This document shows positions 1 to 64,000 of a stretch of 64,000 bases of DNA, in pieces. Source of the stretch: Bdellovibrionota bacterium (GTDB lineage Bacteria; Bdellovibrionota; UBA1018; CAIPTA01; JAALKR01); assembly GCA_965207455.1 (NCBI GenBank), contig CBDBMJ010000001.1:222644-286643 (forward strand). The letters are read 5' to 3'. The position numbers and the translations under genes are program-made. Below the pieces are notes generated by a model, which was not told the origin of the DNA, did not search any database, and saw only the letters and a list, made by a program, of their open reading frames with translations. Numbering within the stretch: the first letter of the stretch is position 1; the number at the start of each line of letters is the position of its first letter.

Positions 1-572
1 ACCTGGGTTGGTTGTTCTATCCTTTTTGTGTGCTGGTGATTGTGGGTAGTTCCAATGCGGTTAATTTAACCGACGGTCTGGACGGCTTGGCAACAGGGTC
101 TTTAGTGATTAGCTTGGCAACACTGATGGCTCTCACCTACCTGGCTGGTCACGTAGAATTTGCCTCTTACTTGGATATTCCCTATGTACCGGGTACGGGA
201 GAGCTATCTATTTTTTGTGCTGCTGCCCTTGCCGCAGGATTGGGTTTTCTCTGGTATAACGCATACCCGGCACAAGTATTTATGGGCGATGTGGGGAGTT
301 TATCCTTGGGAGGGGCCATGGGCACATTGGCAATAGCCACAAGGAATGAAATGCTGCTACCCATAATTGGAGGGATATTCGTTATAGAGACAGTCTCCGT
401 AATTATTCAGGTTTTGGTATTTAAAAGAACGGGAAAGAGGGTTTTTCGCATGGCGCCTATTCACCACCATTATGAGATGATGGGAATTGCTGAGTCTAAA
501 ATCACGGTACGGGGATGGATTATTTCTGTTTTACTGGCGATTGTGGCACTATCCACATTGAAACTTCGTTAG
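1..572 (+). CDS. mraY: Phospho-N-acetylmuramoyl-pentapeptide transferase MraY, C-terminal part (5' end lies off the window)
   Basis: The reading frame is open to the window edge. Motifs [26 protein letters not shown] and APIHHHYE are present in a multi-TM protein. It is the first gene of the mur/fts cluster. Confidence 0.9.
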
Positions 573-628
573 AATCCTAGAAAGAATCCTTGAAAGAAAC
601 AAACGATTGTTGTTATAAAGAATAAGGT

Positions 629-2059
629 TTGGGAAATAAAATTGTAGATTATAGTGGAAAAAAGGCTTTGGTGCTGGGTCTGGGAAGGTCTGGCAGGAGT
701 GTGGTTCGTTATTTGCATTCTTGCAATGCTGCGGTGTGGGCTTGCGACATTCAGTCTAGACAAGACTTCAAGGAAATTTTAGAGCCCCTAGAATCCTTAA
801 ATCCACCCGTGCAGTTTGATTTTGGTCCCCATCGCGTAGAGTTTCTTGCTGGTGCGGACTTAATTATTCCGTCGCCCAGTATTCCTTCCAATATGCCTCT
901 CTTGCGAGACATGAGCTATCAGGGTGCTTCTTTAATTACGGAGCTGGATTTGGCTTTGAAAGAGATCGACGTGCCCATAGTTGCCTTTGCGGGAAGCCAT
1001 GGAAAAACAACGGTGGCTTGGTTGGTGAAGGAGATGTTGGAAAGTGGTGGGAAAAAAGTTTTTTTCGCCCATGATCGGGGGCATAGTTTGTCGGACTATC
1101 CGTTACAGCCCACCAAAGCAGATGTGGTGTTGCTGGAGTTATCTTCGGCTCAGTTGGAGAGGGTCCAGGATCTTAAGCCTGCAATCGTGGTTTTTCCTTA
1201 TTTGGGTTTGAAGCAGTTGCAGAATTATCCCACGATGGAGGATTATTTTCGGGTTCAGCTTCGGGTTTTGCGACATGGAGGAGAGCACTCTACGGTGATT
1301 TATAACCATAGAAATGTAAACCTACGCGCTATTCTACAAAAAGTTCCGGGTGAGAAGAGATCTTGTATTCGCAAAATTCCTGGGGGCAGTGGAGACAATT
1401 TAGGAGTGAATAAGGGGCATCCTCTGGATCCATCGACTAGCTACCGGGGAACTTTTCTCGACACCACAAAGAAAATTGTTTGGACCGACGGGAAGACTCG
1501 AGAGGAGTTCGACCTACGTTATACAACAGTGGTGGGTAATCACAACAGGGACAACCTAATGACTGCTATCAATGTGGTGAAAGAGTTTGGACTGGATAAG
1601 AAGGTAATCCAGAGTTTTCTCTATACCTATAAAGGTATGCCTCACTGCTTAGAGTTAGTGCGTAAATTAGGAGGTGTGTCCTTTTTCAATGATTCTCGGA
1701 GTACTACTTTGGATTCCTTGCAGAAATCTTTGGACGGTTTCCGGATGGAGCCTGTTATTCTTATTGCTGGTGGCAAACAGCGAGAAGGCGATGACTTTTC
1801 TACTCTTGCCGATCAAATAAAAAAGCGTGTAAAGACCATGATTTTGATTGGAGAGTCCAAAGAGCTTATCAATCGTGGACTGGGCGACCATACGGAGACA
1901 TTTCTTGTTGGTACCTTTGAGGAGGCTATTTTATTATCGTATCAAAAGTCCCGTGAAGGAGATGTAATATTGCTATCTCCTGGCTGTGAGAGTTACGATA
2001 TGTTTAATAGCTATGAACAAAGAGGCGAACACTTTAAAAAATACTTGGATAAAATCTAA
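629..2059 (+). CDS. murD: UDP-N-acetylmuramoylalanine--D-glutamate ligase MurD
   Basis: TTG start at 629. N-terminal GLGRSG Rossmann motif and GSHGKTT P-loop of Mur ligases. Sits in the mraY-murD-ftsW order. Confidence 0.9.
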   Translation: MGNKIVDYSGKKALVLGLGRSGRSVVRYLHSCNAAVWACDIQSRQDFKEILEPLESLNPPVQFDFGPHRVEFLAGADLIIPSPSIPSNMPLLRDMSYQGASLITELDLALKEIDVPIVAFAGSHGKTTVAWLVKEMLESGGKKVFFAHDRGHSLSDYPLQPTKADVVLLELSSAQLERVQDLKPAIVVFPYLGLKQLQNYPTMEDYFRVQLRVLRHGGEHSTVIYNHRNVNLRAILQKVPGEKRSCIRKIPGGSGDNLGVNKGHPLDPSTSYRGTFLDTTKKIVWTDGKTREEFDLRYTTVVGNHNRDNLMTAINVVKEFGLDKKVIQSFLYTYKGMPHCLELVRKLGGVSFFNDSRSTTLDSLQKSLDGFRMEPVILIAGGKQREGDDFSTLADQIKKRVKTMILIGESKELINRGLGDHTETFLVGTFEEAILLSYQKSREGDVILLSPGCESYDMFNSYEQRGEHFKKYLDKI

Positions 2060-2066
2060 CCAAGAA

Positions 2067-3173
2067 ATGCCATTTTTTCGCAGTTCCTGCGATCATCAAT
2101 TATTGATAACCATATTGGGTCTTGCGGCTTTCGGTGTGGTGATGGTTTTTAGTTCCAGCTATATTTTTTCAGAGGAGCGCTTTGGTGACGGTCTCCATTA
2201 TTTTCGCAGGCATATTATTTTTCTTTTTATTGGTCTATTGTTGATGATGGTCCTACGATTTGTGGATTACCGTATTTGGAAAAAGCTCTCCTTTCCCTTA
2301 TTTTTATTAGCCATTATTGGGATGGCAATGGTGTTTATTCCCGGTTTGGGGAATAAGGTGGGCGGAGCTGTTCGCTGGGTGAATTTAGGATTTATTACGT
2401 TTCAGCCGGTGGAGTTTGCAAAAATTGCTTTACTCATCTATCTGGCAAGGATTTTTTCTAAAGGAAATATTGATTTCTCTAATGCTAAGAGTGGCTTTTT
2501 GACTTTTCTTTGGCCCACTCTCCTTTTAGCAGGGCTTTCCTTGGCGCAACCAGATTTTGGTAGTGCAGTGCTGGTGGTATCCACCAGTGTTTTTTTATTT
2601 TACTTAGCAGGCGTGCGTTTTCGTTATTTATTCTATTCTTTTTTAGCCATGCTTCCCCTATTGTATGTGGCTATTATGTCGGCCCCCTACCGTAAGGCTC
2701 GTTTTCTAGCTTTTCTCGATCCTTGGGCCAATCCCCATAATGAGGGATTTCAAATCATTCAATCCTTTTTAGCTATTTATCGGGGAGGTCTTTTTGGAGC
2801 TGGATTGGGTCACAGTAAGGGAAAATTATTCTATTTGCCCGAGGCCCATAACGATTTTATTTTTTCCGTTGTGGGAGAGGAACTGGGATTTATTGGAATG
2901 TTTGCCCTTTGCCTAGCTTTTCTTTTCTTATTTTTTCGAGCCATAAAAATTTCAGCTAGGGCAGAGGACGCTTTTGGCAGTTTATTGGCAGCTGGAATTG
3001 CCATTCTTTTAGGCATGGAAGTTTTTTTCAACACAGGGGTGGTGCTGGGTTTACTGCCCACCAAGGGTATGAATCTTCCTTTCATATCCAGCGGCGGTTC
3101 TTCCATATTAAGTGGTTTTATTGCCATGGGCTTGCTCTTAAGCATTTCTGCAAGGTCCGGTAGGTACTCATGA
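2067..3173 (+). CDS. ftsW: SEDS-family peptidoglycan polymerase / cell division protein FtsW
   Basis: Polytopic membrane protein with a QPVEFAKI..., PEAHNDFIF, LPTKGMNLPFISSGGSS (SEDS) signature. ATG 2067 follows the murD stop at 2057-2059. The track start, GTG 1986, would overlap murD by 74 nt. Confidence 0.9.
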   Translation: MPFFRSSCDHQLLITILGLAAFGVVMVFSSSYIFSEERFGDGLHYFRRHIIFLFIGLLLMMVLRFVDYRIWKKLSFPLFLLAIIGMAMVFIPGLGNKVGGAVRWVNLGFITFQPVEFAKIALLIYLARIFSKGNIDFSNAKSGFLTFLWPTLLLAGLSLAQPDFGSAVLVVSTSVFLFYLAGVRFRYLFYSFLAMLPLLYVAIMSAPYRKARFLAFLDPWANPHNEGFQIIQSFLAIYRGGLFGAGLGHSKGKLFYLPEAHNDFIFSVVGEELGFIGMFALCLAFLFLFFRAIKISARAEDAFGSLLAAGIAILLGMEVFFNTGVVLGLLPTKGMNLPFISSGGSSILSGFIAMGLLLSISARSGRYS

Positions 3174-4273
3174 AATACATTGGCTTTGCGGGGGGCGGAT
3201 CGGGCGGGCACACCTATCCTCTATTAGCGGTGGTCCAGGCATGGAGAGAAAAGTATCCAAGCATTCCTTTTTATTTTGTCACCACGAAGGGGGGTGTGGA
3301 GGAAAAGATTTACATAAAGGCTGGTTATTCCTATTTTTCCATTCCATCGGGAAAAATCGCAGGGCAAGCCAAGTGGCGCATCCTTCTTACTCTGCTGAAG
3401 CTCCCGTTAGCCATGGTGCTTAGTTTTTTTATTTTACTGCGTAAGCGTCCCGTATTTGTATTAAGTGCAGGAGGTTATGCTGGAGCCCCATTTCTAGTGG
3501 CAGCAGCCATACTGAGGGTGCCCTGTGGAATTTTTGAACTCAACCGAACCTCTGGATTAGCCAACCGCTGGATGTCTTTTTTTGCCAAGATTATTTTTGT
3601 TCATTTTCCAGAAACTAAGGATCAGTATGGAGGAAAGAGTACATTTTGTGTGGGAAGTCCTTGTCGTAAAGAAATTATACAAGCTCGTTGGGCAAAGGAA
3701 GAACAGCTAAGGAAATTTCAAGCGGACCCTTTTTATTTATTTGTATTTGGTGGTTCTCAGGGAGCTATGGCAATTAACCGTTTGGTTTTAGAGGCCATGC
3801 TTTACTTAAGGGATGTGGGATTGAAAGATAGGGGAAAAAATATTTTCGTTCATCACCAAACAGGAGAAAGAGATTTTTCCTTTATAAAGCAGCAGTACGA
3901 ATCTAAGGGGATCTCTGCCAAGGTGGAGCCCTATATTTATGATATGGCTTCCGTATACCGTTCTTCCCATTTAGTTATTTGTAGAGCTGGAGCAGGAACG
4001 TTAGTGGAGCTTGCAGCGGCAGCAAAGCCAGCCATTCTCATCCCATTGGTGTCTAAGGATAGGCACCAAGAGTTCAATGCAGAGCAGTGGGCAGCGCAAT
4101 CTGCGGTAAAAGTATTGTATCAAAAAAATCTCAAGGGAGAGGTTCTTGCAAAATCCATTTTAGAATTTTACAATGATCGTGGAGCACTGGATTTGCTAGC
4201 TTCTTCTATTGTGAAGCAATACCAATCGGATGCAGAACAAAAAATATTGAGCAGGATCGAGGGCTATGTCTAA
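3170..4273 (+). CDS. murG: Undecaprenyl-PP-MurNAc-pentapeptide GlcNAc transferase MurG
   Basis: GGSGGHTYPLLAV glycine loop and C-terminal ...CRAGAGTLVELAA... motif. Overlaps the ftsW stop with ATGA. Confidence 0.92.
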   Translation: MKYIGFAGGGSGGHTYPLLAVVQAWREKYPSIPFYFVTTKGGVEEKIYIKAGYSYFSIPSGKIAGQAKWRILLTLLKLPLAMVLSFFILLRKRPVFVLSAGGYAGAPFLVAAAILRVPCGIFELNRTSGLANRWMSFFAKIIFVHFPETKDQYGGKSTFCVGSPCRKEIIQARWAKEEQLRKFQADPFYLFVFGGSQGAMAINRLVLEAMLYLRDVGLKDRGKNIFVHHQTGERDFSFIKQQYESKGISAKVEPYIYDMASVYRSSHLVICRAGAGTLVELAAAAKPAILIPLVSKDRHQEFNAEQWAAQSAVKVLYQKNLKGEVLAKSILEFYNDRGALDLLASSIVKQYQSDAEQKILSRIEGYV

Positions 4274-5651
4274 AAAAAGAATTCATTTTGTGGGAATTGG
4301 CGGAATTGGAATGAGCGGTATTGCCAGCATTCTTCTCTCCCAAGATTATGTGGTGAGTGGAAGCGATCTCATGGAAAGCGACACCACCAAAGACCTTATT
4401 GCTAAGGGGGCAACGATTTCTTATTTTCACAAAGCAGATAATGTGGAGGGAGCAGATACTGTGGTGATCTCTAGCGCAGTGACACTGGATAATGAAGAAG
4501 TTGTGGCAGCTCAAAAAAGAAATATACCCGTGATTCCTCGAGCAGAGATGCTGGCAGAGCTAATGAAAATTAAGGTTGGTATTGCTATTGCTGGAACCCA
4601 TGGAAAAACCACCACCACGAGCATTCTAGCTGCTCTAACCACCTGTGCAGGTATGGACCCCACCATTGTTATTGGTGGAAAGGTGGATATGATTGGAGGG
4701 AATGCCCATTTGGGAAAGGGGAAATACCTTCTCGCGGAAGCCGACGAAAGTGACAAGAGTTTTTTATGTCTCCCTGCCACCATTGTGACGGTAACAAATA
4801 TAGATAACGATCATTTGGATAATTACGGGAGTTTAGAGGAGATAAAAAAGAGTTTTGTGCAATTTATTAACAAAATTCCTGCGCATGGCAGAGCTATTCT
4901 ATGCATAGACGATCCCAATGTTCGTAGTATTCTGCCTAAAATTAAGAAACCTTTTATAACGTATGGGTTTTCTCCCGATGCATCCATACGTCCATCGGAA
5001 GTAAAGTCGAAGGGGTTTAGCAGTGTATTTCAACTTTCCTGTAATGGTGAGGTATTGGGTAGTCAAATTTCCACAAACCTTATAGGTAAGCATAATATTT
5101 TAAATTCCATGGCAGCCATTGGCGTTGCTTTAGAAATTGGTCTTTCCTTTTCCCAAATCCAAGATGGATTTAAAAAATTTACTGGAGTGAGGAGAAGAAT
5201 GGAACGCAAGGGTGAGAAAAAAGGAATCCTAGTAATGGACGATTACGCCCATCATCCCACGGAAATTGAGGTTACCCTAGAGGGACTCCGATCGGTATGG
5301 AGTGGACGTATTGTTGTGTTGTTTCAGCCCCATCGGTTTTCCCGTACCAGAGATTGCTATGATAGCTTTCTTTCTGTATTCCAAAATATCGATGTATTGT
5401 TTATTACAGATATTTATTCCGCAGGGGAAGAACCCATCGATGGAATTAGCTCCCAGCAATTGGTCAAAGATATGGAGAAAAAGAATGGGTCAACAAAGCC
5501 TTCCATTACGATCATAGACGATTTTATGAAGAATCAAGCAAGCGTACATACGAAAATTATGCCGTTACTGGATCCCGGGGATTTATTTATTACTTTAGGT
5601 GCAGGTAATGTGTACCGTGTAGGGGAAAGAATTCTTGAGGAGTTGTCATAG
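4266..5651 (+). CDS. murC: UDP-N-acetylmuramate--L-alanine ligase MurC
   Basis: HFVGIGGIGMSGIA N-terminus, GTHGKTTTTS P-loop and DDYAHHPTEI motif. Confidence 0.95.
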   Translation: MSKKRIHFVGIGGIGMSGIASILLSQDYVVSGSDLMESDTTKDLIAKGATISYFHKADNVEGADTVVISSAVTLDNEEVVAAQKRNIPVIPRAEMLAELMKIKVGIAIAGTHGKTTTTSILAALTTCAGMDPTIVIGGKVDMIGGNAHLGKGKYLLAEADESDKSFLCLPATIVTVTNIDNDHLDNYGSLEEIKKSFVQFINKIPAHGRAILCIDDPNVRSILPKIKKPFITYGFSPDASIRPSEVKSKGFSSVFQLSCNGEVLGSQISTNLIGKHNILNSMAAIGVALEIGLSFSQIQDGFKKFTGVRRRMERKGEKKGILVMDDYAHHPTEIEVTLEGLRSVWSGRIVVLFQPHRFSRTRDCYDSFLSVFQNIDVLFITDIYSAGEEPIDGISSQQLVKDMEKKNGSTKPSITIIDDFMKNQASVHTKIMPLLDPGDLFITLGAGNVYRVGERILEELS

Positions 5652-5725
5652 TAGAGATTCCATTTTCCAGGGATGAGCCTTTATCTAAGCACACGTCATA
5701 CGGGATAGGGGGGCCGGCAAAATAC

Positions 5726-6547
5726 ATGGCGTTTCCAGAAAACATGGATCACTTGGCAAGTTTATCCGCCCATGTAAAGCAATCGGGAGAGGGTTTTCTG
5801 TTTTTAGGGAATGGCTCCAATCTACTCGTGCCGGAAGAAGGGTTGAAGGGTTGGGTGATAAAAGGTTCTCAATTATTATCGTCGCACCCTCAGGTGCAGG
5901 AGTTGGATGGGTGTAGGCTTCTGGTTAATGCGGCCCTTTGGAATATAAAATTATTAAAATACTGCGGAGAAAGGGGATTCTCCGGATTGGAATTTTTAGC
6001 AGGAGTGCCGGGGACGATTGGTGGAGCTGCTATTATGAATGCGGGAACGCCGGAGGGTTGCCTAGCGGATAGGGCCATAGCTGTGCATACATTTTGTTTA
6101 CAAGATGGAGAAAAGCACTATAACCAGGATGAATTACGGTATGCCTACCGACAACAACTTTTCATGTCTCCCACGGAAATGGTAACAGCAGTCTTATTCC
6201 AAATGGAAAAAGCAGACCCTTTGGACATACGAAAAAAAATAAAAAAAAATATTGAGGATAGGAAAAAAAACCAACCGCTTACTCTCCCCAGTTGTGGAAG
6301 TGTTTTCCAAAATCCCAAAAACACTAGTGCGTGGAAGTGTATTGAAGAGGCGGGATTGAGGGGAAAAAAAATTGGAGGCGCACGAATCAATGAAAAGCAC
6401 TGTAATTTTATTGTAAACGAGGGTGATGCTACTATGGATGATGTGCTATCCTTAATTCAGGTAGTTAGAGAGGCTGTTCACCTGAATACAGGTATTGATC
6501 TGGAGACAGAGGTGGTTGTGGCAAAGCCTCATCACTTGAGAGGTTAA
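5726..6547 (+). CDS. murB: UDP-N-acetylenolpyruvoylglucosamine reductase MurB. Coordinates are the canonical-start ORF. Conserved coding sequence continues upstream to about 5657.
   Basis: FLGNGSNLLV, GVPGTIGGAAIMNAG and PSCGSVFQNP motifs. Upstream in-frame codons 5651-5725 read VEIPFSRDEPLSKHTSYGIGGPAKY (the MurB N-terminal motif), but that stretch contains no ATG/GTG/TTG. Confidence 0.85.
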   Translation: MAFPENMDHLASLSAHVKQSGEGFLFLGNGSNLLVPEEGLKGWVIKGSQLLSSHPQVQELDGCRLLVNAALWNIKLLKYCGERGFSGLEFLAGVPGTIGGAAIMNAGTPEGCLADRAIAVHTFCLQDGEKHYNQDELRYAYRQQLFMSPTEMVTAVLFQMEKADPLDIRKKIKKNIEDRKKNQPLTLPSCGSVFQNPKNTSAWKCIEEAGLRGKKIGGARINEKHCNFIVNEGDATMDDVLSLIQVVREAVHLNTGIDLETEVVVAKPHHLRG

Positions 6548-6576
6548 TCAAGCTGAGGTATTCGTTTCGCTATATA

Positions 6577-7338
6577 TTGCTTTTGTCCGTAGTCGCCCCC
6601 CTTGTATTTGTTGGTTGGTCTCGGTTGCACAGGTATATGATTACCACACCGTATTTTATCGTGAAGGATGTGGAACTGGAATATGGCGACATTCCCCTTT
6701 CCAAAAAAGAAATTCTAAACATTGCGGGTGCCACAGGTAAACATTCTTTTTTTAGTTTGGATATTCAATCTATGCAGAGGAGGCTTTCCCGTCACCCTTT
6801 TATCCGTTCGGCAGTGGTTTCTCGATTTTTGCCCAATCGTCTAAGAATTAAGGTATACCCGGAAAAACCGGCAGCGATTCTCAACACAAATAAGCTATAT
6901 TATGTGAATAGTCATGGTGAGGCTTACCGTAAAGTTCAGGGAAAAGATGCATTGCGCTACCCCCTATTAGTGACAGAGGGCGCCGTTCCATTGTCTAAAA
7001 TCCCCCCTCGTCGCATGCAAGCAGCCCTAGAGATCATTAAAAGTATCCAATCCTCTCCGTTCTTTGAGGATCAGGACTTAGGCGATATTTTCTTAAAAAA
7101 TAAAAAATATAAGGGGATGGCTCCTTTGCAAGCCACGTTGATTTATCCCACCACTCGTCTTCAAGATCAGGTTTTTTCTCCTCGAAGACACATAACAGTG
7201 AGTTTTGCCGAGGAGAATATCCAGCACCAAGTCCGAAAATTAGAGGAAGTTTTACAGTCTATGGCTGAACTGAATAAAATTCCCATAAGGGTGAGGATGG
7301 AGTTGGGGAAAAAAGTGGTTGTAAAAGTCTCTCAATAA
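6577..7338 (+). CDS. ftsQ: Cell division protein FtsQ (POTRA-type)
   Basis: N-terminal TM segment (LLSVVAPLVFVGW) followed by a POTRA-like F.V..V...G motif. Sits between murB and ftsA. TTG start; the exact start is uncertain. Confidence 0.75.
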   Translation: MLLSVVAPLVFVGWSRLHRYMITTPYFIVKDVELEYGDIPLSKKEILNIAGATGKHSFFSLDIQSMQRRLSRHPFIRSAVVSRFLPNRLRIKVYPEKPAAILNTNKLYYVNSHGEAYRKVQGKDALRYPLLVTEGAVPLSKIPPRRMQAALEIIKSIQSSPFFEDQDLGDIFLKNKKYKGMAPLQATLIYPTTRLQDQVFSPRRHITVSFAEENIQHQVRKLEEVLQSMAELNKIPIRVRMELGKKVVVKVSQ

Positions 7339-7402
7339 TATTACGCTTGAAGCTATAGACCTTGTGTGAAGCACTTTGTTTATTTCGTTCCAAGGAGGGA
7401 CT

Positions 7403-8626
7403 ATGGCAAAACAGGATTTTATAGTCGGATTGGATGTGGGCACCACGAAAATTTGTGCCTTGATTGGTCAAATCACAGATTCAGGAATTGAGATTGTGGG
7501 TATAGGTTCCCGTCCTTCCACGGGCTTGCGAAAAGGTGCGGTTATCAATATCGACTCCACCGTAGAGGGAATATCCAAAGCCATTGAAGAGGCAGAATTG
7601 ATGGCAGGTTGTAGTGTTTCCTCCACCCATGTTGGTGTGGCAGGCACCCACATACGAAGCTTTAATTCTTCGGGAGTGGTGGGTGTACGGGGAAAAGAAA
7701 TTGACTGCAAGGATGTGGAGCGAGTTATTGATGCTGCAAAAGCAGTGGCAATACCAGCCGACCGACAAACCATACACATTGTTCCCCAGGATTTCATTGT
7801 TGACGATCAGGACGGAATCAAAGACCCCGTTGGAATGAGCGGTGTGCGTTTGGAGGGGAAAATGCATATAGTGACAGCATCGATTCCCAGCACCCAAAAT
7901 CTCACAAAATGTGCCAACCGGGCAGGCATTGCCGTTAATGAATTAGTACTAGAGCCACTGGCCAGTTCCCACGCAGTTCTCTCTGAGGACGAAAAGGAAT
8001 TAGGTGTTGCCTTAGTGGATATTGGTGGTGGAACAGCCGACATTTGTATTTTTGTGGGTGGTGCCCTTGTGTATACAGTATTTATTTCCATTGGGGGAAA
8101 TCACCTCACAAACGACATTGCCGTGGGTTTACGAACGCCACAAAACGAGGCAGAGAAGTTAAAAATTCGCTACGGTTCTTGCTTAGGTGAGAGCATTGCT
8201 CCTGAAGAAACCATAGAAGTTCCGGGAGTGGGTGGGCGTAAAACACGAATCGTTGCTCGTAGGCACTTAGTGGATATTATAGAACCTCGAACTGAGGAGA
8301 TGTTACAGCTCATTCATCAGGAGATCCAAAAGACAGGCTATACCGATTTATTGGGAAGTGGTGTTGTGCTCACAGGTGGAGCATCCATGTTGGATGGTAT
8401 GACAGAGCTTGCAGAAATCATTCTAGATATGCCCGTAAAACGAGGCTATCCTTTTGGAGTGGGTGGGCTTAGGGAAATTGTAAACTCCCCGAGGTTTGCC
8501 ACTGGAGTTGGTTTATTGAAGTATGTGGAAGAGTCTGTGAGACAAAATCGAGCTAGCTTTGGAGAGGGACGCTCTTATAATAAAGTTAGAAATGCAATGG
8601 TAAATTGGGTAAGGGATTTATTTTAA
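7403..8626 (+). CDS. ftsA: Cell division protein FtsA (actin-like ATPase)
   Basis: [12 protein letters not shown] and DIGGGTADI phosphate-binding motifs. ATG 7403 is preceded by an AAGGAGGG RBS at 7392-7399. The track start 7376 lies upstream of that RBS. Confidence 0.93.
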
Positions 8627-8636
8627 GGAGGCATGC

Positions 8637-10019
8637 ATGTTTGAGTTGGATAGAGATGGAGATATAATAGCTGGAGCAAAAATAAAAGTAGTTGGCGTGG
8701 GCGGAGGCGGCGGCAATGCTGTAAACACCATGATTCGGTCTGGGTTGACGGGAGTAGATTTTCTTATTGTAAATACGGACTGTCAGGCGCTTAAATGTTC
8801 TTTAGCGGAAACAAAAATAGCCATAGGTCAAGAAGTTACAAAAGGATTGGGCGCTGGAGCTAACCCAGAGTTGGGAAGAAAAGCAGCACTGGAGGACCAT
8901 GGTTCCATCGTGGAGATGTTAGAAGGCAGTGATATGGTTTTTATCACAGCTGGCATGGGCGGTGGCACAGGTACGGGAGCAGCCCCCATTATTGCAGAGA
9001 TTGCAAAGGACGTGGGAGCCCTTACGGTGGGTGTGGTAACCAAGCCTTTTGATTTTGAGGGCAAGAGAAGAAAGCGACAGGCCGCAGAGGGTGTTGAAAT
9101 GCTCAAGGAGCGAGTGGACAGTTTAATCACCATACCCAATCAGCGGTTACTGGCATTAGCAGGAAACCATTTAACGATTGTGGATACTTTTCTTCGAGCC
9201 GACGAGGTACTTCTAAACGCAGTACAGGGAATATCGGATTTAATCAACCACACGGGGCTTATTAATTCAGATTTTGCTGATGTACGCACCATTATGGCCG
9301 ACCAGGGGTTGGCACTCATGGGAACGGGTTTGGGTGATGGAGAACACCGTGCTGTTGAGGCAGCCACCAATGCAATTTCTTCCCCGTTATTAGAGGATGT
9401 TTCCATTAACGGAGCCACAGGCCTTATTATTAATATTACGGGAAGCTCGGACCTTACCACCTTTGAGGTAAACGAGGCCACCACATTAATTACAGAGGCT
9501 GCCCATGAGGATGCAGAAATTATTTTTGGCACTGTGATTGACGAGAATATGGAAAACAAGGTGAAGGTAACGGTAATTGCAACGGGAATTGGTGGTAGTA
9601 GAAGAGTACCTGATCTGATCCAAAGGCAAGCTGAGGGAACCCAAGCGGAAAGTCTTATGGACAATTCTCTTGTAGAAGAAACCACAACCACCACACCGCC
9701 TACTACAGACACTGCAACTACAGACACCAGAACAATGGATGCCCAAGATGGAACAACTAGGGATGACCATGGGGGATTTGAAGAGCAATCAGACGAACCT
9801 CTTCCCTTTTACCCTAGCTCAGTTATACCCAGCGTGGTCAAAGAGCAGTCTGACCTATTTGATAAGGAAGCTTTAAAGGAAGTAAAACCTAAATTAGAGA
9901 TGACTGATTTAGAGAGAGCAAGGAAAATTGCCAAAACCTTACGTGGAACCAAGCTTAATGGTGGAGAATACGATATCCCCACATTTATTCGTCGGCAACA
10001 GCCTCCTGCTCAGGACTAG
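8637..10019 (+). CDS. ftsZ: Cell division GTPase FtsZ
   Basis: [11 protein letters not shown] and [10 protein letters not shown] tubulin signature, a long Thr/Asp-rich linker and the conserved C-terminal peptide [19 protein letters not shown] at 8624-8630. Confidence 0.97.
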
Positions 10020-10086
10020 CATAAAAAAAGCCCTCTTTTCTAAAGAAGGCCTTCTGTGCTCAGAGTAACTTGTAATAAATTACGGC

Positions 10087-10458
10087 TTATTTGTTAGCAT
10101 TGAATTTTTGTTGATTGGCTTTACGAATAAACTTTTTAAGCTGAATCGTTTTCTCATCCACTATACCTGTACTATATGTTCGCTCCAAATTATCGCTAAT
10201 TTCTATTTTTTTCAACACGATTCTTTTTCCTTTATCCAGTCCTGCTGTGCCTCCCTCTAGCAATCTAGCTACTTTGGGCACATCTGCTTGTATCAATTTC
10301 ACTACTTCGTTTATATACTCTTCCGTTGGACTAGCTATTCTTTTTTTCTGCAATGTATTTTGGTATGACCCATAATTTTCCGTGTTCAAAAATGTTGCTG
10401 AAGCGTATCCTATTAACGCTCCAGCAATCATAGCTATTATAATTTTTTTATTTTTCAT
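10087..10458 (-). CDS. Hypothetical small membrane-anchored/secreted protein (island gene A)
   Basis: 123-aa ORF with N-terminal hydrophobic segment KKIIIAMIAGALIGYASA. No motif recognised. Its 3' flank shares a 22-nt block with the 3' end of the next gene. Confidence 0.55.
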   Translation of the reverse strand: MKNKKIIIAMIAGALIGYASATFLNTENYGSYQNTLQKKRIASPTEEYINEVVKLIQADVPKVARLLEGGTAGLDKGKRIVLKKIEISDNLERTYSTGIVDEKTIQLKKFIRKANQQKFNANK

Positions 10459-10496
10459 TTTCCTTTATCCTTTTTCAAGTTTTTATTCGTTTAGAG

Positions 10497-10520
10497 TAAT
10501 TTGTAATAAATTACAAATTA
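10497..10520. repeat. 10-bp inverted repeat TAATTTGTAA-N4-TTACAAATTA at the gene B/gene A junction
   Basis: The arms are perfect. The element overlaps the gene B stop codon (10511-10513) and lies 39 nt upstream of the gene A start. Confidence 0.8.
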
Positions 10521-11362
10521 TATTCATTCATATTATATTCTTCTCTTATGCTAGTTAACTCTTCATCTCGTGATCTTATTGCTTCTTTTACTGCGTGTTT
10601 TGCTGCTTCAAATTTCTCTCTAGCTGTTCCTTCTTCTGGTAGATCTGCCTCTTCATCCTTTGATATGCTTGAAGAAGAACTGGAAAGAATAGCCTGTAAT
10701 TCTAAATAGGCTGTGTCTATTGATATTTTATAGTTCTTTATTATTGTTATCCATTTCAATTTTGCATAATTTATTTCCGAGATGAATTTTGCTGTTTCGT
10801 CTACTACAGTTTCTCTCGGTGTGCTTGCTATTGCAGTTTCGTCTACTACAGTTTCTCTCGGTGTGCCTGTTACTGCAGTTTCATCTACTACAGTTTCTCT
10901 CGGTGTGCCTGTTACTGCAGTTTCATCTACTACAGTTTCTCTCGGTATGCTTGCTACTACAGGTTTTTCTACTATAGCTTTTTCTACTTCTCTTAGGCTG
11001 TATGGATTGGGCCATAATCTCTCTTTTGCAGCTTCAAGTACTTCCTGTATTTCTTTTACTACAAGTTTTTCGTAATTTACTGTGCTGTATGGATTGACGT
11101 ATGGTTCATCGATTACAGATTCATCTTCTATCATTATTATTGTGCTTCCAGCATCTTCTTCATAGTTTACCTCATTAGATAAGTCGTCTAATTCTGATAT
11201 CTCTACTGGAATATCAGATATTTCTGGTGTCTCTGCATCCAATAAGCTGACTAATTTTGCTTTGCTTTTTTCCGTAATTGCTTTCTCCGAGCATCCGATT
11301 AATGCTATGGAAATCACAAGTGCTGGGATTGCTATTATTATTATATTATTTTGTTTCTTCAT
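10511..11362 (-). CDS. Repeat-containing lipoprotein (island gene B)
   Basis: MKKQNNIIIIAIPALVISIALIGC is a signal peptide with a lipobox (LIG|C). Four 14-aa repeats TPRETVVDETAVTG and an acidic coiled-coil-like C-terminus. Confidence 0.75.
   Translation of the reverse strand: MKKQNNIIIIAIPALVISIALIGCSEKAITEKSKAKLVSLLDAETPEISDIPVEISELDDLSNEVNYEEDAGSTIIMIEDESVIDEPYVNPYSTVNYEKLVVKEIQEVLEAAKERLWPNPYSLREVEKAIVEKPVVASIPRETVVDETAVTGTPRETVVDETAVTGTPRETVVDETAIASTPRETVVDETAKFISEINYAKLKWITIIKNYKISIDTAYLELQAILSSSSSSISKDEEADLPEEGTAREKFEAAKHAVKEAIRSRDEELTSIREEYNMNEYNL
10791..10958 (-). repeat. 4 x 42-bp in-frame tandem repeat inside lipoprotein gene B
   Basis: Units at 10791-10832, 10833-10874, 10875-10916 and 10917-10958 read gc[a/t]gtttc[g/a]tctactacagtttctctcggt[g/a]tgc[c/t]tg[c/t]ta[c/t]t. 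Only a few substitutions separate the copies. Confidence 0.95.
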
Positions 11363-11401
11363 TTTCTTTTCTCCTTTGTTAATTTTTATATTATGTTGGA
11401 A

Positions 11402-11426
11402 TAATTTGTAATATAATTACAAATTA
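11402..11426. repeat. The same 10-bp inverted repeat, TAATTTGTAA-N5-TTACAAATTA, at the gene C/gene B junction
   Basis: The arms are identical to those at 10497-10520. The element overlaps the gene C stop codon (11424-11426) and lies 40 nt upstream of the gene B start. Confidence 0.8.
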
Positions 11427-12557
11427 CTCATCAGTATAGTTCATTAGCATTTTATCGAACTGTTTTTGTTTCAATATCTTTGCTTCTGCTAGTTCGTCGA
11501 TTGTTTCTTTCCATACTATTCTGGCTGTTTTTAGATTCACTCTAGCTATTTCTTCATACGCTCTAGCTATTCCTTCTTCTTTCGAAAGTATTAATTCTTC
11601 TTCTCTTGAATGCATTAATTCTTCTGGCGTTTTCGATTCTTCTGCAGCGATTGTTGTTGAGGCTTGCAGATTTCCTTCAGAGATTATTCCTGTTGAACTT
11701 ATCGCTGCCTCTGATAAGGTCTGCAGCTCTTCTTCAGAGATTATTCCTGTTTCCGCTAAATCTTCGGATCCTCGCATTGCTTGTAGTTCATTCAAGTGAC
11801 GTATTACTTCTGGTGAGGCTTGCAGAGATTTTCCATAGGCTATTACAAGCATTATTTTCAGTGTAGATTTCTTCCTGATCCATACACTTTTGGCCATTTT
11901 TTCTTTATTTTCCAATTCGCGTATACTTCTATCCCATTTATTGTCGAATCTATTTCGCTTAAAGTTAAATTGAGCTAGCTCTTTTTCCTTCAAATGGGCT
12001 ATTTTTTCTGCTAATTCTGATTCCGAGTTGAGTAATTCTCTTCCCTTTGGATTAGAAATCATATCGGCGGCGATGTCGACTAAGTTGTTTAAGCCGTCAG
12101 CTATATTGCTGAAGCCGTCAGCTACATTGACGGAGCCGTCAGCTAAGTTGACGGTACGGTTGAAAAAACTTATGTGAGCTACATTGCCGGCTACGTTGTC
12201 GGAGTCGTCAGCTAAGTTGACGGTACGGTTGAAAAAACTTATGTGAGCTACATTGCCGGCTACGTTGTCGGAGTCGTCAGCTAAGTTGTCAGCTATATTG
12301 CTGAAGACGTCAGCTAAGTTGTCAGCTATATTGCTGAAGCCGTCAGCTAAGTTGTCAGCTAAGTTGTCAGCTAAGTTGTCAGCTAAGTTGACGGTACGGT
12401 TGAAAAAACTTACTTTCTCTTGTTCCGAGTCTAAGTTGGTTAAATCTGATTTGCCCTCTCCTTTAGCCGATTTTGATGTTTCTTTCTGTGAACATCCTGG
12501 TAATGCTATGGTAAGTACAAGTACTAGGATTGTTATTATATTATTTTGTTTCTTCAT
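11424..12557 (-). CDS. Repeat-containing lipoprotein (island gene C), paralog of B and D
   Basis: MKKQNNIITILVLVLTIALPGC lipobox signal. The first 8 residues match gene B. Nested NLAD / FSNIADNLAD / DSDNVAGNVAHISFFNRTVNLAD repeats. SVWIRKKSTL and the C-terminal region resemble gene D. Confidence 0.8.
   Translation of the reverse strand: MKKQNNIITILVLVLTIALPGCSQKETSKSAKGEGKSDLTNLDSEQEKVSFFNRTVNLADNLADNLADNLADGFSNIADNLADVFSNIADNLADDSDNVAGNVAHISFFNRTVNLADDSDNVAGNVAHISFFNRTVNLADGSVNVADGFSNIADGLNNLVDIAADMISNPKGRELLNSESELAEKIAHLKEKELAQFNFKRNRFDNKWDRSIRELENKEKMAKSVWIRKKSTLKIMLVIAYGKSLQASPEVIRHLNELQAMRGSEDLAETGIISEEELQTLSEAAISSTGIISEGNLQASTTIAAEESKTPEELMHSREEELILSKEEGIARAYEEIARVNLKTARIVWKETIDELAEAKILKQKQFDKMLMNYTDE
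12138..12389 (-). repeat. Nested tandem repeats (2 x 69 bp, 2 x 33 bp, 4 x 12 bp) that all begin with gtcagctaagtt
   Basis: 69-bp units at 12138-12206 and 12207-12275. 33-bp units at 12276-12308 and 12309-12341. 12-bp units gtcagctaagtt x4 at 12342-12389. Degenerate copies flank the array out to about 12075-12420. Confidence 0.95.
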
Positions 12558-12602
12558 TTTCTTTTCTCCTTTTTATTTGTTAATTTTCACTATTAAAGCT
12601 GT

Positions 12603-12631
12603 ATTATATATTAATGAATCAAAATAGTCAA
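12603..12631 (-). promoter_or_regulatory. Sigma70-type promoter of lipoprotein gene C
   Basis: The - strand reads TTGACT (12631-12626), a 17-nt spacer, then TATAAT (12608-12603). It is embedded in the conserved block ATAATGCTTGACTATT and lies about 45 nt upstream of the start at 12557. Confidence 0.7.
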
Positions 12632-12712
12632 GCATTATTTTAATTTTTATTGCTCTTTGTCAAATCTTTGTTTTTATTAGTTTAATTCAATTTTTTCTGC
12701 CTTCGATTAGAT

Positions 12713-13574
12713 TTACTGGTCACTATATCTCCCTACTATTTCATCTAGTTTTTCTTGCTTCAAGTTCTCTGCGTTCTCCAGAGCTTTTCTTCTTATCTGC
12801 CACCTTACTTTATCTAGCGCTTCTTCCTTTGCATTGGCTATTGCTTCTGGCTCTACTTCGCCTATTCCATTTGCCTTAATATTGGCTATCGCTTCCTCTT
12901 CGGCATTGGCTATTGCTTCTGGCTCTACTTCGCCTGTTTCATTTGCCTTAATATTGGCTATCGCTTCCTCTTCGGCATTGGCTATCATTTCTTCTGCATT
13001 TGTTAGCTCTTCTTCCATAAGATGAAGTACATCTTCTGGCGTTTGGGGTGCTTCCAGCTTTTTTTCAAGGATCGTTTCTGTTGGATTACTCACTTGCTGA
13101 TCATATACAATCAAATCAAATACCATTCCTGGCTTTTTCGCGTCTTCATTCAACTCTGATTTTCCTAGTGGTAAAATGGTGGTTTCTATCATTTGCCCAT
13201 CGGCGATTTTTTCTAGCAATGAACGGAATTCGATTTCTAACGAGCTTGTTTCTGTCTCTAATTCAGATTCTCCTAGATTGTGCTTTTTTCTTATCCAACT
13301 CGATCTGGTTATTTCTTCCTGATCTTTTAAATAGTTTATTGTTTGTTCCCAAATCAATTCGGTTTGTTTTAACTCTCCTTCAAATTTTGCTAATACTTCT
13401 TTCTTTAAAGTGATCATTTTTTCTTGCGCATCTAAACTCAATTCCAATTTGGTTGGTTCTATTTTGTCCCATCCGGCTCCTGCTTTACTTTCTTTACCTA
13501 GCGTTTTTTTTCTCTGCGCATCCCGGTAAGGCTATAATAAGTACTAGGATTGCTATTATATTGTGTTTTCTCAT
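12713..13574 (-). pseudogene. Lipoprotein paralog D, split by a 1-nt frameshift in an A8 (T8 on +) tract
   Basis: A short ORF at 13574-13494 encodes MRKHNIIAILVLIIALPGCAEKKNAR*, a lipobox signal. The body ORF 12713-13447 stays open in its own frame back to 13531. The two frames meet at T8 13504-13511, and a 7-nt tract would give one 286-aa lipoprotein. Confidence 0.8.
12831..12991 (-). repeat. 2.2 x 72-bp in-frame tandem repeat inside gene D
   Basis: Units at 12831-12902 and 12903-12974, plus a partial copy from 12975. They encode EEEAIANIKAN(G/E)(I/T)GEVEPEAIANA. Confidence 0.93.
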
Positions 13575-13615
13575 TTTTCTTATCTCCATTAATTAACTTT
13601 TACTCTACAAATTGC

Positions 13616-13644
13616 ATTGTACATTAATTAACCATAATAGTCAA
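13616..13644 (-). promoter_or_regulatory. Sigma70-type promoter of lipoprotein gene D
   Basis: The - strand reads TTGACT (13644-13639), a 17-nt spacer, then TACAAT (13621-13616). The surrounding block ATAATACTTGACTATT matches those upstream of genes C and F. Confidence 0.65.
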
Positions 13645-13713
13645 GTATTATTTCGACTTTTCCCAAAAATAAAAGTCGTAAATAGCTGCATATAATAGAT
13701 GTGCTAGTAAAAT

Positions 13714-14295
13714 TTACTTGCCAGTTGTTCTCCTTTGATTATAGCCTTCATCTCTAGCAAGAGCTTTTGACTGAGCCCTTCTATCTCCAATTACTTCTAT
13801 TGCTTGAGGAGCACTGTCTCGACCAAAGCGCCATGATCGCATTTGATCAGAATGGGTTCTAATTTTAGCGGCTTCTTTAGATCGTCTTTCTCCAATTATT
13901 ATTGTGAGGTCGGTTAAATCGTAAATCCCCATTTTCTCTAAATTCACTGAACCTATTTCTCTTCTCAATGATTGATAGTCTTTGAAGTTAGCGATGCAGT
14001 AGAGTGTAATGTATATAGCAATTCCAATAGGTATATTGAGCAAGATAGAAATTCCTGGATAGTTTATTAAGCTGACTCCGAGAATAGCAAAATCGCTAGT
14101 CTCAAAATATTCTTTCTTAAGGCTATAATCATTCCAGCAACGATACTCTCCGTTTCTTATAGAGTGAAATTCATCATCTGTAAGCACACGATATGATCTT
14201 TCTTTTTTAGTATTGCCATTTGATGCATTTACATATTGTGGGATCATAAAGGCTAGACTAAGCAATATACATAATATGTTTTTATTTTTTTTCAT
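13714..14295 (-). CDS. Hypothetical secreted/membrane protein (island gene E)
   Basis: Signal peptide MKKNKNILCILLSLAFMIPQYVNAS resembles that of gene F. An internal hydrophobic pair is present (FAILGVSLINYPGISILLNIPIGIAIYITLYCI). No family recognised. Confidence 0.6.
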   Translation of the reverse strand: MKKNKNILCILLSLAFMIPQYVNASNGNTKKERSYRVLTDDEFHSIRNGEYRCWNDYSLKKEYFETSDFAILGVSLINYPGISILLNIPIGIAIYITLYCIANFKDYQSLRREIGSVNLEKMGIYDLTDLTIIIGERRSKEAAKIRTHSDQMRSWRFGRDSAPQAIEVIGDRRAQSKALARDEGYNQRRTTGK

Positions 14296-14457
14296 TCTTT
14301 CTATTCCTTCACTAGCAACTATATAAAACAGAAACTTGCAAGTATCGTGCCAAAGTTACCTTAAAGGATGATTGGAAGAGGAATTAAAAAGTCCTTTTAT
14401 TTCATATAGATATGCTAAATTTCATGCTTCTGAATTTATAGATACTCTGTGGGATTA

Positions 14458-14477
14458 ACTAAAAAATAGACAGTTGT
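14458..14477. repeat. Left copy of a 20-bp direct repeat (putative target-site duplication) flanking the IS1202-like element
   Basis: ACTAAAAAATAGACAGTTGT is identical to 18283-18302. Confidence 0.85.
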
Positions 14478-14623
14478 CATTGCACAGCGATTCTGTCGTA
14501 TAACTACACAGGGAAACTGTCGGCGCAGATGCGTCAAAAAGGGGGGTTTGATTTCTAGTAAAACAGGCTCTCAAGACAGTATTCACAGCTGTTTTCTGGC
14601 TCTTAGAGGGCCGTACTTTGCTT

Positions 14624-14821
14624 CTAACGGTCTACCTTCTTTTTTGAGAGCCTAGGTGGCAGTGGCCTGCTCTTTTTAAGAGCTGCACGCGTTCTAAGGA
14701 GTATTGTCTGCATATTAAACTTCAGCCATATACGCCGGATGCTCCCATACTGTACATTTAGTTGACACTCTTTCTTTAAATGCAAGAATAATTGCCTTTG
14801 CCCTAGGTAGGGATTCTTCAA
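14624..14821 (-). pseudogene. Transposase-like N-terminal remnant, possibly IS481-type with the HTH at about 14893-15010. Uncertain.
   Basis: 65-aa ORF ...NPYLGQRQLFLHLKKE.QLNVQYGSIRRIWLKFN... lies downstream of the HTH-like segment NVSEAARQSGCSRQTIYNNRK. Together they resemble the N-terminal third of IS481-like transposases, but no catalytic domain follows. Confidence 0.3.
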
Positions 14822-14892
14822 AGAAAAATCAATTACTTTTCTCTCTATGCTCCTTATGCTTTTGGAGGAGTGACTTTTATTGTGATTCTTTT

Positions 14893-15624
14893 TTAAAGCA
14901 CTGGCTCCTTTTCTTTTAAAATTTTTCTATTGTTATAAATAGTTTGCCTTGAACAGCCTGACTGTCTGGCTGCCTCTGATACATTTTGAATCTTGCTTGC
15001 AAGCTCAATAATCTCTAGTTTTCTTTTTGCCTCCATGTCTTTTGCAGAAGGTTTTGAAGGTTCAGTTACCTTAGAAACTATTAATTTCTTGCCTGCAAAA
15101 TGCGCTGTAATTTTTCCTCTAGCATTTATTCGGATTTCAATTTCTTTTTTAGCAATGGAATGTCTTAACTTGGATTCCAATAAATAGATTTTATTCCCAT
15201 AACTAAAGGTATGATCATTTCTAATCTTCCGAGACTATTTCATAATAAAAATACCATTGATGTCTGTGGATAATGGAAGCGGGGTATATTCAGATATAGG
15301 GTTATCTGGTTCCACAATGCAATTTTTCTGCCAATAGGAAGGAAGAAATTTTTTTTGAAAAAACCTGTTTGCTCCCTCTATATTCCGAATGCCAGCCAAT
15401 CTTAGCTCCGGAATTAATCTATCTTGAAGTGTATAGAAAGCTCTTTCTATTCGACCCTTCCCTTGAGGTGAATTTGCAAAAATAATTTCAATGCCTAACT
15501 CCTCACAAGCTCTCTTTACTTGCGAGAAGTTACCGCGCTTTCGACCTCCAAAGAGACCCGCTCTATCAACATACAGCGTTTTAAAAACTCCCTTTTTCTT
15601 AATAACTTCTTTTAAGACTTGCGG
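14893..15624 (-). pseudogene. IS1202/ISNCY-like DDE transposase, C-terminal half (in-frame TAG at 15235-15237)
   Basis: The frame reads PQVLKEVIKKKGVFKTLYVDRAGLFGG...IIFANSPQGKGRIERAFYTLQDRLIPELRLAGI...IFIMK*SRKIRNDHTFSYGNKIYLLESKL...EIEIRINARGKITAHFAGKKLIV. This contains the second D and the E of the DDE triad. Confidence 0.7.
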
Positions 15625-16006
15625 TGGTTTGCAGGGTAGTTGCCCCTTTAAAATTTAAACTACTCCATGTCTAGCAAGATTTTTACCATGTTTCAATAGC
15701 TTAATTTTTAAAATTCTATTTCATTGGGATTTTTCTCTTTTTTACAAGGGGCGACTTTGGCGGCTCCAGCAAGCTGTAAGGCTTGCGCCGCCAGCCGCCT
15801 GTGGTAGGGAAGCAGTTACTCGTATTTCTCAATATCCCGGGAAAAATTTCCGCAGGAGTGCGCTCCTTACAATATTTATCTTGATTCGTAGGCTCTTTGT
15901 TATAAAAATCCATACACACTTATCCAAGCTATCTCGAAGGGGCTTACTGGCTGCTGGCAAGGTGAAAAACAGGTATAGAAGATGCCTATGTCTTACTTGA
16001 GACTAT

Positions 16007-16942
16007 TTAAGCAGTTTTTAACGGATTTAATGTTACAGCTTCTGACCTATCCCAGTTTCTTGTTTTCCCTGACCAACGATTTGGATTTTTTTGTTTTGCT
16101 CGTTCATATACTGCTCGTCTCTTAGTCAATATCTCAACGTCCTCACCCCTTCTGCGACTCCCTTGAGTTACAAAGTTTATACCACTATGAAAGTGCTCTT
16201 CATTATACCAAGGAATAAATTTCTCCATCCATTCCCCACATCCCTCAATAGACTCAAACGGTTTAGAGGGATAGCTTGGATTATATTTTATCGTCCTAAA
16301 AAGAGATTCGGAATAAGGATTATCATCGCTAACTCTCGGTCTATTAAAGGATGGGACCACTCCAAGTCTTTGGAGTGTGGCAAGCATGGTAGCTCCCTTC
16401 ATTGGCCCTCCATTGTCTGAATGAATAGCAAGCTCTCCTTCCTCTATCTTTTCTTGCTTGCATAAACTCAACATCATTTGACTTGATATTTCATCATTTT
16501 GTTCTGTGCTAACTACATAGCCAACGATACTGCGATCAAAGAGATCCATCACTAGGTACAGATAAAAATACATACCTTTTATATTAGTTCTCAAATATGT
16601 TATGTCCCAACTCCAAACTTCATTTGGACCTGTGGATACAAGCTCTCGAGGATTATTAACCTTACTTCCTTCTTTTTGCTTACCTCTATGGACAAGCATT
16701 CCCTCTTCTTTTAGACAACGGTAAAAAGTAGATTCACTGGCTATATACAATCCATCATCAGCTAATGCAGGTACGATCTGTGATGGAGGTTTATCCTGGA
16801 ACTTTTTACTATTTGCTATTTGAAAAATTCTTTTTCTTTCCTCATCACTTAATTTATTTGCTGGAACACTCTTGGGACCCTTCCTCCTATCTCCAACAGG
16901 GTTTTTATTCCAACGTCTGTAGGTTGTGGGGTCTAGTCCCAT
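16007..16942 (-). CDS. IS3-family transposase OrfB (rve/DDE integrase core), probably made as an OrfAB fusion by -1 frameshift
   Basis: WSWDITYL (D), HSDNGGPMKG (D) and SDDNPYSESLFRTIKY (E, 36 residues after the second D). The orfB frame is open upstream to the A11 tract at 17064-17074. Confidence 0.88.
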   Translation of the reverse strand: MGLDPTTYRRWNKNPVGDRRKGPKSVPANKLSDEERKRIFQIANSKKFQDKPPSQIVPALADDGLYIASESTFYRCLKEEGMLVHRGKQKEGSKVNNPRELVSTGPNEVWSWDITYLRTNIKGMYFYLYLVMDLFDRSIVGYVVSTEQNDEISSQMMLSLCKQEKIEEGELAIHSDNGGPMKGATMLATLQRLGVVPSFNRPRVSDDNPYSESLFRTIKYNPSYPSKPFESIEGCGEWMEKFIPWYNEEHFHSGINFVTQGSRRRGEDVEILTKRRAVYERAKQKNPNRWSGKTRNWDRSEAVTLNPLKTA

Positions 16943-17025
16943 CTGTATGCATGCCCTAAAGAGGCGTGCCCCATTAGAGACAGCCTCTTCAATTTTTTCT
17001 AAATAATTTCTCCTATCTTCTAAAC

Positions 17026-17487
17026 CTATTCGTCTTCCTCGTTGCTGCCCCAGATCAGGTCCATTTTTTTTTTTAGAATCAGCAAGGCACTGGCTTCTGC
17101 AAGAGCTTTATCTTTACGACGAATTTCTTTTTCCAAAGTGTGCACTTTCTTCTTCAACTGACGTTTCTCGGAAGGATCTTCTTTTTCACAAAGCTCATGC
17201 CTCCAGTCCGCTATATCTCGATTGAAGAGTCCGTGCTTGCGCAAATAAGCACCTCTATCTTCCTCAGTAATATTTGCAACCTGTTCAATTGCTGCCAGTT
17301 TTTGTTTTTTACTCCAATGTTTATTTCTTTTTTTCATACTAGGTTCTTTACCACATTCCTTTACCCACTTGGAGAGGGTGGGCTGCGATATGCCTACTTT
17401 AAGACTGAGGGCATGGGCACTGGGACCACTAGGAGATAGCATCTTCTGGATCATCGTTTTTTTTATTTCTTCTGAGTATAGCTTCAT
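17026..17487 (-). CDS. IS3-family transposase OrfA (HTH plus leucine-zipper region)
   Basis: HTH GISQPTLSKWVKE, a coiled-coil region KKKVHTLEKEIRRKDKALAEASALLIL, and an A11 tract (T11 on +, 17064-17074) near the 3' end. Confidence 0.85.
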   Translation of the reverse strand: MKLYSEEIKKTMIQKMLSPSGPSAHALSLKVGISQPTLSKWVKECGKEPSMKKRNKHWSKKQKLAAIEQVANITEEDRGAYLRKHGLFNRDIADWRHELCEKEDPSEKRQLKKKVHTLEKEIRRKDKALAEASALLILKKKMDLIWGSNEEDE

Positions 17488-17552
17488 AATAAAGCCTTTC
17501 TCGCCCCCTATTGTTGATAAAAAAACTACGGAATCATGGCTTTTAAGAAAAA

Positions 17553-18160
17553 TCAGCCGGACTCACGCAGATCGTAAAAAGAGGCAACTTCCCTGAAACA
17601 GGGGGCTTGCAAGCAACCAAAACTTGTTTCTGAAGGAAAGAATTTACCAAAAACCTCTCCATTGGCATCATCAATAGTAGCGATCAAGCAAGACTTAGAA
17701 TCTCCGAACCATCTATGTGTACTACCATCCATCTGCAACATGAGACCAGAGCATGCCATACGCTCTCTTCTTTTTCTAAGTTTAGATCGTCTTTTTTTTT
17801 CATTTTCACATGATGTATCTCATGTGCCCACCTTCGAAGCGTTTCTTTATTTATAAAAACACCCTCATCACTTTTTAGCTTTTCTCTGAGATGAGTTAGA
17901 TTAAAATCAAAATATTTTATTTTAATTAAATCTTCAACTTTAGTTCTTACCGAGTCAGCGGTCTTATTGATAGGAGCGCAACCTCTATTTTTATGCAGTA
18001 AATGCAAGGATCCTTTTTCTTTATGTAATCTTAAATATCGTTCAATAGTTCTTATAGATCTATTTAGAAGTTTTGAGGCATTTGGGATTGTTATTTTACC
18101 ATCACAAACCTTTGAAATTGTATCCATTTTTAATTGATCATAACTTGTTATTCTTATCAT
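17553..18160 (-). pseudogene. IS1202/ISNCY-like transposase, N-terminal half (frameshifted at an A9 tract)
   Basis: ORF 17684-18160 has the HTH region NASKLLNRSIRTIERYLRLHKEKG...YFDFNLTHLREKL. After a frame change at T9 17792-17800, the reading continues KKKRRSKLRKRRERMACSGLMLQMDGSTHRWFGDSKSCLIATIDDANGE, which contains the first catalytic D. Confidence 0.72.
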
Positions 18161-18282
18161 AATACTGCACCCTCCTATTTATTTGTAAAATCAGAAGTAC
18201 AGCTTACGAATGCTATTATGGTGCAGTGCGCCCGTCAAATTCCCTTTGTAGTTATGATACGACAGAATCGCTTTGTGATTAC

Positions 18283-18302
18283 ACTAAAAAATAGACAGTT
18301 GT
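18283..18302. repeat. Right copy of the 20-bp direct repeat flanking the IS1202-like element
   Basis: ACTAAAAAATAGACAGTTGT is identical to 14458-14477. Confidence 0.85.
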
Positions 18303-18356
18303 TGAGGAAGTTTGCGGTAGTTCCTCGAATGAATTTCTAGATATTGTCCGTTATAA

Positions 18357-18390
18357 ATAAAATCCCTTCATTTCTGAAGGGATTTTTTCA
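18357..18390 (-). terminator. Rho-independent (bidirectional-looking) terminator downstream of gene F
   Basis: A perfect 10-bp stem, aatcccttca (18361-18370) paired with tgaagggatt (18375-18384), with loop tttc. A/T runs lie on both sides, 60 nt beyond the gene F stop. Confidence 0.6.
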
Positions 18391-18450
18391 AGCCATATAG
18401 CCTCTAATATAGAATTTTCATTTAGTTTACTGAAAGATCATAAATTATAT

Positions 18451-19728
18451 TTACCGTGAACTAGCTGTTAGGTTGGGACGTATATAAATGAAAATTATTT
18501 TTTTGCTCTTGATCTCCATCTTTAGAGTTGCTAAAGTACTCTTCAATTCTGTTTTTTTCTTCTTATCAGTTTCCATATTTATATTCTCTCGAATACGTTC
18601 CACGAGTTCTTTTTTCTTCTGCATTTCTGCTTCTAGATCTTCTAGAACATTCTCTAATTCTGTTTTAGAGTAATTGGCATCTTCATCAGTAATCAAGTTA
18701 AGATTTTGAAGAATATGGATGTCACGTGCATTCCCAACTGCATAAAAATAAGAGCGACAGCCTATATTAATATAATTTTGAATCATTTTACCTGCTTGTT
18801 TTTGATTTTTATTAGCAGCGCTAGAATGCCTACTTGGCTCAGTTTCTAATGCATCTAATATTGATGCTGCTTTTTTATCATTACATTCTTCACTTATAAA
18901 GCTCAGACTTTTGGATGGACTTTTACCTTGAAGATTACTTATTCTTTCTTTCATATCCTTAAATTCCAACTTGCCCTTTGAGAGCTTCTCTTGATCTGGA
19001 ACAGGATAATAACCATATTGTAGTTCTGGTACTCCATCATCACTATAATCTGGTGTCCATATAAGAAGCCCTATAACTAGCCATTGAGCAAGTCGTCCTG
19101 CCTTCCTCAGTAAACGTCCTGTTAAAGAAGGACGACGTTTTTTAGTAACTTTAGCCATATCAATGGTCTGAGGATTATTTACTTTTATGAATTGACCTGC
19201 TGTTAGTTGAGAAGAAGCCGCAGTAGCAGCAGCAGCTATGCTTGCTTCAGATTTCTTTACTATGTGGCGACCAATAAGAATAAGTCCGAAGCTAGATACT
19301 ACAAAAATAGCAGGTTCATCGTAAGCTTGCCTTATTATGGTTTTTACCACAGGACCTACCCCTATATCGTTTGCTATATAGCCTATATCACTTGCTGTTT
19401 CCGATTCTATTATAGTGTTTGTCACAGAAGTTATCCCTATGCCGTCTACTATACTGACTATACCGTCGCCTATTTCGGATAGGTTGTCTTTTATTCCCCA
19501 TTCTTCAAAATATCTTGCTGCCTTTTTTTTTATTCCTGGTATGTTGTGTGTCTTAAAACCGATACCTAATGTTGGTATTAAAAAAGTTAAAGGTTCGTCT
19601 GTCGAATTTGAAGTTTCCTCTCCATTTGCCCTATCTGTTTCTGTGATCAGTGCCACTGAATATGCATACTGTGGGCTAACCAAAGCTAGGCAAAGTAATA
19701 TGGCTATTATATTTTTTGTTGTTTTCAT
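18451..19728 (-). CDS. Hypothetical secreted/membrane protein with coiled-coil C-terminus (island gene F)
   Basis: Signal peptide MKTTKNIIAILLCLALVSPQYAYS, internal hydrophobic segments and a K/E-rich C-terminal coiled-coil-like region. An A9 tract at 19523-19531 is currently in frame. Confidence 0.65.
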   Translation of the reverse strand: MKTTKNIIAILLCLALVSPQYAYSVALITETDRANGEETSNSTDEPLTFLIPTLGIGFKTHNIPGIKKKAARYFEEWGIKDNLSEIGDGIVSIVDGIGITSVTNTIIESETASDIGYIANDIGVGPVVKTIIRQAYDEPAIFVVSSFGLILIGRHIVKKSEASIAAAATAASSQLTAGQFIKVNNPQTIDMAKVTKKRRPSLTGRLLRKAGRLAQWLVIGLLIWTPDYSDDGVPELQYGYYPVPDQEKLSKGKLEFKDMKERISNLQGKSPSKSLSFISEECNDKKAASILDALETEPSRHSSAANKNQKQAGKMIQNYINIGCRSYFYAVGNARDIHILQNLNLITDEDANYSKTELENVLEDLEAEMQKKKELVERIRENINMETDKKKKTELKSTLATLKMEIKSKKIIFIYIRPNLTASSR

Positions 19729-19773
19729 TTTCTTATCTCCTTGTTAATTGTTATTCTTTACTGCACAAACCGT

Positions 19774-19802
19774 ATTATGCATTAAGTTATATAAATAGTC
19801 AA
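19774..19802 (-). promoter_or_regulatory. Sigma70-type promoter of gene F
   Basis: The - strand reads TTGACT (19802-19797), a 17-nt spacer, then CATAAT (19779-19774). The same ATAATGCTTGACTATT block is found upstream of genes C and D. Confidence 0.65.
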
Positions 19803-19828
19803 GCATTATCTTGAATTTTTTAGTCAAT

Positions 19829-21168
19829 CGAATTGACTCACAAAAAACGTCACCAAAATGGCTTTGAGAACAGTGAGTTACGGCTCGGTTGACTCACAAC
19901 GCAATTCCATGGAAAATATAACTGTAAAATTAACATACCAAGGAGGTACATTATGAACAAACAAGCCATAACACAATATTTACTAGCAATAGCGGAGCTT
20001 TACCGCAATAGCCTTAAGAGAGAAAAAACGAGAATACTGGATGAGGCCGTGAAGGTGTGTCCGCTAAACCGTAAGCAGATCATCAGACGCCTGCAAAAGG
20101 GTCCAGAGAGCATCATAAGGGGAGGGGGTTCTGGGAGGAGATTCCAGTACCCCCGAGGGCTCCTTAAGCCCTATATTCGCAAATTATGGACGAGGATGGG
20201 CTATCCCTGTGCTCTAATCATGCAGGCAAGTATGGAAGAGTGGCTAGAGTATTTGCCTGTTGATATGAACTTTCCCAGCGCTATAAAAAGAAAGCTTTTG
20301 CAGATGAGTGCCTCTACTGTAGGCAGATTTTTAAAAGAAATTAGAGGAGATAGGAATAAAGGAAAAAGCACCACTAGACCTGCTAGTAGTTATCTGAAGA
20401 GCAAGGTTCCCATAAATACATTGGGCTTTCGACCCGAAGAACCAGGATACTTGCAGGCAGATACGGTGTCTCACTGTGGAACAAATGTAGGCGGCTTATA
20501 CGCCTCTACCCTTACCACTACAGACGTATATTCCTCTTGGACAGAGAATAGAGCTATTCTAGGAAAAAGGGCGCATAAGGTTAGTCAGAAATTCTATGAA
20601 ATTCAAAAGGAATTGCCTTTTTTAATAATAGGAATAAATACAGACTCTGGAACAGAGTTTATCAACAATGAAGTGGTAAATTTTATGAATAGCAATGGCA
20701 GGAGAATTAATTTTACTAGGTCCAGGCCTTATCGTAAGAATGACAATTGCTTCGTGGAACAAAAGAACTTTACCCATGTAAGAGAGCTTATGGGCTATGA
20801 GAGGATAGAGGATAAAGCTCACATAGATTTGATGAATGATATTTATATAAATTACTGGAACCCGTTAAAAAACTTTTTTATTCCGTGTTTGAAATTGAAG
20901 GAGAAGTATAGAGAAAAGTCTAGAGTGATAAAAAAGTACCATAAAGCACAAACGCCCTTTAATTGGCTAATGAAATCGGATGCTCTTTCCGAGGAGTATA
21001 AAAGGAGGTTAAGAAAAAGAAAAAAAGAACTCAATCCCTTTGTCCTGAAAAGCGAAATGGACAAAAAACTAGACCAGCTTTTTTTATTATTGCAGCGGTC
21101 TAAGAATGGAAAAGCGGCATGATTTCAACGCGATGCTCCTTGGTGCGTTTTCATTATGAGTCAATACG
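19829..21168 (+). mobile_element. Insertion sequence with a single rve-type DDE transposase (family uncertain)
   Basis: Terminal inverted repeats CGAATTGACTCACAAAAAACGTCACC (19829-19854) and GGTGCGTTTTCATTATGAGTCAATACG (21142-21168). An extra subterminal TTGACTCACAA copy lies near 19890. Confidence 0.6.
19953..21122 (+). CDS. DDE transposase, integrase-core (rve) type
   Basis: LQADTVSHCG (D), INTDSGTEFIN (D) and RKNDNCFVEQKNFTHVR (E, 38 residues after the second D). AAGGAGG RBS upstream. Confidence 0.8.
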   Translation: MNKQAITQYLLAIAELYRNSLKREKTRILDEAVKVCPLNRKQIIRRLQKGPESIIRGGGSGRRFQYPRGLLKPYIRKLWTRMGYPCALIMQASMEEWLEYLPVDMNFPSAIKRKLLQMSASTVGRFLKEIRGDRNKGKSTTRPASSYLKSKVPINTLGFRPEEPGYLQADTVSHCGTNVGGLYASTLTTTDVYSSWTENRAILGKRAHKVSQKFYEIQKELPFLIIGINTDSGTEFINNEVVNFMNSNGRRINFTRSRPYRKNDNCFVEQKNFTHVRELMGYERIEDKAHIDLMNDIYINYWNPLKNFFIPCLKLKEKYREKSRVIKKYHKAQTPFNWLMKSDALSEEYKRRLRKRKKELNPFVLKSEMDKKLDQLFLLLQRSKNGKAA

Positions 21169-21243
21169 AATTATTCATAATCTATTGTTTTTATTAATTT
21201 TTTCCCCTGCTTTGCTCCTCCCTTTAAATGGGGGTTAGAAAGG

Positions 21244-22272
21244 CTAAAGGACTAGCATGCAGTCACCGTAGGAGAGGAAGCGGTATTCCCTTTGAATAGC
21301 TTCGTCATAGGCTTTCCATAGCAGATCCTCTCCAAGGATGGCAGCCAGTAGGACAATAAGGCTGGACTTGGGTTGGTGAAAATTTGTAAGAAGGCCATCT
21401 ATGGCAAGAAAATCCGATCCAGGGCGAAGGAAAATATCTGTTATACCATCCTGTTGCTTGCGAGCAGCACTTTCTAGGGCACGAACCGTTGTTGTGCCTA
21501 CAGCGATTCGCCTTCCTCCATTTTTTTTCACAGCATTCATTTTCAATTGCACAGAACGGGGAACGGAAAAATATTCCTCATGCATTTTATGATCTTCTAT
21601 TGTTTGTGTTTGTATGGGTTGGAATGTTCCATATCCCACATGGAGGGTAATATAGTCTAGCTGTGTGCCTTTATTTTTTAAGGATTTTAGCATTTCTTCG
21701 TTAAAGTGGAGTCCTGCGGTGGGGGCAGCAACGGATCCCGGTATTTTTGCGTAAGTGGTTTGGTAGCGTTTAGTGTCTTGGGCTTCATCTTTGCGTTCAA
21801 TATATGGTGGTAGGGGAACATGACCAACCTGTTCTAACTCTTGCTTGAGGTTTGTTTTTGCTTCAAATGCCACTTGAAAAATACCTTCTTTTTTTCCTCG
21901 TCCTACCACGCGAGCAGTAATGTTCTCACCGATGGAGAATTCTAAATTTTCTTTTCTTGCAGAACTTTTTATTAAGCAGGGGCTAATATTATTATCTGAC
22001 GGTGACTCTAATAAAAAGCATTCCACTCGCCCTCCCGATGGGCGCACACCCAGCAGACGTGCCTTAAACACTTTGCTATTATTCAGTACCATCATATCTT
22101 TACTGCAGACCCATTTTGGTAGGTCGGAGAACAACTCATGGTAGATTTTTTTTTCTTTTCTTTGAACAACGAGCATTCTGGAGGCATTGCGATCGGCCAA
22201 AGGGTATTGGGCAATAAGCTTTTTGGGCAGGTTATAGTTGAAGTTATTGAGTTCCATTGCTTGTTTTTCCAT
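21244..22272 (-). CDS. queA: S-adenosylmethionine:tRNA ribosyltransferase-isomerase QueA
   Basis: FNYNLPKKLIAQYPL N-terminus, VPLPPYI, TAGLHF and VGTTTVRALES motifs. An alternative ATG at 22257 (M6) is equally possible. Confidence 0.93.
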   Translation of the reverse strand: MEKQAMELNNFNYNLPKKLIAQYPLADRNASRMLVVQRKEKKIYHELFSDLPKWVCSKDMMVLNNSKVFKARLLGVRPSGGRVECFLLESPSDNNISPCLIKSSARKENLEFSIGENITARVVGRGKKEGIFQVAFEAKTNLKQELEQVGHVPLPPYIERKDEAQDTKRYQTTYAKIPGSVAAPTAGLHFNEEMLKSLKNKGTQLDYITLHVGYGTFQPIQTQTIEDHKMHEEYFSVPRSVQLKMNAVKKNGGRRIAVGTTTVRALESAARKQQDGITDIFLRPGSDFLAIDGLLTNFHQPKSSLIVLLAAILGEDLLWKAYDEAIQREYRFLSYGDCMLVL

Positions 22273-22981
22273 AATGGTTCATCACACGATGCATACGTTG
22301 TAGGATTTCCCACTGTATACGGCTTCTATCATGGTTTTTCGCCCAGTTATAGTGGAAGCCCCGGTTGGTTGAATTTCGTTTTTTGTGACCAAAACTTATG
22401 CCCAAGTGGGACCAGCGGGTAGCGGTATCGGCAAACCATTCGTTTAGCTCTTTGTTTTTCAGGAGGGCTATTTTATCCAGAAGCTTGTCTCCTAGAAATC
22501 GCTTGAGAGTAAAAAGGGAATGTTTTCGAAGGCTTTTTTTCAAAAATGGTATGCGATCAAACGTTTTGTTATTTTCCAGCATATTCACTTCGGTAGCAAA
22601 AAAGTCTAATGCCTTTGTGCTCGTTATATTTCTGTTATTTTCCATGTCCACATAGTGGGTGGATTGAATGAGTCCTCGGTAAACGCCCTCTAGGCTAGCA
22701 CCTTGATTCAATACATTTATCCAAGAGATATACGATTTGGGATCCTTTAATTTTCGATTATAGATCTGTTCATACATTTCTAGCAGGAATAGGCGGTGGA
22801 GGTTTTTTTGTTGCTTGGGGGAGAGAGCAACGAGGGGAGGCTGTTGTTTTATTTCTGTTGGTATTTCTTTGGGGGTACAGGCCGAAAGAAGAAAAGAAAG
22901 AAGAATGGAAAGAGGAATAGAGTGAGAGGGGAGGGTTAGGTGCTGTTGTTGTGAGTGGCGTTGGATGGGAGGGGAGAGCAC
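22244..22981 (-). CDS. Hypothetical lipoprotein with a DUF4214-like motif
   Basis: LSILLSFLLSAC lipobox. MYEQIYNRKLKDPKSYISWINVLNQGASLEGVYRGLIQS resembles the DUF4214 pattern Y..lL.R..D..G...W...L..G.s...v...f..S. GTG start. The 3' end overlaps queA by 29 nt. Confidence 0.6.
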   Translation of the reverse strand: MLSPPIQRHSQQQHLTLPSHSIPLSILLSFLLSACTPKEIPTEIKQQPPLVALSPKQQKNLHRLFLLEMYEQIYNRKLKDPKSYISWINVLNQGASLEGVYRGLIQSTHYVDMENNRNITSTKALDFFATEVNMLENNKTFDRIPFLKKSLRKHSLFTLKRFLGDKLLDKIALLKNKELNEWFADTATRWSHLGISFGHKKRNSTNRGFHYNWAKNHDRSRIQWEILQRMHRVMNHYGKTSNGTQ

Positions 22982-23023
22982 TAGATTTTTAGTTCAACTT
23001 GGGGGGTTCAACCGCAGGGTTGT

Positions 23024-23512
23024 TCAACCTGAAGGTTGAACAACTGGTTTGCTTTTTTTAGGAGTGCTTCCTGATTGCATTGCTTGTCGATCGAGTTCTT
23101 TGTTGTTTCTTTGTTCTTCGGTGAGCTTTTTCTTTTTGGGAGGAGGTAATTTATAGTCTACAAATTCAATAATGGCCATTTTAGCACTATCGCCATAGCG
23201 GGGGGCAGTTTTACGAAGGATGCGTGTATACCCTCCATTGCGTGTTTTAAATCTTGGACCAAAGTCCTCAAAGAGTTTTTTCACCAGTGTTTTATCTTTG
23301 ATTTTACTGTAGACCAATCGCCGTGCATGGAGGCTGTCCGTATTTTTCCCCTTTGTTACCAAACGTTCCACTATACGTCGAAGATCCTTGGCTTTGTGTA
23401 GCGTGGTTTCGATACGTTCATGGAGCAATAGGCTGGCTGCCATATTGGTAAACATGGCCATCCTATGGTCTGTTCTGCGTCCAAATTTTCTACGGTCTAC
23501 CTTATGTCTCAT
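23024..23512 (-). CDS. rplQ: 50S ribosomal protein L17 (with basic C-terminal extension)
   Basis: MRHKVDRRKFGRRTDHRMAMFTNMAASLLLHERIETT. Last gene of the alpha operon. Confidence 0.96.
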   Translation of the reverse strand: MRHKVDRRKFGRRTDHRMAMFTNMAASLLLHERIETTLHKAKDLRRIVERLVTKGKNTDSLHARRLVYSKIKDKTLVKKLFEDFGPRFKTRNGGYTRILRKTAPRYGDSAKMAIIEFVDYKLPPPKKKKLTEEQRNNKELDRQAMQSGSTPKKSKPVVQPSG

Positions 23513-23521
23513 AATAACTTT

Positions 23522-24868
23522 CTATTCTTCGTCCAATCCGCCACCAGAGGGAGAGTGATTATTACCCGTGGGGTTGGTGGTCTCTTCCTCTTGCTTAGGT
23601 TCATTGTCGTTATTGTTATCGTTGTTATTTTCACTGTCAGGGGAACTGTCTGCTGGGGCACTGTCTGCTGGGGCACTGTCTGCTGGGGCACTGTCTGGAG
23701 CACTTTCTGGGGTGCTGTCAGGGGTAGTGCTGTCAGGGGTAGTGCTGTCAGGGGTACTACTGTCAGGAGCAGCACTACTGTCAGGGCTATTGAAACCGTC
23801 ATGGCTATTATGGAGAAGGTTATTGCTGCCTTCGTCACTGGTAGGTGTTGATGGCTCTTGGGGTTTTAACTCTTCAACGGGGGGTTGGAATCCAGTGAGT
23901 TTCATTCCCAGGTGAAGTTCCATTTTTGTGAGCATCTCTTTAATTTCGTTGAGTGATTTACGTCCAAAGTTTTTCGTACGTAACATCTCCCCTTCACTTC
24001 GTTGTACCAATTGATAAATATGTTGAATGTCTGCGTTCTGTAGGCAATTTGCACTTCGTACGGAGAGTTCCAGCTCTTCCACTGGCCTATATAGATTCGC
24101 ACTCCATGTTTTTTGCTTTTTACTCTCAGGCTCTTTTACGGGTTCCTCTTCCTCTTCGAAGTTTAGAAATACGGTCATTTGATCCCGTATGATTTTAGAG
24201 CTTAGGGCTACTGCATCTTCCGGACTTACACTTCCATCTGTCCAGACTTCCATTTGTAATTTATCGTAGTCAGTACGTTGCCCCACCCGTGCGTTGGTTA
24301 CCACGTAGTTTACTTTTTGAATGGGGGAGAAGAAAGAGTCGATCACAATCCAACCAATGGGTAGGTCTTCATTCTTATTTGCCTCTGCAGTAACAAAGCC
24401 CCGTCCTGTTTTTACAAGTAATTCCGCATGGAACTTACCGCTGTTGCCAAGGGAACAGATATATTGAGATGGGTCTAGCACTTCCAGTCGTCCACCAGTC
24501 TCAATATCCGCTGCGGTTATTATGCCGTTTTCTTCTTTTGTTATGGTAACGGTTGCTTCTTCGGTGGAGTCCAGCATTTTTAAGCGCAGTGCTTTTATAT
24601 TGAGAATTACTTCCGTTACATCTTCCAGTACATCCTGGATTTCAGTAAATTCATGTTGTACGCCCTGTAATCGGATTGCAGTTACTGCTGTTCCACGCAG
24701 TGAACCCAAGAGAACTCTGCGCAGAGAGTTTCCCAGGGTAAGACCGTATCCTCTCTCTAGGGGGCGAGCCGTAAATTTTCCATACATTTCGGAAAAAGAA
24801 TTTTTGTCCACTTCCAGTACGGCTGGTTTAATTAGGGTGCGCCAATTTTTTTGCATATTTGGTATCAT
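23522..24868 (-). CDS. rpoA: DNA-directed RNA polymerase alpha subunit with a ~110-aa repeat-rich acidic C-terminal tail
   Basis: FTARPLERGYGLTLGNSLRRVLL N-terminal domain and alpha-CTD VEELELSVRSANCLQNADIQHIYQLV...NFGRKSLNEIKE. The ORF then continues 110 aa further (PDSTTPDSTT...PADSAPADSA...NNNDNNND). Confidence 0.95.
   Translation of the reverse strand: MIPNMQKNWRTLIKPAVLEVDKNSFSEMYGKFTARPLERGYGLTLGNSLRRVLLGSLRGTAVTAIRLQGVQHEFTEIQDVLEDVTEVILNIKALRLKMLDSTEEATVTITKEENGIITAADIETGGRLEVLDPSQYICSLGNSGKFHAELLVKTGRGFVTAEANKNEDLPIGWIVIDSFFSPIQKVNYVVTNARVGQRTDYDKLQMEVWTDGSVSPEDAVALSSKIIRDQMTVFLNFEEEEEPVKEPESKKQKTWSANLYRPVEELELSVRSANCLQNADIQHIYQLVQRSEGEMLRTKNFGRKSLNEIKEMLTKMELHLGMKLTGFQPPVEELKPQEPSTPTSDEGSNNLLHNSHDGFNSPDSSAAPDSSTPDSTTPDSTTPDSTPESAPDSAPADSAPADSAPADSSPDSENNNDNNNDNEPKQEEETTNPTGNNHSPSGGGLDEE
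23646..23756 (-). repeat. Two sets of 3 x 15-bp in-frame tandem repeats in the rpoA 3' tail
   Basis: ctgtctgctggggca x3 at 23646-23690 and gtgctgtcaggggta x3 at 23712-23756. They encode PADSA and PDSTT pentapeptide repeats. Confidence 0.93.
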
Positions 24869-24946
24869 TAACTTCCTCCACTTTCCTTTATTTATTGTCG
24901 TTTATCGTTAATATAAAAAATCTTCCTACTCTTATTTTTACGCTCA

Positions 24947-25573
24947 TTACTTGGAGTACAACTCCACTACTAAGCGCTCCTCAATGGGCAATGTAATATC
25001 CTCACGACTTGGAAGATCCTTTACGGTTCCTTTAAAATTACTATGATCTACTTCTAGCCAGCCGGGTAACTCCCTTGATTTTGCATTCTCTATGGATGCC
25101 TGAACCTGCACTTGTTTTTGGCTCTTTTTTCGTAGGGAAATTACATCGTCTTTTTTCACTTGAAAAGACGGGATATTTACGGAGCGAGTGTTCACTTCCA
25201 CAAGCCCATGGCTAACCATCATGCGGGCTTGGCTTCGGCTGGAGGCAAACCCACAGCGATAGAGAGCATTGTCCAGACGACACTCTAAGAAGGTTAGGAG
25301 ATTCATACCTGTGATGCCTTTTTTCTTCTCTGCGCGTACAAAGTAGCTGTGGAATTGTTTTTCCATAAGACCGTAGATGCGCTTTAGCTTTTGTTTTTCT
25401 CGAAGCTGTATGGCGTATCCAGAAAATTTAATTCGTCCGTGACCGTGGACTCCTGGTGGGTAGGCACGGCGTTCAAAAGCGCATTTTTCCGTCATGCAAC
25501 GCTCGCCCTTTAGAAAAAGTTTTTGGTTCTCTCGCCTACAAATACGACAAACAGAATCTCGATAACGTGCCAT
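24947..25573 (-). CDS. rpsD: 30S ribosomal protein S4
   Basis: MARYRDSVCRICRRENQKLFLKGERC. Sits in the alpha-operon order. Confidence 0.97.
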   Translation of the reverse strand: MARYRDSVCRICRRENQKLFLKGERCMTEKCAFERRAYPPGVHGHGRIKFSGYAIQLREKQKLKRIYGLMEKQFHSYFVRAEKKKGITGMNLLTFLECRLDNALYRCGFASSRSQARMMVSHGLVEVNTRSVNIPSFQVKKDDVISLRKKSQKQVQVQASIENAKSRELPGWLEVDHSNFKGTVKDLPSREDITLPIEERLVVELYSK

Positions 25574-25583
25574 AAAATTTCTC

Positions 25584-25979
25584 CTATACTCTTCGTCGTT
25601 TCGGTGGACGACAGCCGTTGTGTGGCATTGGTGTTGTGTCTTGAATTTGGGTTACTCGAACGCCTGCTGAGGAGATGGCTCGTACAGCGGACTCTCTTCC
25701 TGCTCCCGGCCCTCGTACTTCCACGGAGGCTGTTCGTAGGCCATGTTCCATGGCTTTTCGTATAGCGTCTTCTGCGGCCATTTGTGCTGCAAAAGGGGTG
25801 TTTTTACGGCTTCCACGGAAGCCTTTGAGACCTGCACTGGACCAAGCTATTACATTTCCCTGAGTGTCGGTTACGGTAACTAGGGTGTTATTAAAAGTGG
25901 AGGATATGCAAACGACCCCATTAGGAATATTCTTCTTTTTTTGTTTGCGCTTGGGTTTGCCTTTTGTTGCTTCAGCCAT
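25584..25979 (-). CDS. rpsK: 30S ribosomal protein S11
   Basis: [30 protein letters not shown]...[16 protein letters not shown]. Confidence 0.97.
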
Positions 25980-25989
25980 ATTTTTCCCT

Positions 25990-26376
25990 TTATTTCAGCG
26001 ACTTCACAGATTTTTTACCTGCGATAGCAACGGATTTTCCTTTTCGCGTGCGTGCATTACAGCGCGTTCTTTGTCCCCTAGCAGGGAGTTTCTTTTTGTG
26101 ACGCATTCCCCGGTAGGAACTCAAATCCACTAAGCGCTTAATATTTTGGCTCAATTCTCGCCTCAGATCCCCTTCCACCTTGAGACCACTGCGGTCTATG
26201 GTGGAGCGAATTTGGGCTATGTCATCGTCCAGTAAGTCATCGGATTTCTTGTCCAGCGGTATGTTTGCCATTTTTAGTAGGAGTCTGGAACTGGTTAAGC
26301 CGATGCCATAGATAGCGGTGAGGGCATACTCCATTCGTTTATTTCTGGGTAAGTCTACGCCTTGAATTCTTGCCAT
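25990..26376 (-). CDS. rpsM: 30S ribosomal protein S13
   Basis: [26 protein letters not shown]. Confidence 0.97.
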
Positions 26377-26382
26377 CTACCC

Positions 26383-26499
26383 CTACCCCTGCCTTTGTTT
26401 ATGTTTCGGGCTAGCTGAGCATATCACCCGAACAACACCACGGCGGCGGATTACCTTACACTTGGAACACATTTTTTTTACGGAAGCTCTTACTTTCAT
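26383..26499 (-). CDS. rpmJ: 50S ribosomal protein L36 (not in the supplied ORF track)
   Basis: Manual translation of the - strand gives [38 protein letters not shown] (38 aa) with the C..C...C...H zinc-ribbon pattern. It sits at the canonical position upstream of rpsM. Confidence 0.93.
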
Positions 26500-26625
26500 A
26501 TTCTCCTAAAACCCTATATTCTTTTTTTTAAAGACATAAGGAAACACATTTTCGTATCATAAAAATAGACCTATCTTCAAGAAAATTCTATAGTTTCTTT
26601 GTATATTTTTCATTTTCTTCCTTTT

Positions 26626-27276
26626 TTATGCTCCATTCAATGCTGCACGCACTCTTTGGGCCACTTGGTCAGGCGTCCCTTTGGCAGGGATGGACTGCAA
26701 GTTGCCGTTTTTTTGGTAGTACTCTTCCACAGGGGCCGTTTCCTTTTGAAAAACCTGTAGTCGGGATTTTGCCACCTCTCTGGTATCGTCGGAGCGTTTT
26801 TTTAGGGGACTTTGACAAACATCGCAGATTCCCTTAGTTTTCGGGGGGTTGGATTCCTCGTGGAAGCTCTGGCCGCAGTCCGAGCAAACAACTCGCCCCA
26901 CAATGCGTTTGACCAACTCCTCTTCGTCCACATGGAGGCTTAAAACTTTGTCTAGGGTCACATTTGTTTTTTTGAGCATTGTGTCCAGACTTTGGGCTTG
27001 GATCGTGGTGCGAGGAAAGCCGTCTAGGAGAAAGCCGTTGCTGCAGTCCGGCTCTTTGATGCGCTCACGAATGAGTTCTACCATGAGATCGTCGGGCACA
27101 AGCTGGCCTTTTTCTAAATATCCCTTGAGTTGTTTATTCAAAGCACTCTCCGACTGGGAAACCGCATTCCTTAGCATATCTCCCGTGGATATTTGGGGGA
27201 TTTTATAGGTTTTTGTGAGTACTTTGGCCTGAGTGCCTTTGCCTGACCCAGGAGGACCAAATAAAATAAGAACCAT
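26626..27276 (-). CDS. adk: Adenylate kinase (zinc-lid type)
   Basis: FGPPGSGKGTQ P-loop, LLDGFPRT, and a lid with CSDCG...CDVC. The start overlaps the secY stop (TAATG). Confidence 0.96.
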   Translation of the reverse strand: MVLILFGPPGSGKGTQAKVLTKTYKIPQISTGDMLRNAVSQSESALNKQLKGYLEKGQLVPDDLMVELIRERIKEPDCSNGFLLDGFPRTTIQAQSLDTMLKKTNVTLDKVLSLHVDEEELVKRIVGRVVCSDCGQSFHEESNPPKTKGICDVCQSPLKKRSDDTREVAKSRLQVFQKETAPVEEYYQKNGNLQSIPAKGTPDQVAQRVRAALNGA

Positions 27277-28574
27277 TACCTGCGACCCCTCATGCGAACA
27301 TTCGATCCCATAAAGGTATCATAATGGCGACTCATAAGGTGGGATTCTACTTGAGCAATAGTATCCATGGCCACACCCACAAGTATGAGTACGCTGGTAC
27401 CTCCAATATAAAAGGGCACGTTCATGGTATCTCCCAGTATTGCGGGCAGAATACAAACTATGGATAGGTAAACAGCACCCACGGCGGTCACCCGGGAAAG
27501 AACAAAGTTGATATAGTCCATGGTTTTCGACCCGGGACGAATGCCGGGAATAAAGCCTCCATTCTTGCGTAAATTGTCGGCCACGTCCTCAGTTTTAAAG
27601 GTGATGGAGGTATAGAAGAAGCAAAAGAAAACAATGAGGGCCACGAAAATAATATTATACATTAATCCACCAATTTGGAGGCTATCCGAGATTCTTTGCA
27701 TAAACGGGGTTTGGATAATGAGGGTAAGCGTGGCAGGCATTCCAATCAGAGCAGAGGCAAAGATGGGGGGAATTACGCCAGAGGTATTGATTTTCAAAGG
27801 GAGGTGCGAGGTTTGGCCGCCGTACATTTTTCGTCCCACCATTCTTTTCGCATATTGTATGGGGATTCTCCGTTGGCCCCGTTCCACAAAAATAATGTAA
27901 TAGAAGCAACCAAAGATGATAGCTCCCAGCATGGCTGCTTTGAGTAAGCTTAGCTCGCCCACTTGGTATAGGTTCCATGCACTGGATATGCCCGATGGAA
28001 TGGAGGAGGCGATACCTGCGAAGATGATTAAGGAAATGCCGTTACCGATACCGCGCTCGGTGATTTGTTCTCCTAACCACATGAGGAAAACAGAGCCTGC
28101 CATTAGGGTAACCATGGTGAGAAGGCGGAAGCCCATTCCCGGATCTAGGACCACAGCAGGGCTTTGCATTTGCTCCAAGCCCACGGAAATTCCATATCCT
28201 TGAACGAGGCAAAGGGCAGCGGTGGCGTAGCGAGTGTATTGGTTGATTTTGCGTTGTCCAGATTCACCCTCTTTTTGTAGGCTGCTCAATCTAGGAGAGG
28301 CCACGGTGAGTAGCTGAAAAATAATGGAGGCAGAGATGTAGGGCATTACACCTAAGGCTAGGATGGAGAATCTTTCCAAGGCTCCCCCTGTAAATAGGTT
28401 AAACCAACTGAAGATTGTGCCGCTTTGACGGCTAAAGAAGTCCATCAGCGCGTCGGCATTCACGCCAGGTGTGGGAATTTGTACGCCGATTCGGTAGATC
28501 CCTAGGCAACCTAGGGTGAATAAGATTTTACGCCGTAGTTCCGGGATTTTAACGATTCCATCAACTCCGCTCAT
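27276..28574 (-). CDS. secY: Preprotein translocase subunit SecY
   Basis: 10-TM protein with ...LGVMPYISASIIFQLL... and GGFIPGIRPG motifs. Sits in the spc-operon position. Confidence 0.97.
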   Translation of the reverse strand: MSGVDGIVKIPELRRKILFTLGCLGIYRIGVQIPTPGVNADALMDFFSRQSGTIFSWFNLFTGGALERFSILALGVMPYISASIIFQLLTVASPRLSSLQKEGESGQRKINQYTRYATAALCLVQGYGISVGLEQMQSPAVVLDPGMGFRLLTMVTLMAGSVFLMWLGEQITERGIGNGISLIIFAGIASSIPSGISSAWNLYQVGELSLLKAAMLGAIIFGCFYYIIFVERGQRRIPIQYAKRMVGRKMYGGQTSHLPLKINTSGVIPPIFASALIGMPATLTLIIQTPFMQRISDSLQIGGLMYNIIFVALIVFFCFFYTSITFKTEDVADNLRKNGGFIPGIRPGSKTMDYINFVLSRVTAVGAVYLSIVCILPAILGDTMNVPFYIGGTSVLILVGVAMDTIAQVESHLMSRHYDTFMGSNVRMRGRR

Positions 28575-29016
28575 TTTTTACAACCTCTGCTTTACCGCCT
28601 GCTTTTGTAATTTTCTCTAGGGCACTTTTTGTGAATTTATGTGCATGGACGGTGAGTGTATTTTTTATTTCCCCATTTCCGAGTATCTTTAATAAATTTG
28701 ATTTGCCTTTTACAAGGCGTTGTTTTTTTAAGGTCTCTAGGGAAACTTCCTTGAGATTCATGCGATCCAGATCGCTCACATTTACCACAATATATTCTTT
28801 TCCAAATATATTGTTGAATCCTCGTTTGGGTATTCGTCGGTATAGGGGGGTTTGACCGCCCTCGTAGCCCAAGGCATGTCCACCGCTTTTTCGTGCCCAC
28901 TGACCCTTGTGTCCTTTGGTGGATGTGTCTCCATGACCGCTTCCCGGTCCACGACCCAAGCGTTTCCTTTTTTGCTTAGCCCCTTTGGCTGGCTTTAAAT
29001 TATTTAGCTGTAGCAT
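28561..29016 (-). CDS. rplO: 50S ribosomal protein L15
   Basis: LNNLKPAKGAKQKRKRLGRGPGSGHG. Confidence 0.96.
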   Translation of the reverse strand: MLQLNNLKPAKGAKQKRKRLGRGPGSGHGDTSTKGHKGQWARKSGGHALGYEGGQTPLYRRIPKRGFNNIFGKEYIVVNVSDLDRMNLKEVSLETLKKQRLVKGKSNLLKILGNGEIKNTLTVHAHKFTKSALEKITKAGGKAEVVKNERS

Positions 29017-29209
29017 CTTTTTCTCCTTCTCTTATCACTTCCACGAGGTGGATGACTTTTTTAATCATTCCACGTACAGCGGGAGTATTTTCCAATGTGC
29101 GTTCCTGGTTGAGTCGCCTAAAGCCAAGTCCTCGAATGGTGGCTCTTTGGTCCGGAGGACAGGAAATTGTACTATGTTTGTAGCGAATGGTAATGGTTGA
29201 ATTTTTCAT
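29000..29209 (-). CDS. rpmD: 50S ribosomal protein L30
   Basis: ITIRYKHSTISCPPDQRATIRGLGFRRLNQ. Lies between rpsE and rplO. Confidence 0.9.
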   Translation of the reverse strand: MKNSTITIRYKHSTISCPPDQRATIRGLGFRRLNQERTLENTPAVRGMIKKVIHLVEVIREGEKDATAK

Positions 29210-29235
29210 AGTTAACGTCTCCCTTTATTTTTCTT

Positions 29236-29754
29236 TTATATCACTTCTTCCACTGTTTTTCCCCGGTCGGCTGCGATTTGTTCTGAACTCCTCAGTTGCT
29301 TTAGGGCTGCTAGGGTGGCCTTTACCACATTGTGAATATTTCGACTGCGTAGGGTTTTTGTGCGTACATTTTGGTAACCAGCGGAGTCCAGGATTCCCCG
29401 AACAGTGGCGCTTGCAATTACTCCCGTACCTTCTTTTGCGGGCTTGAGTATAACGTGCCCAGCACCAAATTTCCCGATCATTTCGTGGGGAATGGTTCGT
29501 CCCGCTTCTTTAATGGGTACGTTAATGATATTCTTTTTAGCGCATTTTGCTGCTTTTTTAATGGCCTCAGGCACTTCGTTGGCTTTTCCCAGACCCACGC
29601 CTACTTTTCCATTTTGATTGCCCACAACTACGATGGCAGAGAAACTGAATCGACGACCTCCTTTTACCACTTTAGCCACACGATTCACATAGAGAACCGT
29701 TTCTCCGTATTGTTCTCCGTCGGTCTCCACACTTTTTTTATTATTACTTAGCAT
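29236..29754 (-). CDS. rpsE: 30S ribosomal protein S5
   Basis: [36 protein letters not shown]. Confidence 0.97.
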
Positions 29755-29768
29755 ATTATCTTTTACTC

Positions 29769-30137
29769 CTAAAATTCCAAGCCAGACTCTTTAGCACCGT
29801 CGGCAAGAGCTTTAATTTTTCCATGATAGAGGTAGCCTCTGCGGTCGAAAAATACTTTTTTCACCGAGTTCTTTAGGGCTAGTTTTCCTAAATAAGTTCC
29901 CACAATTTTAGCACCCTCTACGGTATTTTTTGTGCCCTTTAGCTCTTTAGAAAAAGTGGAAGCGTGGGCAAGGGTTTTAGCACCATCCACAACTTGGGCG
30001 TATACGGCACGGTTGCTTCGGGTAACCACTAGGCGTAGTCGATCGCTGTCGTTTGTTTTTTTGCCTTTAATTTTTTTCTGTCGTCGCTTTCTTCTCAATT
30101 CGCGAGCAGGCTGTTTTTTACTCATTTTTTTCGACAC
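29769..30137 (-). CDS. rplR: 50S ribosomal protein L18
   Basis: [19 protein letters not shown]...[26 protein letters not shown]. Confidence 0.96.
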
Positions 30138-30164
30138 TATATTCTCCTCTTTACTTTCATTTTT

Positions 30165-30710
30165 TTAAGATTTTGTTCCCGCTGATTTTCCTTGCTTACG
30201 GATCACATGTTCATTTCGGTAGCGGATACCCTTTCCTTGGTAGGGTTCCACTGGGCGTAGGGATTTTATTTTTGCAGCAGTTCTACCCACTAATTCTTTA
30301 TCTGCTCCCATGATATGTAGGGTTGTGTTTTTTTCCACCTTGGCAGTCAATCCTTCGGCCAGTGGAAATTGTACGGGATGGGAAAATCCCAGGGTTAGGT
30401 TAATAACGGATCCTTGAGCTTGTGCCCGGTAGCCAATGCCGTTGATTTCTAAAATTTTTGTGAATCCTTGGGACACGCCCTCTACGCAATTACTCAACAG
30501 GGTTCGGGTGAGTCCAAATAGGGCTGGGGTTTTTTTGGATACTTCGTCCACGGCAACCACAATATTCGTATCTTTTATATCAGCCTTAATTCCTTTGGGA
30601 ACGGTGTGGGACAATTTTCCCTTGGGTCCTTCAAAGTGCATGGTGGCACCCTCTGCTCGCACCTTTATTCCAGATGGTATCTTTATGGGTTGTTTTCCTA
30701 TTCTCGACAT
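30165..30710 (-). CDS. rplF: 50S ribosomal protein L6
   Basis: MSRIGKQPIKIPSGIKV...EPYQGKGIRY. Confidence 0.97.
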   Translation of the reverse strand: MSRIGKQPIKIPSGIKVRAEGATMHFEGPKGKLSHTVPKGIKADIKDTNIVVAVDEVSKKTPALFGLTRTLLSNCVEGVSQGFTKILEINGIGYRAQAQGSVINLTLGFSHPVQFPLAEGLTAKVEKNTTLHIMGADKELVGRTAAKIKSLRPVEPYQGKGIRYRNEHVIRKQGKSAGTKS

Positions 30711-30741
30711 TTCTTTTCACCTTCTCTTTGTTTTTTTTGTT

Positions 30742-31137
30742 CTACCAAACTGTACACAGCACTTCACCACCCACACGGGCTTTTCTTGCAGACTTAGTGG
30801 TCATCACTCCCCTTGGTGTGGATATAATTACGGTGCCCATATTATTTAAAGCTGTTGGAAGTTTTTCCACGCTCACATAAACTCGTTTTCCTGGGCGGCT
30901 CACCCTTTTTAAATTTCGGATTGTTTTCCTGCCTTTAACGCCAAATTTTAAGTAAATGCGAATATTAAGCTTGTCCTCCACAGTAATGAGTCGAAAGTTC
31001 TTAATATAGCCTTCCTCCTTAAGGACTTTTGCAATATTTGCTTTTATCCGAGAGGCAGGTATTTCTAAAACTTCCTTTCCTACGCTATTTGCGTTTCGTA
31101 TTCTTGTTAAAAGGTCTGCTATTGGGTCTGTCATCAT
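30742..31137 (-). CDS. rpsH: 30S ribosomal protein S8
   Basis: MMTDPIADLLTRIRNA...GGEVLCTVW. Confidence 0.97.
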   Translation of the reverse strand: MMTDPIADLLTRIRNANSVGKEVLEIPASRIKANIAKVLKEEGYIKNFRLITVEDKLNIRIYLKFGVKGRKTIRNLKRVSRPGKRVYVSVEKLPTALNNMGTVIISTPRGVMTTKSARKARVGGEVLCTVW

Positions 31138-31153
31138 TAGTTCATTCTCCTTC

Positions 31154-31339
31154 TTAAAAGCTAGATTTTGTTACGCCAGGTAAAGCGCCTTCTAGTGCCA
31201 GTGTTCTAAAGCAAATCCTACACATATTAAACCTACGAAGGTATGCTTTTGAACGTCCACACAAGGGGCAGCGACTTTTCTCTCGTACTTTGAATTTAGG
31301 TGGCTTTCCCACTCCAACTCGTTTACATTTTTTCGACAT
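31154..31339 (-). CDS. rpsN: 30S ribosomal protein S14, zinc-binding short (type Z) form
   Basis: 61 aa with RCPLCGR...CRICFR (two CxxC pairs). Confidence 0.95.
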
Positions 31340-31356
31340 ATATCTTCTCTTCTCCT

Positions 31357-31989
31357 CTATTTTTTAAATGGCATGCCCAGCTCAGAGAGTAGCTCCCTAG
31401 CCGTATTATTATCTTTTGCGGACGTAACAATAGTAATATTCATTCCATGCATTTTATCTATCTTATCGTAGTCGATCTCTGGAAAGATAATTTGCTCCCT
31501 AATACCTAAGCAGTAGTTTCCCCTACCATCAAAGGACTTTGTACTGATTCCACTAAAATCCCTTACCCGTGGGAGTGAAATACTAATTAATCGATCTAAA
31601 AATTCATACATTAGTTTTCTCCGTAAAGTTACTCGCGCACCAATAGGCATTCCTTCACGCAGCTTAAAACCAGCAATGGATTTTCTAGCTTTTGTGAGCA
31701 CGGATTTTTGACCCGTAATTATGGCCAATTCCCCTTGGATAGTATTCAATACCTTTGGATCTGCCACAGCCTCTTTGGTGCAAACATTTACAGTAATACT
31801 CTTTAACTTAGGCACTTCCATTATGTTATTGAGTTTTAATTTCTCCTTGAGGGCAGGGACCACTTCTTTTATATAGCGTGCCTGTAATCGGGAGAGGCGA
31901 GTTGCTTTTGGAGCATTATCTGGGGCTGGTGCGAAGTACTCTTGGTTCTTTTTTCTCTTTGGGGTTTTCTTTGGTGGTGCTTTTGCCAT
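31357..31989 (-). CDS. rplE: 50S ribosomal protein L5 (with a ~30-aa basic N-terminal extension)
   Basis: [35 protein letters not shown]...[10 protein letters not shown]. The start at 31989 lies 1 nt from the rplN stop (31991-31993). Confidence 0.95.
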
Positions 31990-31990
31990 T

Positions 31991-32359
31991 TTATAAAACC
32001 TCTTGCGCTAGGGAAATAATTTTCATATAGCCACAGGCTCGTAATTCTCTGGGGATGGGACCAAAAATTCTTGTTCCTATGGGCTCTTTTGCAGCGGAGA
32101 TGATTACAGCGGCGTTGTCGTCGAATCGTATAAAGCTCCCATCGGCACGTCCAATGGATTGCTTGGTGCGAACTACAACGGCTTTCACCACGTCCCCTTT
32201 TTTCACCTTGGCTTTTGCATCGGAGATCTTTACCGCAGCCACAATAATGTCTCCCACGAAAGCATAACGCCTTCCGGTGCCACCCAATACACGAACACAT
32301 TGAATTTTTTTCGCTCCTGAATTGTCCGCTACTCCAAGATTGCTTTCCTGTTGAATCAT
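31991..32359 (-). CDS. rplN: 50S ribosomal protein L14
   Basis: [27 protein letters not shown]... Confidence 0.97.
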
Positions 32360-32369
32360 CTCTATATCC

Positions 32370-32672
32370 TCAAACGTTAACGGCTTTTCTTAAAACCTTT
32401 TTTAAAGCATAGTGCTTTTGTTTACTTCGTGGCGCTTCTTCCACAATCAATACTTCGTCATTTATCTTTGCCAATGAATTTTCATCATGGGCCATTACTT
32501 TTTTCGACTTTGTTATATACTTCTTATACTTCTTGTGTAGTACGCGACGGGTGAGTTTCACCACAATGGTTTTATTCATTTTGTCGCTCACCACAATCCC
32601 CGTTTTCGTTCTGGGATTCCTTCGCTTCTCTACCTGTGTTTGGCTTGCGTTTGTTGTGTTCTCTGTGTTCAT
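32370..32672 (-). CDS. rpsQ: 30S ribosomal protein S17
   Basis: [42 protein letters not shown]. Confidence 0.96.
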
Positions 32673-32696
32673 AAAATTCTCTCCGTTTTGTTAAAG

Positions 32697-32924
32697 CTAT
32701 TTTACCGTCTCTTTTACTTCTTTAGTTTGTTGCTGAAGAGCTGTCTGCACCCTTGCCATTTCTTTTCTAGCCAGAGCCATTAGAGCAGTGCTGGCCAATT
32801 GCCCCGTTTTCCATTGCATTCGTAATTGAAAAAGATGATCCTTGAGCTCCTTTGCTTTTGCTGTGAGCTCTGCCACATTCAATCGCTTCACTTCTTGTTT
32901 AGATTTTGATCGTTTATGTGCCAT
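32697..32924 (-). CDS. rpmC: 50S ribosomal protein L29
   Basis: LKDHLFQLRMQWKTGQL. Lies between rplP and rpsQ. Confidence 0.92.
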   Translation of the reverse strand: MAHKRSKSKQEVKRLNVAELTAKAKELKDHLFQLRMQWKTGQLASTALMALARKEMARVQTALQQQTKEVKETVK

Positions 32925-32927
32925 CTT

Positions 32928-33344
32928 CTATACCTTACTTTCTCGTATAATTACTTTTGCCTTCACCGGCAATTTGTGTCGAGCCAAGCGAAGCGCTTCC
33001 ACAGCTATCTTTTCTGGCAAGCCTTCCATTTCATATAAAATCCTACCCGGCTTAACCAGGGCCACCCATTGATCCACGCCACCTTTTCCTTTACCCATGC
33101 GCACTTCTGCGGGTTTTTTAGTAAGGGGCTTGTCTGGAAAAATCCGAATCCAGCTCTTTCCACCTCGCTTGGTGAAACGGGTCATGGCAATTCGAGCGGC
33201 TTCAATTTGTCTTGCAGTAATATAACCACACTCCATAGCCTGTAGACCGTAGTCTCCATATTGCAAAAAGCAACCTCGGGTGATCTTACCCTTCATGCGT
33301 CCTTTTTGTACCTTTCGCCATTTTACTTTTTTTGGTGCTAACAC
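32928..33344 (-). CDS. rplP: 50S ribosomal protein L16
   Basis: [19 protein letters not shown]... Confidence 0.97.
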
Positions 33345-33359
33345 AGTCTCTTTTCCTCT

Positions 33360-34028
33360 TTAATTTAAGTCCAGAACAGTACTGGAACCCTGTTTGCGTT
33401 CATTGGCAGGAACTTCGCCCTTATGTATCCAAACTTTTATGCCAATTTGACCGTATGTGGTTTTTGCGGTGGCCACGCCGTAATCAATATTAGCCTGGAG
33501 TGTGTGCAGGGGTACGCTACCCTCGGCATAGCCCTCTGTACGCGCAATATCAGTTCCGCCGAGTCTGCCCGCTACTTTTATCTTTATTCCTTTCACGCCT
33601 ATCTTCTGGGCCGTGGACATGGCTTTTTTCATGGCTCTACGGAAAGCCACTCGCCTTTGTAGTTGGTCCGATATACTCTCTGCCACCAAGGTAGCATCTA
33701 TTTCTGGCTTTCGTATCTCTAAGATATTGAGCACTAGATCGTCTTTGGTAAATTTTTGTATTTCATCTTGGAGCCCTTCCACCCCACTGCCTTTTTTTCC
33801 GATAATTAAACCCGGTCGAGAGCTATATACATTCACTTTTATTTTATTTGCAGCACGCTCAATATTGATCTTTGAAATACCAGCCGAGTATAGCTTTTTC
33901 TTAAGGTAACGATTGAGCTTTAAATCTTCATGGAGATGTTGGGCGTAATTTTTTTTTGTAAACCAGCGAGAACTCCAAGTTTTAGAAATTCCAATGCGAA
34001 AGCCTATCGGGTGTGTTTTTTGTCCCAT
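33360..34028 (-). CDS. rpsC: 30S ribosomal protein S3
   Basis: [23 protein letters not shown]. Confidence 0.97.
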
Positions 34029-34031
34029 GGT

Positions 34032-34364
34032 TTACTTTTCCTCCAATTCTACGGAAATATGGCTTGTTCTTTTATTGATAGGAGCACCTCGCCCTTGAGC
34101 CCTTGGACGAAAGCGCTTTAGGGTTGGTCCCTGATCAATAAGTAGTGATTTTATATAAAGAGTATCCAGATCCACTTTTCCCGTTTGGTCCGCATTCGCA
34201 GATGCACTTTCTATCACAGTGGTTAAGGCCTCGGCAGCCCTACGCCTTGGACTAAAGTGCAGGGTTTTTAGGGCTTCATTGATGCCCTTGCCTCGAATTA
34301 ACTCGGACAGTAGTCGTAGCTTCCTTGGGGCGATACGAATATATTTTGCTTTTGCTTTTACCAT
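34032..34364 (-). CDS. rplV: 50S ribosomal protein L22
   Basis: AKAKYIRIAPRKLRLLSELIRGK. Confidence 0.96.
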   Translation of the reverse strand: MVKAKAKYIRIAPRKLRLLSELIRGKGINEALKTLHFSPRRRAAEALTTVIESASANADQTGKVDLDTLYIKSLLIDQGPTLKRFRPRAQGRGAPINKRTSHISVELEEK

Positions 34365-34372
34365 GTTCCTTT

Positions 34373-34663
34373 TTATCCTTTACCTGCAGAGGCTTTCTTA
34401 TCCGCTGGTGTGTGCCCGTGGAAGGTGCGTGTGGGAGAAAATTCTCCTAAACAGTGACCCACCATATTTTCCGATACGTATACGGGGATAAACTTCCTAC
34501 CGTTGTGTACCGCAAATGTGAGACCAATAAAATCTGGAGTGATTGTGGAACGACGGGACCAAGTCTTAATCAAACCCTTGGTATTTCCTTCTTCCTTACA
34601 TTTGTCCACTTTCTTTTGTAAGTGGTCGTCTACAAATGGTCCTTTGTGTAAAGACCTACCCAT
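34373..34663 (-). CDS. rpsS: 30S ribosomal protein S19
   Basis: [19 protein letters not shown]...[15 protein letters not shown]. Confidence 0.97.
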
Positions 34664-34692
34664 AATATTGTCTCCCCATTATTGCCTCCTCA

Positions 34693-35517
34693 TTATTTTT
34701 TCTTTCTACCTTTTACGATAAATTTGCTTGTTCGTTTATTTTTTCTTGTTTTCAAACCTTTTACACACCAGCCCCAGGGCGAACGGGGAATACCACCTGA
34801 GGCACGTCCCTCACCACCTCCCATGGGATGATCCACGGGGTTCATGGCCACACCACGCACGGTTGGTCGTCGACCCATTTTGCGAGCTCTTCCCGCACTT
34901 CCAATCGTTACGTTTTCATGGTCAGGATTGCTCAACTGACCAACGGTAGCCCAACATTTCATTAAAATCTTTCGAACCTCTCCCGAGGGCATTTTAATTT
35001 GTCCATAAGCACCTTCTTTTGCCACAATTTGGGCATGGTTTCCTGCGGAACGAACAAGTTGACCACCCTTTCCTGGTCGTAATTCCACGTTGTGTATCAA
35101 TGTACCCAGAGGAATTTTTTCGAGAGAAAGGGAGTTGCCCGGCTTAATATCCGCATCGTCGCTTGCTAGAACCCTATCACCCACCTTTAAGTTTTGTGGG
35201 GCTAGGATATAGCGCTTTTCTCCGTCCGTATAATGGAGTAGGGCAAGGAAGGCACTACGGTTTGGATCATACTCGAGAGCAGCCACCTTTGCGGGAATCT
35301 CTCTTTTACTGCGTTTGAAATCTATGATCCGGTAGCGTCGCTTTACTCCTCCACCCTTGTGACGGCAGGTGATCCTTCCATACATACCCCGTCCACCTCT
35401 GGGCTGTAGGGGTTCTAGAAGACTTTTTTCAGGAGCTTTTTTTGTTAATACACTATAATCCACCACAGTTCGGTAACGTAGTGAAGGTGTGGTTGGTTTA
35501 AATTTTTTCAATGCCAT
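34693..35517 (-). CDS. rplB: 50S ribosomal protein L2
   Basis: [18 protein letters not shown]...[18 protein letters not shown]. Confidence 0.97.
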
Positions 35518-35526
35518 ATTTTACCT

Positions 35527-35838
35527 CTAGACTCCCTTAATAAATTCTATTTTGTCCCCTTCTTTTAGGGTAACAATTGCTTTTTTCCATTTGGGTTTAT
35601 TTGAATTCACTGATTTCTGCGCACCCTTGCTTCGTGCAAATGTATAGGGTTTGCCGGGCATCACCATGGTGCGAACATCCTTCACCGTTACTTTGAAAAA
35701 AATCTCTATCGCTTCTCTAATTTGAGGCTTGGTTGCTCCTTTAGCCACTCGGAAATAAACCTTATTATGGAGTTCTCCCTGTTGAGTACTTTTTTCACTC
35801 ACTAGGGGACGCTTTATTATTTCTAAACCGTTATCCAT
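35527..35838 (-). CDS. rplW: 50S ribosomal protein L23
   Basis: The ATG at 35838 gives MDNGLEIIKRPLVSEKST and overlaps the rplD stop as ATGGATAA. The longer track ORF (to 35943) would lie inside rplD. Confidence 0.92.
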   Translation of the reverse strand: MDNGLEIIKRPLVSEKSTQQGELHNKVYFRVAKGATKPQIREAIEIFFKVTVKDVRTMVMPGKPYTFARSKGAQKSVNSNKPKWKKAIVTLKEGDKIEFIKGV

Positions 35839-36505
35839 GGCTGGTCTCTTGTTTTTCTGGTTGTTTTTCTGGTTGTTTTGATAGCTTGGATAGTTTTTCG
35901 CCAAGAGCCAGTGCTGTTTGTTTGCTAAGGATAAGCCATTCATATTTTACAATATCGTAGACGTTAGCCCCCTCTGTGCGTAAAAATTTATGGCTGGGGA
36001 GATTTCTTGAAGCCATTTCTAAGGATTTGTTGGGCTCGTCGATTACTAGGGCTTTATCCATGCCAAACTTTTTTTCCAGCAGCTCTTGCATAAATTTGGT
36101 TTTTGGTTTTTCTAGGGTTAAACTTTCCACAACTAGGAGTCGTTTGGCTTGGAGGCGGTCTGAGAGTACGGAACACATAGCTCCTTGTGCCATTTTTTTC
36201 GGTACTGCTTGCCAGAAACTACGTGTTCTGGGACCAAAGATAACACCACCACCCTTATTTAAGGGAGAACGCGTGGAACCTTGGCGAGCGTTACCCGTTC
36301 CTTTTTGCTTAAAGGGTTTTTTACCTCCTCCGCGAACTTCTCCTTTTGTTTTCGTATGGGCAGTGCCCCTTCTACGACCAGAGAGCTGAGCCACAACCAC
36401 TTGGTGTACAAGAGAGGGACGAACTTTTGTTGCAAAGACGGAGTCTGGAAGATCCACAGAACCCACTACTTTCTTTTCTAAATTGTAGACGTTTATTTTA
36501 GGCAT
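35831..36505 (-). CDS. rplD: 50S ribosomal protein L4 (with QPEKQPEK C-terminal tail)
   Basis: [12 protein letters not shown]...GEVRGGGKKPFKQKGTGNARQGS. ATG 36505 is preferred, but GTG 36517 is also possible. Confidence 0.94.
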   Translation of the reverse strand: MPKINVYNLEKKVVGSVDLPDSVFATKVRPSLVHQVVVAQLSGRRRGTAHTKTKGEVRGGGKKPFKQKGTGNARQGSTRSPLNKGGGVIFGPRTRSFWQAVPKKMAQGAMCSVLSDRLQAKRLLVVESLTLEKPKTKFMQELLEKKFGMDKALVIDEPNKSLEMASRNLPSHKFLRTEGANVYDIVKYEWLILSKQTALALGEKLSKLSKQPEKQPEKQETSHG

Positions 36506-37271
36506 TTGTTCGCCCACTCTTCTTTTTACTTAGGGTGATCCGAACGATGGCACCCTTTCCTCCCGGAACAGCTCCGTTAAGAAGGAGTACATTTTTTTCT
36601 TTATCAAAACTCACTACTCGTACATTCTGTATAGTATGGCGTACATCTCCCATGTGGCCGCCCATTTTTTTCCCGGGGAAAACTCGACCCGGAGATGTGT
36701 TTTGACCAATGGATCCTCCCACTCTATGTACTAGAGAGTGACCGTGGGAATCACAGGAACCAGAAAAATTCCAACGTTTCATTACTCCCTGAAAGCCCTT
36801 TCCTTTGGAGAAACTCATAACGTCTACAAATTTTTCTTTTTCTAAAAATTCTGTGGAAATAACTGTTCCTGGGGATGGATCTCCCGGGGATTTTGCTAGT
36901 CGAAATTCCTCCACGTGGTAAAATGCGGGCGCATTGGCTTTTTTGAAATGACCAATCTCAGGCTTATTTGCATGCTGTTGCTTTCTTTTATGAAACCCTA
37001 GTTGGAGGGCACAGTAGTGGTCCTTTTTCTTGTCCTTTACCTGGGTAATCACTGTTTTATTTTCCATGTCCAGCACAGTTACGGGTAGGCTTTTTCCATC
37101 ATCTGTAAAGTATCGGGTCATGCCGCTTTTTCGAGCAAAGACACAGCCTAGGGCAAAAGCAGAGTCGGTGGTTTTTGGTGCTTCGCTTGTCTGTTGAGGG
37201 GCTTTTTTTGCCTCTTGGGGCGCTTCCTCGGTTTTGACAGCTGCTTTATTTTCTGTTGTATTCTCGCTCAT
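36498..37271 (-). CDS. rplC: 50S ribosomal protein L3 (with a ~45-aa N-terminal low-complexity extension)
   Basis: [22 protein letters not shown]...[13 protein letters not shown]. Confidence 0.95.
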
Positions 37272-37292
37272 CTTCTCTACTCTTCCTTTTAT

Positions 37293-37598
37293 TTACGACT
37301 TAATCTCCACGTCCACTCCAGCAGACAAGTCCAGCTTCATCAGTGAGTCCACGGTTTGTTGTGTGGGCTCTAAAATATCTAAAATTCGCTTGTGGGTCCG
37401 CATTTCAAACTGCTCCCTAGATTTTTTATCAATATGGGGAGATCGCAGGACTGTGTATTTGTTAATAACAACGGGAAGGGGGATAGGACCCACCACTTTG
37501 GCACCCGTTTGCTTTGCTGTATTGACAATATCCCAAACGGATTGATCGAGCACATGGTGATCGAAAGCTTTTAGTTTTATTCTAATTTTTGTGTTCAT
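37293..37598 (-). CDS. rpsJ: 30S ribosomal protein S10
   Basis: [18 protein letters not shown]...[19 protein letters not shown]. Confidence 0.97.
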
Positions 37599-37614
37599 AC
37601 TTCCTTCTATTCCT

Positions 37615-38805
37615 TTATTCTAAAATTTCTGTCACTAAGCCGGCGCCCACTGTTCTGCCGCCTTCTCGTACAGCAAAGCGTAGTTCCTTGTTCATTGCCA
37701 CAGGTACTAATAACTCCACTTCAAATTGGGTATTATCTCCAGGCATAACCATCTCCACATCTTTGGGTAATTGTACGGATCCAGTAACGTCTGTGGTTCG
37801 GAAATAAAATTGTGGACGGTAGCCGTTAAAGAACGGAGTGTGTCTTCCACCCTCTTCTTTCGAGAGTATATATACCTCAGCTTTGAATTTCTTGTGGGGT
37901 TTAATGGAACCGGGTGCAGCCAGAACTTGTCCACGTTCCACGTCCTCCCGTTTTGTTCCTCTAAGTAAGGCTCCTATGTTGTCTCCCGCACGACCCTCGT
38001 CCAAAAGCTTACGAAACATTTCCACACCCGTAACGATGGTTTTTGTGGTGTCTTTAATTCCCACGATTTCCACCTCTCCACCTACTTTTATAATTCCTTG
38101 CTCCACACGACCCGTTGCCACAGTTCCCCTACCTGAAATGGAGAACACATCCTCCACAGGCATAAGGAATGGTTTGTCGATTTCACGCTTGGGCTCTGCA
38201 ATAGTGCTGTCCACGGCTTCCATTAATTTTTCAATGGCAGGGGCACCAAGCTCAGAGGTGTCTCCCTCTAAGGCCTTGAGGGCAGAACCTATGATGATAG
38301 GAATTTTGTCGCCGGGAAATTCATAGCTGGAAAGCAGTTCCCGCACTTCCATTTCCACGAGCTCTAGAAGTTCTTTGTCGTCCACCATGTCTGCCTTATT
38401 TAAAAAGACCACAAGGGCAGGAACTCCCACCTGACGAGCCAAAAGGATATGCTCCCTTGTCTGAGGCATGGGACCGTCGGCAGCGCTCACCACTAGAATG
38501 CCACCATCCATTTGGGCAGCTCCCGTAATCATATTTTTCACATAGTCGGCGTGGCCTGGACAGTCTACGTGGGCGTAGTGGCGATTGCTTGTTTCATATT
38601 CCACGTGGGCTGTGTTGATGGTAATTCCACGAGCCTTTTCCTCAGGTGCAGAGTCGATATCCGCATAGTCCCGAAACACACCCCCTTGCTTGGCCGACAA
38701 TATTTTTGTAATTGCCGCTGTTAGGGTTGTTTTTCCATGGTCGACGTGACCAATTGTTCCGATGTTTAAGTGGGGTTTTGTCCGCTTAAATTTTTCTTTT
38801 GCCAT
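37615..38805 (-). CDS. tuf: Elongation factor Tu
   Basis: [18 protein letters not shown] and NKAD GTPase motifs. 396 aa. Confidence 0.99.
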
Positions 38806-38825
38806 TTATTTTTTCTCCTTCATCA

Positions 38826-40913
38826 TTAATCTTCTCTTCCAGTTATCTTAAAACGTATTTTCTTTGCAATCGCTGGTGCCACCATATCATAGCATGATGG
38901 CATCATTGAGTAACTAGCCCTTCCTTGGCTCATTGATCTCAGGTCTGTAGCATACCCGAACATTCCCTTTAAGGGAACTTTTCCGCGAATAATTTGCCCA
39001 TTTGCATGGGGAATTATCTCTAAAATCTTGCCTCGTCGCCCGCTAAGGTCGCTAACTATCTCCCCCATATAGTTCTCTGGGGTGGATATCTCGCATTTCA
39101 TAATCGGCTCCAGTAAAACGGGGCTAGCCGCCTCACAGGATTGTTGAAATGCTAGGGCAGAAACGATTTTAAAGGCTATTTCAGAAGAATCCTCTTCTCG
39201 AAATTTCCCGTTCACAACAGCCACATGGATGTCTACCACAGGAAACCCCGCAAAGACACCTGAGTCTAGCACTTCTACCACGCCATGCCTGATAGAATCA
39301 ATAAATTTTTGAGGCCAAAGCTTAGGGGAGAGTCGATTTTCAAAGGAAAAACCCGATCCTCGCTCCTTAGGGGAAACCTCCATAGTACAAGAGGCATAGT
39401 GGTTTTTTCCCGCAATAAGGCGTTCAATGGAAACCTGCTTTTTAGCAGGGGCACTAATGCTCTCCCGGTAGGAAACCTGAGGACTGCCCATATTCGCCTC
39501 CACTCGAAACTCTCTGGATAGGCGGTCTTTGAGAATTTCTAGGTGAAGCTCTCCCATGCCACTCACAATGGTTTGCCCCGTTTCTTTGTCTTGGTGCATA
39601 CGAAAGGTGGGATCCTCTACAGACAAAATCTCTAATGATTTCAATAGCTTATTTCTATTTTCTGTGGTTTTGGATTCAATGGCCATGGAGATGACTGGAT
39701 CAGGAGCCGTGATGGATTCCAGTAGGATGGGCTTTTTTTCTGAGCACAGGGTGTCTCCTGTGCGTGTGGCTTGAAATCCCACAACAGCGGCAATATCACC
39801 GGCGCATACTTCTTTTAAATCCTCCCGACGGTTGGCATGCATTTGTAACAGGCGACCCACTCGCTCCCTTTTCTTTTTTGTGGCGTTATAGATGGTTTTG
39901 CCCACCTCTAGCTTTCCGCTATAGACTCGAATAAAGGTGAGTATGCCTGAGAAGGAATCATGGACGATTTTAAATGCGAGTGCACTGAAGGGTTCATTCT
40001 GATCGGGAGCAAATTTCACATCTTTGTCCTGATTTTTTTCGTCTTTGCCTATGATCGAGCCTTTGTCTATAGGGGAGGGTAGGTAGGCAACAATAGCATC
40101 GAGTAGGCTTTGCACACCTATATTTTTGAACGAGGAACCACAGAAAACGGGAATAATTTTTCCTTGGGTAACAGCTCGTCTAATAGCAGTTTCCAACTCT
40201 TCGGTGCTAATCACCTTTTCTTCCAGAAATTTCTCCAATAAATCTTCATCGATTTCGCTAATGGCTTCCACAAGCTTGTCTCTAGCTTCCTGGGATTTTT
40301 CTTGGAAGTCTTTGGGAATTTCTTTCTCTTCAAATTGCATACCTTTGGATTCCACATTCCAGCAGAAGGCTCGCATGTGTATTAAGTCGATGACTCCAGT
40401 AAAGGAATCCTCTGCGCCGATGGGAAGTTGTAGGGGAACGGCATTGGCTTGGAGGCGTTTCCTAAGAGTGTTAACTACTCGTTCAAAATCCGCGCCCACC
40501 CGGTCCATTTTATTGATGTATATCAACCGGGGTACTTTATAATAATTGGCCTGGTTCCACACAGTTTCACTTTGTGGTTCCACGCCGCCCACAGCACAGA
40601 AAATAGCCACCAGCCCATCGAGAACTCGCATTGTGCGCTCCACTTCGATGGTGAAATCCACATGTCCCGGGGTATCGATAATATTAATTTTATGGTCTTT
40701 CCAAAAACAACTGGTGGCCGCTGAGGTGATGGTAATTCCCCGTTCCTGCTCCTGAGGCATCCAGTCCATTACGGCAGTGCCCTCATGGACTTCGCCCAGT
40801 CGATGGATTCGGTTGGTGTAGAAGAGGACGCGCTCTGTGGTGGTGGTTTTACCCGCATCTATATGGGCGGCAAATCCCATGTTACGCATATTTTGAAGTT
40901 GAGTTCTGGCCAT
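38826..40913 (-). CDS. fusA: Elongation factor G
   Basis: [20 protein letters not shown] and NKMD motifs. 695 aa. Confidence 0.98.
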
Positions 40914-40966
40914 TCATCGCAGGCAGTTGGAAAAAATCCCTTACCTGTCTCCTTGTGGTTTCGTTT

Positions 40967-41434
40967 CTAAAATCTAAAGTGGGAGAACGCTTTGTTTGCA
41001 TCTGCCATACGGTGCACATCCTCTCGTTTTTTCATAGCGCCACCGCGCTGGTTATAGGCATCTACTAATTCTCCGGCTAGTCTTTCCATCATGTTTTTTT
41101 CACTTCGTGCCCTAGAGGCTTCAATAATCCAGCGAAAGGAAAGGGCACCTCGACGTTGGGGACGCACCTCACAGGGAACTTGGTAGTTGGCTCCCCCCAC
41201 ACGACGGCTCTTTACTTCCACCTGCGGCTTCACATTTTCAATGGCTTTTTTAAAAATCTTTAACGGTTCTTCTTCCAGTTTGGCTTGGGCAATGTCCAGA
41301 GCGCCATAGATGATTTTCTCTGCGATGGACTTTTTTCCGTCTTTCATGAGTATATTCACAAACTTTGCTACAAGGACTTCCTTGTATTTGGGATCAGGCA
41401 GGATTGCTCTTGGCTGGTGTGCTTTTCTACCCAT
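40967..41434 (-). CDS. rpsG: 30S ribosomal protein S7
   Basis: [16 protein letters not shown]...[16 protein letters not shown]. Confidence 0.97.
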
Positions 41435-41455
41435 GGTCTAGTCCGTTTCTTTTTA

Positions 41456-41836
41456 TCATTTTGATTTCGACACTCGCTTGGTTCCGTATTTAGAGCGGCC
41501 TTGTTTTCGGTTAGCCACACCTTGGGCATCGAGCACTCCACGGATGGTATGGTAGCGGACACCGGGAAGGTCTTTTACTCGCCCTCCGCGGATTAAAACG
41601 ATGGAGTGTTCCTGTAGGTTGTGACCTACCCCAGGGATATAGCTGGTTACTTCAAAATTATTGGCTAGGCGAACTCGGCAAACTTTCCGTAGGGCAGAGT
41701 TGGGTTTTTTCGGTGTGGTGGTGTATACGCGAGTGCAAACTCCTCGTTTTTGGGGGGATTTTTTTAATGCTGGGGAGTTGGTTTTCACCACCTTGGATCG
41801 TCTCCCTTTTCGCACAAGTTGATTAATTGTTGGCAT
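41456..41836 (-). CDS. rpsL: 30S ribosomal protein S12
   Basis: The ATG at 41836 gives [12 protein letters not shown]...[11 protein letters not shown]. The track start at 41866 adds 10 atypical residues. Confidence 0.96.
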
Positions 41837-41913
41837 ATACTTCTTTCCTAACCACTCATATAGCAAGCCTATACTCTAAAGGCAAGTGGTTATAGCCTCC
41901 AGCAGGAGGAGGG

Positions 41914-44900
41914 TTATTGGTGGGTGGACTGTAAAATAGCACTATGCTGTATACTCTCCATTTCTTCTTCTATATCATCTTCTTCTAAATCTTCTGCATC
42001 ATCCACATCTATCATATAATTCTTGTACTTGAGGAGGCCTGTACCGGCTGGTATCAGTCGTCCCATGATGACGTTTTCCTTGAGCCCTTTTAGGTGATCG
42101 ATTTTTCCAGAAAGGGCAGCCTCGGTGAGTACTTTAGTGGTTTCTTGGAAGGAAGAGGCTGAGATAAAGCTCTTTGTGGATAGTGAGGCCTTGGTAATTC
42201 CCAATAAAACGGGTTCGTATGTGGCAGGAACGCCTCCCTCGGCTTGGATTTTACTATTTTCCTCTCGTAGGACTCTACGGTCCACATTCTCTCCGGGGGT
42301 GAATTGGCTATCTCCATTATCGAGTATCTTCACTTTGCGTAGCATTTGGGCTGCAATTACTTCCACATGTTTGTCATTAATTTTCACTCCCTGTAGGCGG
42401 TAGACTTCTTGGACCTGATCCACTAGGTAGCGGGCGAGGGCTTCCACGCCTTTTACTTTTAAAATGTCGTGGGGATCGATGGGACCGTCCATAAGGGGGT
42501 CGCCTGCGCGTACATAGTCGCCTTCGTTGACGGTTAGGTGTCGTCCCCTTTGTATGAGTTTTTCCACGGGCTTTTGTTTCGAGTCTTTTTCTGGGGTGAT
42601 AATTAACTTACGCTTGCCCTTGGTATCCTTACCAAAGCTAATGGTTCCTTCCACGTCTGCAATAACAGCAGCATCTCTAGGGCACCTGGCTTCAAACAAC
42701 TCGGCCACACGGGGGAGACCACCTGTGATGTCCGTTGTTTTCGACGTCTCTCGATAGATTTTTGCTATCACATTTCCTGCCTGTATGTCCTCGCCGGATT
42801 GAATGGGCACGTGGGCACCCACGGGGAGTAGGTAGGTAGCTTTTCGGGAAGAGTCTGGAATGTCCAGTACGTCTCCTTTTTTGTCGCAAATTAATATTTT
42901 AGGTCGCTGGCTGGTTTGAGACTCAATGACCACTTGGTGGGCAAGACCTGTAACGGAATCGAACTTCCTTTGTATGGTTACGTTTTCAATGACATCTTCA
43001 AATTGTATTTTTCCTGAAACTTCAGCCAGTATGGGAACAGTATACGGATCCCATTCGGCGATGAGTTGACCCAGTTTTACCTCTTGATTATCTTCCACTA
43101 GAAGTTTTGCTCCATAGATAACGGGGAATTTTTCTCGCTCTCGCCCGTCGGCACTCAAAATTAATACCTCACCTTGGCGGTTCATGGCTATTTTCTTACC
43201 CTCTTCCTGACTGGGTATGGCCACGAGGTTAGAAAACTTAATTCGTCCCTTCACCTTCGCTTCCAAAGTTGCCTGTTCCACTTTGCGGCTTGCTGTACCT
43301 CCGATATGGAATGTTCTCATGGTGAGCTGAGTTCCCGGCTCTCCAATGGACTGGGCTGCAATTACTCCCACGGTTTCTCCAATATTGGTCATTTTTCCTC
43401 GGCTCAGATCCCTGCCATAGCATTTTATACAAACACCAGAGACGGAATTACATTTTAGGGCAGAGCGAATTTTTACTTGGTCAATTCCAGTTTTTTCAAA
43501 CATATCCACAATGGATTCTGTGATCTCTATACCACCTGTGCAGATTTTTTCTCCCGTAATGGGGTCGTTTAGATCGCCTTGTAATACTCGACCAAGAACC
43601 CGGTCGCCCATTTTTCCGATAATCTCGCCACCTTCAATCATGGCTCCAACAACAATGCCTTCTTGAGTTCCGCAGTCGTCTTCTGTAACAATCATGTCTT
43701 GGGCCACGTCCACAAGTCGTCGGGTTAGGTACCCTGAGTTTGCTGTTTTTAGGGCTGTATCCGCTAGTCCCTTACGAGCTCCGTGGGTGGAGATAAAGTA
43801 TTGGAGTACGGACAAACCTTCCCGGAAGTTTGCCAAAATAGGAGTATCGATGATTTCTCCCGATGGTTTGGCCATGAGTCCGCGCATTCCAGCTAACTGA
43901 CGAATTTGAGCACTAGAACCTCGGGCTCCAGAGTCTGCCATCATGTGGATGGGATTAAAGCTTGGTCCTTTTTCCACTTTTCCTGAGGAAGATGTAAATT
44001 CTTGGGTGCCGATTTTTTTCATGAGTGCTGCGGCTACTTTGTCTGCTGTTTGCGCCCAAATATCAATAATCTTATTATAGCGCTCTCCCTCGGTTATGAG
44101 ACCTTCAATGTACTGGCTTTCAATCTCTTGAACTTGGCGCATTCCATCGTTGGTGAGTGTTTCTTTTTCTGGGGGAATACTCATGTCGTGTACTGATATG
44201 GAGATTCCTGTTTTCATGGCTTGCTTAAATCCTGTGGACATGAGGGCATCCACTAGGAGAACGGTGGCTTTGTTCCCTGCGGTTCGGAAGCACGTGTCGA
44301 TTAGTTCTATTAAGCTTTTTTTATCCAGGGCTTTGTTGTAGGAAGCGAAGGGGATTTTTTCGGGTATAATTTGGCTTACGATGGCTCGACCAACGGTGGT
44401 GTCGTATATCTTATTATGAATTCGACACTTAACGCGAGCATGTAGCGACGCTTTTTCCATGGCATGTGCGTACTCCGCTTCACGGGGAGAGGAAAAGATT
44501 AAGCCCTCACCTTTGCAGAACGGACGATCCCTGGTCATACTATACAGTCCAAGCACAATATCTTGTGATGGAACCACAATGGGTTGTCCGCTAGCTGGGG
44601 ATAAAATATTATTGGTGGACATCATCAGCACCCGTGCCTCAATTTGTGCTTCGAGAGAAAGGGGTATATGGACGGCCATTTGGTCTCCGTCGAAGTCCGC
44701 ATTAAAAGCGGCACAGACAAGGGGATGGAGTTGAATGGCTTTTCCTTCTGTGAGTTTTGGTTCAAAGGCTTGAATGCCTAGGCGGTGGAGAGTGGGTGCC
44801 CGGTTGAGCATTACGGGGTGCTCTTGCACGATTTCTTCCAGTATGTCCCAAACCTCAGGGCGTTCTTTTTCCACCATTTTTTTCGCACTTTTAATGGTGG

Positions 44901-46071
44901 TTACATATCCCTGCTCTGAGAGTTTATTGTAGATAAAGGGTTTGAAAAGTTCCAGTGCCATTGCTTTCGGCAGTCCACATTGGTGGAGCTTTAATTCTGG
45001 ACCTACGATAATTACGGAACGTCCTGAGTAGTCCACCCGTTTTCCTAGAAGATTTTGACGGAAGCGACCCTGTTTTCCTCTCAGCATATCTGAGAAAGAA
45101 CGCAAAGGGCGTTTATTGGGGCCGGTAAAAGTTTTTCCCCTACGTCCATTATCATAGAGAGCGTCCACTGCTTCCTGGAGCATGCGTTTTTCATTTTGTA
45201 CGATAACATCTGGTGCGCTTAGTTCTATTAGTCGTCGCAGGCGATTGTTTCGGTTAATTACTCGTCGGTATAGATCGTTGAGATCGGAGGTGGCAAATCG
45301 ACCGCCTTCCAAAGGAACAAGGGGACGGAGTTCTGGTGGAATCACGGGAATTCTAGTGAGCATCATCCACTCGGGCTTATTGTTGGAGCCATTGATGGAT
45401 TTTAATACCTTTAGGGACTTTAGGAGTTTAGTTCGATGGGTTTCAGATATACTTGTTTTTAATTCTCGCTGAACTTCTCGCATGGAAATTTCCACGTCTG
45501 TTTTCTTCAAGAGTTCCAGAATGGCTTCTCCACCAATTCCCGCTCTAAAGTTTTTTCCTTCCTCAACTAACTCATGGTATTGCTCTTCTGTAAGGATATT
45601 CTTTTCCTCTAGGGCTGTTTCTCCCGGATCGAGCACAATATAGGCTTCACAGTAGAGCACGCTTTCCACTTCTTTGAGTGTTAGGGCAAGTATGGCACTG
45701 ATTCGACTGGGCAGGGAACGTAGGAACCAGATATGGGCCACGGGTGTGGCAAGGTCGATATGACCCATGCGATCCCGGCGCACTTTCGATTGGGTTACCT
45801 CTACTCCGCATTTTTCACAAATCACGCCTCTGTATTTCATTCGCTTATATTTTCCGCATAAGCATTCATAGTCTTTTATGGGGCCAAAGATTTTTGCGCA
45901 GAAAAGACCATCTCTTTCTGGCTTAAAGGTACGGTAGTTGATAGTTTCCGGTTTTTTCACTTCTCCGTGGGACCACTGAAGCACCATATCTGCGCTTGCT
46001 ATAGAGATTTTAATCGCCGTAAAATTTAACGGATCTTTTGGTTTATCAAAAAAATTTAATAAGTCTTTCAC
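41914..46071 (-). CDS. rpoC: DNA-directed RNA polymerase beta' subunit
   Basis: [23 protein letters not shown] zinc motif and the NADFDGDQM catalytic motif. 1385 aa. Confidence 0.99.
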
Positions 46072-46117
46072 TTTCGACCTCCATTCATTTCGTTATATCT
46101 ATTTTCTAAAATAATAT

Positions 46118-49100
46118 TCATTCCTGGTTATTCTCTATGAGTTCCACATTTAAGGAGAGGGACTGTAGTTCTTTGGTTAATACGTTAAAGGATTCGGGCA
46201 GTCCAGGTTCCAGAATCCTTTCTCCTTTTACGATGGCTTCATACATGCGATTTCTGCCGGTTACATCGTCGGATTTCACCGTTAGAAACTCCTGGAGTGT
46301 GTAGGCTGCGCCATAGGCTTCCAGTGCCCAAACTTCCATTTCTCCCAGTCGCTGACCACCCAGTTGGGCTTTTCCGCCCAAGGGTTGTTGGGTGACTAGG
46401 GAGTAGGGACCAATGCTCCTTGCATGAATTTTCTCGTCCACCAAGTGGTGGAGTTTTAGTATATACATTACGCCCACGGTTACATCTCTGGCGAATACTT
46501 CTCCAGTGGATCCGTCAAAGAGTATGTATCGACTATCTTCGGGTAGTTCGGCTATCTTGAGGAGGCGATTGATATCATCCTCTGTTGCGCTGTCGAAGAT
46601 GGGCGTGGAAACATGCAGTCCATTTTTCATGTTCTGTACAATTCGTTTCAATTCATCCGTGGATGCAGCATCTATATATTTATCCACCTCTGGGCTGGAA
46701 TAGACTTCTTTAATCACGTCCCGCAATTTTTGTTGGGGGCAATTTTCAGCGAGCATTTGATTTAATCTTTTTCCTACTCCTAGGCAAGCGCCACCCAGCA
46801 TGAGTTCCAGAAGTTGACCAATGTTCATTCTGCTGGGAACGCCCAATGGATTTAGGACCATGTCCACAGGTGTGCCATTGGATAGATAGGGCATGTCTTC
46901 AGGGGGAACGATTTTAGATATTACGCCTTTATTTCCGTGTCTTCCTGCCATCTTGTCGCCCACTTGGATTCTTCGCTTAATGGCCAAAGAAATATGGATC
47001 ATTTTAATAATACCGGGGGCTAACTCGTCACCACGCTTTAAACGATCCACCCTTTCTTCAAAAACAGATCGAACCACGTCCAGTTTTTTACGTGCCATTT
47101 GTACTAGCTTGGTCACCTTATCCTCTAGGGCCTGTTGTAGGGGAATGAAAGCGAGTAATTCAAATTGAATGGAGTCTAACTGTTCTGCCGTAATAGTCTC
47201 TCCCTTTTCCATGAGTACTTTGGAGCCATCATTGGAGAGGAGGTCTCCCGTTGTTTTTTGACCAACCAGTATTTTTTTAAGCTCTTTAAGGGTGTCCTCC
47301 TTAATAACTTTTGCCTCTATGGTTTCGTCTCTTTTTAGAGCAGTTACCTGATCGGCTAGAATTTTTTCTGTTCGCTCGTTGGAGTCCGTGCCTTCCCGTG
47401 CAAAAATTTGTGCTCCAATGACAGTTCCTGAAATTCCAGAGGGAACTCTGAGGGAAGTATCCAGCACGTCGCCGGCTTTTTCTCCAAATATTGCTCGTAA
47501 TAATTTTTCTTCGGGAGAGAGTTGAGTTTCCCCTTTGGGTGTTATTTTACCCACTAAAATATCCCCTGTTTTTACTTCTGCTCCAATACGAACAATTCCG
47601 CTGGAGTCTAAGTCCTTTAAGGCGTCCTCGCCCACATTGGGAATATCCCGGGTAATTTCTTCTTTTCCTAATTTTGTGTCTCTTGCAACACATTCTAACT
47701 CTTGAATGTGAATCGAGGTAAAGGTTTCGTTATGGATTAAGTTTTCATTGATGAGGATAGAATCCTCAAAGTTGTATCCATTCCAAGGCATCAGAGCCAC
47801 AACGATGTTTTGTCCAAGGGCTAATTCTCCCCGTTCCGTGGCTGGTCCATCGGCAATCACATCTCCTTCTTTTACTTTTTGCCCTAGGCGAACCCGGGGT
47901 TGTTGTAGCCAGCAAGTGTCTTGATTGGAGCGTTGGTATTTAATTAAATTATAGTTATCTAAGCCGGAAGTATCTTTGGCTGGCTTATCCCGTTTGATGG
48001 CAACTCTACCACCGTCCACACAAAATACGGTTCCATTATGCTTGGCCAGCACAATGGCACCTGAATCCCTTGCCACACTTCTTTCCACCCCTGTTCCCAC
48101 TAGAGGGGAATGGGATTTAATAAGAGGAACGGCTTGGCGTTGCATGTTGGAACCCATGAGGGCACGGTTAGCGTCGTCGTGTTCCAGAAATGGAATGAGG
48201 GAAGCACCAATGGAGGCTAGCTGGTTAGGCGATACGTCCATGAGTTCCACTTCTTCCGAGGGAACAAGGGCAAACTCTCCCTTTCTTCGGGCAGATACAA
48301 TATCATTTTTCCCTAAACTCTTTTCTTCTATAATCTTAGAATCCGCCTGAGCAATAACTTTATTTTCTTCCTCAGTGGCAGAGAAGTATTTAATCTTGTC
48401 TGTAAGATTACCGTTTTCTACTATTCGGTAGGGAGTTTCTATAAAGCCATATTCATTTACATGGGCGTAGGCAGACAAAGAGGCAATTAAACCAATATTT
48501 GGTCCTTCGGGAGTTTCCACGGGACATATTCGTCCATAGTGGGTGGCGTGGACATCCCGCACTTCAAAGCCAGCTCTTTCTCTCGTCAATCCACCCGGAC
48601 CTAAGGCAGAGAGCCTTCGTTTATGGGTAATCTCGGACAGAGGGTTTGTTTGGTCCATGAACTGAGATAACTGGGAAGAGCCAAAAAATTCCTTTACCAC
48701 TGCACTGACTGGTTTTTGATTAATAAGATCGTGGGGCATGAGGGTTGCTATTTCTTGTAGTGCCATTCGCTCCTTAATGGCACGCTCCATGCGTACTAAG
48801 CCAATACGGTATTGGTTTTCCAAGAGTTCTCCAACGGCGCGTACACGACGGTTACCCAAGTGATCAATATCGTCGATCACGCCAATGCCGTTGTTTAAGT
48901 CGCATAGGTAGCGGACCGTTTCCAGTATGTCTTCTTTTTTGAGTACAGAAAGGTCCGACGGAATATTATTGTGGGGAAATTTATAGTTTAGCTTGAGGCG
49001 ACCCACAGCGGACAGATCATAGCGTTCCTCGTTGAAAAACATATTTTTAAACAGAACCTGAGCAGCTTCAATCGTTGGAGGATCCCCAGGACGCATTCTT

Positions 49101-50236
49101 TTATAAATTTCAATGAGAGCCTCTTCTTGGGAGTTGATTTTGTCGGTGGCCAGGGTATCTCGCATAAAGGTACCCACAGTTAAGAGGTTGGTGAAAATAA
49201 CTTTAATGCGTTTAAAGGATTCTTTTAGGGTGACTAGCACTTCTTCCGTAATTTCAGTATTGGCCTCAGCAAGAATCTCTCCAGTGCTTTCATCGATATG
49301 GTCTGTTGCAAGGAACTTGCCCATAAGGTGTTCTTCTTCGATTAACATTTCCTTGATGCCACTTTTTTTAATTTTTTCCATTACCACTTTTGTAAACTTC
49401 CGGTTTTTCTTTATTAAAACCTCTTTGGTTTTGGGGTCTACAATATCTATTTCAGCACGTTGGGCAGCTAGTAGGTCTAGGTTCAACTCCCTAAAGATGC
49501 CTTCTGCTTTAAAGGTGTAGTTTTCAGCTTTGTAGAAATAAGCCAGTATGGCCTCTTCCGACATTCCAAGAGCGCGCAGTATGGCCGTGGCAGGCAGTTT
49601 TCTTTTTCTATCAATACGAACCCATAGTAGGTCTTTGTGGTCGAAATCAAAATCAAGCCAAGATCCCCGGTGGGGGATAATGCGTGCATTGTAGAGTAAT
49701 TTTCCACTGGAGTGGGTCTTTCCGTGGTCATGGTCGAAGATTACCCCTGGGCTTCTGTGTAGCTGGGATACAATTACCCGTTCCGTTCCGTTGACAATAA
49801 AGGAACCAGAGTTAGTCATTAAGGGAATGGACCCCATATAGACTTCTTGTTCTTTAATATCTCGAATGGTGCGATCTTCTCCCTCTGCCGCTCCCTCTGC
49901 CACTGGATCATAAACCACAAGGCGAACCGTAATCTTTAGGGGAGCAGCGTATGTCATTCCCCGTTGACGGCACTCAGCCTCGGTGTACTTAGACTCCTCA
50001 AAAGTATAGGAATCGAATTCTAGGGAAGCAATTTTTGTAAAATCGCTAATGGGAAATACAGACGTAAAAACCGACTGGAGACCCACATTTTTACGTTCCT
50101 CTCGCTTAACATCCATTTGCAGAAAAGAGCTGTAGGACATCTTCTGCAACTCTATGAGATTGGGAATCTTAACCGCTTCCTTTATTTTAGCATAGGATCG
50201 TCGAGTGCAAGTGTTGTCTGTAAATAAAGAACTCAT
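46118..50236 (-). CDS. rpoB: DNA-directed RNA polymerase beta subunit
   Basis: [32 protein letters not shown] (rif region) and [10 protein letters not shown]. 1372 aa. Confidence 0.99.
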
Positions 50237-50294
50237 AGGTGGCCTCCTGTGTGGTTACATGTGCGTATGGACATATTATTCTTCCCCCCGGTAG

Positions 50295-50327
50295 AACAAA
50301 AAGCTGCAAGAAAGCTCTTCCAGCTTA
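50295..50327 (-). terminator. Candidate intrinsic attenuator between rplL and rpoB
   Basis: The - strand reads GCTGGAAGA-GCTT-TCTTGCAGC (8 bp plus one G.G mismatch, reverse complement of 50303-50324), followed by TTTTTGTT. Confidence 0.4.
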
Positions 50328-50383
50328 CGTTAAAAACTCTATGTGCAGCTTTCGATAAATACAAAAATCTAGTCCAGTTGAGG

Positions 50384-50764
50384 TTATTTAACTTCAACTG
50401 TTGCGCCTTGGGCTTCTAGCTTTTTCTTCATCTCTGCTGCGTCTTCTTTGGAGACACCGTCCTTTAAAGGCTTAGGTGCGGCCTCTACTAAATCTTTGGC
50501 TTCTTTTAACCCAAGACCAGTAATGGTACGAACCTCTTTAATAACGTTGATTTTCTTATCTCCTATTGCCGCAAGTATTACCGTAAATTCAGTTTTCTCT
50601 TCAGCCGCACCTGCCGCTGGAGCGCCTGCCGCTGCCATTGCCATTGGGGCTGCTGCAGAAACACCGAATTTCTCCTCTAACTCCTTTACTATTCCAGACA
50701 ATTCAAGAACCGACATTTTCTCGATTGTTGAAATAAGGTCTTCTTTATTCATTGCTGTTGCCAT
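50384..50764 (-). CDS. rplL: 50S ribosomal protein L7/L12
   Basis: Ala-rich hinge and C-terminal [40 protein letters not shown]. Confidence 0.97.
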
Positions 50765-50802
50765 TTTTATGCTCCTATTTTGTTTTGTTTATTGTTCATA
50801 TT

Positions 50803-51318
50803 CTAGCTTTCCTTCTTATCCGCGATTGCTTTTAATACACATACAAAATCACGTTGTACTCCGTTGAGTACACCGCAAAAACTTCGTATGGGACCGTTCA
50901 ATACTCCAAGTAATTGAGCGATTAAAACATCCCTTGGTGGAAGATCCGCTAATTGTTCTATTTCTGCCACTTGGATTACCCGGTCCTCTAAGAAACCATC
51001 TTTTAAGGAAAGAGCTTCCACAGTTTTAGAAAAAGTTTTTAAAATCTTTGCTTTTGCGGCCACATCGCCATAGCTGAAGAGTATGGCCGTGGGGCCTACT
51101 AAGTTCTCTACAGCTGCCGCTTTGGGGGTGTCCTTGAGTGCCACTCGCACAAGATTATTTTTCACTATTAAAAATTTTACGTCGTCGCCCCGGAGCTGTG
51201 TGCGTAGGTTGTTCATCTCGTTGGATGTTACACCTTTGTAGTCGGCTAACAGAACACCATTGGCTTTTTGGAAGGCTTCCTTTAAAAATTTTACTTGTTC
51301 TGCCTTTTGTTCTGTCAT
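50803..51318 (-). CDS. rplJ: 50S ribosomal protein L10
   Basis: LLADYKGVTSNEMNNLRTQLR. Lies between rplA and rplL. Confidence 0.94.
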   Translation of the reverse strand: MTEQKAEQVKFLKEAFQKANGVLLADYKGVTSNEMNNLRTQLRGDDVKFLIVKNNLVRVALKDTPKAAAVENLVGPTAILFSYGDVAAKAKILKTFSKTVEALSLKDGFLEDRVIQVAEIEQLADLPPRDVLIAQLLGVLNGPIRSFCGVLNGVQRDFVCVLKAIADKKES

Positions 51319-51330
51319 CCCTTTATTCTC

Positions 51331-52038
51331 CTACAGGCTTTCCGTGGCACTGCTCATGTTAATGGAAATGGGTGGTCCCATTGTGGTGGATATGGTAAGG
51401 TTTTTTAAATATGTTCCCTTGCTGGTGGGTGGTTTTTGTCGAATCACGGCACTCAAAAGAGCGGAAAAATTGTCCTTTAGTTTTTCCATGCCAAAGCTGC
51501 GTTTTCCAATCATACAGTGAATAATGCCACCCTTGTCTGTGCGAAAGTTAACCTTACCTTTCTTTTGTTCAGCCACAGCTTTCTCCACTTCAAAGGTTAC
51601 GGTTCCCAGCTTGGGGTTGGGCATAAGTCCCCGTGGACCTAAAATTTTTGCCACCTTAGAGACTGCAACCATCATGTCTGGAGTGGCAATGACTTTGTCG
51701 AAGTCCATCCACCCGCCAGAGATTTTTTCGACTAAATCGTCGGAACCCACAAAATCTGCACCCGCTTGTTCGGCCTTTGTTGCATTTTCTCCCTTGGCAA
51801 ATACACATATTTTGGAGGATTTGCCTGATCCGTGGGGGAGGAGAATGGCTCCACGTACCTGCTGGTCTGACTGACGAATGTCTAGACCCAGCCTAAGGGC
51901 CACGTCCACGCTTTCATCAAAGTTAGCGGTTGGCAGCTTTGTTGCCAATTCTAGGGCTTCCTTGAGGGAATAGGCCTTACCTATTTCAATAGCCTCGCTG
52001 GCCTTTGTATATTTTTTTCCGCCTCGTTTTGCTCTCAT
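51331..52038 (-). CDS. rplA: 50S ribosomal protein L1
   Basis: The ATG at 52038 is preceded by GGAGGAAAG (reverse complement of 52040-52048). FDESVDVALRLGLDIRQSDQQVRG motif. The track TTG start at 52056 would contain that RBS. Confidence 0.95.
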   Translation of the reverse strand: MRAKRGGKKYTKASEAIEIGKAYSLKEALELATKLPTANFDESVDVALRLGLDIRQSDQQVRGAILLPHGSGKSSKICVFAKGENATKAEQAGADFVGSDDLVEKISGGWMDFDKVIATPDMMVAVSKVAKILGPRGLMPNPKLGTVTFEVEKAVAEQKKGKVNFRTDKGGIIHCMIGKRSFGMEKLKDNFSALLSAVIRQKPPTSKGTYLKNLTISTTMGPPISINMSSATESL

Positions 52039-52087
52039 ACTTTCCTCCGTGGTCAATCAGCTCTTATGAGAGCCTCCCACAAAAAAT

Positions 52088-52513
52088 CTATTTCTCAACA
52101 GTAATTCCCATGCTTCGCGCAGTGCCTTCTATTGTCTTCATACCGGCCTCCATACTGATTGCTGTTAAATCAGGGCGCTTTATCTCCACAATTTCTCTTA
52201 ATTGCTTTTCTGTAACCTTTCCTACTTTATTGCGGTTAGGAACACCAGAACCTTTTTGAATACCAGCCATTTTTTTCAAAAGAATGGGCGCTGGAGGGGT
52301 TTTCGTAATAAAAGTAAAGGAACGATCGCTGTAAACCGTTATAACTACAGGAATAATCATTCCTTGCTGGGCCTTTGTCTTGGCGTTAAAGGACTTACAG
52401 AACTCCATGATATTTACGCCACGTTGACCCAAGGCTGGTCCAACAGGGGGGGCAGGGTTTGCTTGGCCTGCGGGAATTTGTAATTTAATCTGTCCTACTA
52501 CTTCTTTTGCCAT
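52088..52513 (-). CDS. rplK: 50S ribosomal protein L11
   Basis: [35 protein letters not shown]. Confidence 0.97.
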
Positions 52514-52533
52514 CTCTTCTTCACCTCAAAAAC

Positions 52534-53229
52534 TTAAACTTTTTCCACCTGTACGAAATCCAATTCCACCGGAGTGGAGCGACCAAAAATGCTTACTAAT
52601 ACACGCACCTTGGATTTTTCACTATTTACTAAGTCGACTGTACCGTTAAAATTAATAAAAGGTCCATCAATAACTCGAATACTTTCACCCTCTATAAAAC
52701 TTACTTTTGGTCGAGGACGGCTCACGCCATCTTCCATACGATTGGTCATTCGTTTCATCTCTGCTTCCGATATGGGCAGGGGCTTGCGCTTATCTCCCAC
52801 AAAACCGGTGATTTTAGGCGTATCCTTGAGTAGATGCCAAGATTGATCACTTAGTTCCATTCGAACAAGAATATAACCGGGAAAGAAGCGACGTTTGGTG
52901 ACCCGACGCTTACCCTTCACCAAGGAAACAACGGATTCCTCTGGAACCACTATTTCAGAAACCATACTGGTTGCCTTCAGGGAACAAACTCGCTCCTCAA
53001 GGGACCGCCTTGCATGGTGCTCATAACCAGAATACACATGCACCACATACCACTTATGGGCAGGGTTGGAGGGACCTATGGGGTTTAGGGCTGCTTTTTC
53101 GGCAGCAAGCTCCTCTGGTGTCTTTTCTGGTGTTTCTCCAGCTGTTTCTCCAGAATCATTCACAGGAGTTTCCTCCTTTGCTGGTGAGTTTTCTTTTGCG
53201 TTCACTTCTTTTTCCTCTCCCATAAACAT
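52534..53229 (-). CDS. nusG: Transcription termination/antitermination factor NusG (with a ~50-aa acidic N-terminal extension)
   Basis: KWYVVHVYSGYE NGN domain and KOW GESIRVIDGPFINFNGTV. Confidence 0.95.
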   Translation of the reverse strand: MFMGEEKEVNAKENSPAKEETPVNDSGETAGETPEKTPEELAAEKAALNPIGPSNPAHKWYVVHVYSGYEHHARRSLEERVCSLKATSMVSEIVVPEESVVSLVKGKRRVTKRRFFPGYILVRMELSDQSWHLLKDTPKITGFVGDKRKPLPISEAEMKRMTNRMEDGVSRPRPKVSFIEGESIRVIDGPFINFNGTVDLVNSEKSKVRVLVSIFGRSTPVELDFVQVEKV

Positions 53230-53248
53230 CTTTTTTCACTAACCTTAT

Positions 53249-53635
53249 TTACATCACTAAGCGTAGTAGGTAGCCCCAAACGCCATCAACGATCCAAAGT
53301 AAAAATCCAGCCACGGTGACGGCAATGAGTACTGCAATTGTGCCCTTAAATGTCTCCTCTCGACCGGGCCAAGTAACCTTGGAGAGTTCGGACAAGACCT
53401 CGCCCACATAGTTCTGGCAAGTGGCACTTTTATAGAAAAAAACATAGGAAAGTACACCCAATGCCAGTGAACTGGACTTAAGGTACATGTCTAAGTCTTG
53501 GATACGACCTTCGAAATCCAAGGCACCTAGAATACGGCTGGCGAACAAAAAGCTCACAAATGCGATTAAAATGGAGGCCGTTAAAAAACTTAAGCTCACC
53601 CACTTTTGATTGCTTTCCATAATTAAGAACTCCAA
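53249..53635 (-). CDS. secE: Preprotein translocase subunit SecE (3-TM form)
   Basis: EVLSELSKVTWPGREET followed by a C-terminal TM segment. Sits immediately upstream of nusG. Confidence 0.88.
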   Translation of the reverse strand: MEFLIMESNQKWVSLSFLTASILIAFVSFLFASRILGALDFEGRIQDLDMYLKSSSLALGVLSYVFFYKSATCQNYVGEVLSELSKVTWPGREETFKGTIAVLIAVTVAGFLLWIVDGVWGYLLRLVM

Positions 53636-53853
53636 GACTCAACTCCCCTTTACTCTGAAGGAGAGGCAGGGGAAACTAAGACTCCCAAACTTATGGTTAA
53701 ACACCATTTCTGAGGAAAAAGCTACCTTTAAATAAGTTTTTTGTAGATTTCCTTATATTTTCAGAAGCGACGCACCATGGACAGGCTCTTCAGAACCCCG
53801 AAAGACTACCCATGTACCCTAACATCTCAAATTATAAAGGATAATGCGTTTAT

Positions 53854-54564
53854 CTATAGACTGCTGTTAACTGTCATTGTCATCATTGGTCGATGAAATC
53901 CGCAAAAAATATCCATAGTGCCAGCCTCTTTCACATGAAGCATAAATGTAGAACCGTTATTTAAACTTCTACTTTCCTTGAATGTTAGCTCTGAATTAGG
54001 GTCAGGGCGCACGTTGTGCGGCAAAAATTTATCATTATGTGTGAATTTAATACAGTCGCCAACGTTTACATCTAGCGTATTAGGCATAAACATGGCATCT
54101 TCGAGACTCACTTCGTGTACCGTCCTAGTAAGGCATTCTGCCTCCACTGACTCTAGAGCCTCTGCTTCCTTTGACTCTGGAGTTTCCGGTCCACTCAAAG
54201 TAAGTTGCTGTTCAGTAACTTGAACTGTCATTTCCATATTTCTCCGATGAAATGAGCAAAAAATATTCATGGTGCCAGCCTCTTCAACAGCAAGCATAAA
54301 TGTACTACCGTTATTTAAAGTTTTACTTTTCTCGAACTGTATCTCTGAATCAGATTCAGAGTGCACATTGTGTCGCATTGGATCATTGTTTGTGAAATGA
54401 ATACAGTCACCAACGTTTACATTTAGCTTATTAGGCACAAACTTCCTGTTTTTGAGACTAACTTTGTGTGTAGTAAGGCACTCTGCCTCCACGGATTCTT
54501 GAGCCTGCGACTCACTAGTAAATAGCACTAATGTGCTCAATATAGTTGTTAATAATAGCTTCAT
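53854..54564 (-). CDS. Secreted tandem two-domain cupredoxin (type-1 copper) protein
   Basis: Signal peptide MKLLLTTILSTLVLFTSESQAQE. Two repeats of V..G D.I.F.N.D...HNV ... FC.FHR..M, giving His/Cys/His/Met ligand spacing. Confidence 0.8.
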   Translation of the reverse strand: MKLLLTTILSTLVLFTSESQAQESVEAECLTTHKVSLKNRKFVPNKLNVNVGDCIHFTNNDPMRHNVHSESDSEIQFEKSKTLNNGSTFMLAVEEAGTMNIFCSFHRRNMEMTVQVTEQQLTLSGPETPESKEAEALESVEAECLTRTVHEVSLEDAMFMPNTLDVNVGDCIKFTHNDKFLPHNVRPDPNSELTFKESRSLNNGSTFMLHVKEAGTMDIFCGFHRPMMTMTVNSSL

Positions 54565-54604
54565 TTTTCGTTCCTTTCTTTGTTGTGTTTTCGGTCAGGT
54601 GACA

Positions 54605-54633
54605 TAAATAGCACAAAAGGGGCAGCACGTCAA
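54605..54633 (-). promoter_or_regulatory. Candidate sigma70 promoter for the two-domain cupredoxin gene
   Basis: The - strand reads TTGACG (54633-54628), a 17-nt spacer, then TATTTA (54610-54605), about 41 nt upstream of the start at 54564. Confidence 0.4.
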
Positions 54634-54733
54634 GTCGAATATTCTCATTATTTTGCATGATTTGTTGATCGACTTCAGGAGAAATCCTGTGGGAGTGGGG
54701 GCTTTAGGGGGGTTGTTCGGCTGGCTATTTTTT

Positions 54734-55747
54734 TTAGGCAGCGGGTAGAAATTCGAGGTTTTCAGTTTCAGCCTTGCGGGAGGCTTCTGATTCTTCCGCT
54801 GGTGCTTCTGTTGATACGACGGTAAGCCCCCCTCGTATCCTTGGATGAAGTTCACAAAAAATATCTATCGTTCCCGCCTCTTCGACTTGAAGAGTGAATT
54901 CGTGACTCGTGTCCAAGGGTTCACTTTTTGTAAACTGTATGGGTGAACTTTCTCTAGGAGCTATAGTATGCGGGACTGGGTCTAGATTTATAAAACGAAT
55001 GCAGTCACCCACATTTACCTCCAGTAAGTCGGGTGAAAATCGGAAGCCCTGAATGATGACTTCATGGCAGGCTTCAGGCTCTTCTATTGGTATTTCTATT
55101 GATGTGACGGTAAGCCCTGGCATTTCTGGATGAAGATTACAAAAAATATCTATCGTTCCTGCCTTTTCGACTTGAAGAGTGAATTCGTCATCGCTCCTCA
55201 AAGGTCTACTTTTTGCAAACTGTACGGGTGAAGTTTCTGTGGGAGCTACAATATGTAGAGTTGGGTCTAGGTTTGTAAAACGAATGCAGTCACCCACAGT
55301 TACATCCAGTGCGGCAGGTGTAAATTGAAAGTCCTGAATTTTGACGTTATGGCAGGTGTCAGGTTCCTCTACTGGTGCTTGTGTTGATGTGACGGTAAGC
55401 CCTGGCATTCTTCGATGAACATCACAAAAAATATCTATCACTCCTATCATTTCGACCTGAAGAGTGAACTCGTTATTTCTCCTCAAACGCTTACTTTTTG
55501 TAAACTGTATCTCTGAACTTTCTCTGGGGGCTACAGTATGTGTGGCTGAATCCATGTTTGTAAAATGAATGCAGTCACCCACGTTAACTTCCAGTTCGGC
55601 AGGTATAAATTTAAAGTTCTGAATTGTTACCTCGTGTGTAGTAAGGCAAGATCCTACGTCTCCTGATATTCGTTGATCTAGAGCTTTCGATTCGTTGCAG
55701 TGAAACAGCACTAATGTGCTCAATATAGTTGTTAATAATAGTTTCAT
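54734..55747 (-). CDS. Secreted tandem three-domain cupredoxin protein
   Basis: Signal peptide MKLLLTTILSTLVLF matches its neighbour. Three repeats of VGDCI[HR]F[TI]N[ML]D...H[TI][VI]AP ... IDIFC..H. Domains 1-2 have C-x2-H-x2-M, and domain 3 has CELHPRI with no Met. Confidence 0.8.
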   Translation of the reverse strand: MKLLLTTILSTLVLFHCNESKALDQRISGDVGSCLTTHEVTIQNFKFIPAELEVNVGDCIHFTNMDSATHTVAPRESSEIQFTKSKRLRRNNEFTLQVEMIGVIDIFCDVHRRMPGLTVTSTQAPVEEPDTCHNVKIQDFQFTPAALDVTVGDCIRFTNLDPTLHIVAPTETSPVQFAKSRPLRSDDEFTLQVEKAGTIDIFCNLHPEMPGLTVTSIEIPIEEPEACHEVIIQGFRFSPDLLEVNVGDCIRFINLDPVPHTIAPRESSPIQFTKSEPLDTSHEFTLQVEEAGTIDIFCELHPRIRGGLTVVSTEAPAEESEASRKAETENLEFLPAA

Positions 55748-55883
55748 TTTTCCCCCTTTTTTTTAATTAATAATTAATTAATTAAAATTGGAGCATGAGA
55801 AAATGAATGGATCAAGTCTCGGTGTGCTGTAAAATTTTGCTAAATAGGTTAATGGATTGGGATGATTTTTATTTCAGGACTAG

Positions 55884-56498
55884 CTAGCGTTTCAAACATA
55901 ACCAAGCAGGTCCAAATGATCGCCAGTGCGCAAACCAGAGGGGACCATGTTTTGTTGGGCAATTTGAAGAGGAATTAGTATAGACGACTGAGCATGTGTT
56001 GGTACTTCTGACCCAGCCAGTATTTCGATTGCAAGTATAACGGCAACTGCCGCCATAACCAGAGGCACAGGTACCAGTATAAGTAGCAGGAGCAGTAAGT
56101 GATGTGGCGCCGGGTAGGGAGCAATTATTCGTAGTTAGGGCGGAGCAACTAAATCTCTGTATGGAGGTACAATTATTGCGAACTTTCCTAACTTTCCAAC
56201 CATTATTAGGGTCTCCGCTTCTTGCAGAGATAAACGAGCACCTGTAGTTACAAGTACCCGTAGAGCTATGAACGCAAGTGCCATCAGAGGAATAATGATG
56301 CTGTATACGAGGTATGGAGCAATTATTCACAGTTGTAGCATCGCAATACCTCGACCCTATCCTCCCATAGGCAGGGTTAGAGAGTGCGAGGAGGACTAAA
56401 AGAAAGAGGTACCTGAGTAGAGGCAGTCGAGAAAAATCTTTAAATATTTGAAAATAAAGAATATTTCTTCTTTTCTGGCCAAGTAAAAGATGTGCCAT
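55884..56498 (-). CDS. Cys-rich secreted protein with an internal duplication
   Basis: Hydrophobic leader LLRYLFLLVLLALSNPAYG. The C.A.T.NNCS.P...GTC...G.C.Y.C......GW.......NC pattern occurs twice. No family recognised. Confidence 0.55.
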   Translation of the reverse strand: MAHLLLGQKRRNILYFQIFKDFSRLPLLRYLFLLVLLALSNPAYGRIGSRYCDATTVNNCSIPRIQHHYSSDGTCVHSSTGTCNYRCSFISARSGDPNNGWKVRKVRNNCTSIQRFSCSALTTNNCSLPGATSLTAPATYTGTCASGYGGSCRYTCNRNTGWVRSTNTCSVVYTNSSSNCPTKHGPLWFAHWRSFGPAWLCLKR

Positions 56499-56749
56499 AG
56501 GCTTAATGCCTCCTTTCTCTATATTGTATTATAGTGGTCGGGAACTATCAAGATATTTGAGCCTGTTGTTCTCCTTTAAGTACCCTAAAATCAACTCTTA
56601 CAAAACATTGGGCAATAACCCCCGTTTTCAACTCTAACTATCTAATAATAAAGTGGATTTTAATTGACCAAAAAAGTTTTATTTCGTTGGATATTATGAT
56701 AAACTTAAGAAACAGGGTAATAAAAGTCTACAGTTTCAGGGGGTGAATT

Positions 56750-58129
56750 ATGGAGAAAATAAAACAATACACAAAATTATGTTTGCTAGGATCAGTCCTT
56801 TTTTTGGGAGGTGGAACTGCTTTCGGAGAAGGTCTTTCAGTAGCTATTCCCGTGGTATCTTCTAGTGGAGGTGCAGTGAATTGTTTGAGCAAGGATTGTG
56901 AGTGTGTGAAGAATTGTAAGGGGGCATATGCGCCGCCAGAATCAGAGCACTTTGTAGTGACGGTCAATCCTTCTTGCTTTGTAAGAAACTTAAGGAAAAT
57001 TTCAAATCCTTTACAAGGAAATCTTGACTACATAGAGGTTAAATTTAATTTCTTGACAGGGAATAGTTCAAGAAAATATGTCAGCTTAAAAGTTCCACCT
57101 AAGGCGATTCGTTCAGCGGCAGACGGCAGACAGTATACGAATAATTTGGAAGTGAATGAAGGAAATTTTGCTATTGTTACATCAGGCTTGTCAGATGATA
57201 CAAACTTGTTTGCATCGTATAAAAATCAGGTAGCTCGTTATTGGGTTGAGGGTACTAAGGTAAGTCGTGTATCGGGTATAAGCGTTAAACAAGTTTATAG
57301 GCAGGTGACACCTCAATACGTTGCCCCAAGTTATTTTCGGGGAAATAGGCTTTCCTATATTCTATCCGCTGGGCTTGCCCATTCAAGACAGAATACTCCT
57401 GATCCTGAAGTTCGTGTAATAAAATCGGCTCTATCCTTTGATAGTTCTAAATCAAAACAATATTTCAATTCAGGTAAAAATCAATTTAACATAGACTTGG
57501 TAATGCCAGGTTCAAGATCAGGTGGTGGACAGTTTGGTTGCCAAGGATATTATTCTCCTTTGATGTTATTTTTCACAGAGGCACGTCCTAAATTTCGTCA
57601 AATTAGTAAATTTCCTCTTTTTCGAGATCAATCTATTTATTGGCCTGAGGCTAAACATGTGGGATATTTCTTAGTTCGGGATCAAGATAAAAATAATAAA
57701 ATTACAAAAGGCTCCGAGCTTTTTAGGAATCATTTCAATGTTCGTAATGGTTTTGAGGATTTAAAGCGATTGGACTCTAATAAAGATAATAGAATTGATA
57801 AAAGGGATAAGATGTTTTCTCAGCTTAAGCTATGGAAGGATATTAATGGCAATGGAATTGGTGAAAGCAATGAATTAATATCTTTGAGGGATAAGGGCAT
57901 ACAGTGGATATCGCTAAAATACAGAAGTCACTTGAAGAAATTTGGAGATAGAGCTCAGGCTCGGCAGGTGTCGACATTTACTTACATGGATATGGGTGGG
58001 TCCAAAAGGTCTCTAGCAAAAAATCCAACTCAGAAGAAAGATCAGTTGAAGAAGGCAAAGATTGTGGACATTTGGTTTTCTCCAGTGCCTCGAGCCTTGG
58101 CACAAGCATTAATTAACAAGCAGAAATAA
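56750..58129 (+). CDS. Secreted protein with C-terminal EF-hand/dockerin-like calcium-binding loops
   Basis: Signal peptide KLCLLGSVLFLGGGTAFGEG. DSNKDNRIDKRD and DINGNGIGESNE loops occur in the context LVRDQDKNNKITKGSELF...LKLWKDINGNGIGESNELISL...GIQWISL. Confidence 0.65.
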   Translation: MEKIKQYTKLCLLGSVLFLGGGTAFGEGLSVAIPVVSSSGGAVNCLSKDCECVKNCKGAYAPPESEHFVVTVNPSCFVRNLRKISNPLQGNLDYIEVKFNFLTGNSSRKYVSLKVPPKAIRSAADGRQYTNNLEVNEGNFAIVTSGLSDDTNLFASYKNQVARYWVEGTKVSRVSGISVKQVYRQVTPQYVAPSYFRGNRLSYILSAGLAHSRQNTPDPEVRVIKSALSFDSSKSKQYFNSGKNQFNIDLVMPGSRSGGGQFGCQGYYSPLMLFFTEARPKFRQISKFPLFRDQSIYWPEAKHVGYFLVRDQDKNNKITKGSELFRNHFNVRNGFEDLKRLDSNKDNRIDKRDKMFSQLKLWKDINGNGIGESNELISLRDKGIQWISLKYRSHLKKFGDRAQARQVSTFTYMDMGGSKRSLAKNPTQKKDQLKKAKIVDIWFSPVPRALAQALINKQK

Positions 58130-58189
58130 ATCAATGATATGTTGATTCTAACAGGTAGAATCAAGGAATTAAAATTTAATGACAATAGA

Positions 58190-58226
58190 ATCACAAAAGG
58201 TCTTCTTGGTCTTTTGTGATTTTTTC
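58190..58226 (+). terminator. Rho-independent terminator after the Ca-loop protein gene
   Basis: A perfect 10-bp stem, atcacaaaag (58190-58199) paired with cttttgtgat (58211-58220), an 11-nt loop, then TTTTT (58221-58225). Confidence 0.75.
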
Positions 58227-58292
58227 TAGCTTTTAGTCACGCTCTGATGATTTAGGTTGTCTAATTAGAGTAAAGGAAATAAAATTAGTGGA

Positions 58293-61200
58293 ATGAACAG
58301 GATGTTTTTTCGTATCAAGCTGTGGTTGACTGTTTTCAACGCTTCCAACTTTAGTGCGAACGTTGAAAAAAATAAAAAACCATTATTTGAGAATGAAAAA
58401 GGACTGATCTTAATATTAATGTCCATTTTGATTTCGGCTTCTGCCTTCCTCGGTGTTCTTGTTAGTCAGAATTTTTCTTTAGCAAAGGAGTCCCTTAGGA
58501 CAGGAGATGAAGTTGCTCTCATGACAGCTATAGAGGGCTTGAGTGCTACGATTCTTACTGGAATTAAGAGTCGTTGGTGTTTTACTAGAGATCTAGTTCC
58601 AGTTGATTGCAATGATGGAGGCAAGAATGTCCTCAACCATTGGTTTAGCGCTGAACGCTTTTTACTGAAGGATTCTGGTTGGGAGGCGATTAATGAGGCT
58701 CGAAAAAGTCAATGCGAGAGGCTGAGAGCTGGTGGTGTGCCACTGGATAGCTTCGTTTATCCACAAAACCCTAGCTGTAATGAAATTCTGCAAGATCCAA
58801 ATAACCCAGCAAAGATTCCTTTTGACTCCATTGCCATTAAAGATAGAGAAATGGAACTTTCAGAGGAAATGATTAGAGGTTCTGACTTGCTGAGCGATTC
58901 TCTTGGAGGCTTCCTCGATTCTAGGGGTACTCGCCTGAGATTAAAGCCGCCAATGGTGGTCAGAGTGGCGAGAGATGAGAACTACCCTGAACTCGGTGAT
59001 GAGGTTTATATCTCAGTGGAGATAACGGTAACTTTTGAATTAGACAAAAGATCAAAGAAACTCGAATTTAAGCAGGTAGTAGCCTTTTATCCAAGGCAGC
59101 TTACTTCCTTTGGGCTTATTTTGGCTAGAGATTTGTATCTTGGTGGGGAGGAAGTTACATCATCTGCTATAGGAGGCTGCACTCTACCTGGAATTAATGA
59201 GAAATTCCCGTACCTCAGTAATCCGGTAGAAATCGGCAGTATTCCATTTTCTCAATATAATAAGTATAAGGGTTTGAAATTTTTAAGCCCCGTATTTATA
59301 AACGGAAATTTATATGTGAGTGATAAGAAAGATAAAGTGGTGCCAGTGGCATTTCAAAGCTCTGTTGTACTGGGTGGAGGAAGAATAGTTGGTCATACTC
59401 CATCTCTCACCAATGAATCACAAACTAAGATATCTTCCTTAAAACCAGGCATTTTAAATGGTGTGGTACAAGAGGCATCTGATAAGGGTCTAGAGACTTT
59501 TGCTAGACAGAGGGTATGCGTGAACCTTAGTAGCAACCAGCAAGCCTGTATAAATGAAGTTGAAGTGGATCCTCGATATGGGGCTAAAGCAGTAGATGCT
59601 CCTCTCGGAGGAGTAATTTCTATGGCTACTGGATTTGGAGTAAATTGTGCACATTTAGAGGACGGAAGTCTAAAGTGTTGGGGTAATGGTGATCCTAGTT
59701 CTCCCAATTTAATGAGTAATATTAGCTTCAGGAATGTGCGTAAAATTGTATTGGGGGAAAGACATGCTTGTGTGCTTTTCAATGATGATACTACTACTGC
59801 CGCTAATGAGGCAGGTAGTGTAAAATGTTGGGGAGATAACACATCTTATCAATTAGGTCGCGGTGGTGGTGGTGTGAGTGCTCAGTACTCAGTTGAGCCG
59901 AATGGTTTAGGTGTTGTAAGCGAGATTGTAGCGGGAAAATATCATACTTGTGCTATAAAAAATTCTGGCAGTGTAGAATGCTGGGGGCATGGCCGTTATG
60001 GTGAATTGGGTGATAGCCGTGCAAGTTCAAGTGAGCCAGTTGTAGTTTCTGGTTTAACTAGTGTCCGTCAAATTGCTTTAGGATGGGGGCATACTTGTGC
60101 AGTTTCAAATTATGGTAATGTAACATGTTGGGGGTTAAACTATTCTGATCAGTTGGGCGCTACGACTACGGAGACATGTGATGATGCCACTCCTTGTAGT
60201 AAAACACCAGTTGCAGTTTCTGGTTTAACTAATGTTCGTCAAATTGCCTTGGGGGCAGAGCACACCTGTGCGCTTTTAAGCAATAAGAATGTAACATGTT
60301 GGGGGAATAATCAATATGGGCAGTTGGGTGATGGTAGTACAACCAATAGAAGGATACCAGTTGTAGTTTCTGGTTTAAGCAATGTAGAGCAAATTGCCTT
60401 GGGAGCGTTGCACTCCTGTGCACTTTTAAGTAATAAGAGTGTGCAATGCTGGGGAAATGCAGGTAGGCGCCAACTGGGTAATGGTGGCACGACCAATAGA
60501 ACAAGGCCGGTTGCAGTTTCTAGCTTAAGTGATGTAAGTAAAATTTACTTGAGGGAATTTCATAGTTGTGCGCTTTTAAGTGATAAGACTCAAAAATGTT
60601 GGGGAAGTAATGGATCTCAGCAATTAAGCGCTATAGATTCTCCAGAGTGTTCAAATGATGGGACTTCATTTAAATGTATTCCAACGCCAGTTAATTTTTA
60701 CGATGGTTCCACTTATGACATTTATCCCAATGCCACATTTGCAGCAGGAAAAAAACATTCTTGCCTTGTTTTTGAACAAGAGGTTTTGTGTGGAGGAGAT
60801 GCTCAATATGAAGGAAGAAGCTCTATATTGGGCCGGGGTAGTTCTCAGAATATAGGACAAAGTGCAAAGAGGGAGTATACAGCAGCTGGAGGATTGAATA
60901 ATCCTATTTCCACAGCTAGGGGTGTGGATACATATGGAGAGCATAGTTGTGCTTTGATTTATGAATCTGATGATAAGCCTTATGAAGTTAAATGTTGGGG
61001 AAGGGGTGATTCAGGGCAGTTGGGTAATGGTGGTAACTCAGAATCGGAGATTCCTGTATTTGTAGACAACACAAGTGGAGGTAGGCTATCTGTTTATCAA
61101 ATAGCTATAGGAGGAGAGCATACCTGTGCAATTGTTCCAAATACAGGTCAGGGTTCGGTGATGTGTTGGGGAAAGAATGATCGGGGTCAGTTAGGCGATG

Positions 61201-62663
61201 GTACGACAACTAGCCGTCCATTAGCAGTATTTGTACCAATATATAATGTGACAGAAATCAAAGCAGGAGGAAAGCATACCTGTGCATTGACCTATACTGG
61301 AAGGGTATGGTGTTGGGGGAGTAATCAATATGGTCAACTGAGTGCTCGAGTTTTAGGCACAAATGATTTTTATGTACGGCCTATAAATGTTCAAGGACTT
61401 TCTGGAATTAAGGCAATTGCACTAGGGGATGAACACACCTGTGCGCTTTTAAGTAATAAGACTGTAAAATGTTGGGGGAGGAATAATAAAAATCAACTGG
61501 GCAATGGACGTTCCTATGGTAATTTTCCCACTCCTTTTCCAGTGAAAAAGACAGGTGGAGGTTCTCTTACGGGCATAAGCATTTCACCTGGGCGCACTTC
61601 TCTTGTGGCAGGAAGTGCCCATACCTGCGCCTTAACAGAAGTAATAGGGGCAGCTCTATCCTCTGTATATTGCTGGGGTGCTAACGATAGAAAGCAGGTT
61701 GGGCAAGCGAGTGGAGTTAATTTTCCAACAGCTAAACTACTACCAACGGTTTCTGGTACTGATCTTGAAATAGCTGGAGGTCTTTATCATAATTGCTTTC
61801 GAGATGGCTCTAAGGTGAAATGTTGGGGAGATAATACATATAAACAGTTTAGTGCCAGCACTACTGAACCTAATGCTAATAGCAGTGCCAATCCTTTAGG
61901 TCTTTCTCAGTGTGATGAGTCTGGTGAGATAGGTAACGATGGTGCTGTAACCTATGAATCTGTGGGCTGGGGAGTTGACTTTTCTTCTCAGGTCTTTGAT
62001 ATATGGGACTATGTGGAAGAAACTGTGACTCTAGAAGAGGCACGTGTTTTGGTGGAAGGGAGAGTAAATAGCGTTGATGATGATGGAAAGGTGGTTTGCA
62101 ATAACTGTAATGCTACAGCTTATTTTCTCAACGAAGCTGGACGTGCATATGATTTAGGATCAAAATCAATTGCATCAGAATGTGTGGTTTCTAGTAGCAC
62201 TAATTTTGTGGCTGGGCTTTTTATGTGTTATAGATTTATTATTGCAGCTCGAAATACCCCCCTTTCCATTTCAGGAACAGTCATCACCAATGATTTATCG
62301 ATAGATGAAAGCGCATTGAAAGCAGGGATTACATGGTCTAATATTTGGCACCCATTGGCGGTGTATAACTTAAGGAAAACAAAAATATTGAAGAGAGTAG
62401 CGGATCTGGGAAATGGAGAAGAATGTGGTTCTAGAGAAAGCTCCGGCTTTGTGTTGAATGATGTGCCTGGCAGTGCAAGTGTTGAGAATTATAAATCTTG
62501 TAGCTCTTCATCTTTATTAAACGAGGGGGAAAAAGGTGTTAATTTTAAATGGACAGAAGTAGATCCGGACTGTGGTCAACCCCTTGCTAACGGAGCGGAA
62601 AATAAGTGTAAATCTCATAAAAAGAGATATGGGATGAGGCGTATTTTCTCCGTGTTTAAATAA
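58293..62663 (+). CDS. Giant (1456 aa) PilX-N-like anchored protein with about 14 RCC1 (beta-propeller) repeats
   Basis: The N-terminus ENEKGLILILMSILISASAFLGVLV resembles the PilX N-terminal hydrophobic segment. There are 13 CWG.N..GQLG motifs plus one degenerate blade between about 59600 and 61870. The C-terminal ~260 aa are Cys-containing. Confidence 0.8.
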   Translation: MNRMFFRIKLWLTVFNASNFSANVEKNKKPLFENEKGLILILMSILISASAFLGVLVSQNFSLAKESLRTGDEVALMTAIEGLSATILTGIKSRWCFTRDLVPVDCNDGGKNVLNHWFSAERFLLKDSGWEAINEARKSQCERLRAGGVPLDSFVYPQNPSCNEILQDPNNPAKIPFDSIAIKDREMELSEEMIRGSDLLSDSLGGFLDSRGTRLRLKPPMVVRVARDENYPELGDEVYISVEITVTFELDKRSKKLEFKQVVAFYPRQLTSFGLILARDLYLGGEEVTSSAIGGCTLPGINEKFPYLSNPVEIGSIPFSQYNKYKGLKFLSPVFINGNLYVSDKKDKVVPVAFQSSVVLGGGRIVGHTPSLTNESQTKISSLKPGILNGVVQEASDKGLETFARQRVCVNLSSNQQACINEVEVDPRYGAKAVDAPLGGVISMATGFGVNCAHLEDGSLKCWGNGDPSSPNLMSNISFRNVRKIVLGERHACVLFNDDTTTAANEAGSVKCWGDNTSYQLGRGGGGVSAQYSVEPNGLGVVSEIVAGKYHTCAIKNSGSVECWGHGRYGELGDSRASSSEPVVVSGLTSVRQIALGWGHTCAVSNYGNVTCWGLNYSDQLGATTTETCDDATPCSKTPVAVSGLTNVRQIALGAEHTCALLSNKNVTCWGNNQYGQLGDGSTTNRRIPVVVSGLSNVEQIALGALHSCALLSNKSVQCWGNAGRRQLGNGGTTNRTRPVAVSSLSDVSKIYLREFHSCALLSDKTQKCWGSNGSQQLSAIDSPECSNDGTSFKCIPTPVNFYDGSTYDIYPNATFAAGKKHSCLVFEQEVLCGGDAQYEGRSSILGRGSSQNIGQSAKREYTAAGGLNNPISTARGVDTYGEHSCALIYESDDKPYEVKCWGRGDSGQLGNGGNSESEIPVFVDNTSGGRLSVYQIAIGGEHTCAIVPNTGQGSVMCWGKNDRGQLGDGTTTSRPLAVFVPIYNVTEIKAGGKHTCALTYTGRVWCWGSNQYGQLSARVLGTNDFYVRPINVQGLSGIKAIALGDEHTCALLSNKTVKCWGRNNKNQLGNGRSYGNFPTPFPVKKTGGGSLTGISISPGRTSLVAGSAHTCALTEVIGAALSSVYCWGANDRKQVGQASGVNFPTAKLLPTVSGTDLEIAGGLYHNCFRDGSKVKCWGDNTYKQFSASTTEPNANSSANPLGLSQCDESGEIGNDGAVTYESVGWGVDFSSQVFDIWDYVEETVTLEEARVLVEGRVNSVDDDGKVVCNNCNATAYFLNEAGRAYDLGSKSIASECVVSSSTNFVAGLFMCYRFIIAARNTPLSISGTVITNDLSIDESALKAGITWSNIWHPLAVYNLRKTKILKRVADLGNGEECGSRESSGFVLNDVPGSASVENYKSCSSSSLLNEGEKGVNFKWTEVDPDCGQPLANGAENKCKSHKKRYGMRRIFSVFK

Positions 62664-62688
62664 CCAATGTTAAGAGAGTAGCGTTCAG

Positions 62689-63276
62689 ATGAGAAAGTAT
62701 AATATTTTGAAGATTGTTAAAAAAAATGATGGCTTTACTTTAATTGAGGTCATGATAGCTTTTGTTATTCTAATAGCTTCGTTCTTTATTATTGAAAATG
62801 CTTTTCTACAACAGAAAAAATTTGTATTTCAGGTGGAAGGTTCTATTAATCGAAGTCTTGCATTTTCTGAAATTTTTCAAGGATTACAGGCAAATCTTTT
62901 AAGATATAATAAACATGATTATGATAGTGAATCCTTAATTAAGTGTCTCCAGCCGGATGGGGGGTTGAGAAAAGAACTTACTAAAGATATGAGAAAGTAT
63001 TTTTATGAGATCTCTCGTAATGGCACAAGCGATAATTTTAGCGATTTATATAATTGCTTTCAGATGGCCCTTTCTATTAAAGGGCTTACTTCTGTGATGA
63101 AATGTTCAGATTGCTCCGAGAGAGTGGGGATGATGATTGATCCGTATTATGTTGGTGGAAAACTTATTGAGGGAGTGTATAATGTACGTATTCTGTCCAT
63201 AAAAAAAATTAAAGGTGCAACTGGAGTAGGGACATATAAAGTAGGGAATTATTATAAGATGATTCTAGGGGGTTAA
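62689..63276 (+). CDS. Prepilin-type N-terminal cleavage/methylation domain protein (minor pilin/pseudopilin)
   Basis: MRKYNILKIVKKNDG|FTLIEVMIAFVILIASFF has the canonical G-F-T-L-I-E motif with a hydrophobic helix. Confidence 0.82.
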   Translation: MRKYNILKIVKKNDGFTLIEVMIAFVILIASFFIIENAFLQQKKFVFQVEGSINRSLAFSEIFQGLQANLLRYNKHDYDSESLIKCLQPDGGLRKELTKDMRKYFYEISRNGTSDNFSDLYNCFQMALSIKGLTSVMKCSDCSERVGMMIDPYYVGGKLIEGVYNVRILSIKKIKGATGVGTYKVGNYYKMILGG

Positions 63277-63279
63277 ATT

Positions 63280-64000
63280 TTGACTAGTCAGAATACAAAA
63301 CAAGCAGGCTTTACAATGGTAGAAATGATGGTGACAGCAGGATTGTTGGCATTATTCGTATTTTTTTCCTATGACATAATAACAAAAATGAATCAGAAAA
63401 GTATTAATCTGTCTTCTGAGCAGAAAAATTTGCTAGACACTGCCATCGCTTATAGAGTGCTGAATAAAGAATTAAAAAAAACCTATGTATCATTCTCTAA
63501 TATGTTAAGTCTTACAGATGAATTTAGGATTAGGAGGCGAGGTGCTAAATATTTTTTTGAATATTCTCAATCTGGAATGGAAAATGTGCTCCTTACTATC
63601 ACTTTAAGTAAGATTAAAAGAGCAGTTGTTTTTTTAAAGACTGGTCTTTTAGGTGAGGGAGTGCGTGGCGCAAGCATTGCTCCCTTTGAGCTTTTAGGAG
63701 TTAATTTTTTAAGAGAACGGTTGACGAGTGGTGGTTGCGATCCTAATGATATTAATACCAACTATAATTCTAACTGTGAATCGAAGGAGTACTCTCTAGA
63801 AAGATTTAAAGAAGCGGTTGAAGCAGCGGGGTGGTTGCAGGAAGAACAGCTTTTTTTGCTTTATTCGCCCATATGGCTAACCGTAACAGACAGGAATTTG
63901 AAGAAAAAAATAAAAACTCCTGCTGTTCTTTTGCAATACACTGGAGGCAAGTTTAAAAAATATGGTACCCCTGAAATTTCATTTGATTTTAGCATTCCTG
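63280..64000 (+). CDS. Second prepilin-type N-terminal domain protein (3' end off the window; not in the ORF track)
   Basis: Manual translation from TTG 63280 gives MTSQNTKQAG|FTMVEMMVTAGLLALFVFF... The frame stays open to position 64000. Confidence 0.7.
   Translation, partial: MTSQNTKQAGFTMVEMMVTAGLLALFVFFSYDIITKMNQKSINLSSEQKNLLDTAIAYRVLNKELKKTYVSFSNMLSLTDEFRIRRRGAKYFFEYSQSGMENVLLTITLSKIKRAVVFLKTGLLGEGVRGASIAPFELLGVNFLRERLTSGGCDPNDINTNYNSNCESKEYSLERFKEAVEAAGWLQEEQLFLLYSPIWLTVTDRNLKKKIKTPAVLLQYTGGKFKKYGTPEISFDFSIP

Follow-up and report, generated by a model that had tools for sequence, protein, structure and literature searches.

A conserved four-gene cassette encoding two prepilins, a large RCC1-type protein and a variant self-processing module in Bdellovibrionota-type genomes

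Predatory-type bacteria carry a previously undescribed four-gene cassette of putative pilus-tip proteins. It encodes a protein with a variant of the FrpC self-cleaving 'clip-and-link' module (here the SPM protein), a very large RCC1-type protein (BIG) and two prepilins, and it has been conserved across Bdellovibrionota-type genomes while changing its position. The copy described here lies at the right end of a 64,000-nucleotide stretch of a Bdellovibrionota bacterium contig (CBDBMJ010000001.1; 'the window'), beside genes for multi-domain cupredoxins. The reading we favour, with moderate confidence, is that two unrelated things adjoin in this region: the cupredoxins, which are bystanders, lie together with a Cys-rich orphan, and the remaining genes form a self-contained minor-pilin/tip-adhesin cassette with a Ca-dependent accessory protein.

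The locus follows secE, nusG, rplKAJL and rpoBC and contains seven ORFs, for which the positions and domain calls of a preliminary description (two- and three-domain cupredoxins, a Cys-rich protein, a Ca-loop protein, a 14-blade RCC1 protein and two prepilins) were confirmed. The (-) strand encodes cup2 (53854-54564; 236 aa), cup3 (54734-55747; 337 aa) and the Cys-rich orphan (55884-56498; 204 aa). On the (+) strand are the SPM gene, whose product is the Ca-loop protein (56750-58129; 459 aa), BIG (58293-62663; 1456 aa), the small pilin gene pil1 (62689-63276; 195 aa) and the large pilin gene pil2 (63280-64000), which has a TTG start and is cut by the window end. The cupredoxin genes are therefore on the strand opposite to the cassette, from which they are set apart by the orphan and by 251 nt of divergent spacer; within the cassette the BIG-pil1 gap is 25 nt and the pil1-pil2 gap 3 nt. 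An intrinsic terminator on the (+) strand (58187-58226), in which a U-run follows an AT-rich stem of 16 bp, lies 3' of the SPM gene; its fold has a predicted energy of -15.6 kcal/mol (z -3.3), and none of 200 shuffles did as well. The two orientations and several transcription units proposed previously are thus borne out. A search of the 53-64 kb region against Rfam gave no match. Reading of the translations by eye also supports the export signals attributed to these ORFs, with the Sec-type N-terminus MKLLLTTILSTLVLF... common to cup2 and cup3, further Sec-type N-termini at ...LLVLLALSNPAYG and ...LLGSVLFLGGGTAFG, and the prepilin leaders KKNDG/FTLIEVM and KQAG/FTMVEMM.

The SPM and BIG genes are adjacent in all 19 other loci retrieved with a BIG or SPM-protein homologue. 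In 14 of these the two pilin genes can also be recognised; of the remaining five, one is a fragment truncated within BIG and four have a single or incomplete pilin gene. The metagenome scan for relatives was run with a 13-sequence alignment. Gene order is BIG-small-large-SPM in 15 loci, SPM-BIG-small-large in the window and two others (one in Halobacteriovorax and one on a JGI contig), and SPM-BIG in the fragment L082. The cassette is flanked by housekeeping genes that differ at each locus, and the few loci with a named source come from Bdellovibrionaceae, Halobacteriovorax and Oligoflexia. Filament machinery genes (PilB/C/M-Q or Gsp) are beside the cassette in none of the loci. A NusG-anchored genome scan for syntenic relatives, in which NusG identity reached only 56-60%, in various MAGs of deltaproteobacteria and Omnitrophota, found none that carries any of the locus proteins. 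Exact look-ups in public assemblies matched neither pil1 nor the SPM protein. The neighbourhood test around the RCC1 protein, suggested in the preliminary description, thus groups Ca-loop, RCC1-type and pilin genes in 19/19 other loci; this grouping is therefore real, and the suggested adhesion or predation organelle with Ca is plausible. The cupredoxins are absent from the other loci, and the caution that the grouping could be coincidental holds for the copper part.

The SPM protein has a Sec signal, a beta-rich N-domain (~aa 60-255) and an FrpC-type self-processing module (~aa 264-445). It has no match in the local Pfam copy, and PF26745 (SPM) is precomputed on all of its matches. Homology in sequence and fold to the SPM of Neisseria meningitidis FrpC and Actinobacillus pleuropneumoniae ApxIVA extends over ~120-180 residues: the family profile matches PDB 6sjw/6sjx with E 7e-28, the single sequence does so with E 8e-15, and Foldseek aligns the AF2 model to 6sjx with E 7e-9 (TMt 0.71). 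With the published cleavage-port residues and Ca loops of the FrpC SPM as reference (PMC7078468, PMC7846742), alignment shows that three 12-residue EF-hand-like loops are retained (DQDKNNKITKGSE, DSNKDNRIDKRD and DINGNGIGESNE), as are the stacking Trp pair (W298 and W362, equivalent to W451/W519), the Tyr ahead of the scissile residue (Tyr268, corresponding to the Tyr before D414), Gly334 (G491), the Pro-Leu-x-Leu that follows the scissile residue, and the D579 equivalent (Asp440); the family shows no variation at W298, W362 and D440. However, the nucleophilic Asp is replaced by Ser, such that Tyr-Asp-Pro becomes Tyr-Ser-Pro, and the DLDGDG Ca loop that comes first after the Pro is missing. 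The FCGGYYSPLMLFF motif is present in 31/31 detected family members, so that all have Y-S-P-L in place of an Asp-Pro scissile bond, and Cys264 is likewise invariant (31/31). The canonical matches P0033, P0034 and P0038 have D-P-L-x-L-D-L at this position, and Ser/Thr-Pro variants are also seen in the other SPM-like matches P0036 and P0037. Because the catalytic Asp is missing, and a D414A substitution abolishes activity of the FrpC SPM (PMC7846742), the known clip-and-link reaction cannot operate in this protein.

The published account of SPM confines it to RTX proteins (PMC7078468). In contrast to FrpC and ApxIVA, the SPM protein is small, has a Sec signal, lacks RTX repeats and a T1SS signal, and is always encoded with pilin-like genes. 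Its relatives are typically ~415 aa long (366-514, with one of 762) with N-terminal Sec-type signals, and HemolysinCabind was detected only in the distant matches P0035 and P0038, which places the family outside an RTX/T1SS context. A literature search found no paper linking SPM or clip-and-link with pili or Bdellovibrio.

Both pil1 and pil2 have class III signals, with a short basic leader, Gly at -1 and a hydrophobic helix with Glu at +5 (TIGR02532), and both match N_methyl (E 4.7e-6 and 3e-5, respectively). In pil1 the junction is G15/F, and there is a conserved C-x2-C. Their homologues occupy the same position in other cassette loci, and the prepilin motif is retained in 9/11 and 13/14 relatives; those of pil2 are 313-403 aa long. 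The globular parts correspond to no known minor-pilin family, the PDB and Pfam profile matches being restricted to the N-terminal helix.

BIG consists of an N-domain (aa ~30-425), a propeller region (aa ~440-1230) with strong Pfam matches (WD40_RLD 1.3e-176, RCC1_2 1e-83, RCC1 6e-75), and a Cys-rich C-domain (aa ~1230-1456). We count 14 C[W/G]G blades, and therefore two 7-bladed propellers. The N-terminus is pseudopilin-like, with Gly37 and a hydrophobic helix lacking Glu5 (EKG/LILILMSIL...). The PilX-like anchor previously assigned to this protein thus holds as a resemblance of motif and does not extend to Pfam PilX_N, for which there is no match even at E<10; PilX_N is also absent from all 52 BIG relatives at E<=0.001, and neither GspK nor PilY1 models in Pfam and NCBIfam match BIG. 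The PilY1/PilC beta-propeller domain has no Pfam or NCBIfam match on either BIG or the SPM protein, the propellers being of RCC1 type. A word-index search with BIG residues 1-440 gave no match, and an exhaustive HMMER search found the N-domain in 82 cluster representatives, all of which have a basic leader, Gly and hydrophobic stretch; hhalign places this Gly in register with the prepilin Gly, although the alignment is weak (E 0.0012, probability 19%). The AF2 model has a lollipop layout, with a 58-residue N-terminal helix and a beta-sheet, and a Foldseek comparison of the N-domain with solved structures returned no pilin and nothing at E<0.05. The N- and C-domains are also present in relatives without RCC1, which occurs in only 9/52 BIG relatives, and the propellers are an optional insert. 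All of the relatives are annotated as hypothetical proteins. BIG is a candidate tip adhesin.

The T4aP minor-pilin/PilY1 tip complex (FimU-PilVWX-PilY1, and the Myxococcus xanthus TfcP clusters) shares with the cassette a prepilin cluster, a large beta-propeller protein and a Ca-binding component, and these clusters are likewise set apart from the machinery genes; TfcP provides a precedent for a Ca-dependent accessory protein in a minor-pilin cluster (PMC8833165). The cassette differs in having three pilin-like genes rather than four, in having an RCC1-type propeller fused to the pseudopilin-like BIG where PilY1 is a separate protein, in matching no PilY1/PilC, PilX_N, PilW or PilV model, and in that its Ca-binding protein is an SPM and not a cytochrome or PilY1. 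The Saccharibacteria TM7x PilX2, a predicted minor pilin with a seven-bladed RCC1 propeller (PMC11623550), resembles BIG in its pilin-like N-terminal helix lacking a predicted PilD signal, its RCC1 propeller and its minor-pilin neighbours. It is from another phylum with no demonstrated sequence relation, however, and no SPM partner is reported there, whereas BIG has two propellers between family-specific N- and C-domains. In the T2SS tip, GspI-GspJ-GspK are likewise three pilin-like proteins of graded size, small, medium and large, of which the largest, GspK, lacks Glu5; the NCBIfam matches to GspJ or ComGE/GF are weak (E 0.001-0.1) and cover the N-terminal helix only, and the cassette has no Gsp genes nearby.

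By analogy with GspI-J-K, or with PilV-W-X plus PilY1, we propose that BIG, pil1 and pil2 would use their N-terminal helices to come together as the priming/tip complex of a type IV filament. BIG would display the RCC1 propellers as a distal binding surface, and the filament machinery would be encoded elsewhere. The SPM protein would fold only on meeting Ca2+ and act on or with the tip complex, either as a Ca-dependent stabiliser or switch or through self-processing at the conserved Tyr-Ser-Pro site.

The leftwards-transcribed genes have a different character. cup2 contains two amicyanin-like type-1 copper domains (Cupredoxin_1 1e-17, Copper-bind 3e-15, two stretches) and cup3 three amicyanin-like cupredoxin domains (Cupredoxin_1 3e-23, three stretches); all are above the Pfam cut-off and belong to the amicyanin/plastocyanin family, with copper binding a prediction. 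They share the His, Cys-x2-His-x2-Met ligand pattern of that family, seen as H...C-x2-H-x2/3-M in both cup2 domains, and four of the five domains have the full His-Cys-His-Met set. The exception is the third domain of cup3, which has Ile at the position of the axial Met (CELHPRIRGG). The closest solved chains to cup3 are amicyanins and the Nitrosopumilus 'Blue (Type 1) copper domain protein' 5fc9, which gives the best alignment for this third domain and also lacks the loop Met. Unlike these known proteins, cup2 and cup3 have their domains in tandem (2x and 3x), each domain with an additional pair of conserved Cys, and every score is far under the equivalog cut-offs. The signal-peptide DNA of the two genes is nearly identical, a search of 5.8e9 proteins found no homologues other than cup2 and cup3 matching each other, and there is no redox partner gene near them. 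They are paralogous, lineage-specific, Sec-exported multi-domain cupredoxins, and probably act as periplasmic electron carriers. The secreted orphan has 14 Cys in its mature part and a weak internal repeat, has no Pfam, NCBIfam or PDB match, and is absent from all 19 other cassette loci, including the 13 scanned for a homologue. It sits in a depth-9.9 unitig inside a strain-variable block, and in the only public run holding the locus both the unitig graph and the depth change at 55874, between cup3 and the rest.

The preliminary description had raised the possibility that the blue-copper proteins and the pilus-like genes work together as a single apparatus, serving either filament-associated extracellular electron transfer or the handling of metals, and we consider this very improbable. 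The genes do physically adjoin in the window, and c-type cytochromes adjoin the SPM gene in two of the 19 other loci (L079 and L095), at one of which a multihaem cytochrome and an MtrB/PioB-type porin are also encoded, at a distance of 4-6 kb; TfcP is moreover a redox-fold protein in a minor-pilin cluster, although it is itself not an electron carrier (PMC8833165). However, 17/19 other loci have no nearby redox gene and none has a cupredoxin: an HMM of the five window domains gave nothing below E 2 in 13 cassette loci, and cupredoxins are not among the called genes (Pfam lists) of the remainder. The L079 and L095 cytochromes are not homologous to each other, which also rules out a conserved TfcP-like cytochrome partner of the cassette. 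The electron-transfer idea is thus without comparative support, since the cupredoxins are absent elsewhere, have no detectable homologue outside this genome and are followed by a break in the assembly graph after cup3; besides being on the opposite strand, they are separated from the cassette by this strain-level breakpoint, the orphan gene and the divergent spacer. Including the window, secreted redox proteins adjoin the cassette in 3/20 loci, slightly above our guess at chance.

The cassette could also be real without being a filament tip, its pilin-like proteins serving as inner-membrane anchors of a periplasmic or surface complex, or as a GspI/J/K-like pseudopilus tip for secretion. The unmatched PilX, PilV, PilW and PilY1 models, the lack of a solved-structure match, three pilin-like genes as against the four plus PilY1 of T4aP, and a BIG without Glu5, as in GspK, are all consistent with this. 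Against it, the canonical G/F-T-L-x-E motifs of pil1 and pil2 mark prepilin-peptidase substrates, and huge variable domains such as the RCC1 propellers are easier to reconcile with a binding surface that is exposed than with a piston in the periplasm. We regard this alternative as rather unlikely. A similar, low likelihood attaches to the Ser-Pro SPM being active with altered chemistry, for example with attack by Ser269 on the carbonyl of Tyr268 and formation of an ester that then undergoes hydrolysis or transfer to a nucleophile; extracellular Ca2+ would then clip off the N-domain, which may become covalently linked to the tip complex or to prey. The invariance of Tyr-Ser-Pro-Leu and Cys264 despite the lost Asp argues for this, as do the recurrence of Ser/Thr-Pro variants, the mostly retained residues lining the FrpC cleavage port (PMC7078468), and a preceding Tyr that is optimal in FrpC (PMC7846742). 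But the FrpC mechanism needs the Asp carboxylate that D414A removes (PMC7846742), the conservation of the motif may be purely structural, and the port residues G477/D478, Gly-Asp in most relatives, are Arg-Asn in the window protein. We know of no Ser-Pro SPM that has been studied experimentally, and the literature we searched contains none. The most elaborate version, a pilus-tip 'harpoon' in which Ca2+ triggers self-processing, once the protein is outside the cell, via an ester rather than an anhydride and the clipped beta-rich N-domain is coupled covalently to the tip complex or the surface of the prey, strikes us as a long shot.

Copper proteins beside pilins do not make a conductive filament, and the comparison of loci corrects a tempting over-reading. 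SPM 'clip-and-link' domains are used as protein-ligation tools (NeissLock). A Sec-exported family with a strict Ser-Pro site, always beside pilin-like genes, extends the range of settings for such modules and provides a natural experiment on whether chemistry other than the known one can be supported by the strained-amide scaffold. Were the harpoon to prove true, predatory Bdellovibrionota would gain a step of irreversible attachment, with target specificity set by the swappable middle domain of BIG (RCC1 or others). Type IV pili are needed for prey entry by predatory bacteria, and little is known of the components at their tips by which prey is recognised. The cassette, conserved and with a display protein that is modular and varies between strains, is a concrete candidate for prey recognition at the pilus tip.

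All seven ORFs reported in the preliminary description at 53854–64000 are present as described there, and the minus-strand genes secE, nusG, rplK-A-J-L and rpoB-C lie upstream of them. Pfam and NCBIfam searches bear out the assignment of poly-cupredoxins, with two domains in the 236-residue product of cup2 and three in the 337-residue product of cup3, that of an RCC1 propeller in a 1456-residue protein, here called BIG (58293–62663, plus strand), which has RCC1/WD40_RLD repeats making up 14 blades, and that of an N-terminal methylation motif in both pilins. The 'PilX_N' label attached to BIG is reproduced by no model; its N-terminus consists of a leader with Gly37 as the last residue and then a hydrophobic helix that lacks Glu5. 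The Cys-rich protein has no match in Pfam, NCBIfam or the PDB, and the 459-residue Ca-loop protein (56750–58129, plus strand) has none in local copies of Pfam and NCBIfam. A strong AT-rich terminator lies 3' of the Ca-loop gene, and the spacers between BIG and the small pilin gene pil1 and between pil1 and the large pilin gene pil2 are 25 and 3 nt; pil2 starts with TTG at 63280 (plus strand) and runs off the end of the window, so that it is only partly included. A tRNA gene upstream of secE is common in many bacteria; ARAGORN finds none across the 64-kb window, including 53636–53853 upstream of secE. Elsewhere in the window, a block at 10000–21200 between cell-wall/division-type genes and ribosomal operons has a GC content of 0.34–0.39 (0.42–0.47 around it) and looks like an inserted island; it contains an IS3-type transposase pair (HTH_Tnp_1, 17026–17487; rve, 16007–16942), an additional rve ORF (19953–21122) and seven ORFs with no Pfam match.

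For the Ca-loop protein there are 41 homologues, each with the precomputed Pfam assignment PF26745 'SPM', and we refer to it as the SPM protein; the few homologues with a named source are from Bdellovibrionaceae, Halobacteriovorax and Oligoflexia. The placing of the window in Bdellovibrionota follows from such named relatives of the cassette proteins, a scan with NusG having yielded no close relative. Nineteen other loci were gathered through homologues of the SPM protein or of BIG and then annotated, some of which may come from closely related organisms. The BIG and SPM genes are adjacent in all 19, and in 14 both a small (~150–190 aa) and a large (~313–403 aa) pilin gene are recognisable, with products homologous to those of pil1 and pil2; the other five comprise one fragment cut inside BIG and four loci in which only a single pilin gene, or an incomplete one, can be seen. 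In 15 loci the genes run BIG-small-large-SPM; two others and the window have SPM-BIG-small-large, and the fragment (L082) likewise begins SPM-BIG. The flanks are unrelated housekeeping genes that differ from locus to locus. Because BIG and SPM adjoin in every locus, the pilins are homologous and the flanks vary, the four genes are a self-contained unit.

The proposal of a composite locus combining copper proteins with a pilus-like module thus divides in two, as the SPM, RCC1-protein and pilin genes are neighbours in the 19 other loci but no cupredoxin is found in them. An HMM of the window's five cupredoxin domains detects none in the 13 cassette loci scanned with it (best E 2.5), phmmer finds no match there to Cup2, Cup3 or the Cys-rich protein, and no copper protein is among the Pfam assignments of the other loci. 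In two loci, L079 and L095, c-type cytochromes adjoin the SPM gene; a shared cytochrome partner was considered and rejected, as the two sets are not homologous to each other. In the region 11398–18650 of L095, from an Oligoflexia MAG, two cytochromes, one mono-haem and one tetrahaem of NapC/NirT type, lie 3' of the cassette on the same strand, and 4–6 kb further there are a porin of MtrB/PioB type and a multihaem cytochrome, a set resembling an Mtr-like electron conduit of the outer membrane.

Searched against 5.8 billion proteins, Cup3 matches only itself and Cup2, and on sequence grounds the pair is a lineage-specific duplication. The signal-peptide DNA with a few upstream bases (cup2, 54520–54564; cup3, 55703–55747) differs by two mismatches in ~45 nt, whereas the remainder has diverged to 44% protein identity; the near-identity of the signal-peptide DNA suggests gene conversion or constraint. 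The third domain of Cup3 (54734–55100) has C-E-L-H-P-R-I in place of C-x2-H-x2-M and lacks the axial Met. Its best alignment is to PDB 5fc9 ('Blue (Type 1) copper domain protein'), which has a similar loop, C-S-F-H-P-W-R, and the predicted copper site may be open or of high potential. The cupredoxins are most simply regarded as periplasmic electron carriers that lie by chance between secE and the cassette.

In X1, the sole public sequencing run containing the locus, unitig depth is ~19–25 across the ribosomal genes, cup2 and cup3 and falls to 9.9 on one 8.5-kb unitig extending from 55845 to ~311 nt beyond the window end. A second contig in this run leaves the window sequence at 55874 for unlike sequence, and there are two allelic 110-nt unitigs with five SNPs at 55547–55656. 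Two strains seem to co-exist, having the cupredoxins in common but not the block of the Cys-rich gene and cassette, a reading from contig depths only in a single public run that we regard as a lead, not proof.

Residues 1–440 of BIG give no match in a word-index search, and an exhaustive HMMER search yields 82 cluster representatives, mostly of 800–1700 aa, with the matching domain at the N-terminus in all of them; those carrying a name are all 'hypothetical protein'. In all relatives a basic leader of short length precedes a Gly and a hydrophobic stretch, after which comes the motif L-x-S-x-x-D-Y...G-x-K-x-R-W-C-F, and a C-terminal domain of ~200 residues is also common to them. Since RCC1 repeats occur in only 9 of 52 relatives, they are an optional insertion, flanked by two domains specific to the family. 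An AlphaFold model of the N-domain (pLDDT 78) has a 58-residue N-terminal helix and then an antiparallel sheet with short strands, a predicted arrangement that matches the pilin 'lollipop'; among solved structures Foldseek detects no relative of the model, and profile-profile alignment brings the Gly of BIG into line with that of prepilins in a weak match. The architecture has a precedent, as a PilX-like minor pilin with an RCC1 propeller is predicted in Saccharibacteria (PMC11623550). The pil1 and pil2 products carry prepilin motifs of the canonical form, and their globular parts have no match to known minor-pilin families. The small pilin family (alignment A6) shares an invariant C-x2-C, which may be a metal site or disulfide, and then G-R-x-G-x-x-I-Q-P near the C-terminus; in the product of pil1 (62689–63276) the sequence at this place is C-S-D-C-S-E-R-V-G.

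The C-terminal half of the SPM protein is confidently modelled by AlphaFold from 31 homologues, and the only significant PDB matches of the model are to the Neisseria meningitidis FrpC self-processing module (6sjx and 6sjw; E 7e-9, TM 0.71), in agreement with sequence profiles (E 7e-28). Folding of the FrpC module in response to Ca2+ puts strain on the Asp414-Pro415 bond; the side chain of Asp414 then attacks the carbonyl of the same residue, and after bond breakage the anhydride joins a nearby lysine, a reaction termed 'clip-and-link' (PMC7078468). Alignment with the published site (PMC7078468, PMC7846742) indicates that the family keeps most of its features: three predicted EF-hand-like loops, both stacking tryptophans, the port-lining Gly and Asp (G491 and D579 equivalents), the Pro-Leu-x-Leu following the scissile residue, and the preceding Tyr, the kinetic optimum in FrpC (PMC7846742). 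However, the nucleophilic Asp is Ser in 31/31 detected members, within the invariant motif F-C-G-G-Y-Y-S-P-L-M-L-F-F, whereas canonical RTX-type matches of the same search have D-P-L-x-L-D-L at this position; the correspondence of Ser269 to D414, like the signal peptides and Ca sites, was judged by eye or alignment. Because D414A inactivates the FrpC module (PMC7846742) and the Asp is replaced here, the known clip-and-link chemistry cannot, on this alignment, run in the window family. The port Gly-Asp of FrpC (G477/D478) is Arg-Asn in the window protein itself; the port reads LFGD in relatives such as P0003 and P0024, the latter from the culturable carrier Halobacteriovorax (GCA_048381955.1 or GCA_004745775.1). 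Non-Asp variants recur, since in two SPM-like proteins outside the cassette family, P0036 and P0037, the scissile position is occupied by Ser-Pro (RSPIILDLDGNGV) or Thr-Pro (STPLVLSFDG). The published description confines the module to RTX proteins (PMC7078468), and the window family differs from FrpC in having Sec signals (read by eye) and no RTX repeats; the mature window protein would span about residues 27–459. The Ca-loop protein belongs to the SPM fold family, yet lacks both Asp-Pro and an RTX setting, two features that define it.

By analogy the cassette may work as a minor-pilin/PilY1 cluster does, but BIG matches none of the PilX_N, GspK and PilY1 models; our literature search found no paper tying SPM or clip-and-link to pili or Bdellovibrio. 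We propose that the three proteins with class-III-like N-termini would form a priming or tip complex of a type IV filament, with its motor and channel encoded elsewhere. GspK and PilX are without Glu5, as is BIG, which would stand at the tip of the filament and present a binding surface formed by its variable middle domain, in the window two RCC1 propellers. The SPM protein would be exported by Sec, fold only with Ca2+ and then act with the tip complex, either as a Ca-dependent stabiliser or switch, for which Ca-binding by PilY1 and its helper TfcP offer a precedent (PMC8833165), or through self-processing at the conserved Tyr-Ser-Pro site.

Follow-up and report, generated by a model that had tools for sequence, protein, structure and literature searches.

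Organization of the locus

The window, i.e. the whole stretch of 64,000 nucleotides that was analysed, comes from an uncultured Bdellovibrionota lineage, a relative of the predatory Bdellovibrio. Near its end a gene encodes a protein of 1456 residues, hereafter the giant protein; its reading frame is exactly the one given in an earlier note on this DNA. The following features were assigned:

56750..58129, + strand: cassette partner gene, 459 aa, with Sec-type signal peptide, variable N-terminal region and SPM-like Ca2+-binding domain
57557..58084, + strand: SPM-like domain of the partner, aa ~270-445, beginning at invariant Ser269-Pro270
58293..62663, + strand: RCC1 giant gene, ATG start, 1456 aa, with leader, pilin-like alpha1, N-module, double RCC1 propeller insert and C-module
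58293..58403, + strand: leader of the giant protein, aa 1-37, polar/basic, terminating at invariant Gly37, a putative prepilin-peptidase site
58404..58568, + strand: alpha1-N of the giant protein, hydrophobic over aa 38-58, predicted helix unbroken to aa 92
58293..59582, + strand: N-module, aa 1-~430 (phmmer family, alignments A1 and A3)
59625..60767, + strand: predicted RCC1 propeller 1, blades 1-7, CWG motifs at Cys 462-769
60768..61862, + strand: predicted RCC1 propeller 2, blades 8-14, C[W/G]G motifs at Cys 833-1177
61860..62660, + strand: Cys-rich C-module, aa ~1190-1456, ~267 aa (alignment A5)
62689..63276, + strand: small prepilin-type minor pilin, 195 aa, ..NDG/FTLIEV.., N_methyl E=4.7e-6
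63280..64000, + strand: larger prepilin-type minor pilin, TTG start, at least 240 aa to the window end, ..QAG/FTMVEM.., N_methyl E=3.1e-5

The N-terminus of the giant protein resembles a pilin without Glu5

Hydropathy reveals one hydrophobic segment in the N-terminus, aa 37-58 (...ENEKG/LILILMSILISASAFLGVLVS). The residue at +5 after Gly37 is Leu, i.e. Glu5 is missing, and reading of the sequence beyond the segment gave no signal-peptidase-I-type cleavage motif. A second in-frame start, TTG at codon 12, is possible; the leader is long from either start (37 or 26 aa) and has a hydrophobic patch inside. In an alignment of relatives at 20-28% identity, the Gly before the helix is kept in 29/29 sequences, and no other residue of the first ~95 columns is invariant. 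This Gly is present in essentially all family members with an intact N-terminus, and Glu+5 in none of them. Leader length ranges from 3 to 53 aa in the family, which fits the expectation for a cleaved leader. In the N-terminal AF2 model, aa 35-92 form a single continuous helix of 58 residues (pLDDT 70-90), followed by beta-sheet.

Type IV pilins are the sole PDB profile matches to the N-module; the top ones, Geobacter PilA-N pilins, cover the leader and helix stretch at a weak E=0.04-0.07. By hhalign, 'NEQRG/VALL' of E. coli GspK aligns in register with 'ENEKG/LILI' at a probability of only 1.9%, and nothing meaningful was obtained against YgdB. The earlier note had described a PilX_N-type anchor. 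A Glu5-less hydrophobic helix after Gly37 is indeed present; membership in PilX_N is not supported, as the HMM search proposed there gave no match to the giant protein or its N-terminal fragment (E<=10), to 52 full-length relatives (E<=0.01) or to 29 N-modules (E<=10). The T2SSK, N_methyl and TadE HMMs likewise had no match in the giant protein or its relatives, with thresholds as loose as E<=10.

Conserved modules flank a variable middle

Exhaustive phmmer searches gathered 82 cluster representatives of the giant protein's family, which is currently unannotated. In the alignments the N-module and C-module are conserved and the middle region is variable, RCC1 being an insertion. The N-module has the motifs GIKxRWCF (C96, C106), YPRE/Q-L, FxSPVF(V/I)NGN and DxGL...C419 and no family match in Pfam, NCBIfam or PDB. 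The C-terminal region, previously taken as a Cys-containing domain of unknown type, does contain Cys and is without Pfam or NCBIfam match, but it is a conserved module of the family, marked by FV.GF..C, PL.I.GT.I, GI.WS.I and W(T)xVDPDCG...CK. Alignment A5 (25 sequences) shows invariant C1207, C1297, C1312, C1378 and C1403 and near-invariant C1427 and C1439. The invariant cysteines of the two modules suggest, as judged from the sequences, that the protein resides outside the cytoplasm in an oxidising environment.

An AF2 core of the C-module (aa ~1294-1365, pLDDT about 90) includes a long beta-hairpin, and the module has no PDB match by sequence or fold. Its Foldseek list includes the ComZ beta-solenoid and tapirins at E>1, which is non-significant and not evidence. 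Foldseek of both AF2 models, which are of moderate quality (pLDDT 69 and 64), returned no PDB match at E<0.1; given this, a pilin head fold of the giant protein is putative.

RCC1 inserts occur only in the nearest relatives, one subclade of the family, and vary in blade number. Pfam profiles match the region strongly: WD40_RLD at E=1.3e-176 (4 stretches), RCC1_2 at E=1.1e-83 (11 stretches) and RCC1 at E=6.4e-75 (9 stretches), the latter two being the searches suggested by the earlier note. The best WD40_RLD stretch, aa 471-824, aligns with profile positions 22-362 (of 363). Two sets of C[W/G]G blade motifs can be read, one at Cys 462, 512, 563, 612, 669, 719 and 769 and the other at Cys 833, 901, 958, 1007, 1060, 1127 and 1177. 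The total of 14 blades, of which ~12 are canonical and two (Cys 462, 833) degenerate, agrees with the count proposed before (13 clear and one degenerate). Among PDB sequences the best matches, each in two stretches, are propellers with seven blades: UVR8 at 1e-48, HERC1/2 and RCC1. With 14 blades, two seven-bladed propellers are thus the most economical reading of the sequence, as had been claimed.

A four-gene cassette is conserved in related loci

The giant protein, the small prepilin, the larger prepilin and the upstream 459-aa gene form a cassette found in 6/6 informative related loci (L078, L079, L081, L082, L083, L086), and the linkage also holds for family members without any RCC1. One genome carries two cassettes, and in L082 a PilA-like major pilin gene adjoins. 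The earlier note had reported at least two prepilin-type genes right after the giant gene and had made its reading depend on linkage to pilin genes in relatives; both window genes match N_methyl, and two N_methyl genes are present in each of the six loci. Sequence and neighbourhood together suggest that the giant protein is a pilin-like subunit without Glu5 and linked to prepilin genes. Genes for a pilus motor, secretin or prepilin peptidase were found neither in the window nor beside the related cassettes, and gspG/H and T2SS machinery genes are adjacent in no locus.

The small prepilin scores 18.1 bits with TIGR02532 (cut-off 16.3). In L078, L079, L081, L082 and L083 the large gene is followed by its orthologs, which are 150-178 aa long and have the common motif C..C..R.G..I.P. 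Orthologs of the larger prepilin measure 323-426 aa (L078, L079, L081, L082); hhalign matches it best to GspJ (92.7% probability), but the alignment is limited to the N-terminal 30 residues.

The window copy of the partner gene has no match in a Pfam search. It is homologous to the partners in related cassettes (30% identity, E=9e-47 to L082 16158-17528; alignment A6), with invariant columns M272, F274, F275, R279, P280, W298, D311, W362, D440 and W442. Its aa 307-412 match the FrpC SPM (PDB 6SJW/6SJX) by phmmer at E=2.7e-14, and a profile of six partners does so at E=5.2e-28. By sequence, the partner is a homolog of the Ca2+-dependent self-processing module of FrpC with Ser-Pro replacing the scissile Asp-Pro (Asp414-Pro415 in FrpC; PMC7078468), and the canonical Asp-Pro cleavage chemistry is predicted not to be conserved. 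The partner resembles the 'clip-and-link' module of FrpC/ApxIVA in its core with three EF-hand-like loops and in equivalents of the W451/W519 pair and D579. It differs in the invariant Ser-Pro, in hydrophobic residues in place of the D419/D421/D423 half-EF-hand, and in a Sec-type signal peptide instead of RTX repeats or a T1SS context (PMC7078468).

Discussion

On balance, the 1456-aa protein probably caps a minor-pilin tip complex in a type IV filament of this uncultured Bdellovibrionota lineage, as its large, pilin-like subunit without Glu5. Its role would be comparable to that of GspK in type II secretion pseudopili and PilX in type IVa pili. Prepilin peptidase would remove the leader at invariant Gly37. 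The hydrophobic alpha1 would then, by analogy, bundle with alpha1 of the two co-encoded, Glu5-bearing canonical prepilins, and the three proteins would serve as primers of filament assembly and come to lie at the distal tip, where the top-most subunit could dispense with Glu5. The conserved N- and C-modules would serve as scaffold and the variable middle, here two RCC1 propellers, as the exposed ligand-binding part, which probably binds a protein or glycan on the surface of a target or prey cell. The secreted partner with its FrpC-SPM-like Ca2+-dependent folding domain probably acts as an extracellular-calcium switch or tip accessory factor. Cleavage, filament incorporation, tip location and ligand of the giant protein are all putative.

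We judge it rather unlikely that the giant protein keeps its N-terminus as a signal anchor (type II membrane protein), or reaches the surface or periplasm by another export route, and cooperates with the neighbouring minor pilins without being a filament subunit, docking on their complex as a PilY1-like accessory or primer. The negative class III signal and PilX_N HMMs, the lack of Glu5 and the non-significant fold and profile comparisons with GspK are consistent with it, and the same possibility was suggested for PilX1 and PilX2 of Saccharibacteria TM7x, both without predicted PilD signals, by the authors of that study (PMC11623550). However, an invariant Gly at the leader/helix boundary and a leader of highly variable length are atypical of Sec signal anchors, and the modelled 58-residue continuous helix far exceeds a membrane span and equals pilin alpha1 in length. 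Moreover, absence of Glu5 is a known signature of GspK/PilX-type cap subunits.

It is improbable that the cassette forms the tip of a non-extended, type II secretion-like pseudopilus, with the giant subunit serving substrate recognition or secretion instead of adhesion. The protein is GspK-like as the largest subunit, without Glu5 and with two smaller pseudopilins co-encoded, and GspJ is the best match to the N-terminus of the larger prepilin; against this stand the missing gspG/H and T2SS machinery neighbours, the PilA-like pilin at the L082 cassette and a middle domain swapped among family members, as is typical of adhesins. For a periplasmic piston entering a secretin, a double propeller of 750 aa together with a C-module of ~270 aa would also be very bulky. 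A coincidental neighbourhood around a free-standing secreted RCC1 effector or inhibitor (BLIP-II-type or Legionella RCC1-like) with an ordinary signal sequence is already very unlikely: RCC1 propellers are generic protein-binding modules and the RCC1 region holds nothing pilus-specific, but the prepilin and SPM-like genes are linked in all informative loci, members without RCC1 included, and the signal-peptidase-I-type motif is missing.

The preferred reading, a cap subunit, can be set beside known systems. Like GspK (T2SS) and PilX (T4aP) with their GspI-J/PilV-W core, the giant protein is the largest of a minor-pilin set, has a polar leader ending in Gly before a hydrophobic, Glu5-less alpha1, is encoded together with smaller prepilins that do have Glu5 and probably carries its extra domain inserted in or appended to a pilin-like scaffold. 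It differs in its negative HMM and hhalign comparisons, in being 3-5 times larger with a conserved Cys-rich C-module, and in having two companion prepilins, not three or four, and no adjacent machinery.

The earlier note could match a pilin-like anchor fused to RCC1 propellers to no described system; such a fusion already has precedent. Dataset S1 of PMC8179133 lists N_methyl+RCC1 architectures. In TM7x, the minor pilin-like protein PilX2 bears a seven-bladed RCC1 propeller, and host binding falls by half when PilX2 is deleted (PMC11623550). Both PilX2 and the giant protein have a hydrophobic helix in the N-terminus and an RCC1 beta-propeller, lack a predicted PilD signal and are encoded alongside other minor pilins; PilX2 is implicated in binding another bacterium, as is proposed here for the giant protein. 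Compared by description, PilX2 has one C-terminal propeller versus two inserted between N- and C-modules here, belongs to another phylum (monoderm-like CPR versus diderm Bdellovibrionota), and has no reported SPM-like partner (PMC11623550).

The KilL/M/N Tips of the Myxococcus xanthus Kil Tad pilus are likewise cassettes of a small, an extended and a large pilin, with many predicted disulfides and several paralogous copies per genome; the variable distal domain of the large pilin is the pilus extremity. Such Tips are enriched in predatory bacteria, Bdellovibrio among them (PMC12075869). However, they are unrelated in sequence and of TadE/F/G type (Tad/Flp), whereas the cassette described here has N_methyl companions (T4a/T2SS-type G/FTLIE), a negative TadE HMM and an extra SPM-like partner. 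Modular pilins (S. sanguinis PilB/PilC, ETEC CofB, T. thermophilus ComZ) also graft a module on or in a pilin for tip display (PMC8179133). Their canonical class III signal is detectable as IPR012902, a signature which the giant protein's family escapes, so that surveys such as PMC8179133 missed it. PilY1/PilC tip adhesins are similarly large, non-canonical, calcium-regulated, tip-associated and co-encoded with minor pilins. Their seven-bladed beta-propeller, though, is PilC/PQQ-like (IPR008707) and not RCC1, a distinction drawn before; they lack a pilin-like alpha1 and carry the calcium site in the same protein, in contrast to the separate calcium-binding protein of the cassette.

In the best reading, a type IV filament tip would be capped by a subunit that displays a swappable binding domain. 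By this predicted function, the cassette is a good candidate for the means by which these bacteria seize their targets.

Results

The giant protein and its RCC1 propellers

The plus-strand open reading frame at 58293..62663 is present exactly as first described and encodes a giant protein of 1456 aa. It belongs to a cassette of four genes:

56750..58129, plus strand: partner protein of 459 aa with a domain similar to the calcium-dependent self-processing module (SPM) of FrpC
58293..62663, plus strand, ATG start: giant protein of 1456 aa
62689..63276, plus strand: small prepilin of 195 aa (G/FTLIE; N_methyl E=4.7e-6)
63280 to the window end, TTG start: larger prepilin of at least 240 aa (G/FTMVE; N_methyl E=3.1e-5)

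The genes directly behind the giant gene had already been taken for prepilin genes; there are two, and both are N_methyl-positive.

Pfam searches of the giant protein returned WD40_RLD (E=1.3e-176), RCC1_2 (E=1.1e-83) and RCC1 (E=6.4e-75). The blade motif C[W/G]G occurs 14 times, seven times at Cys 462-769 and seven times at Cys 833-1177, the motifs at 462 and 833 being degenerate. The best matches among solved structures are the seven-bladed propellers of UVR8, the HERC1/2 RLDs and RCC1, each aligning in two separate stretches. Two seven-bladed RCC1 propellers, as proposed in the earlier note, are the most economical reading of motifs and matches. RCC1 propellers are versatile binders of protein and glycan.

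RCC1 repeats were found in 8 of 52 scanned relatives, exclusively the closest relatives of the window protein, e.g. P0004 (1684 aa), P0005 (1209 aa), P0007 (1494 aa) and P0008 (1503 aa), which differ in blade number. Since the repeats are confined to these proteins and the flanking modules are conserved, the double propeller is an insertion or swap in a variable middle. RCC1 had been thought to be fused to a PilX anchor; instead, it is inserted within a two-module scaffold and does not form a C-terminal fusion.

An unannotated two-module family

An exhaustive phmmer search with aa 1-440 against 1.84 billion cluster representatives yielded 82 proteins. Word-indexed homolog searches, queried with the first 440 aa and with a 29-sequence profile, produced 8000 candidates, none of them significant, and no relative turned up when genome contigs were scanned with the N-module. 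All family members are publicly named 'hypothetical protein'; their taxonomic range was covered by sampling. They typically measure ~800-1000 aa. The N-module (aa ~1-430) is marked by GIKxRWCF with the invariant C96/C106, YPREL, FxSPVFVNGN and DxGL...C419, the C-module by FVxGFxxC, PLxIIGTxI, GIxWSxIY and WTxVDPDCG...CK, with five invariant and two nearly invariant cysteines. From SPVF to PLxIIGT the median distance is 527 aa, and this stretch is poorly conserved. The C-terminal ~260-267 aa had been described as a Cys-containing domain of unknown type. Cysteines and lack of a Pfam or NCBIfam match were borne out, yet the domain is in fact the C-module common to the 82 relatives.

Beyond the weak pilin hits of the N-terminus described below, neither module had a counterpart in Pfam or NCBIfam, or among the sequences and folds of the PDB. 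The C-module was also used as a profile query against the PDB, with no hit, and Foldseek comparison of the AlphaFold2 (AF2) models of both modules, which are of moderate confidence, found nothing in the PDB below E=0.1.

The invariant cysteines suggest disulfide bonds and hence an extracytoplasmic location. Conserved cysteines lie on both sides of the insert, at aa 409 and 419 (nt 59517-59549) and at aa 1207 (nt 61911-61913). A disulfide between C419, invariant in the N-module, and C1207, invariant in the C-module, is conceivable at the base of the insert. A parity argument for such a staple was dropped, because the extra cysteine C409 of the RCC1 subclade could pair with C419.

The N-terminus is pilin-like and lacks Glu5

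As noted earlier, the giant protein has a hydrophobic N-terminus without Glu5: a single segment (aa 37-58) follows ...ENEKG, and position +5 from Gly37, the residue before the hydrophobic helix, is Leu. In an alignment of the N-modules of relatives at 20-28% identity, Gly37 is invariant (29/29) and is the sole invariant position of the first ~95 columns. The family pattern consists of a polar or basic leader of 3-53 aa, [R/K/S/Q]-Gly and ~20 hydrophobic residues in which +5 is never Glu. Scored by a heuristic whose exceptions were N-terminally truncated gene calls or a wrongly picked Gly, it was seen in virtually every member whose N-terminus is complete. The leader of the window protein (58293-58403), at 37 aa, is longer than usual and includes the hydrophobic stretch FFRIKLWLTVF; initiation at the in-frame TTG of codon 12 would shorten it to 26 aa.

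The AF2 model of the N-module, built with the 29-sequence alignment (pLDDT 69), predicts one unbroken helix at aa 35-92, the length of a pilin alpha1, after which come a three-stranded sheet (215-265) and short strands resembling a solenoid. The sole hits of a PDB profile search with the N-module were two Geobacter PilA-N type IV pilins, weak (E=0.04-0.07) and with alignments that span leader and helix. In hhalign, the N-module alignment placed 'ENEKG/LILILMS' in register with 'NEQRG/VALLIVL' of E. coli GspK, at 1.9% probability and over the N-terminal 58 columns only; comparisons with E. coli GspK and YgdB gave no significant match, and Foldseek of the N-module model against the PDB retrieved no fold match and no GspK structure.

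The earlier note had assigned the N-terminus to PilX_N (PF14341), and this assignment did not survive. The PilX_N, T2SSK, N_methyl and TadE HMMs found no match in the full giant protein (PilX_N at E<=0.1), in its first 142 or 440 aa (E<=10), in 52 full-length relatives (E<=0.01) or in 29 N-modules (E<=10), PilX_N having been run without a positive control. GspK membership (T2SSK, PF03934) is likewise unsupported, since no Pfam, profile or fold similarity was detected beyond the N-terminal helix. The class III signal as modelled by N_methyl (PF07963/TIGR02532) is absent from the 1456-aa protein and present in both downstream genes.

The note had also named what would speak against its reading, an ordinary signal anchor without PilX_N similarity. 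The similarity is indeed missing, but an ordinary signal anchor is contradicted by the invariant Gly37, the variable leader and the family-wide layout, and was rejected. What is found instead are the features of a cap pilin devoid of Glu5, namely Gly at -1, a hydrophobic alpha1-N without Glu+5 and Glu5-bearing pilins alongside. Because cap subunits of the GspK/PilX type themselves lack Glu5, the giant N-terminus may be read as a class III site layout of this kind. Conservation and predicted secondary structure thus support a pilin-like N-terminus without Glu5.

A conserved four-gene cassette

The predicted linkage to pilin genes was confirmed: every related locus with enough flank carries the same cassette.

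Cassettes in related loci (lengths of gene products in aa)
L078: giant 850; small prepilin 150; larger prepilin 336; EF-hand partner 417, downstream
L079: giant 1061; small prepilin 161; larger prepilin 365; EF-hand partner upstream; then strand switch
L081: giant 1411, without RCC1; small prepilin 157; larger prepilin 426; EF-hand partner 640, downstream
L082: giant 1494, with RCC1; small prepilin 171; larger prepilin 323; EF-hand partner 456, then PilA-like pilin of 208
L083: giant 1684, with RCC1; small prepilin 178 (N_methyl); larger prepilin cut off by the contig end; EF-hand partner not seen
L086: fragmented RCC1 giant gene; N_methyl ORF; ORF of 326; EF-hand partner upstream

L083 (10001-15604) and L086 (7710-15766) are cassette copies about 380 kb apart on the same 879-kb contig, hence one genome can hold two cassettes. 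The large RCC1 gene of L086 is split into ORFs of 603 aa and 211 aa and may be a pseudogene or reflect an assembly frameshift. In L079, the partner gene (3748-4916) consists of two ORFs (192 aa and 175 aa) with the break just before the SPM-like domain; this is a frameshift, real or due to sequencing error, since CGGYYSPLMVFF runs in-frame upstream of the ATG of the second ORF. The PilA-like pilin of L082 (17627-18253; KG/FSLIELL, N_methyl E=3.6e-7) directly follows the cassette of the RCC1-bearing P0007.

The small pilins of the cassettes share a C-terminal C..C..R.G..I.P motif. Hhalign comparison of both companion families with GspG/H/I/J and PpdA/B/C of E. coli aligned no more than the class III signal and alpha1-N (60-93% probability). 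The companions could not be assigned to I/J/V/W types, as hhalign against GspG/H/I/J/K and PpdA/B/C aligned only the class III signal region. The companions are, by this signal, genuine prepilins with unassignable head domains. No NCBIfam model matches any cassette protein. Motor, secretin and peptidase genes were found neither beside any cassette nor elsewhere in the window, and a promoter and terminator scan of 56300-58400 did not rise above chance and gave nothing firm on operon structure.

The partner carries an SPM-derived domain

The window partner is the ortholog of the L082 partner (E=9e-47). Its aa 307-412 match chain residues 44-155 of PDB 6SJW/6SJX, the FrpC SPM, with E=2.7e-14, and a profile of six partners does so with E=5.2e-28; the SPM-like domain lies at about 57557-58084. 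The partners of L082 and L086 bear the precomputed tag PF26745:SPM, which is explained by this homology. A literature search for PF26745 found nothing.

SPM folds upon Ca2+ binding, cuts the Asp414-Pro415 bond (D414-P415-LALDLDGDG in FrpC) via an Asp anhydride and can next form an isopeptide bond to lysine, a reaction called 'clip-and-link' (PMC7078468). The partners keep three EF-hand-like loops, the equivalents of the W451/W519 pair (W298/W362 in window numbering) and D440 as equivalent of D579. In contrast to FrpC, the scissile Asp-Pro is replaced by an invariant Ser-Pro (..YYS-PLM(V/L)FF..) in 6/6 partners, and the D419/D421/D423 half-EF-hand by hydrophobic residues. RTX repeats (no HMM match) and a type I secretion context are also missing; the partners have a Sec-type signal peptide instead. 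From its spacing and the P-L-x-(L/V) motif we infer that Ser-Pro occupies the scissile-bond position, the N-terminal 25-40 residues of SPM lying outside the HMM alignment. Core homology and EF-hand-like loops are thus retained, and Asp-Pro and the RTX/type I context are absent. By sequence the domain is SPM-derived, canonical Asp-anhydride chemistry cannot be assumed, and a calcium-triggered folding switch is safer to infer.

Host lineage and remainder of the window

RpoB of the window shares 68-77% identity with proteins whose names point to a Bdellovibrionota, Bacteriovoracia, Oligoflexia or Bdellovibrionales bacterium; the MAG RJB38, source of one of these, also encodes the family member P0024. 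The proteins of the window lie on a contig of 1.875 Mb, and no relatives of theirs exceed 90% identity. EF-Tu of the L082 genome is 76% identical to that of the window, with tuf just upstream of the cassette in both. A contig scan with NusG found only 'delta-proteobacterial' and Omnitrophota hits of 40-60% identity, with no close genome and no synteny. Judged from its proteins, the host is uncultured and belongs to the Bdellovibrionota, a phylum whose members are mostly predators.

Beyond the cassette, the window contains a dcw cluster, an IS-rich low-GC island, ribosomal operons and cupredoxin genes:

1-10019: canonical dcw cluster (mraY fragment, murD, ftsW, murG, murC, murB, ftsQ, ftsA, ftsZ)
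10000-21200: low-GC island (34-39% vs 42-47% elsewhere) separating the dcw cluster from the ribosomal operons
16007-16942 and 17026-17487: rve and HTH_Tnp_1 genes of an IS3-type transposase pair
19953-21122: weak rve-like ORF
53854-54564 and 54734-55747, minus strand: adjacent secreted proteins with two and three tandem cupredoxin/plastocyanin-like repeats
55884-56498, minus strand: Cys-rich ORF of 204 aa, divergent from the cassette

The island, which also holds several ORFs without family match, is probably mobile or horizontally acquired DNA. The cupredoxin-like pair shares the repeat VNVGDCI.FTN.D..H... (Cupredoxin_1 E=1e-17 for 53854-54564) and near-identical signal peptides. Within the 204-aa ORF, ...NNCS.P...TGTC..G..G.C.Y.C... 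is repeated; the ORF matches no Pfam or NCBIfam family.

Discussion

In function, the giant protein would be most like the GspK/PilX cap pilins and the modular or 'Tip' pilins, without sequence membership in any of them. In type II secretion and type IV pilus systems GspK tops GspI-J and PilX tops PilV-W. Modular pilins include S. sanguinis PilB, CofB and ComZ, and several architectures that join N_methyl to RCC1 are listed in Dataset S1 of PMC8179133. TM7x PilX2, which was studied experimentally, has an RCC1 propeller similar to PLL-type lectins, and host binding drops by half when PilX2 is deleted (PMC11623550). A pilin-like anchor joined to RCC1 therefore has precedents, and the earlier view that no described system matches it has to be given up. 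The M. xanthus KilL/M/N Tips are cassettes in which a small pilin is combined with an extended one and a large variable one; they are rich in disulfides, have paralogues in the same genome and are enriched among predators (PMC12075869). They differ from the present cassette in that its companions are N_methyl-type and TadE/Tad HMMs are silent on giant protein and companions. PilY1/PilC adhesins are set apart by the absence of a Neisseria_PilC (IPR008707) Pfam match in the giant protein and 52 relatives. What appears to be new is the family of N- and C-modules to which pilin HMMs are blind, the insertion architecture with two propellers and the conserved coupling to an SPM-derived protein; no description of any of the three was found in the searchable literature, which is incomplete.

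We propose that prepilin peptidase cuts the giant-protein leader at Gly37 and that the giant alpha1 joins the alpha1 helices of both Glu5-bearing companions in a bundle, a complex that primes a type IV filament or forms its tip. The subunit lacking Glu5 would take the top position, like GspK above GspI-J and PilX above PilV-W. N- and C-modules would serve as scaffold and the exchangeable middle as ligand-binding surface, and the SPM-like partner could add an extracellular calcium-dependent step. Taken as a whole, we consider this model somewhat more probable than its negation. Association of the giant protein with a type IV filament is likely, its position at the tip an even bet, and a specific part in attaching to prey or host cells a tentative proposal with the odds against it. 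Of the original idea of a tip protein, the PilX_N label has fallen and the reading as a cap-pilin-like tip stands, with added support from the conserved context.

A bolder scenario, which we regard as improbable, is that the cassette forms a 'harpoon tip', not described before, on the type IV pili of Bdellovibrionota. Exchangeable domains, here the double RCC1 propeller, would be displayed by the giant pilin without Glu5 and recognise the target; the SPM-derived module would sense the calcium jump outside and then lock the tip complex, or attach it covalently, to itself or to the surface of the prey, by variant Ser-Pro chemistry or by a change of conformation driven by calcium; and paralogous cassettes with other middles would set prey or host range.

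SPM is already in use as a protein-ligation tool (NeissLock). The partner provides an unexpected tie to clip-and-link chemistry, and if it self-processes at Ser-Pro, the known chemistry of SPM would be extended. The means by which Bdellovibrio-like bacteria recognise other cells and attach to them are understood only in part; cultivated species need type IV pili for invasion, and the tip components of these pili are poorly defined. The cassette offers a putative display protein with a swapped middle domain, two companion pilins and a candidate calcium-switch partner. Since the N_methyl and PilX_N HMMs used in surveys miss an entire family of probable cap pilins, the diversity of modular tip pilins has been underestimated. 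With putative roles throughout, the cassette is a testable candidate for pilus target recognition in an understudied predatory phylum.
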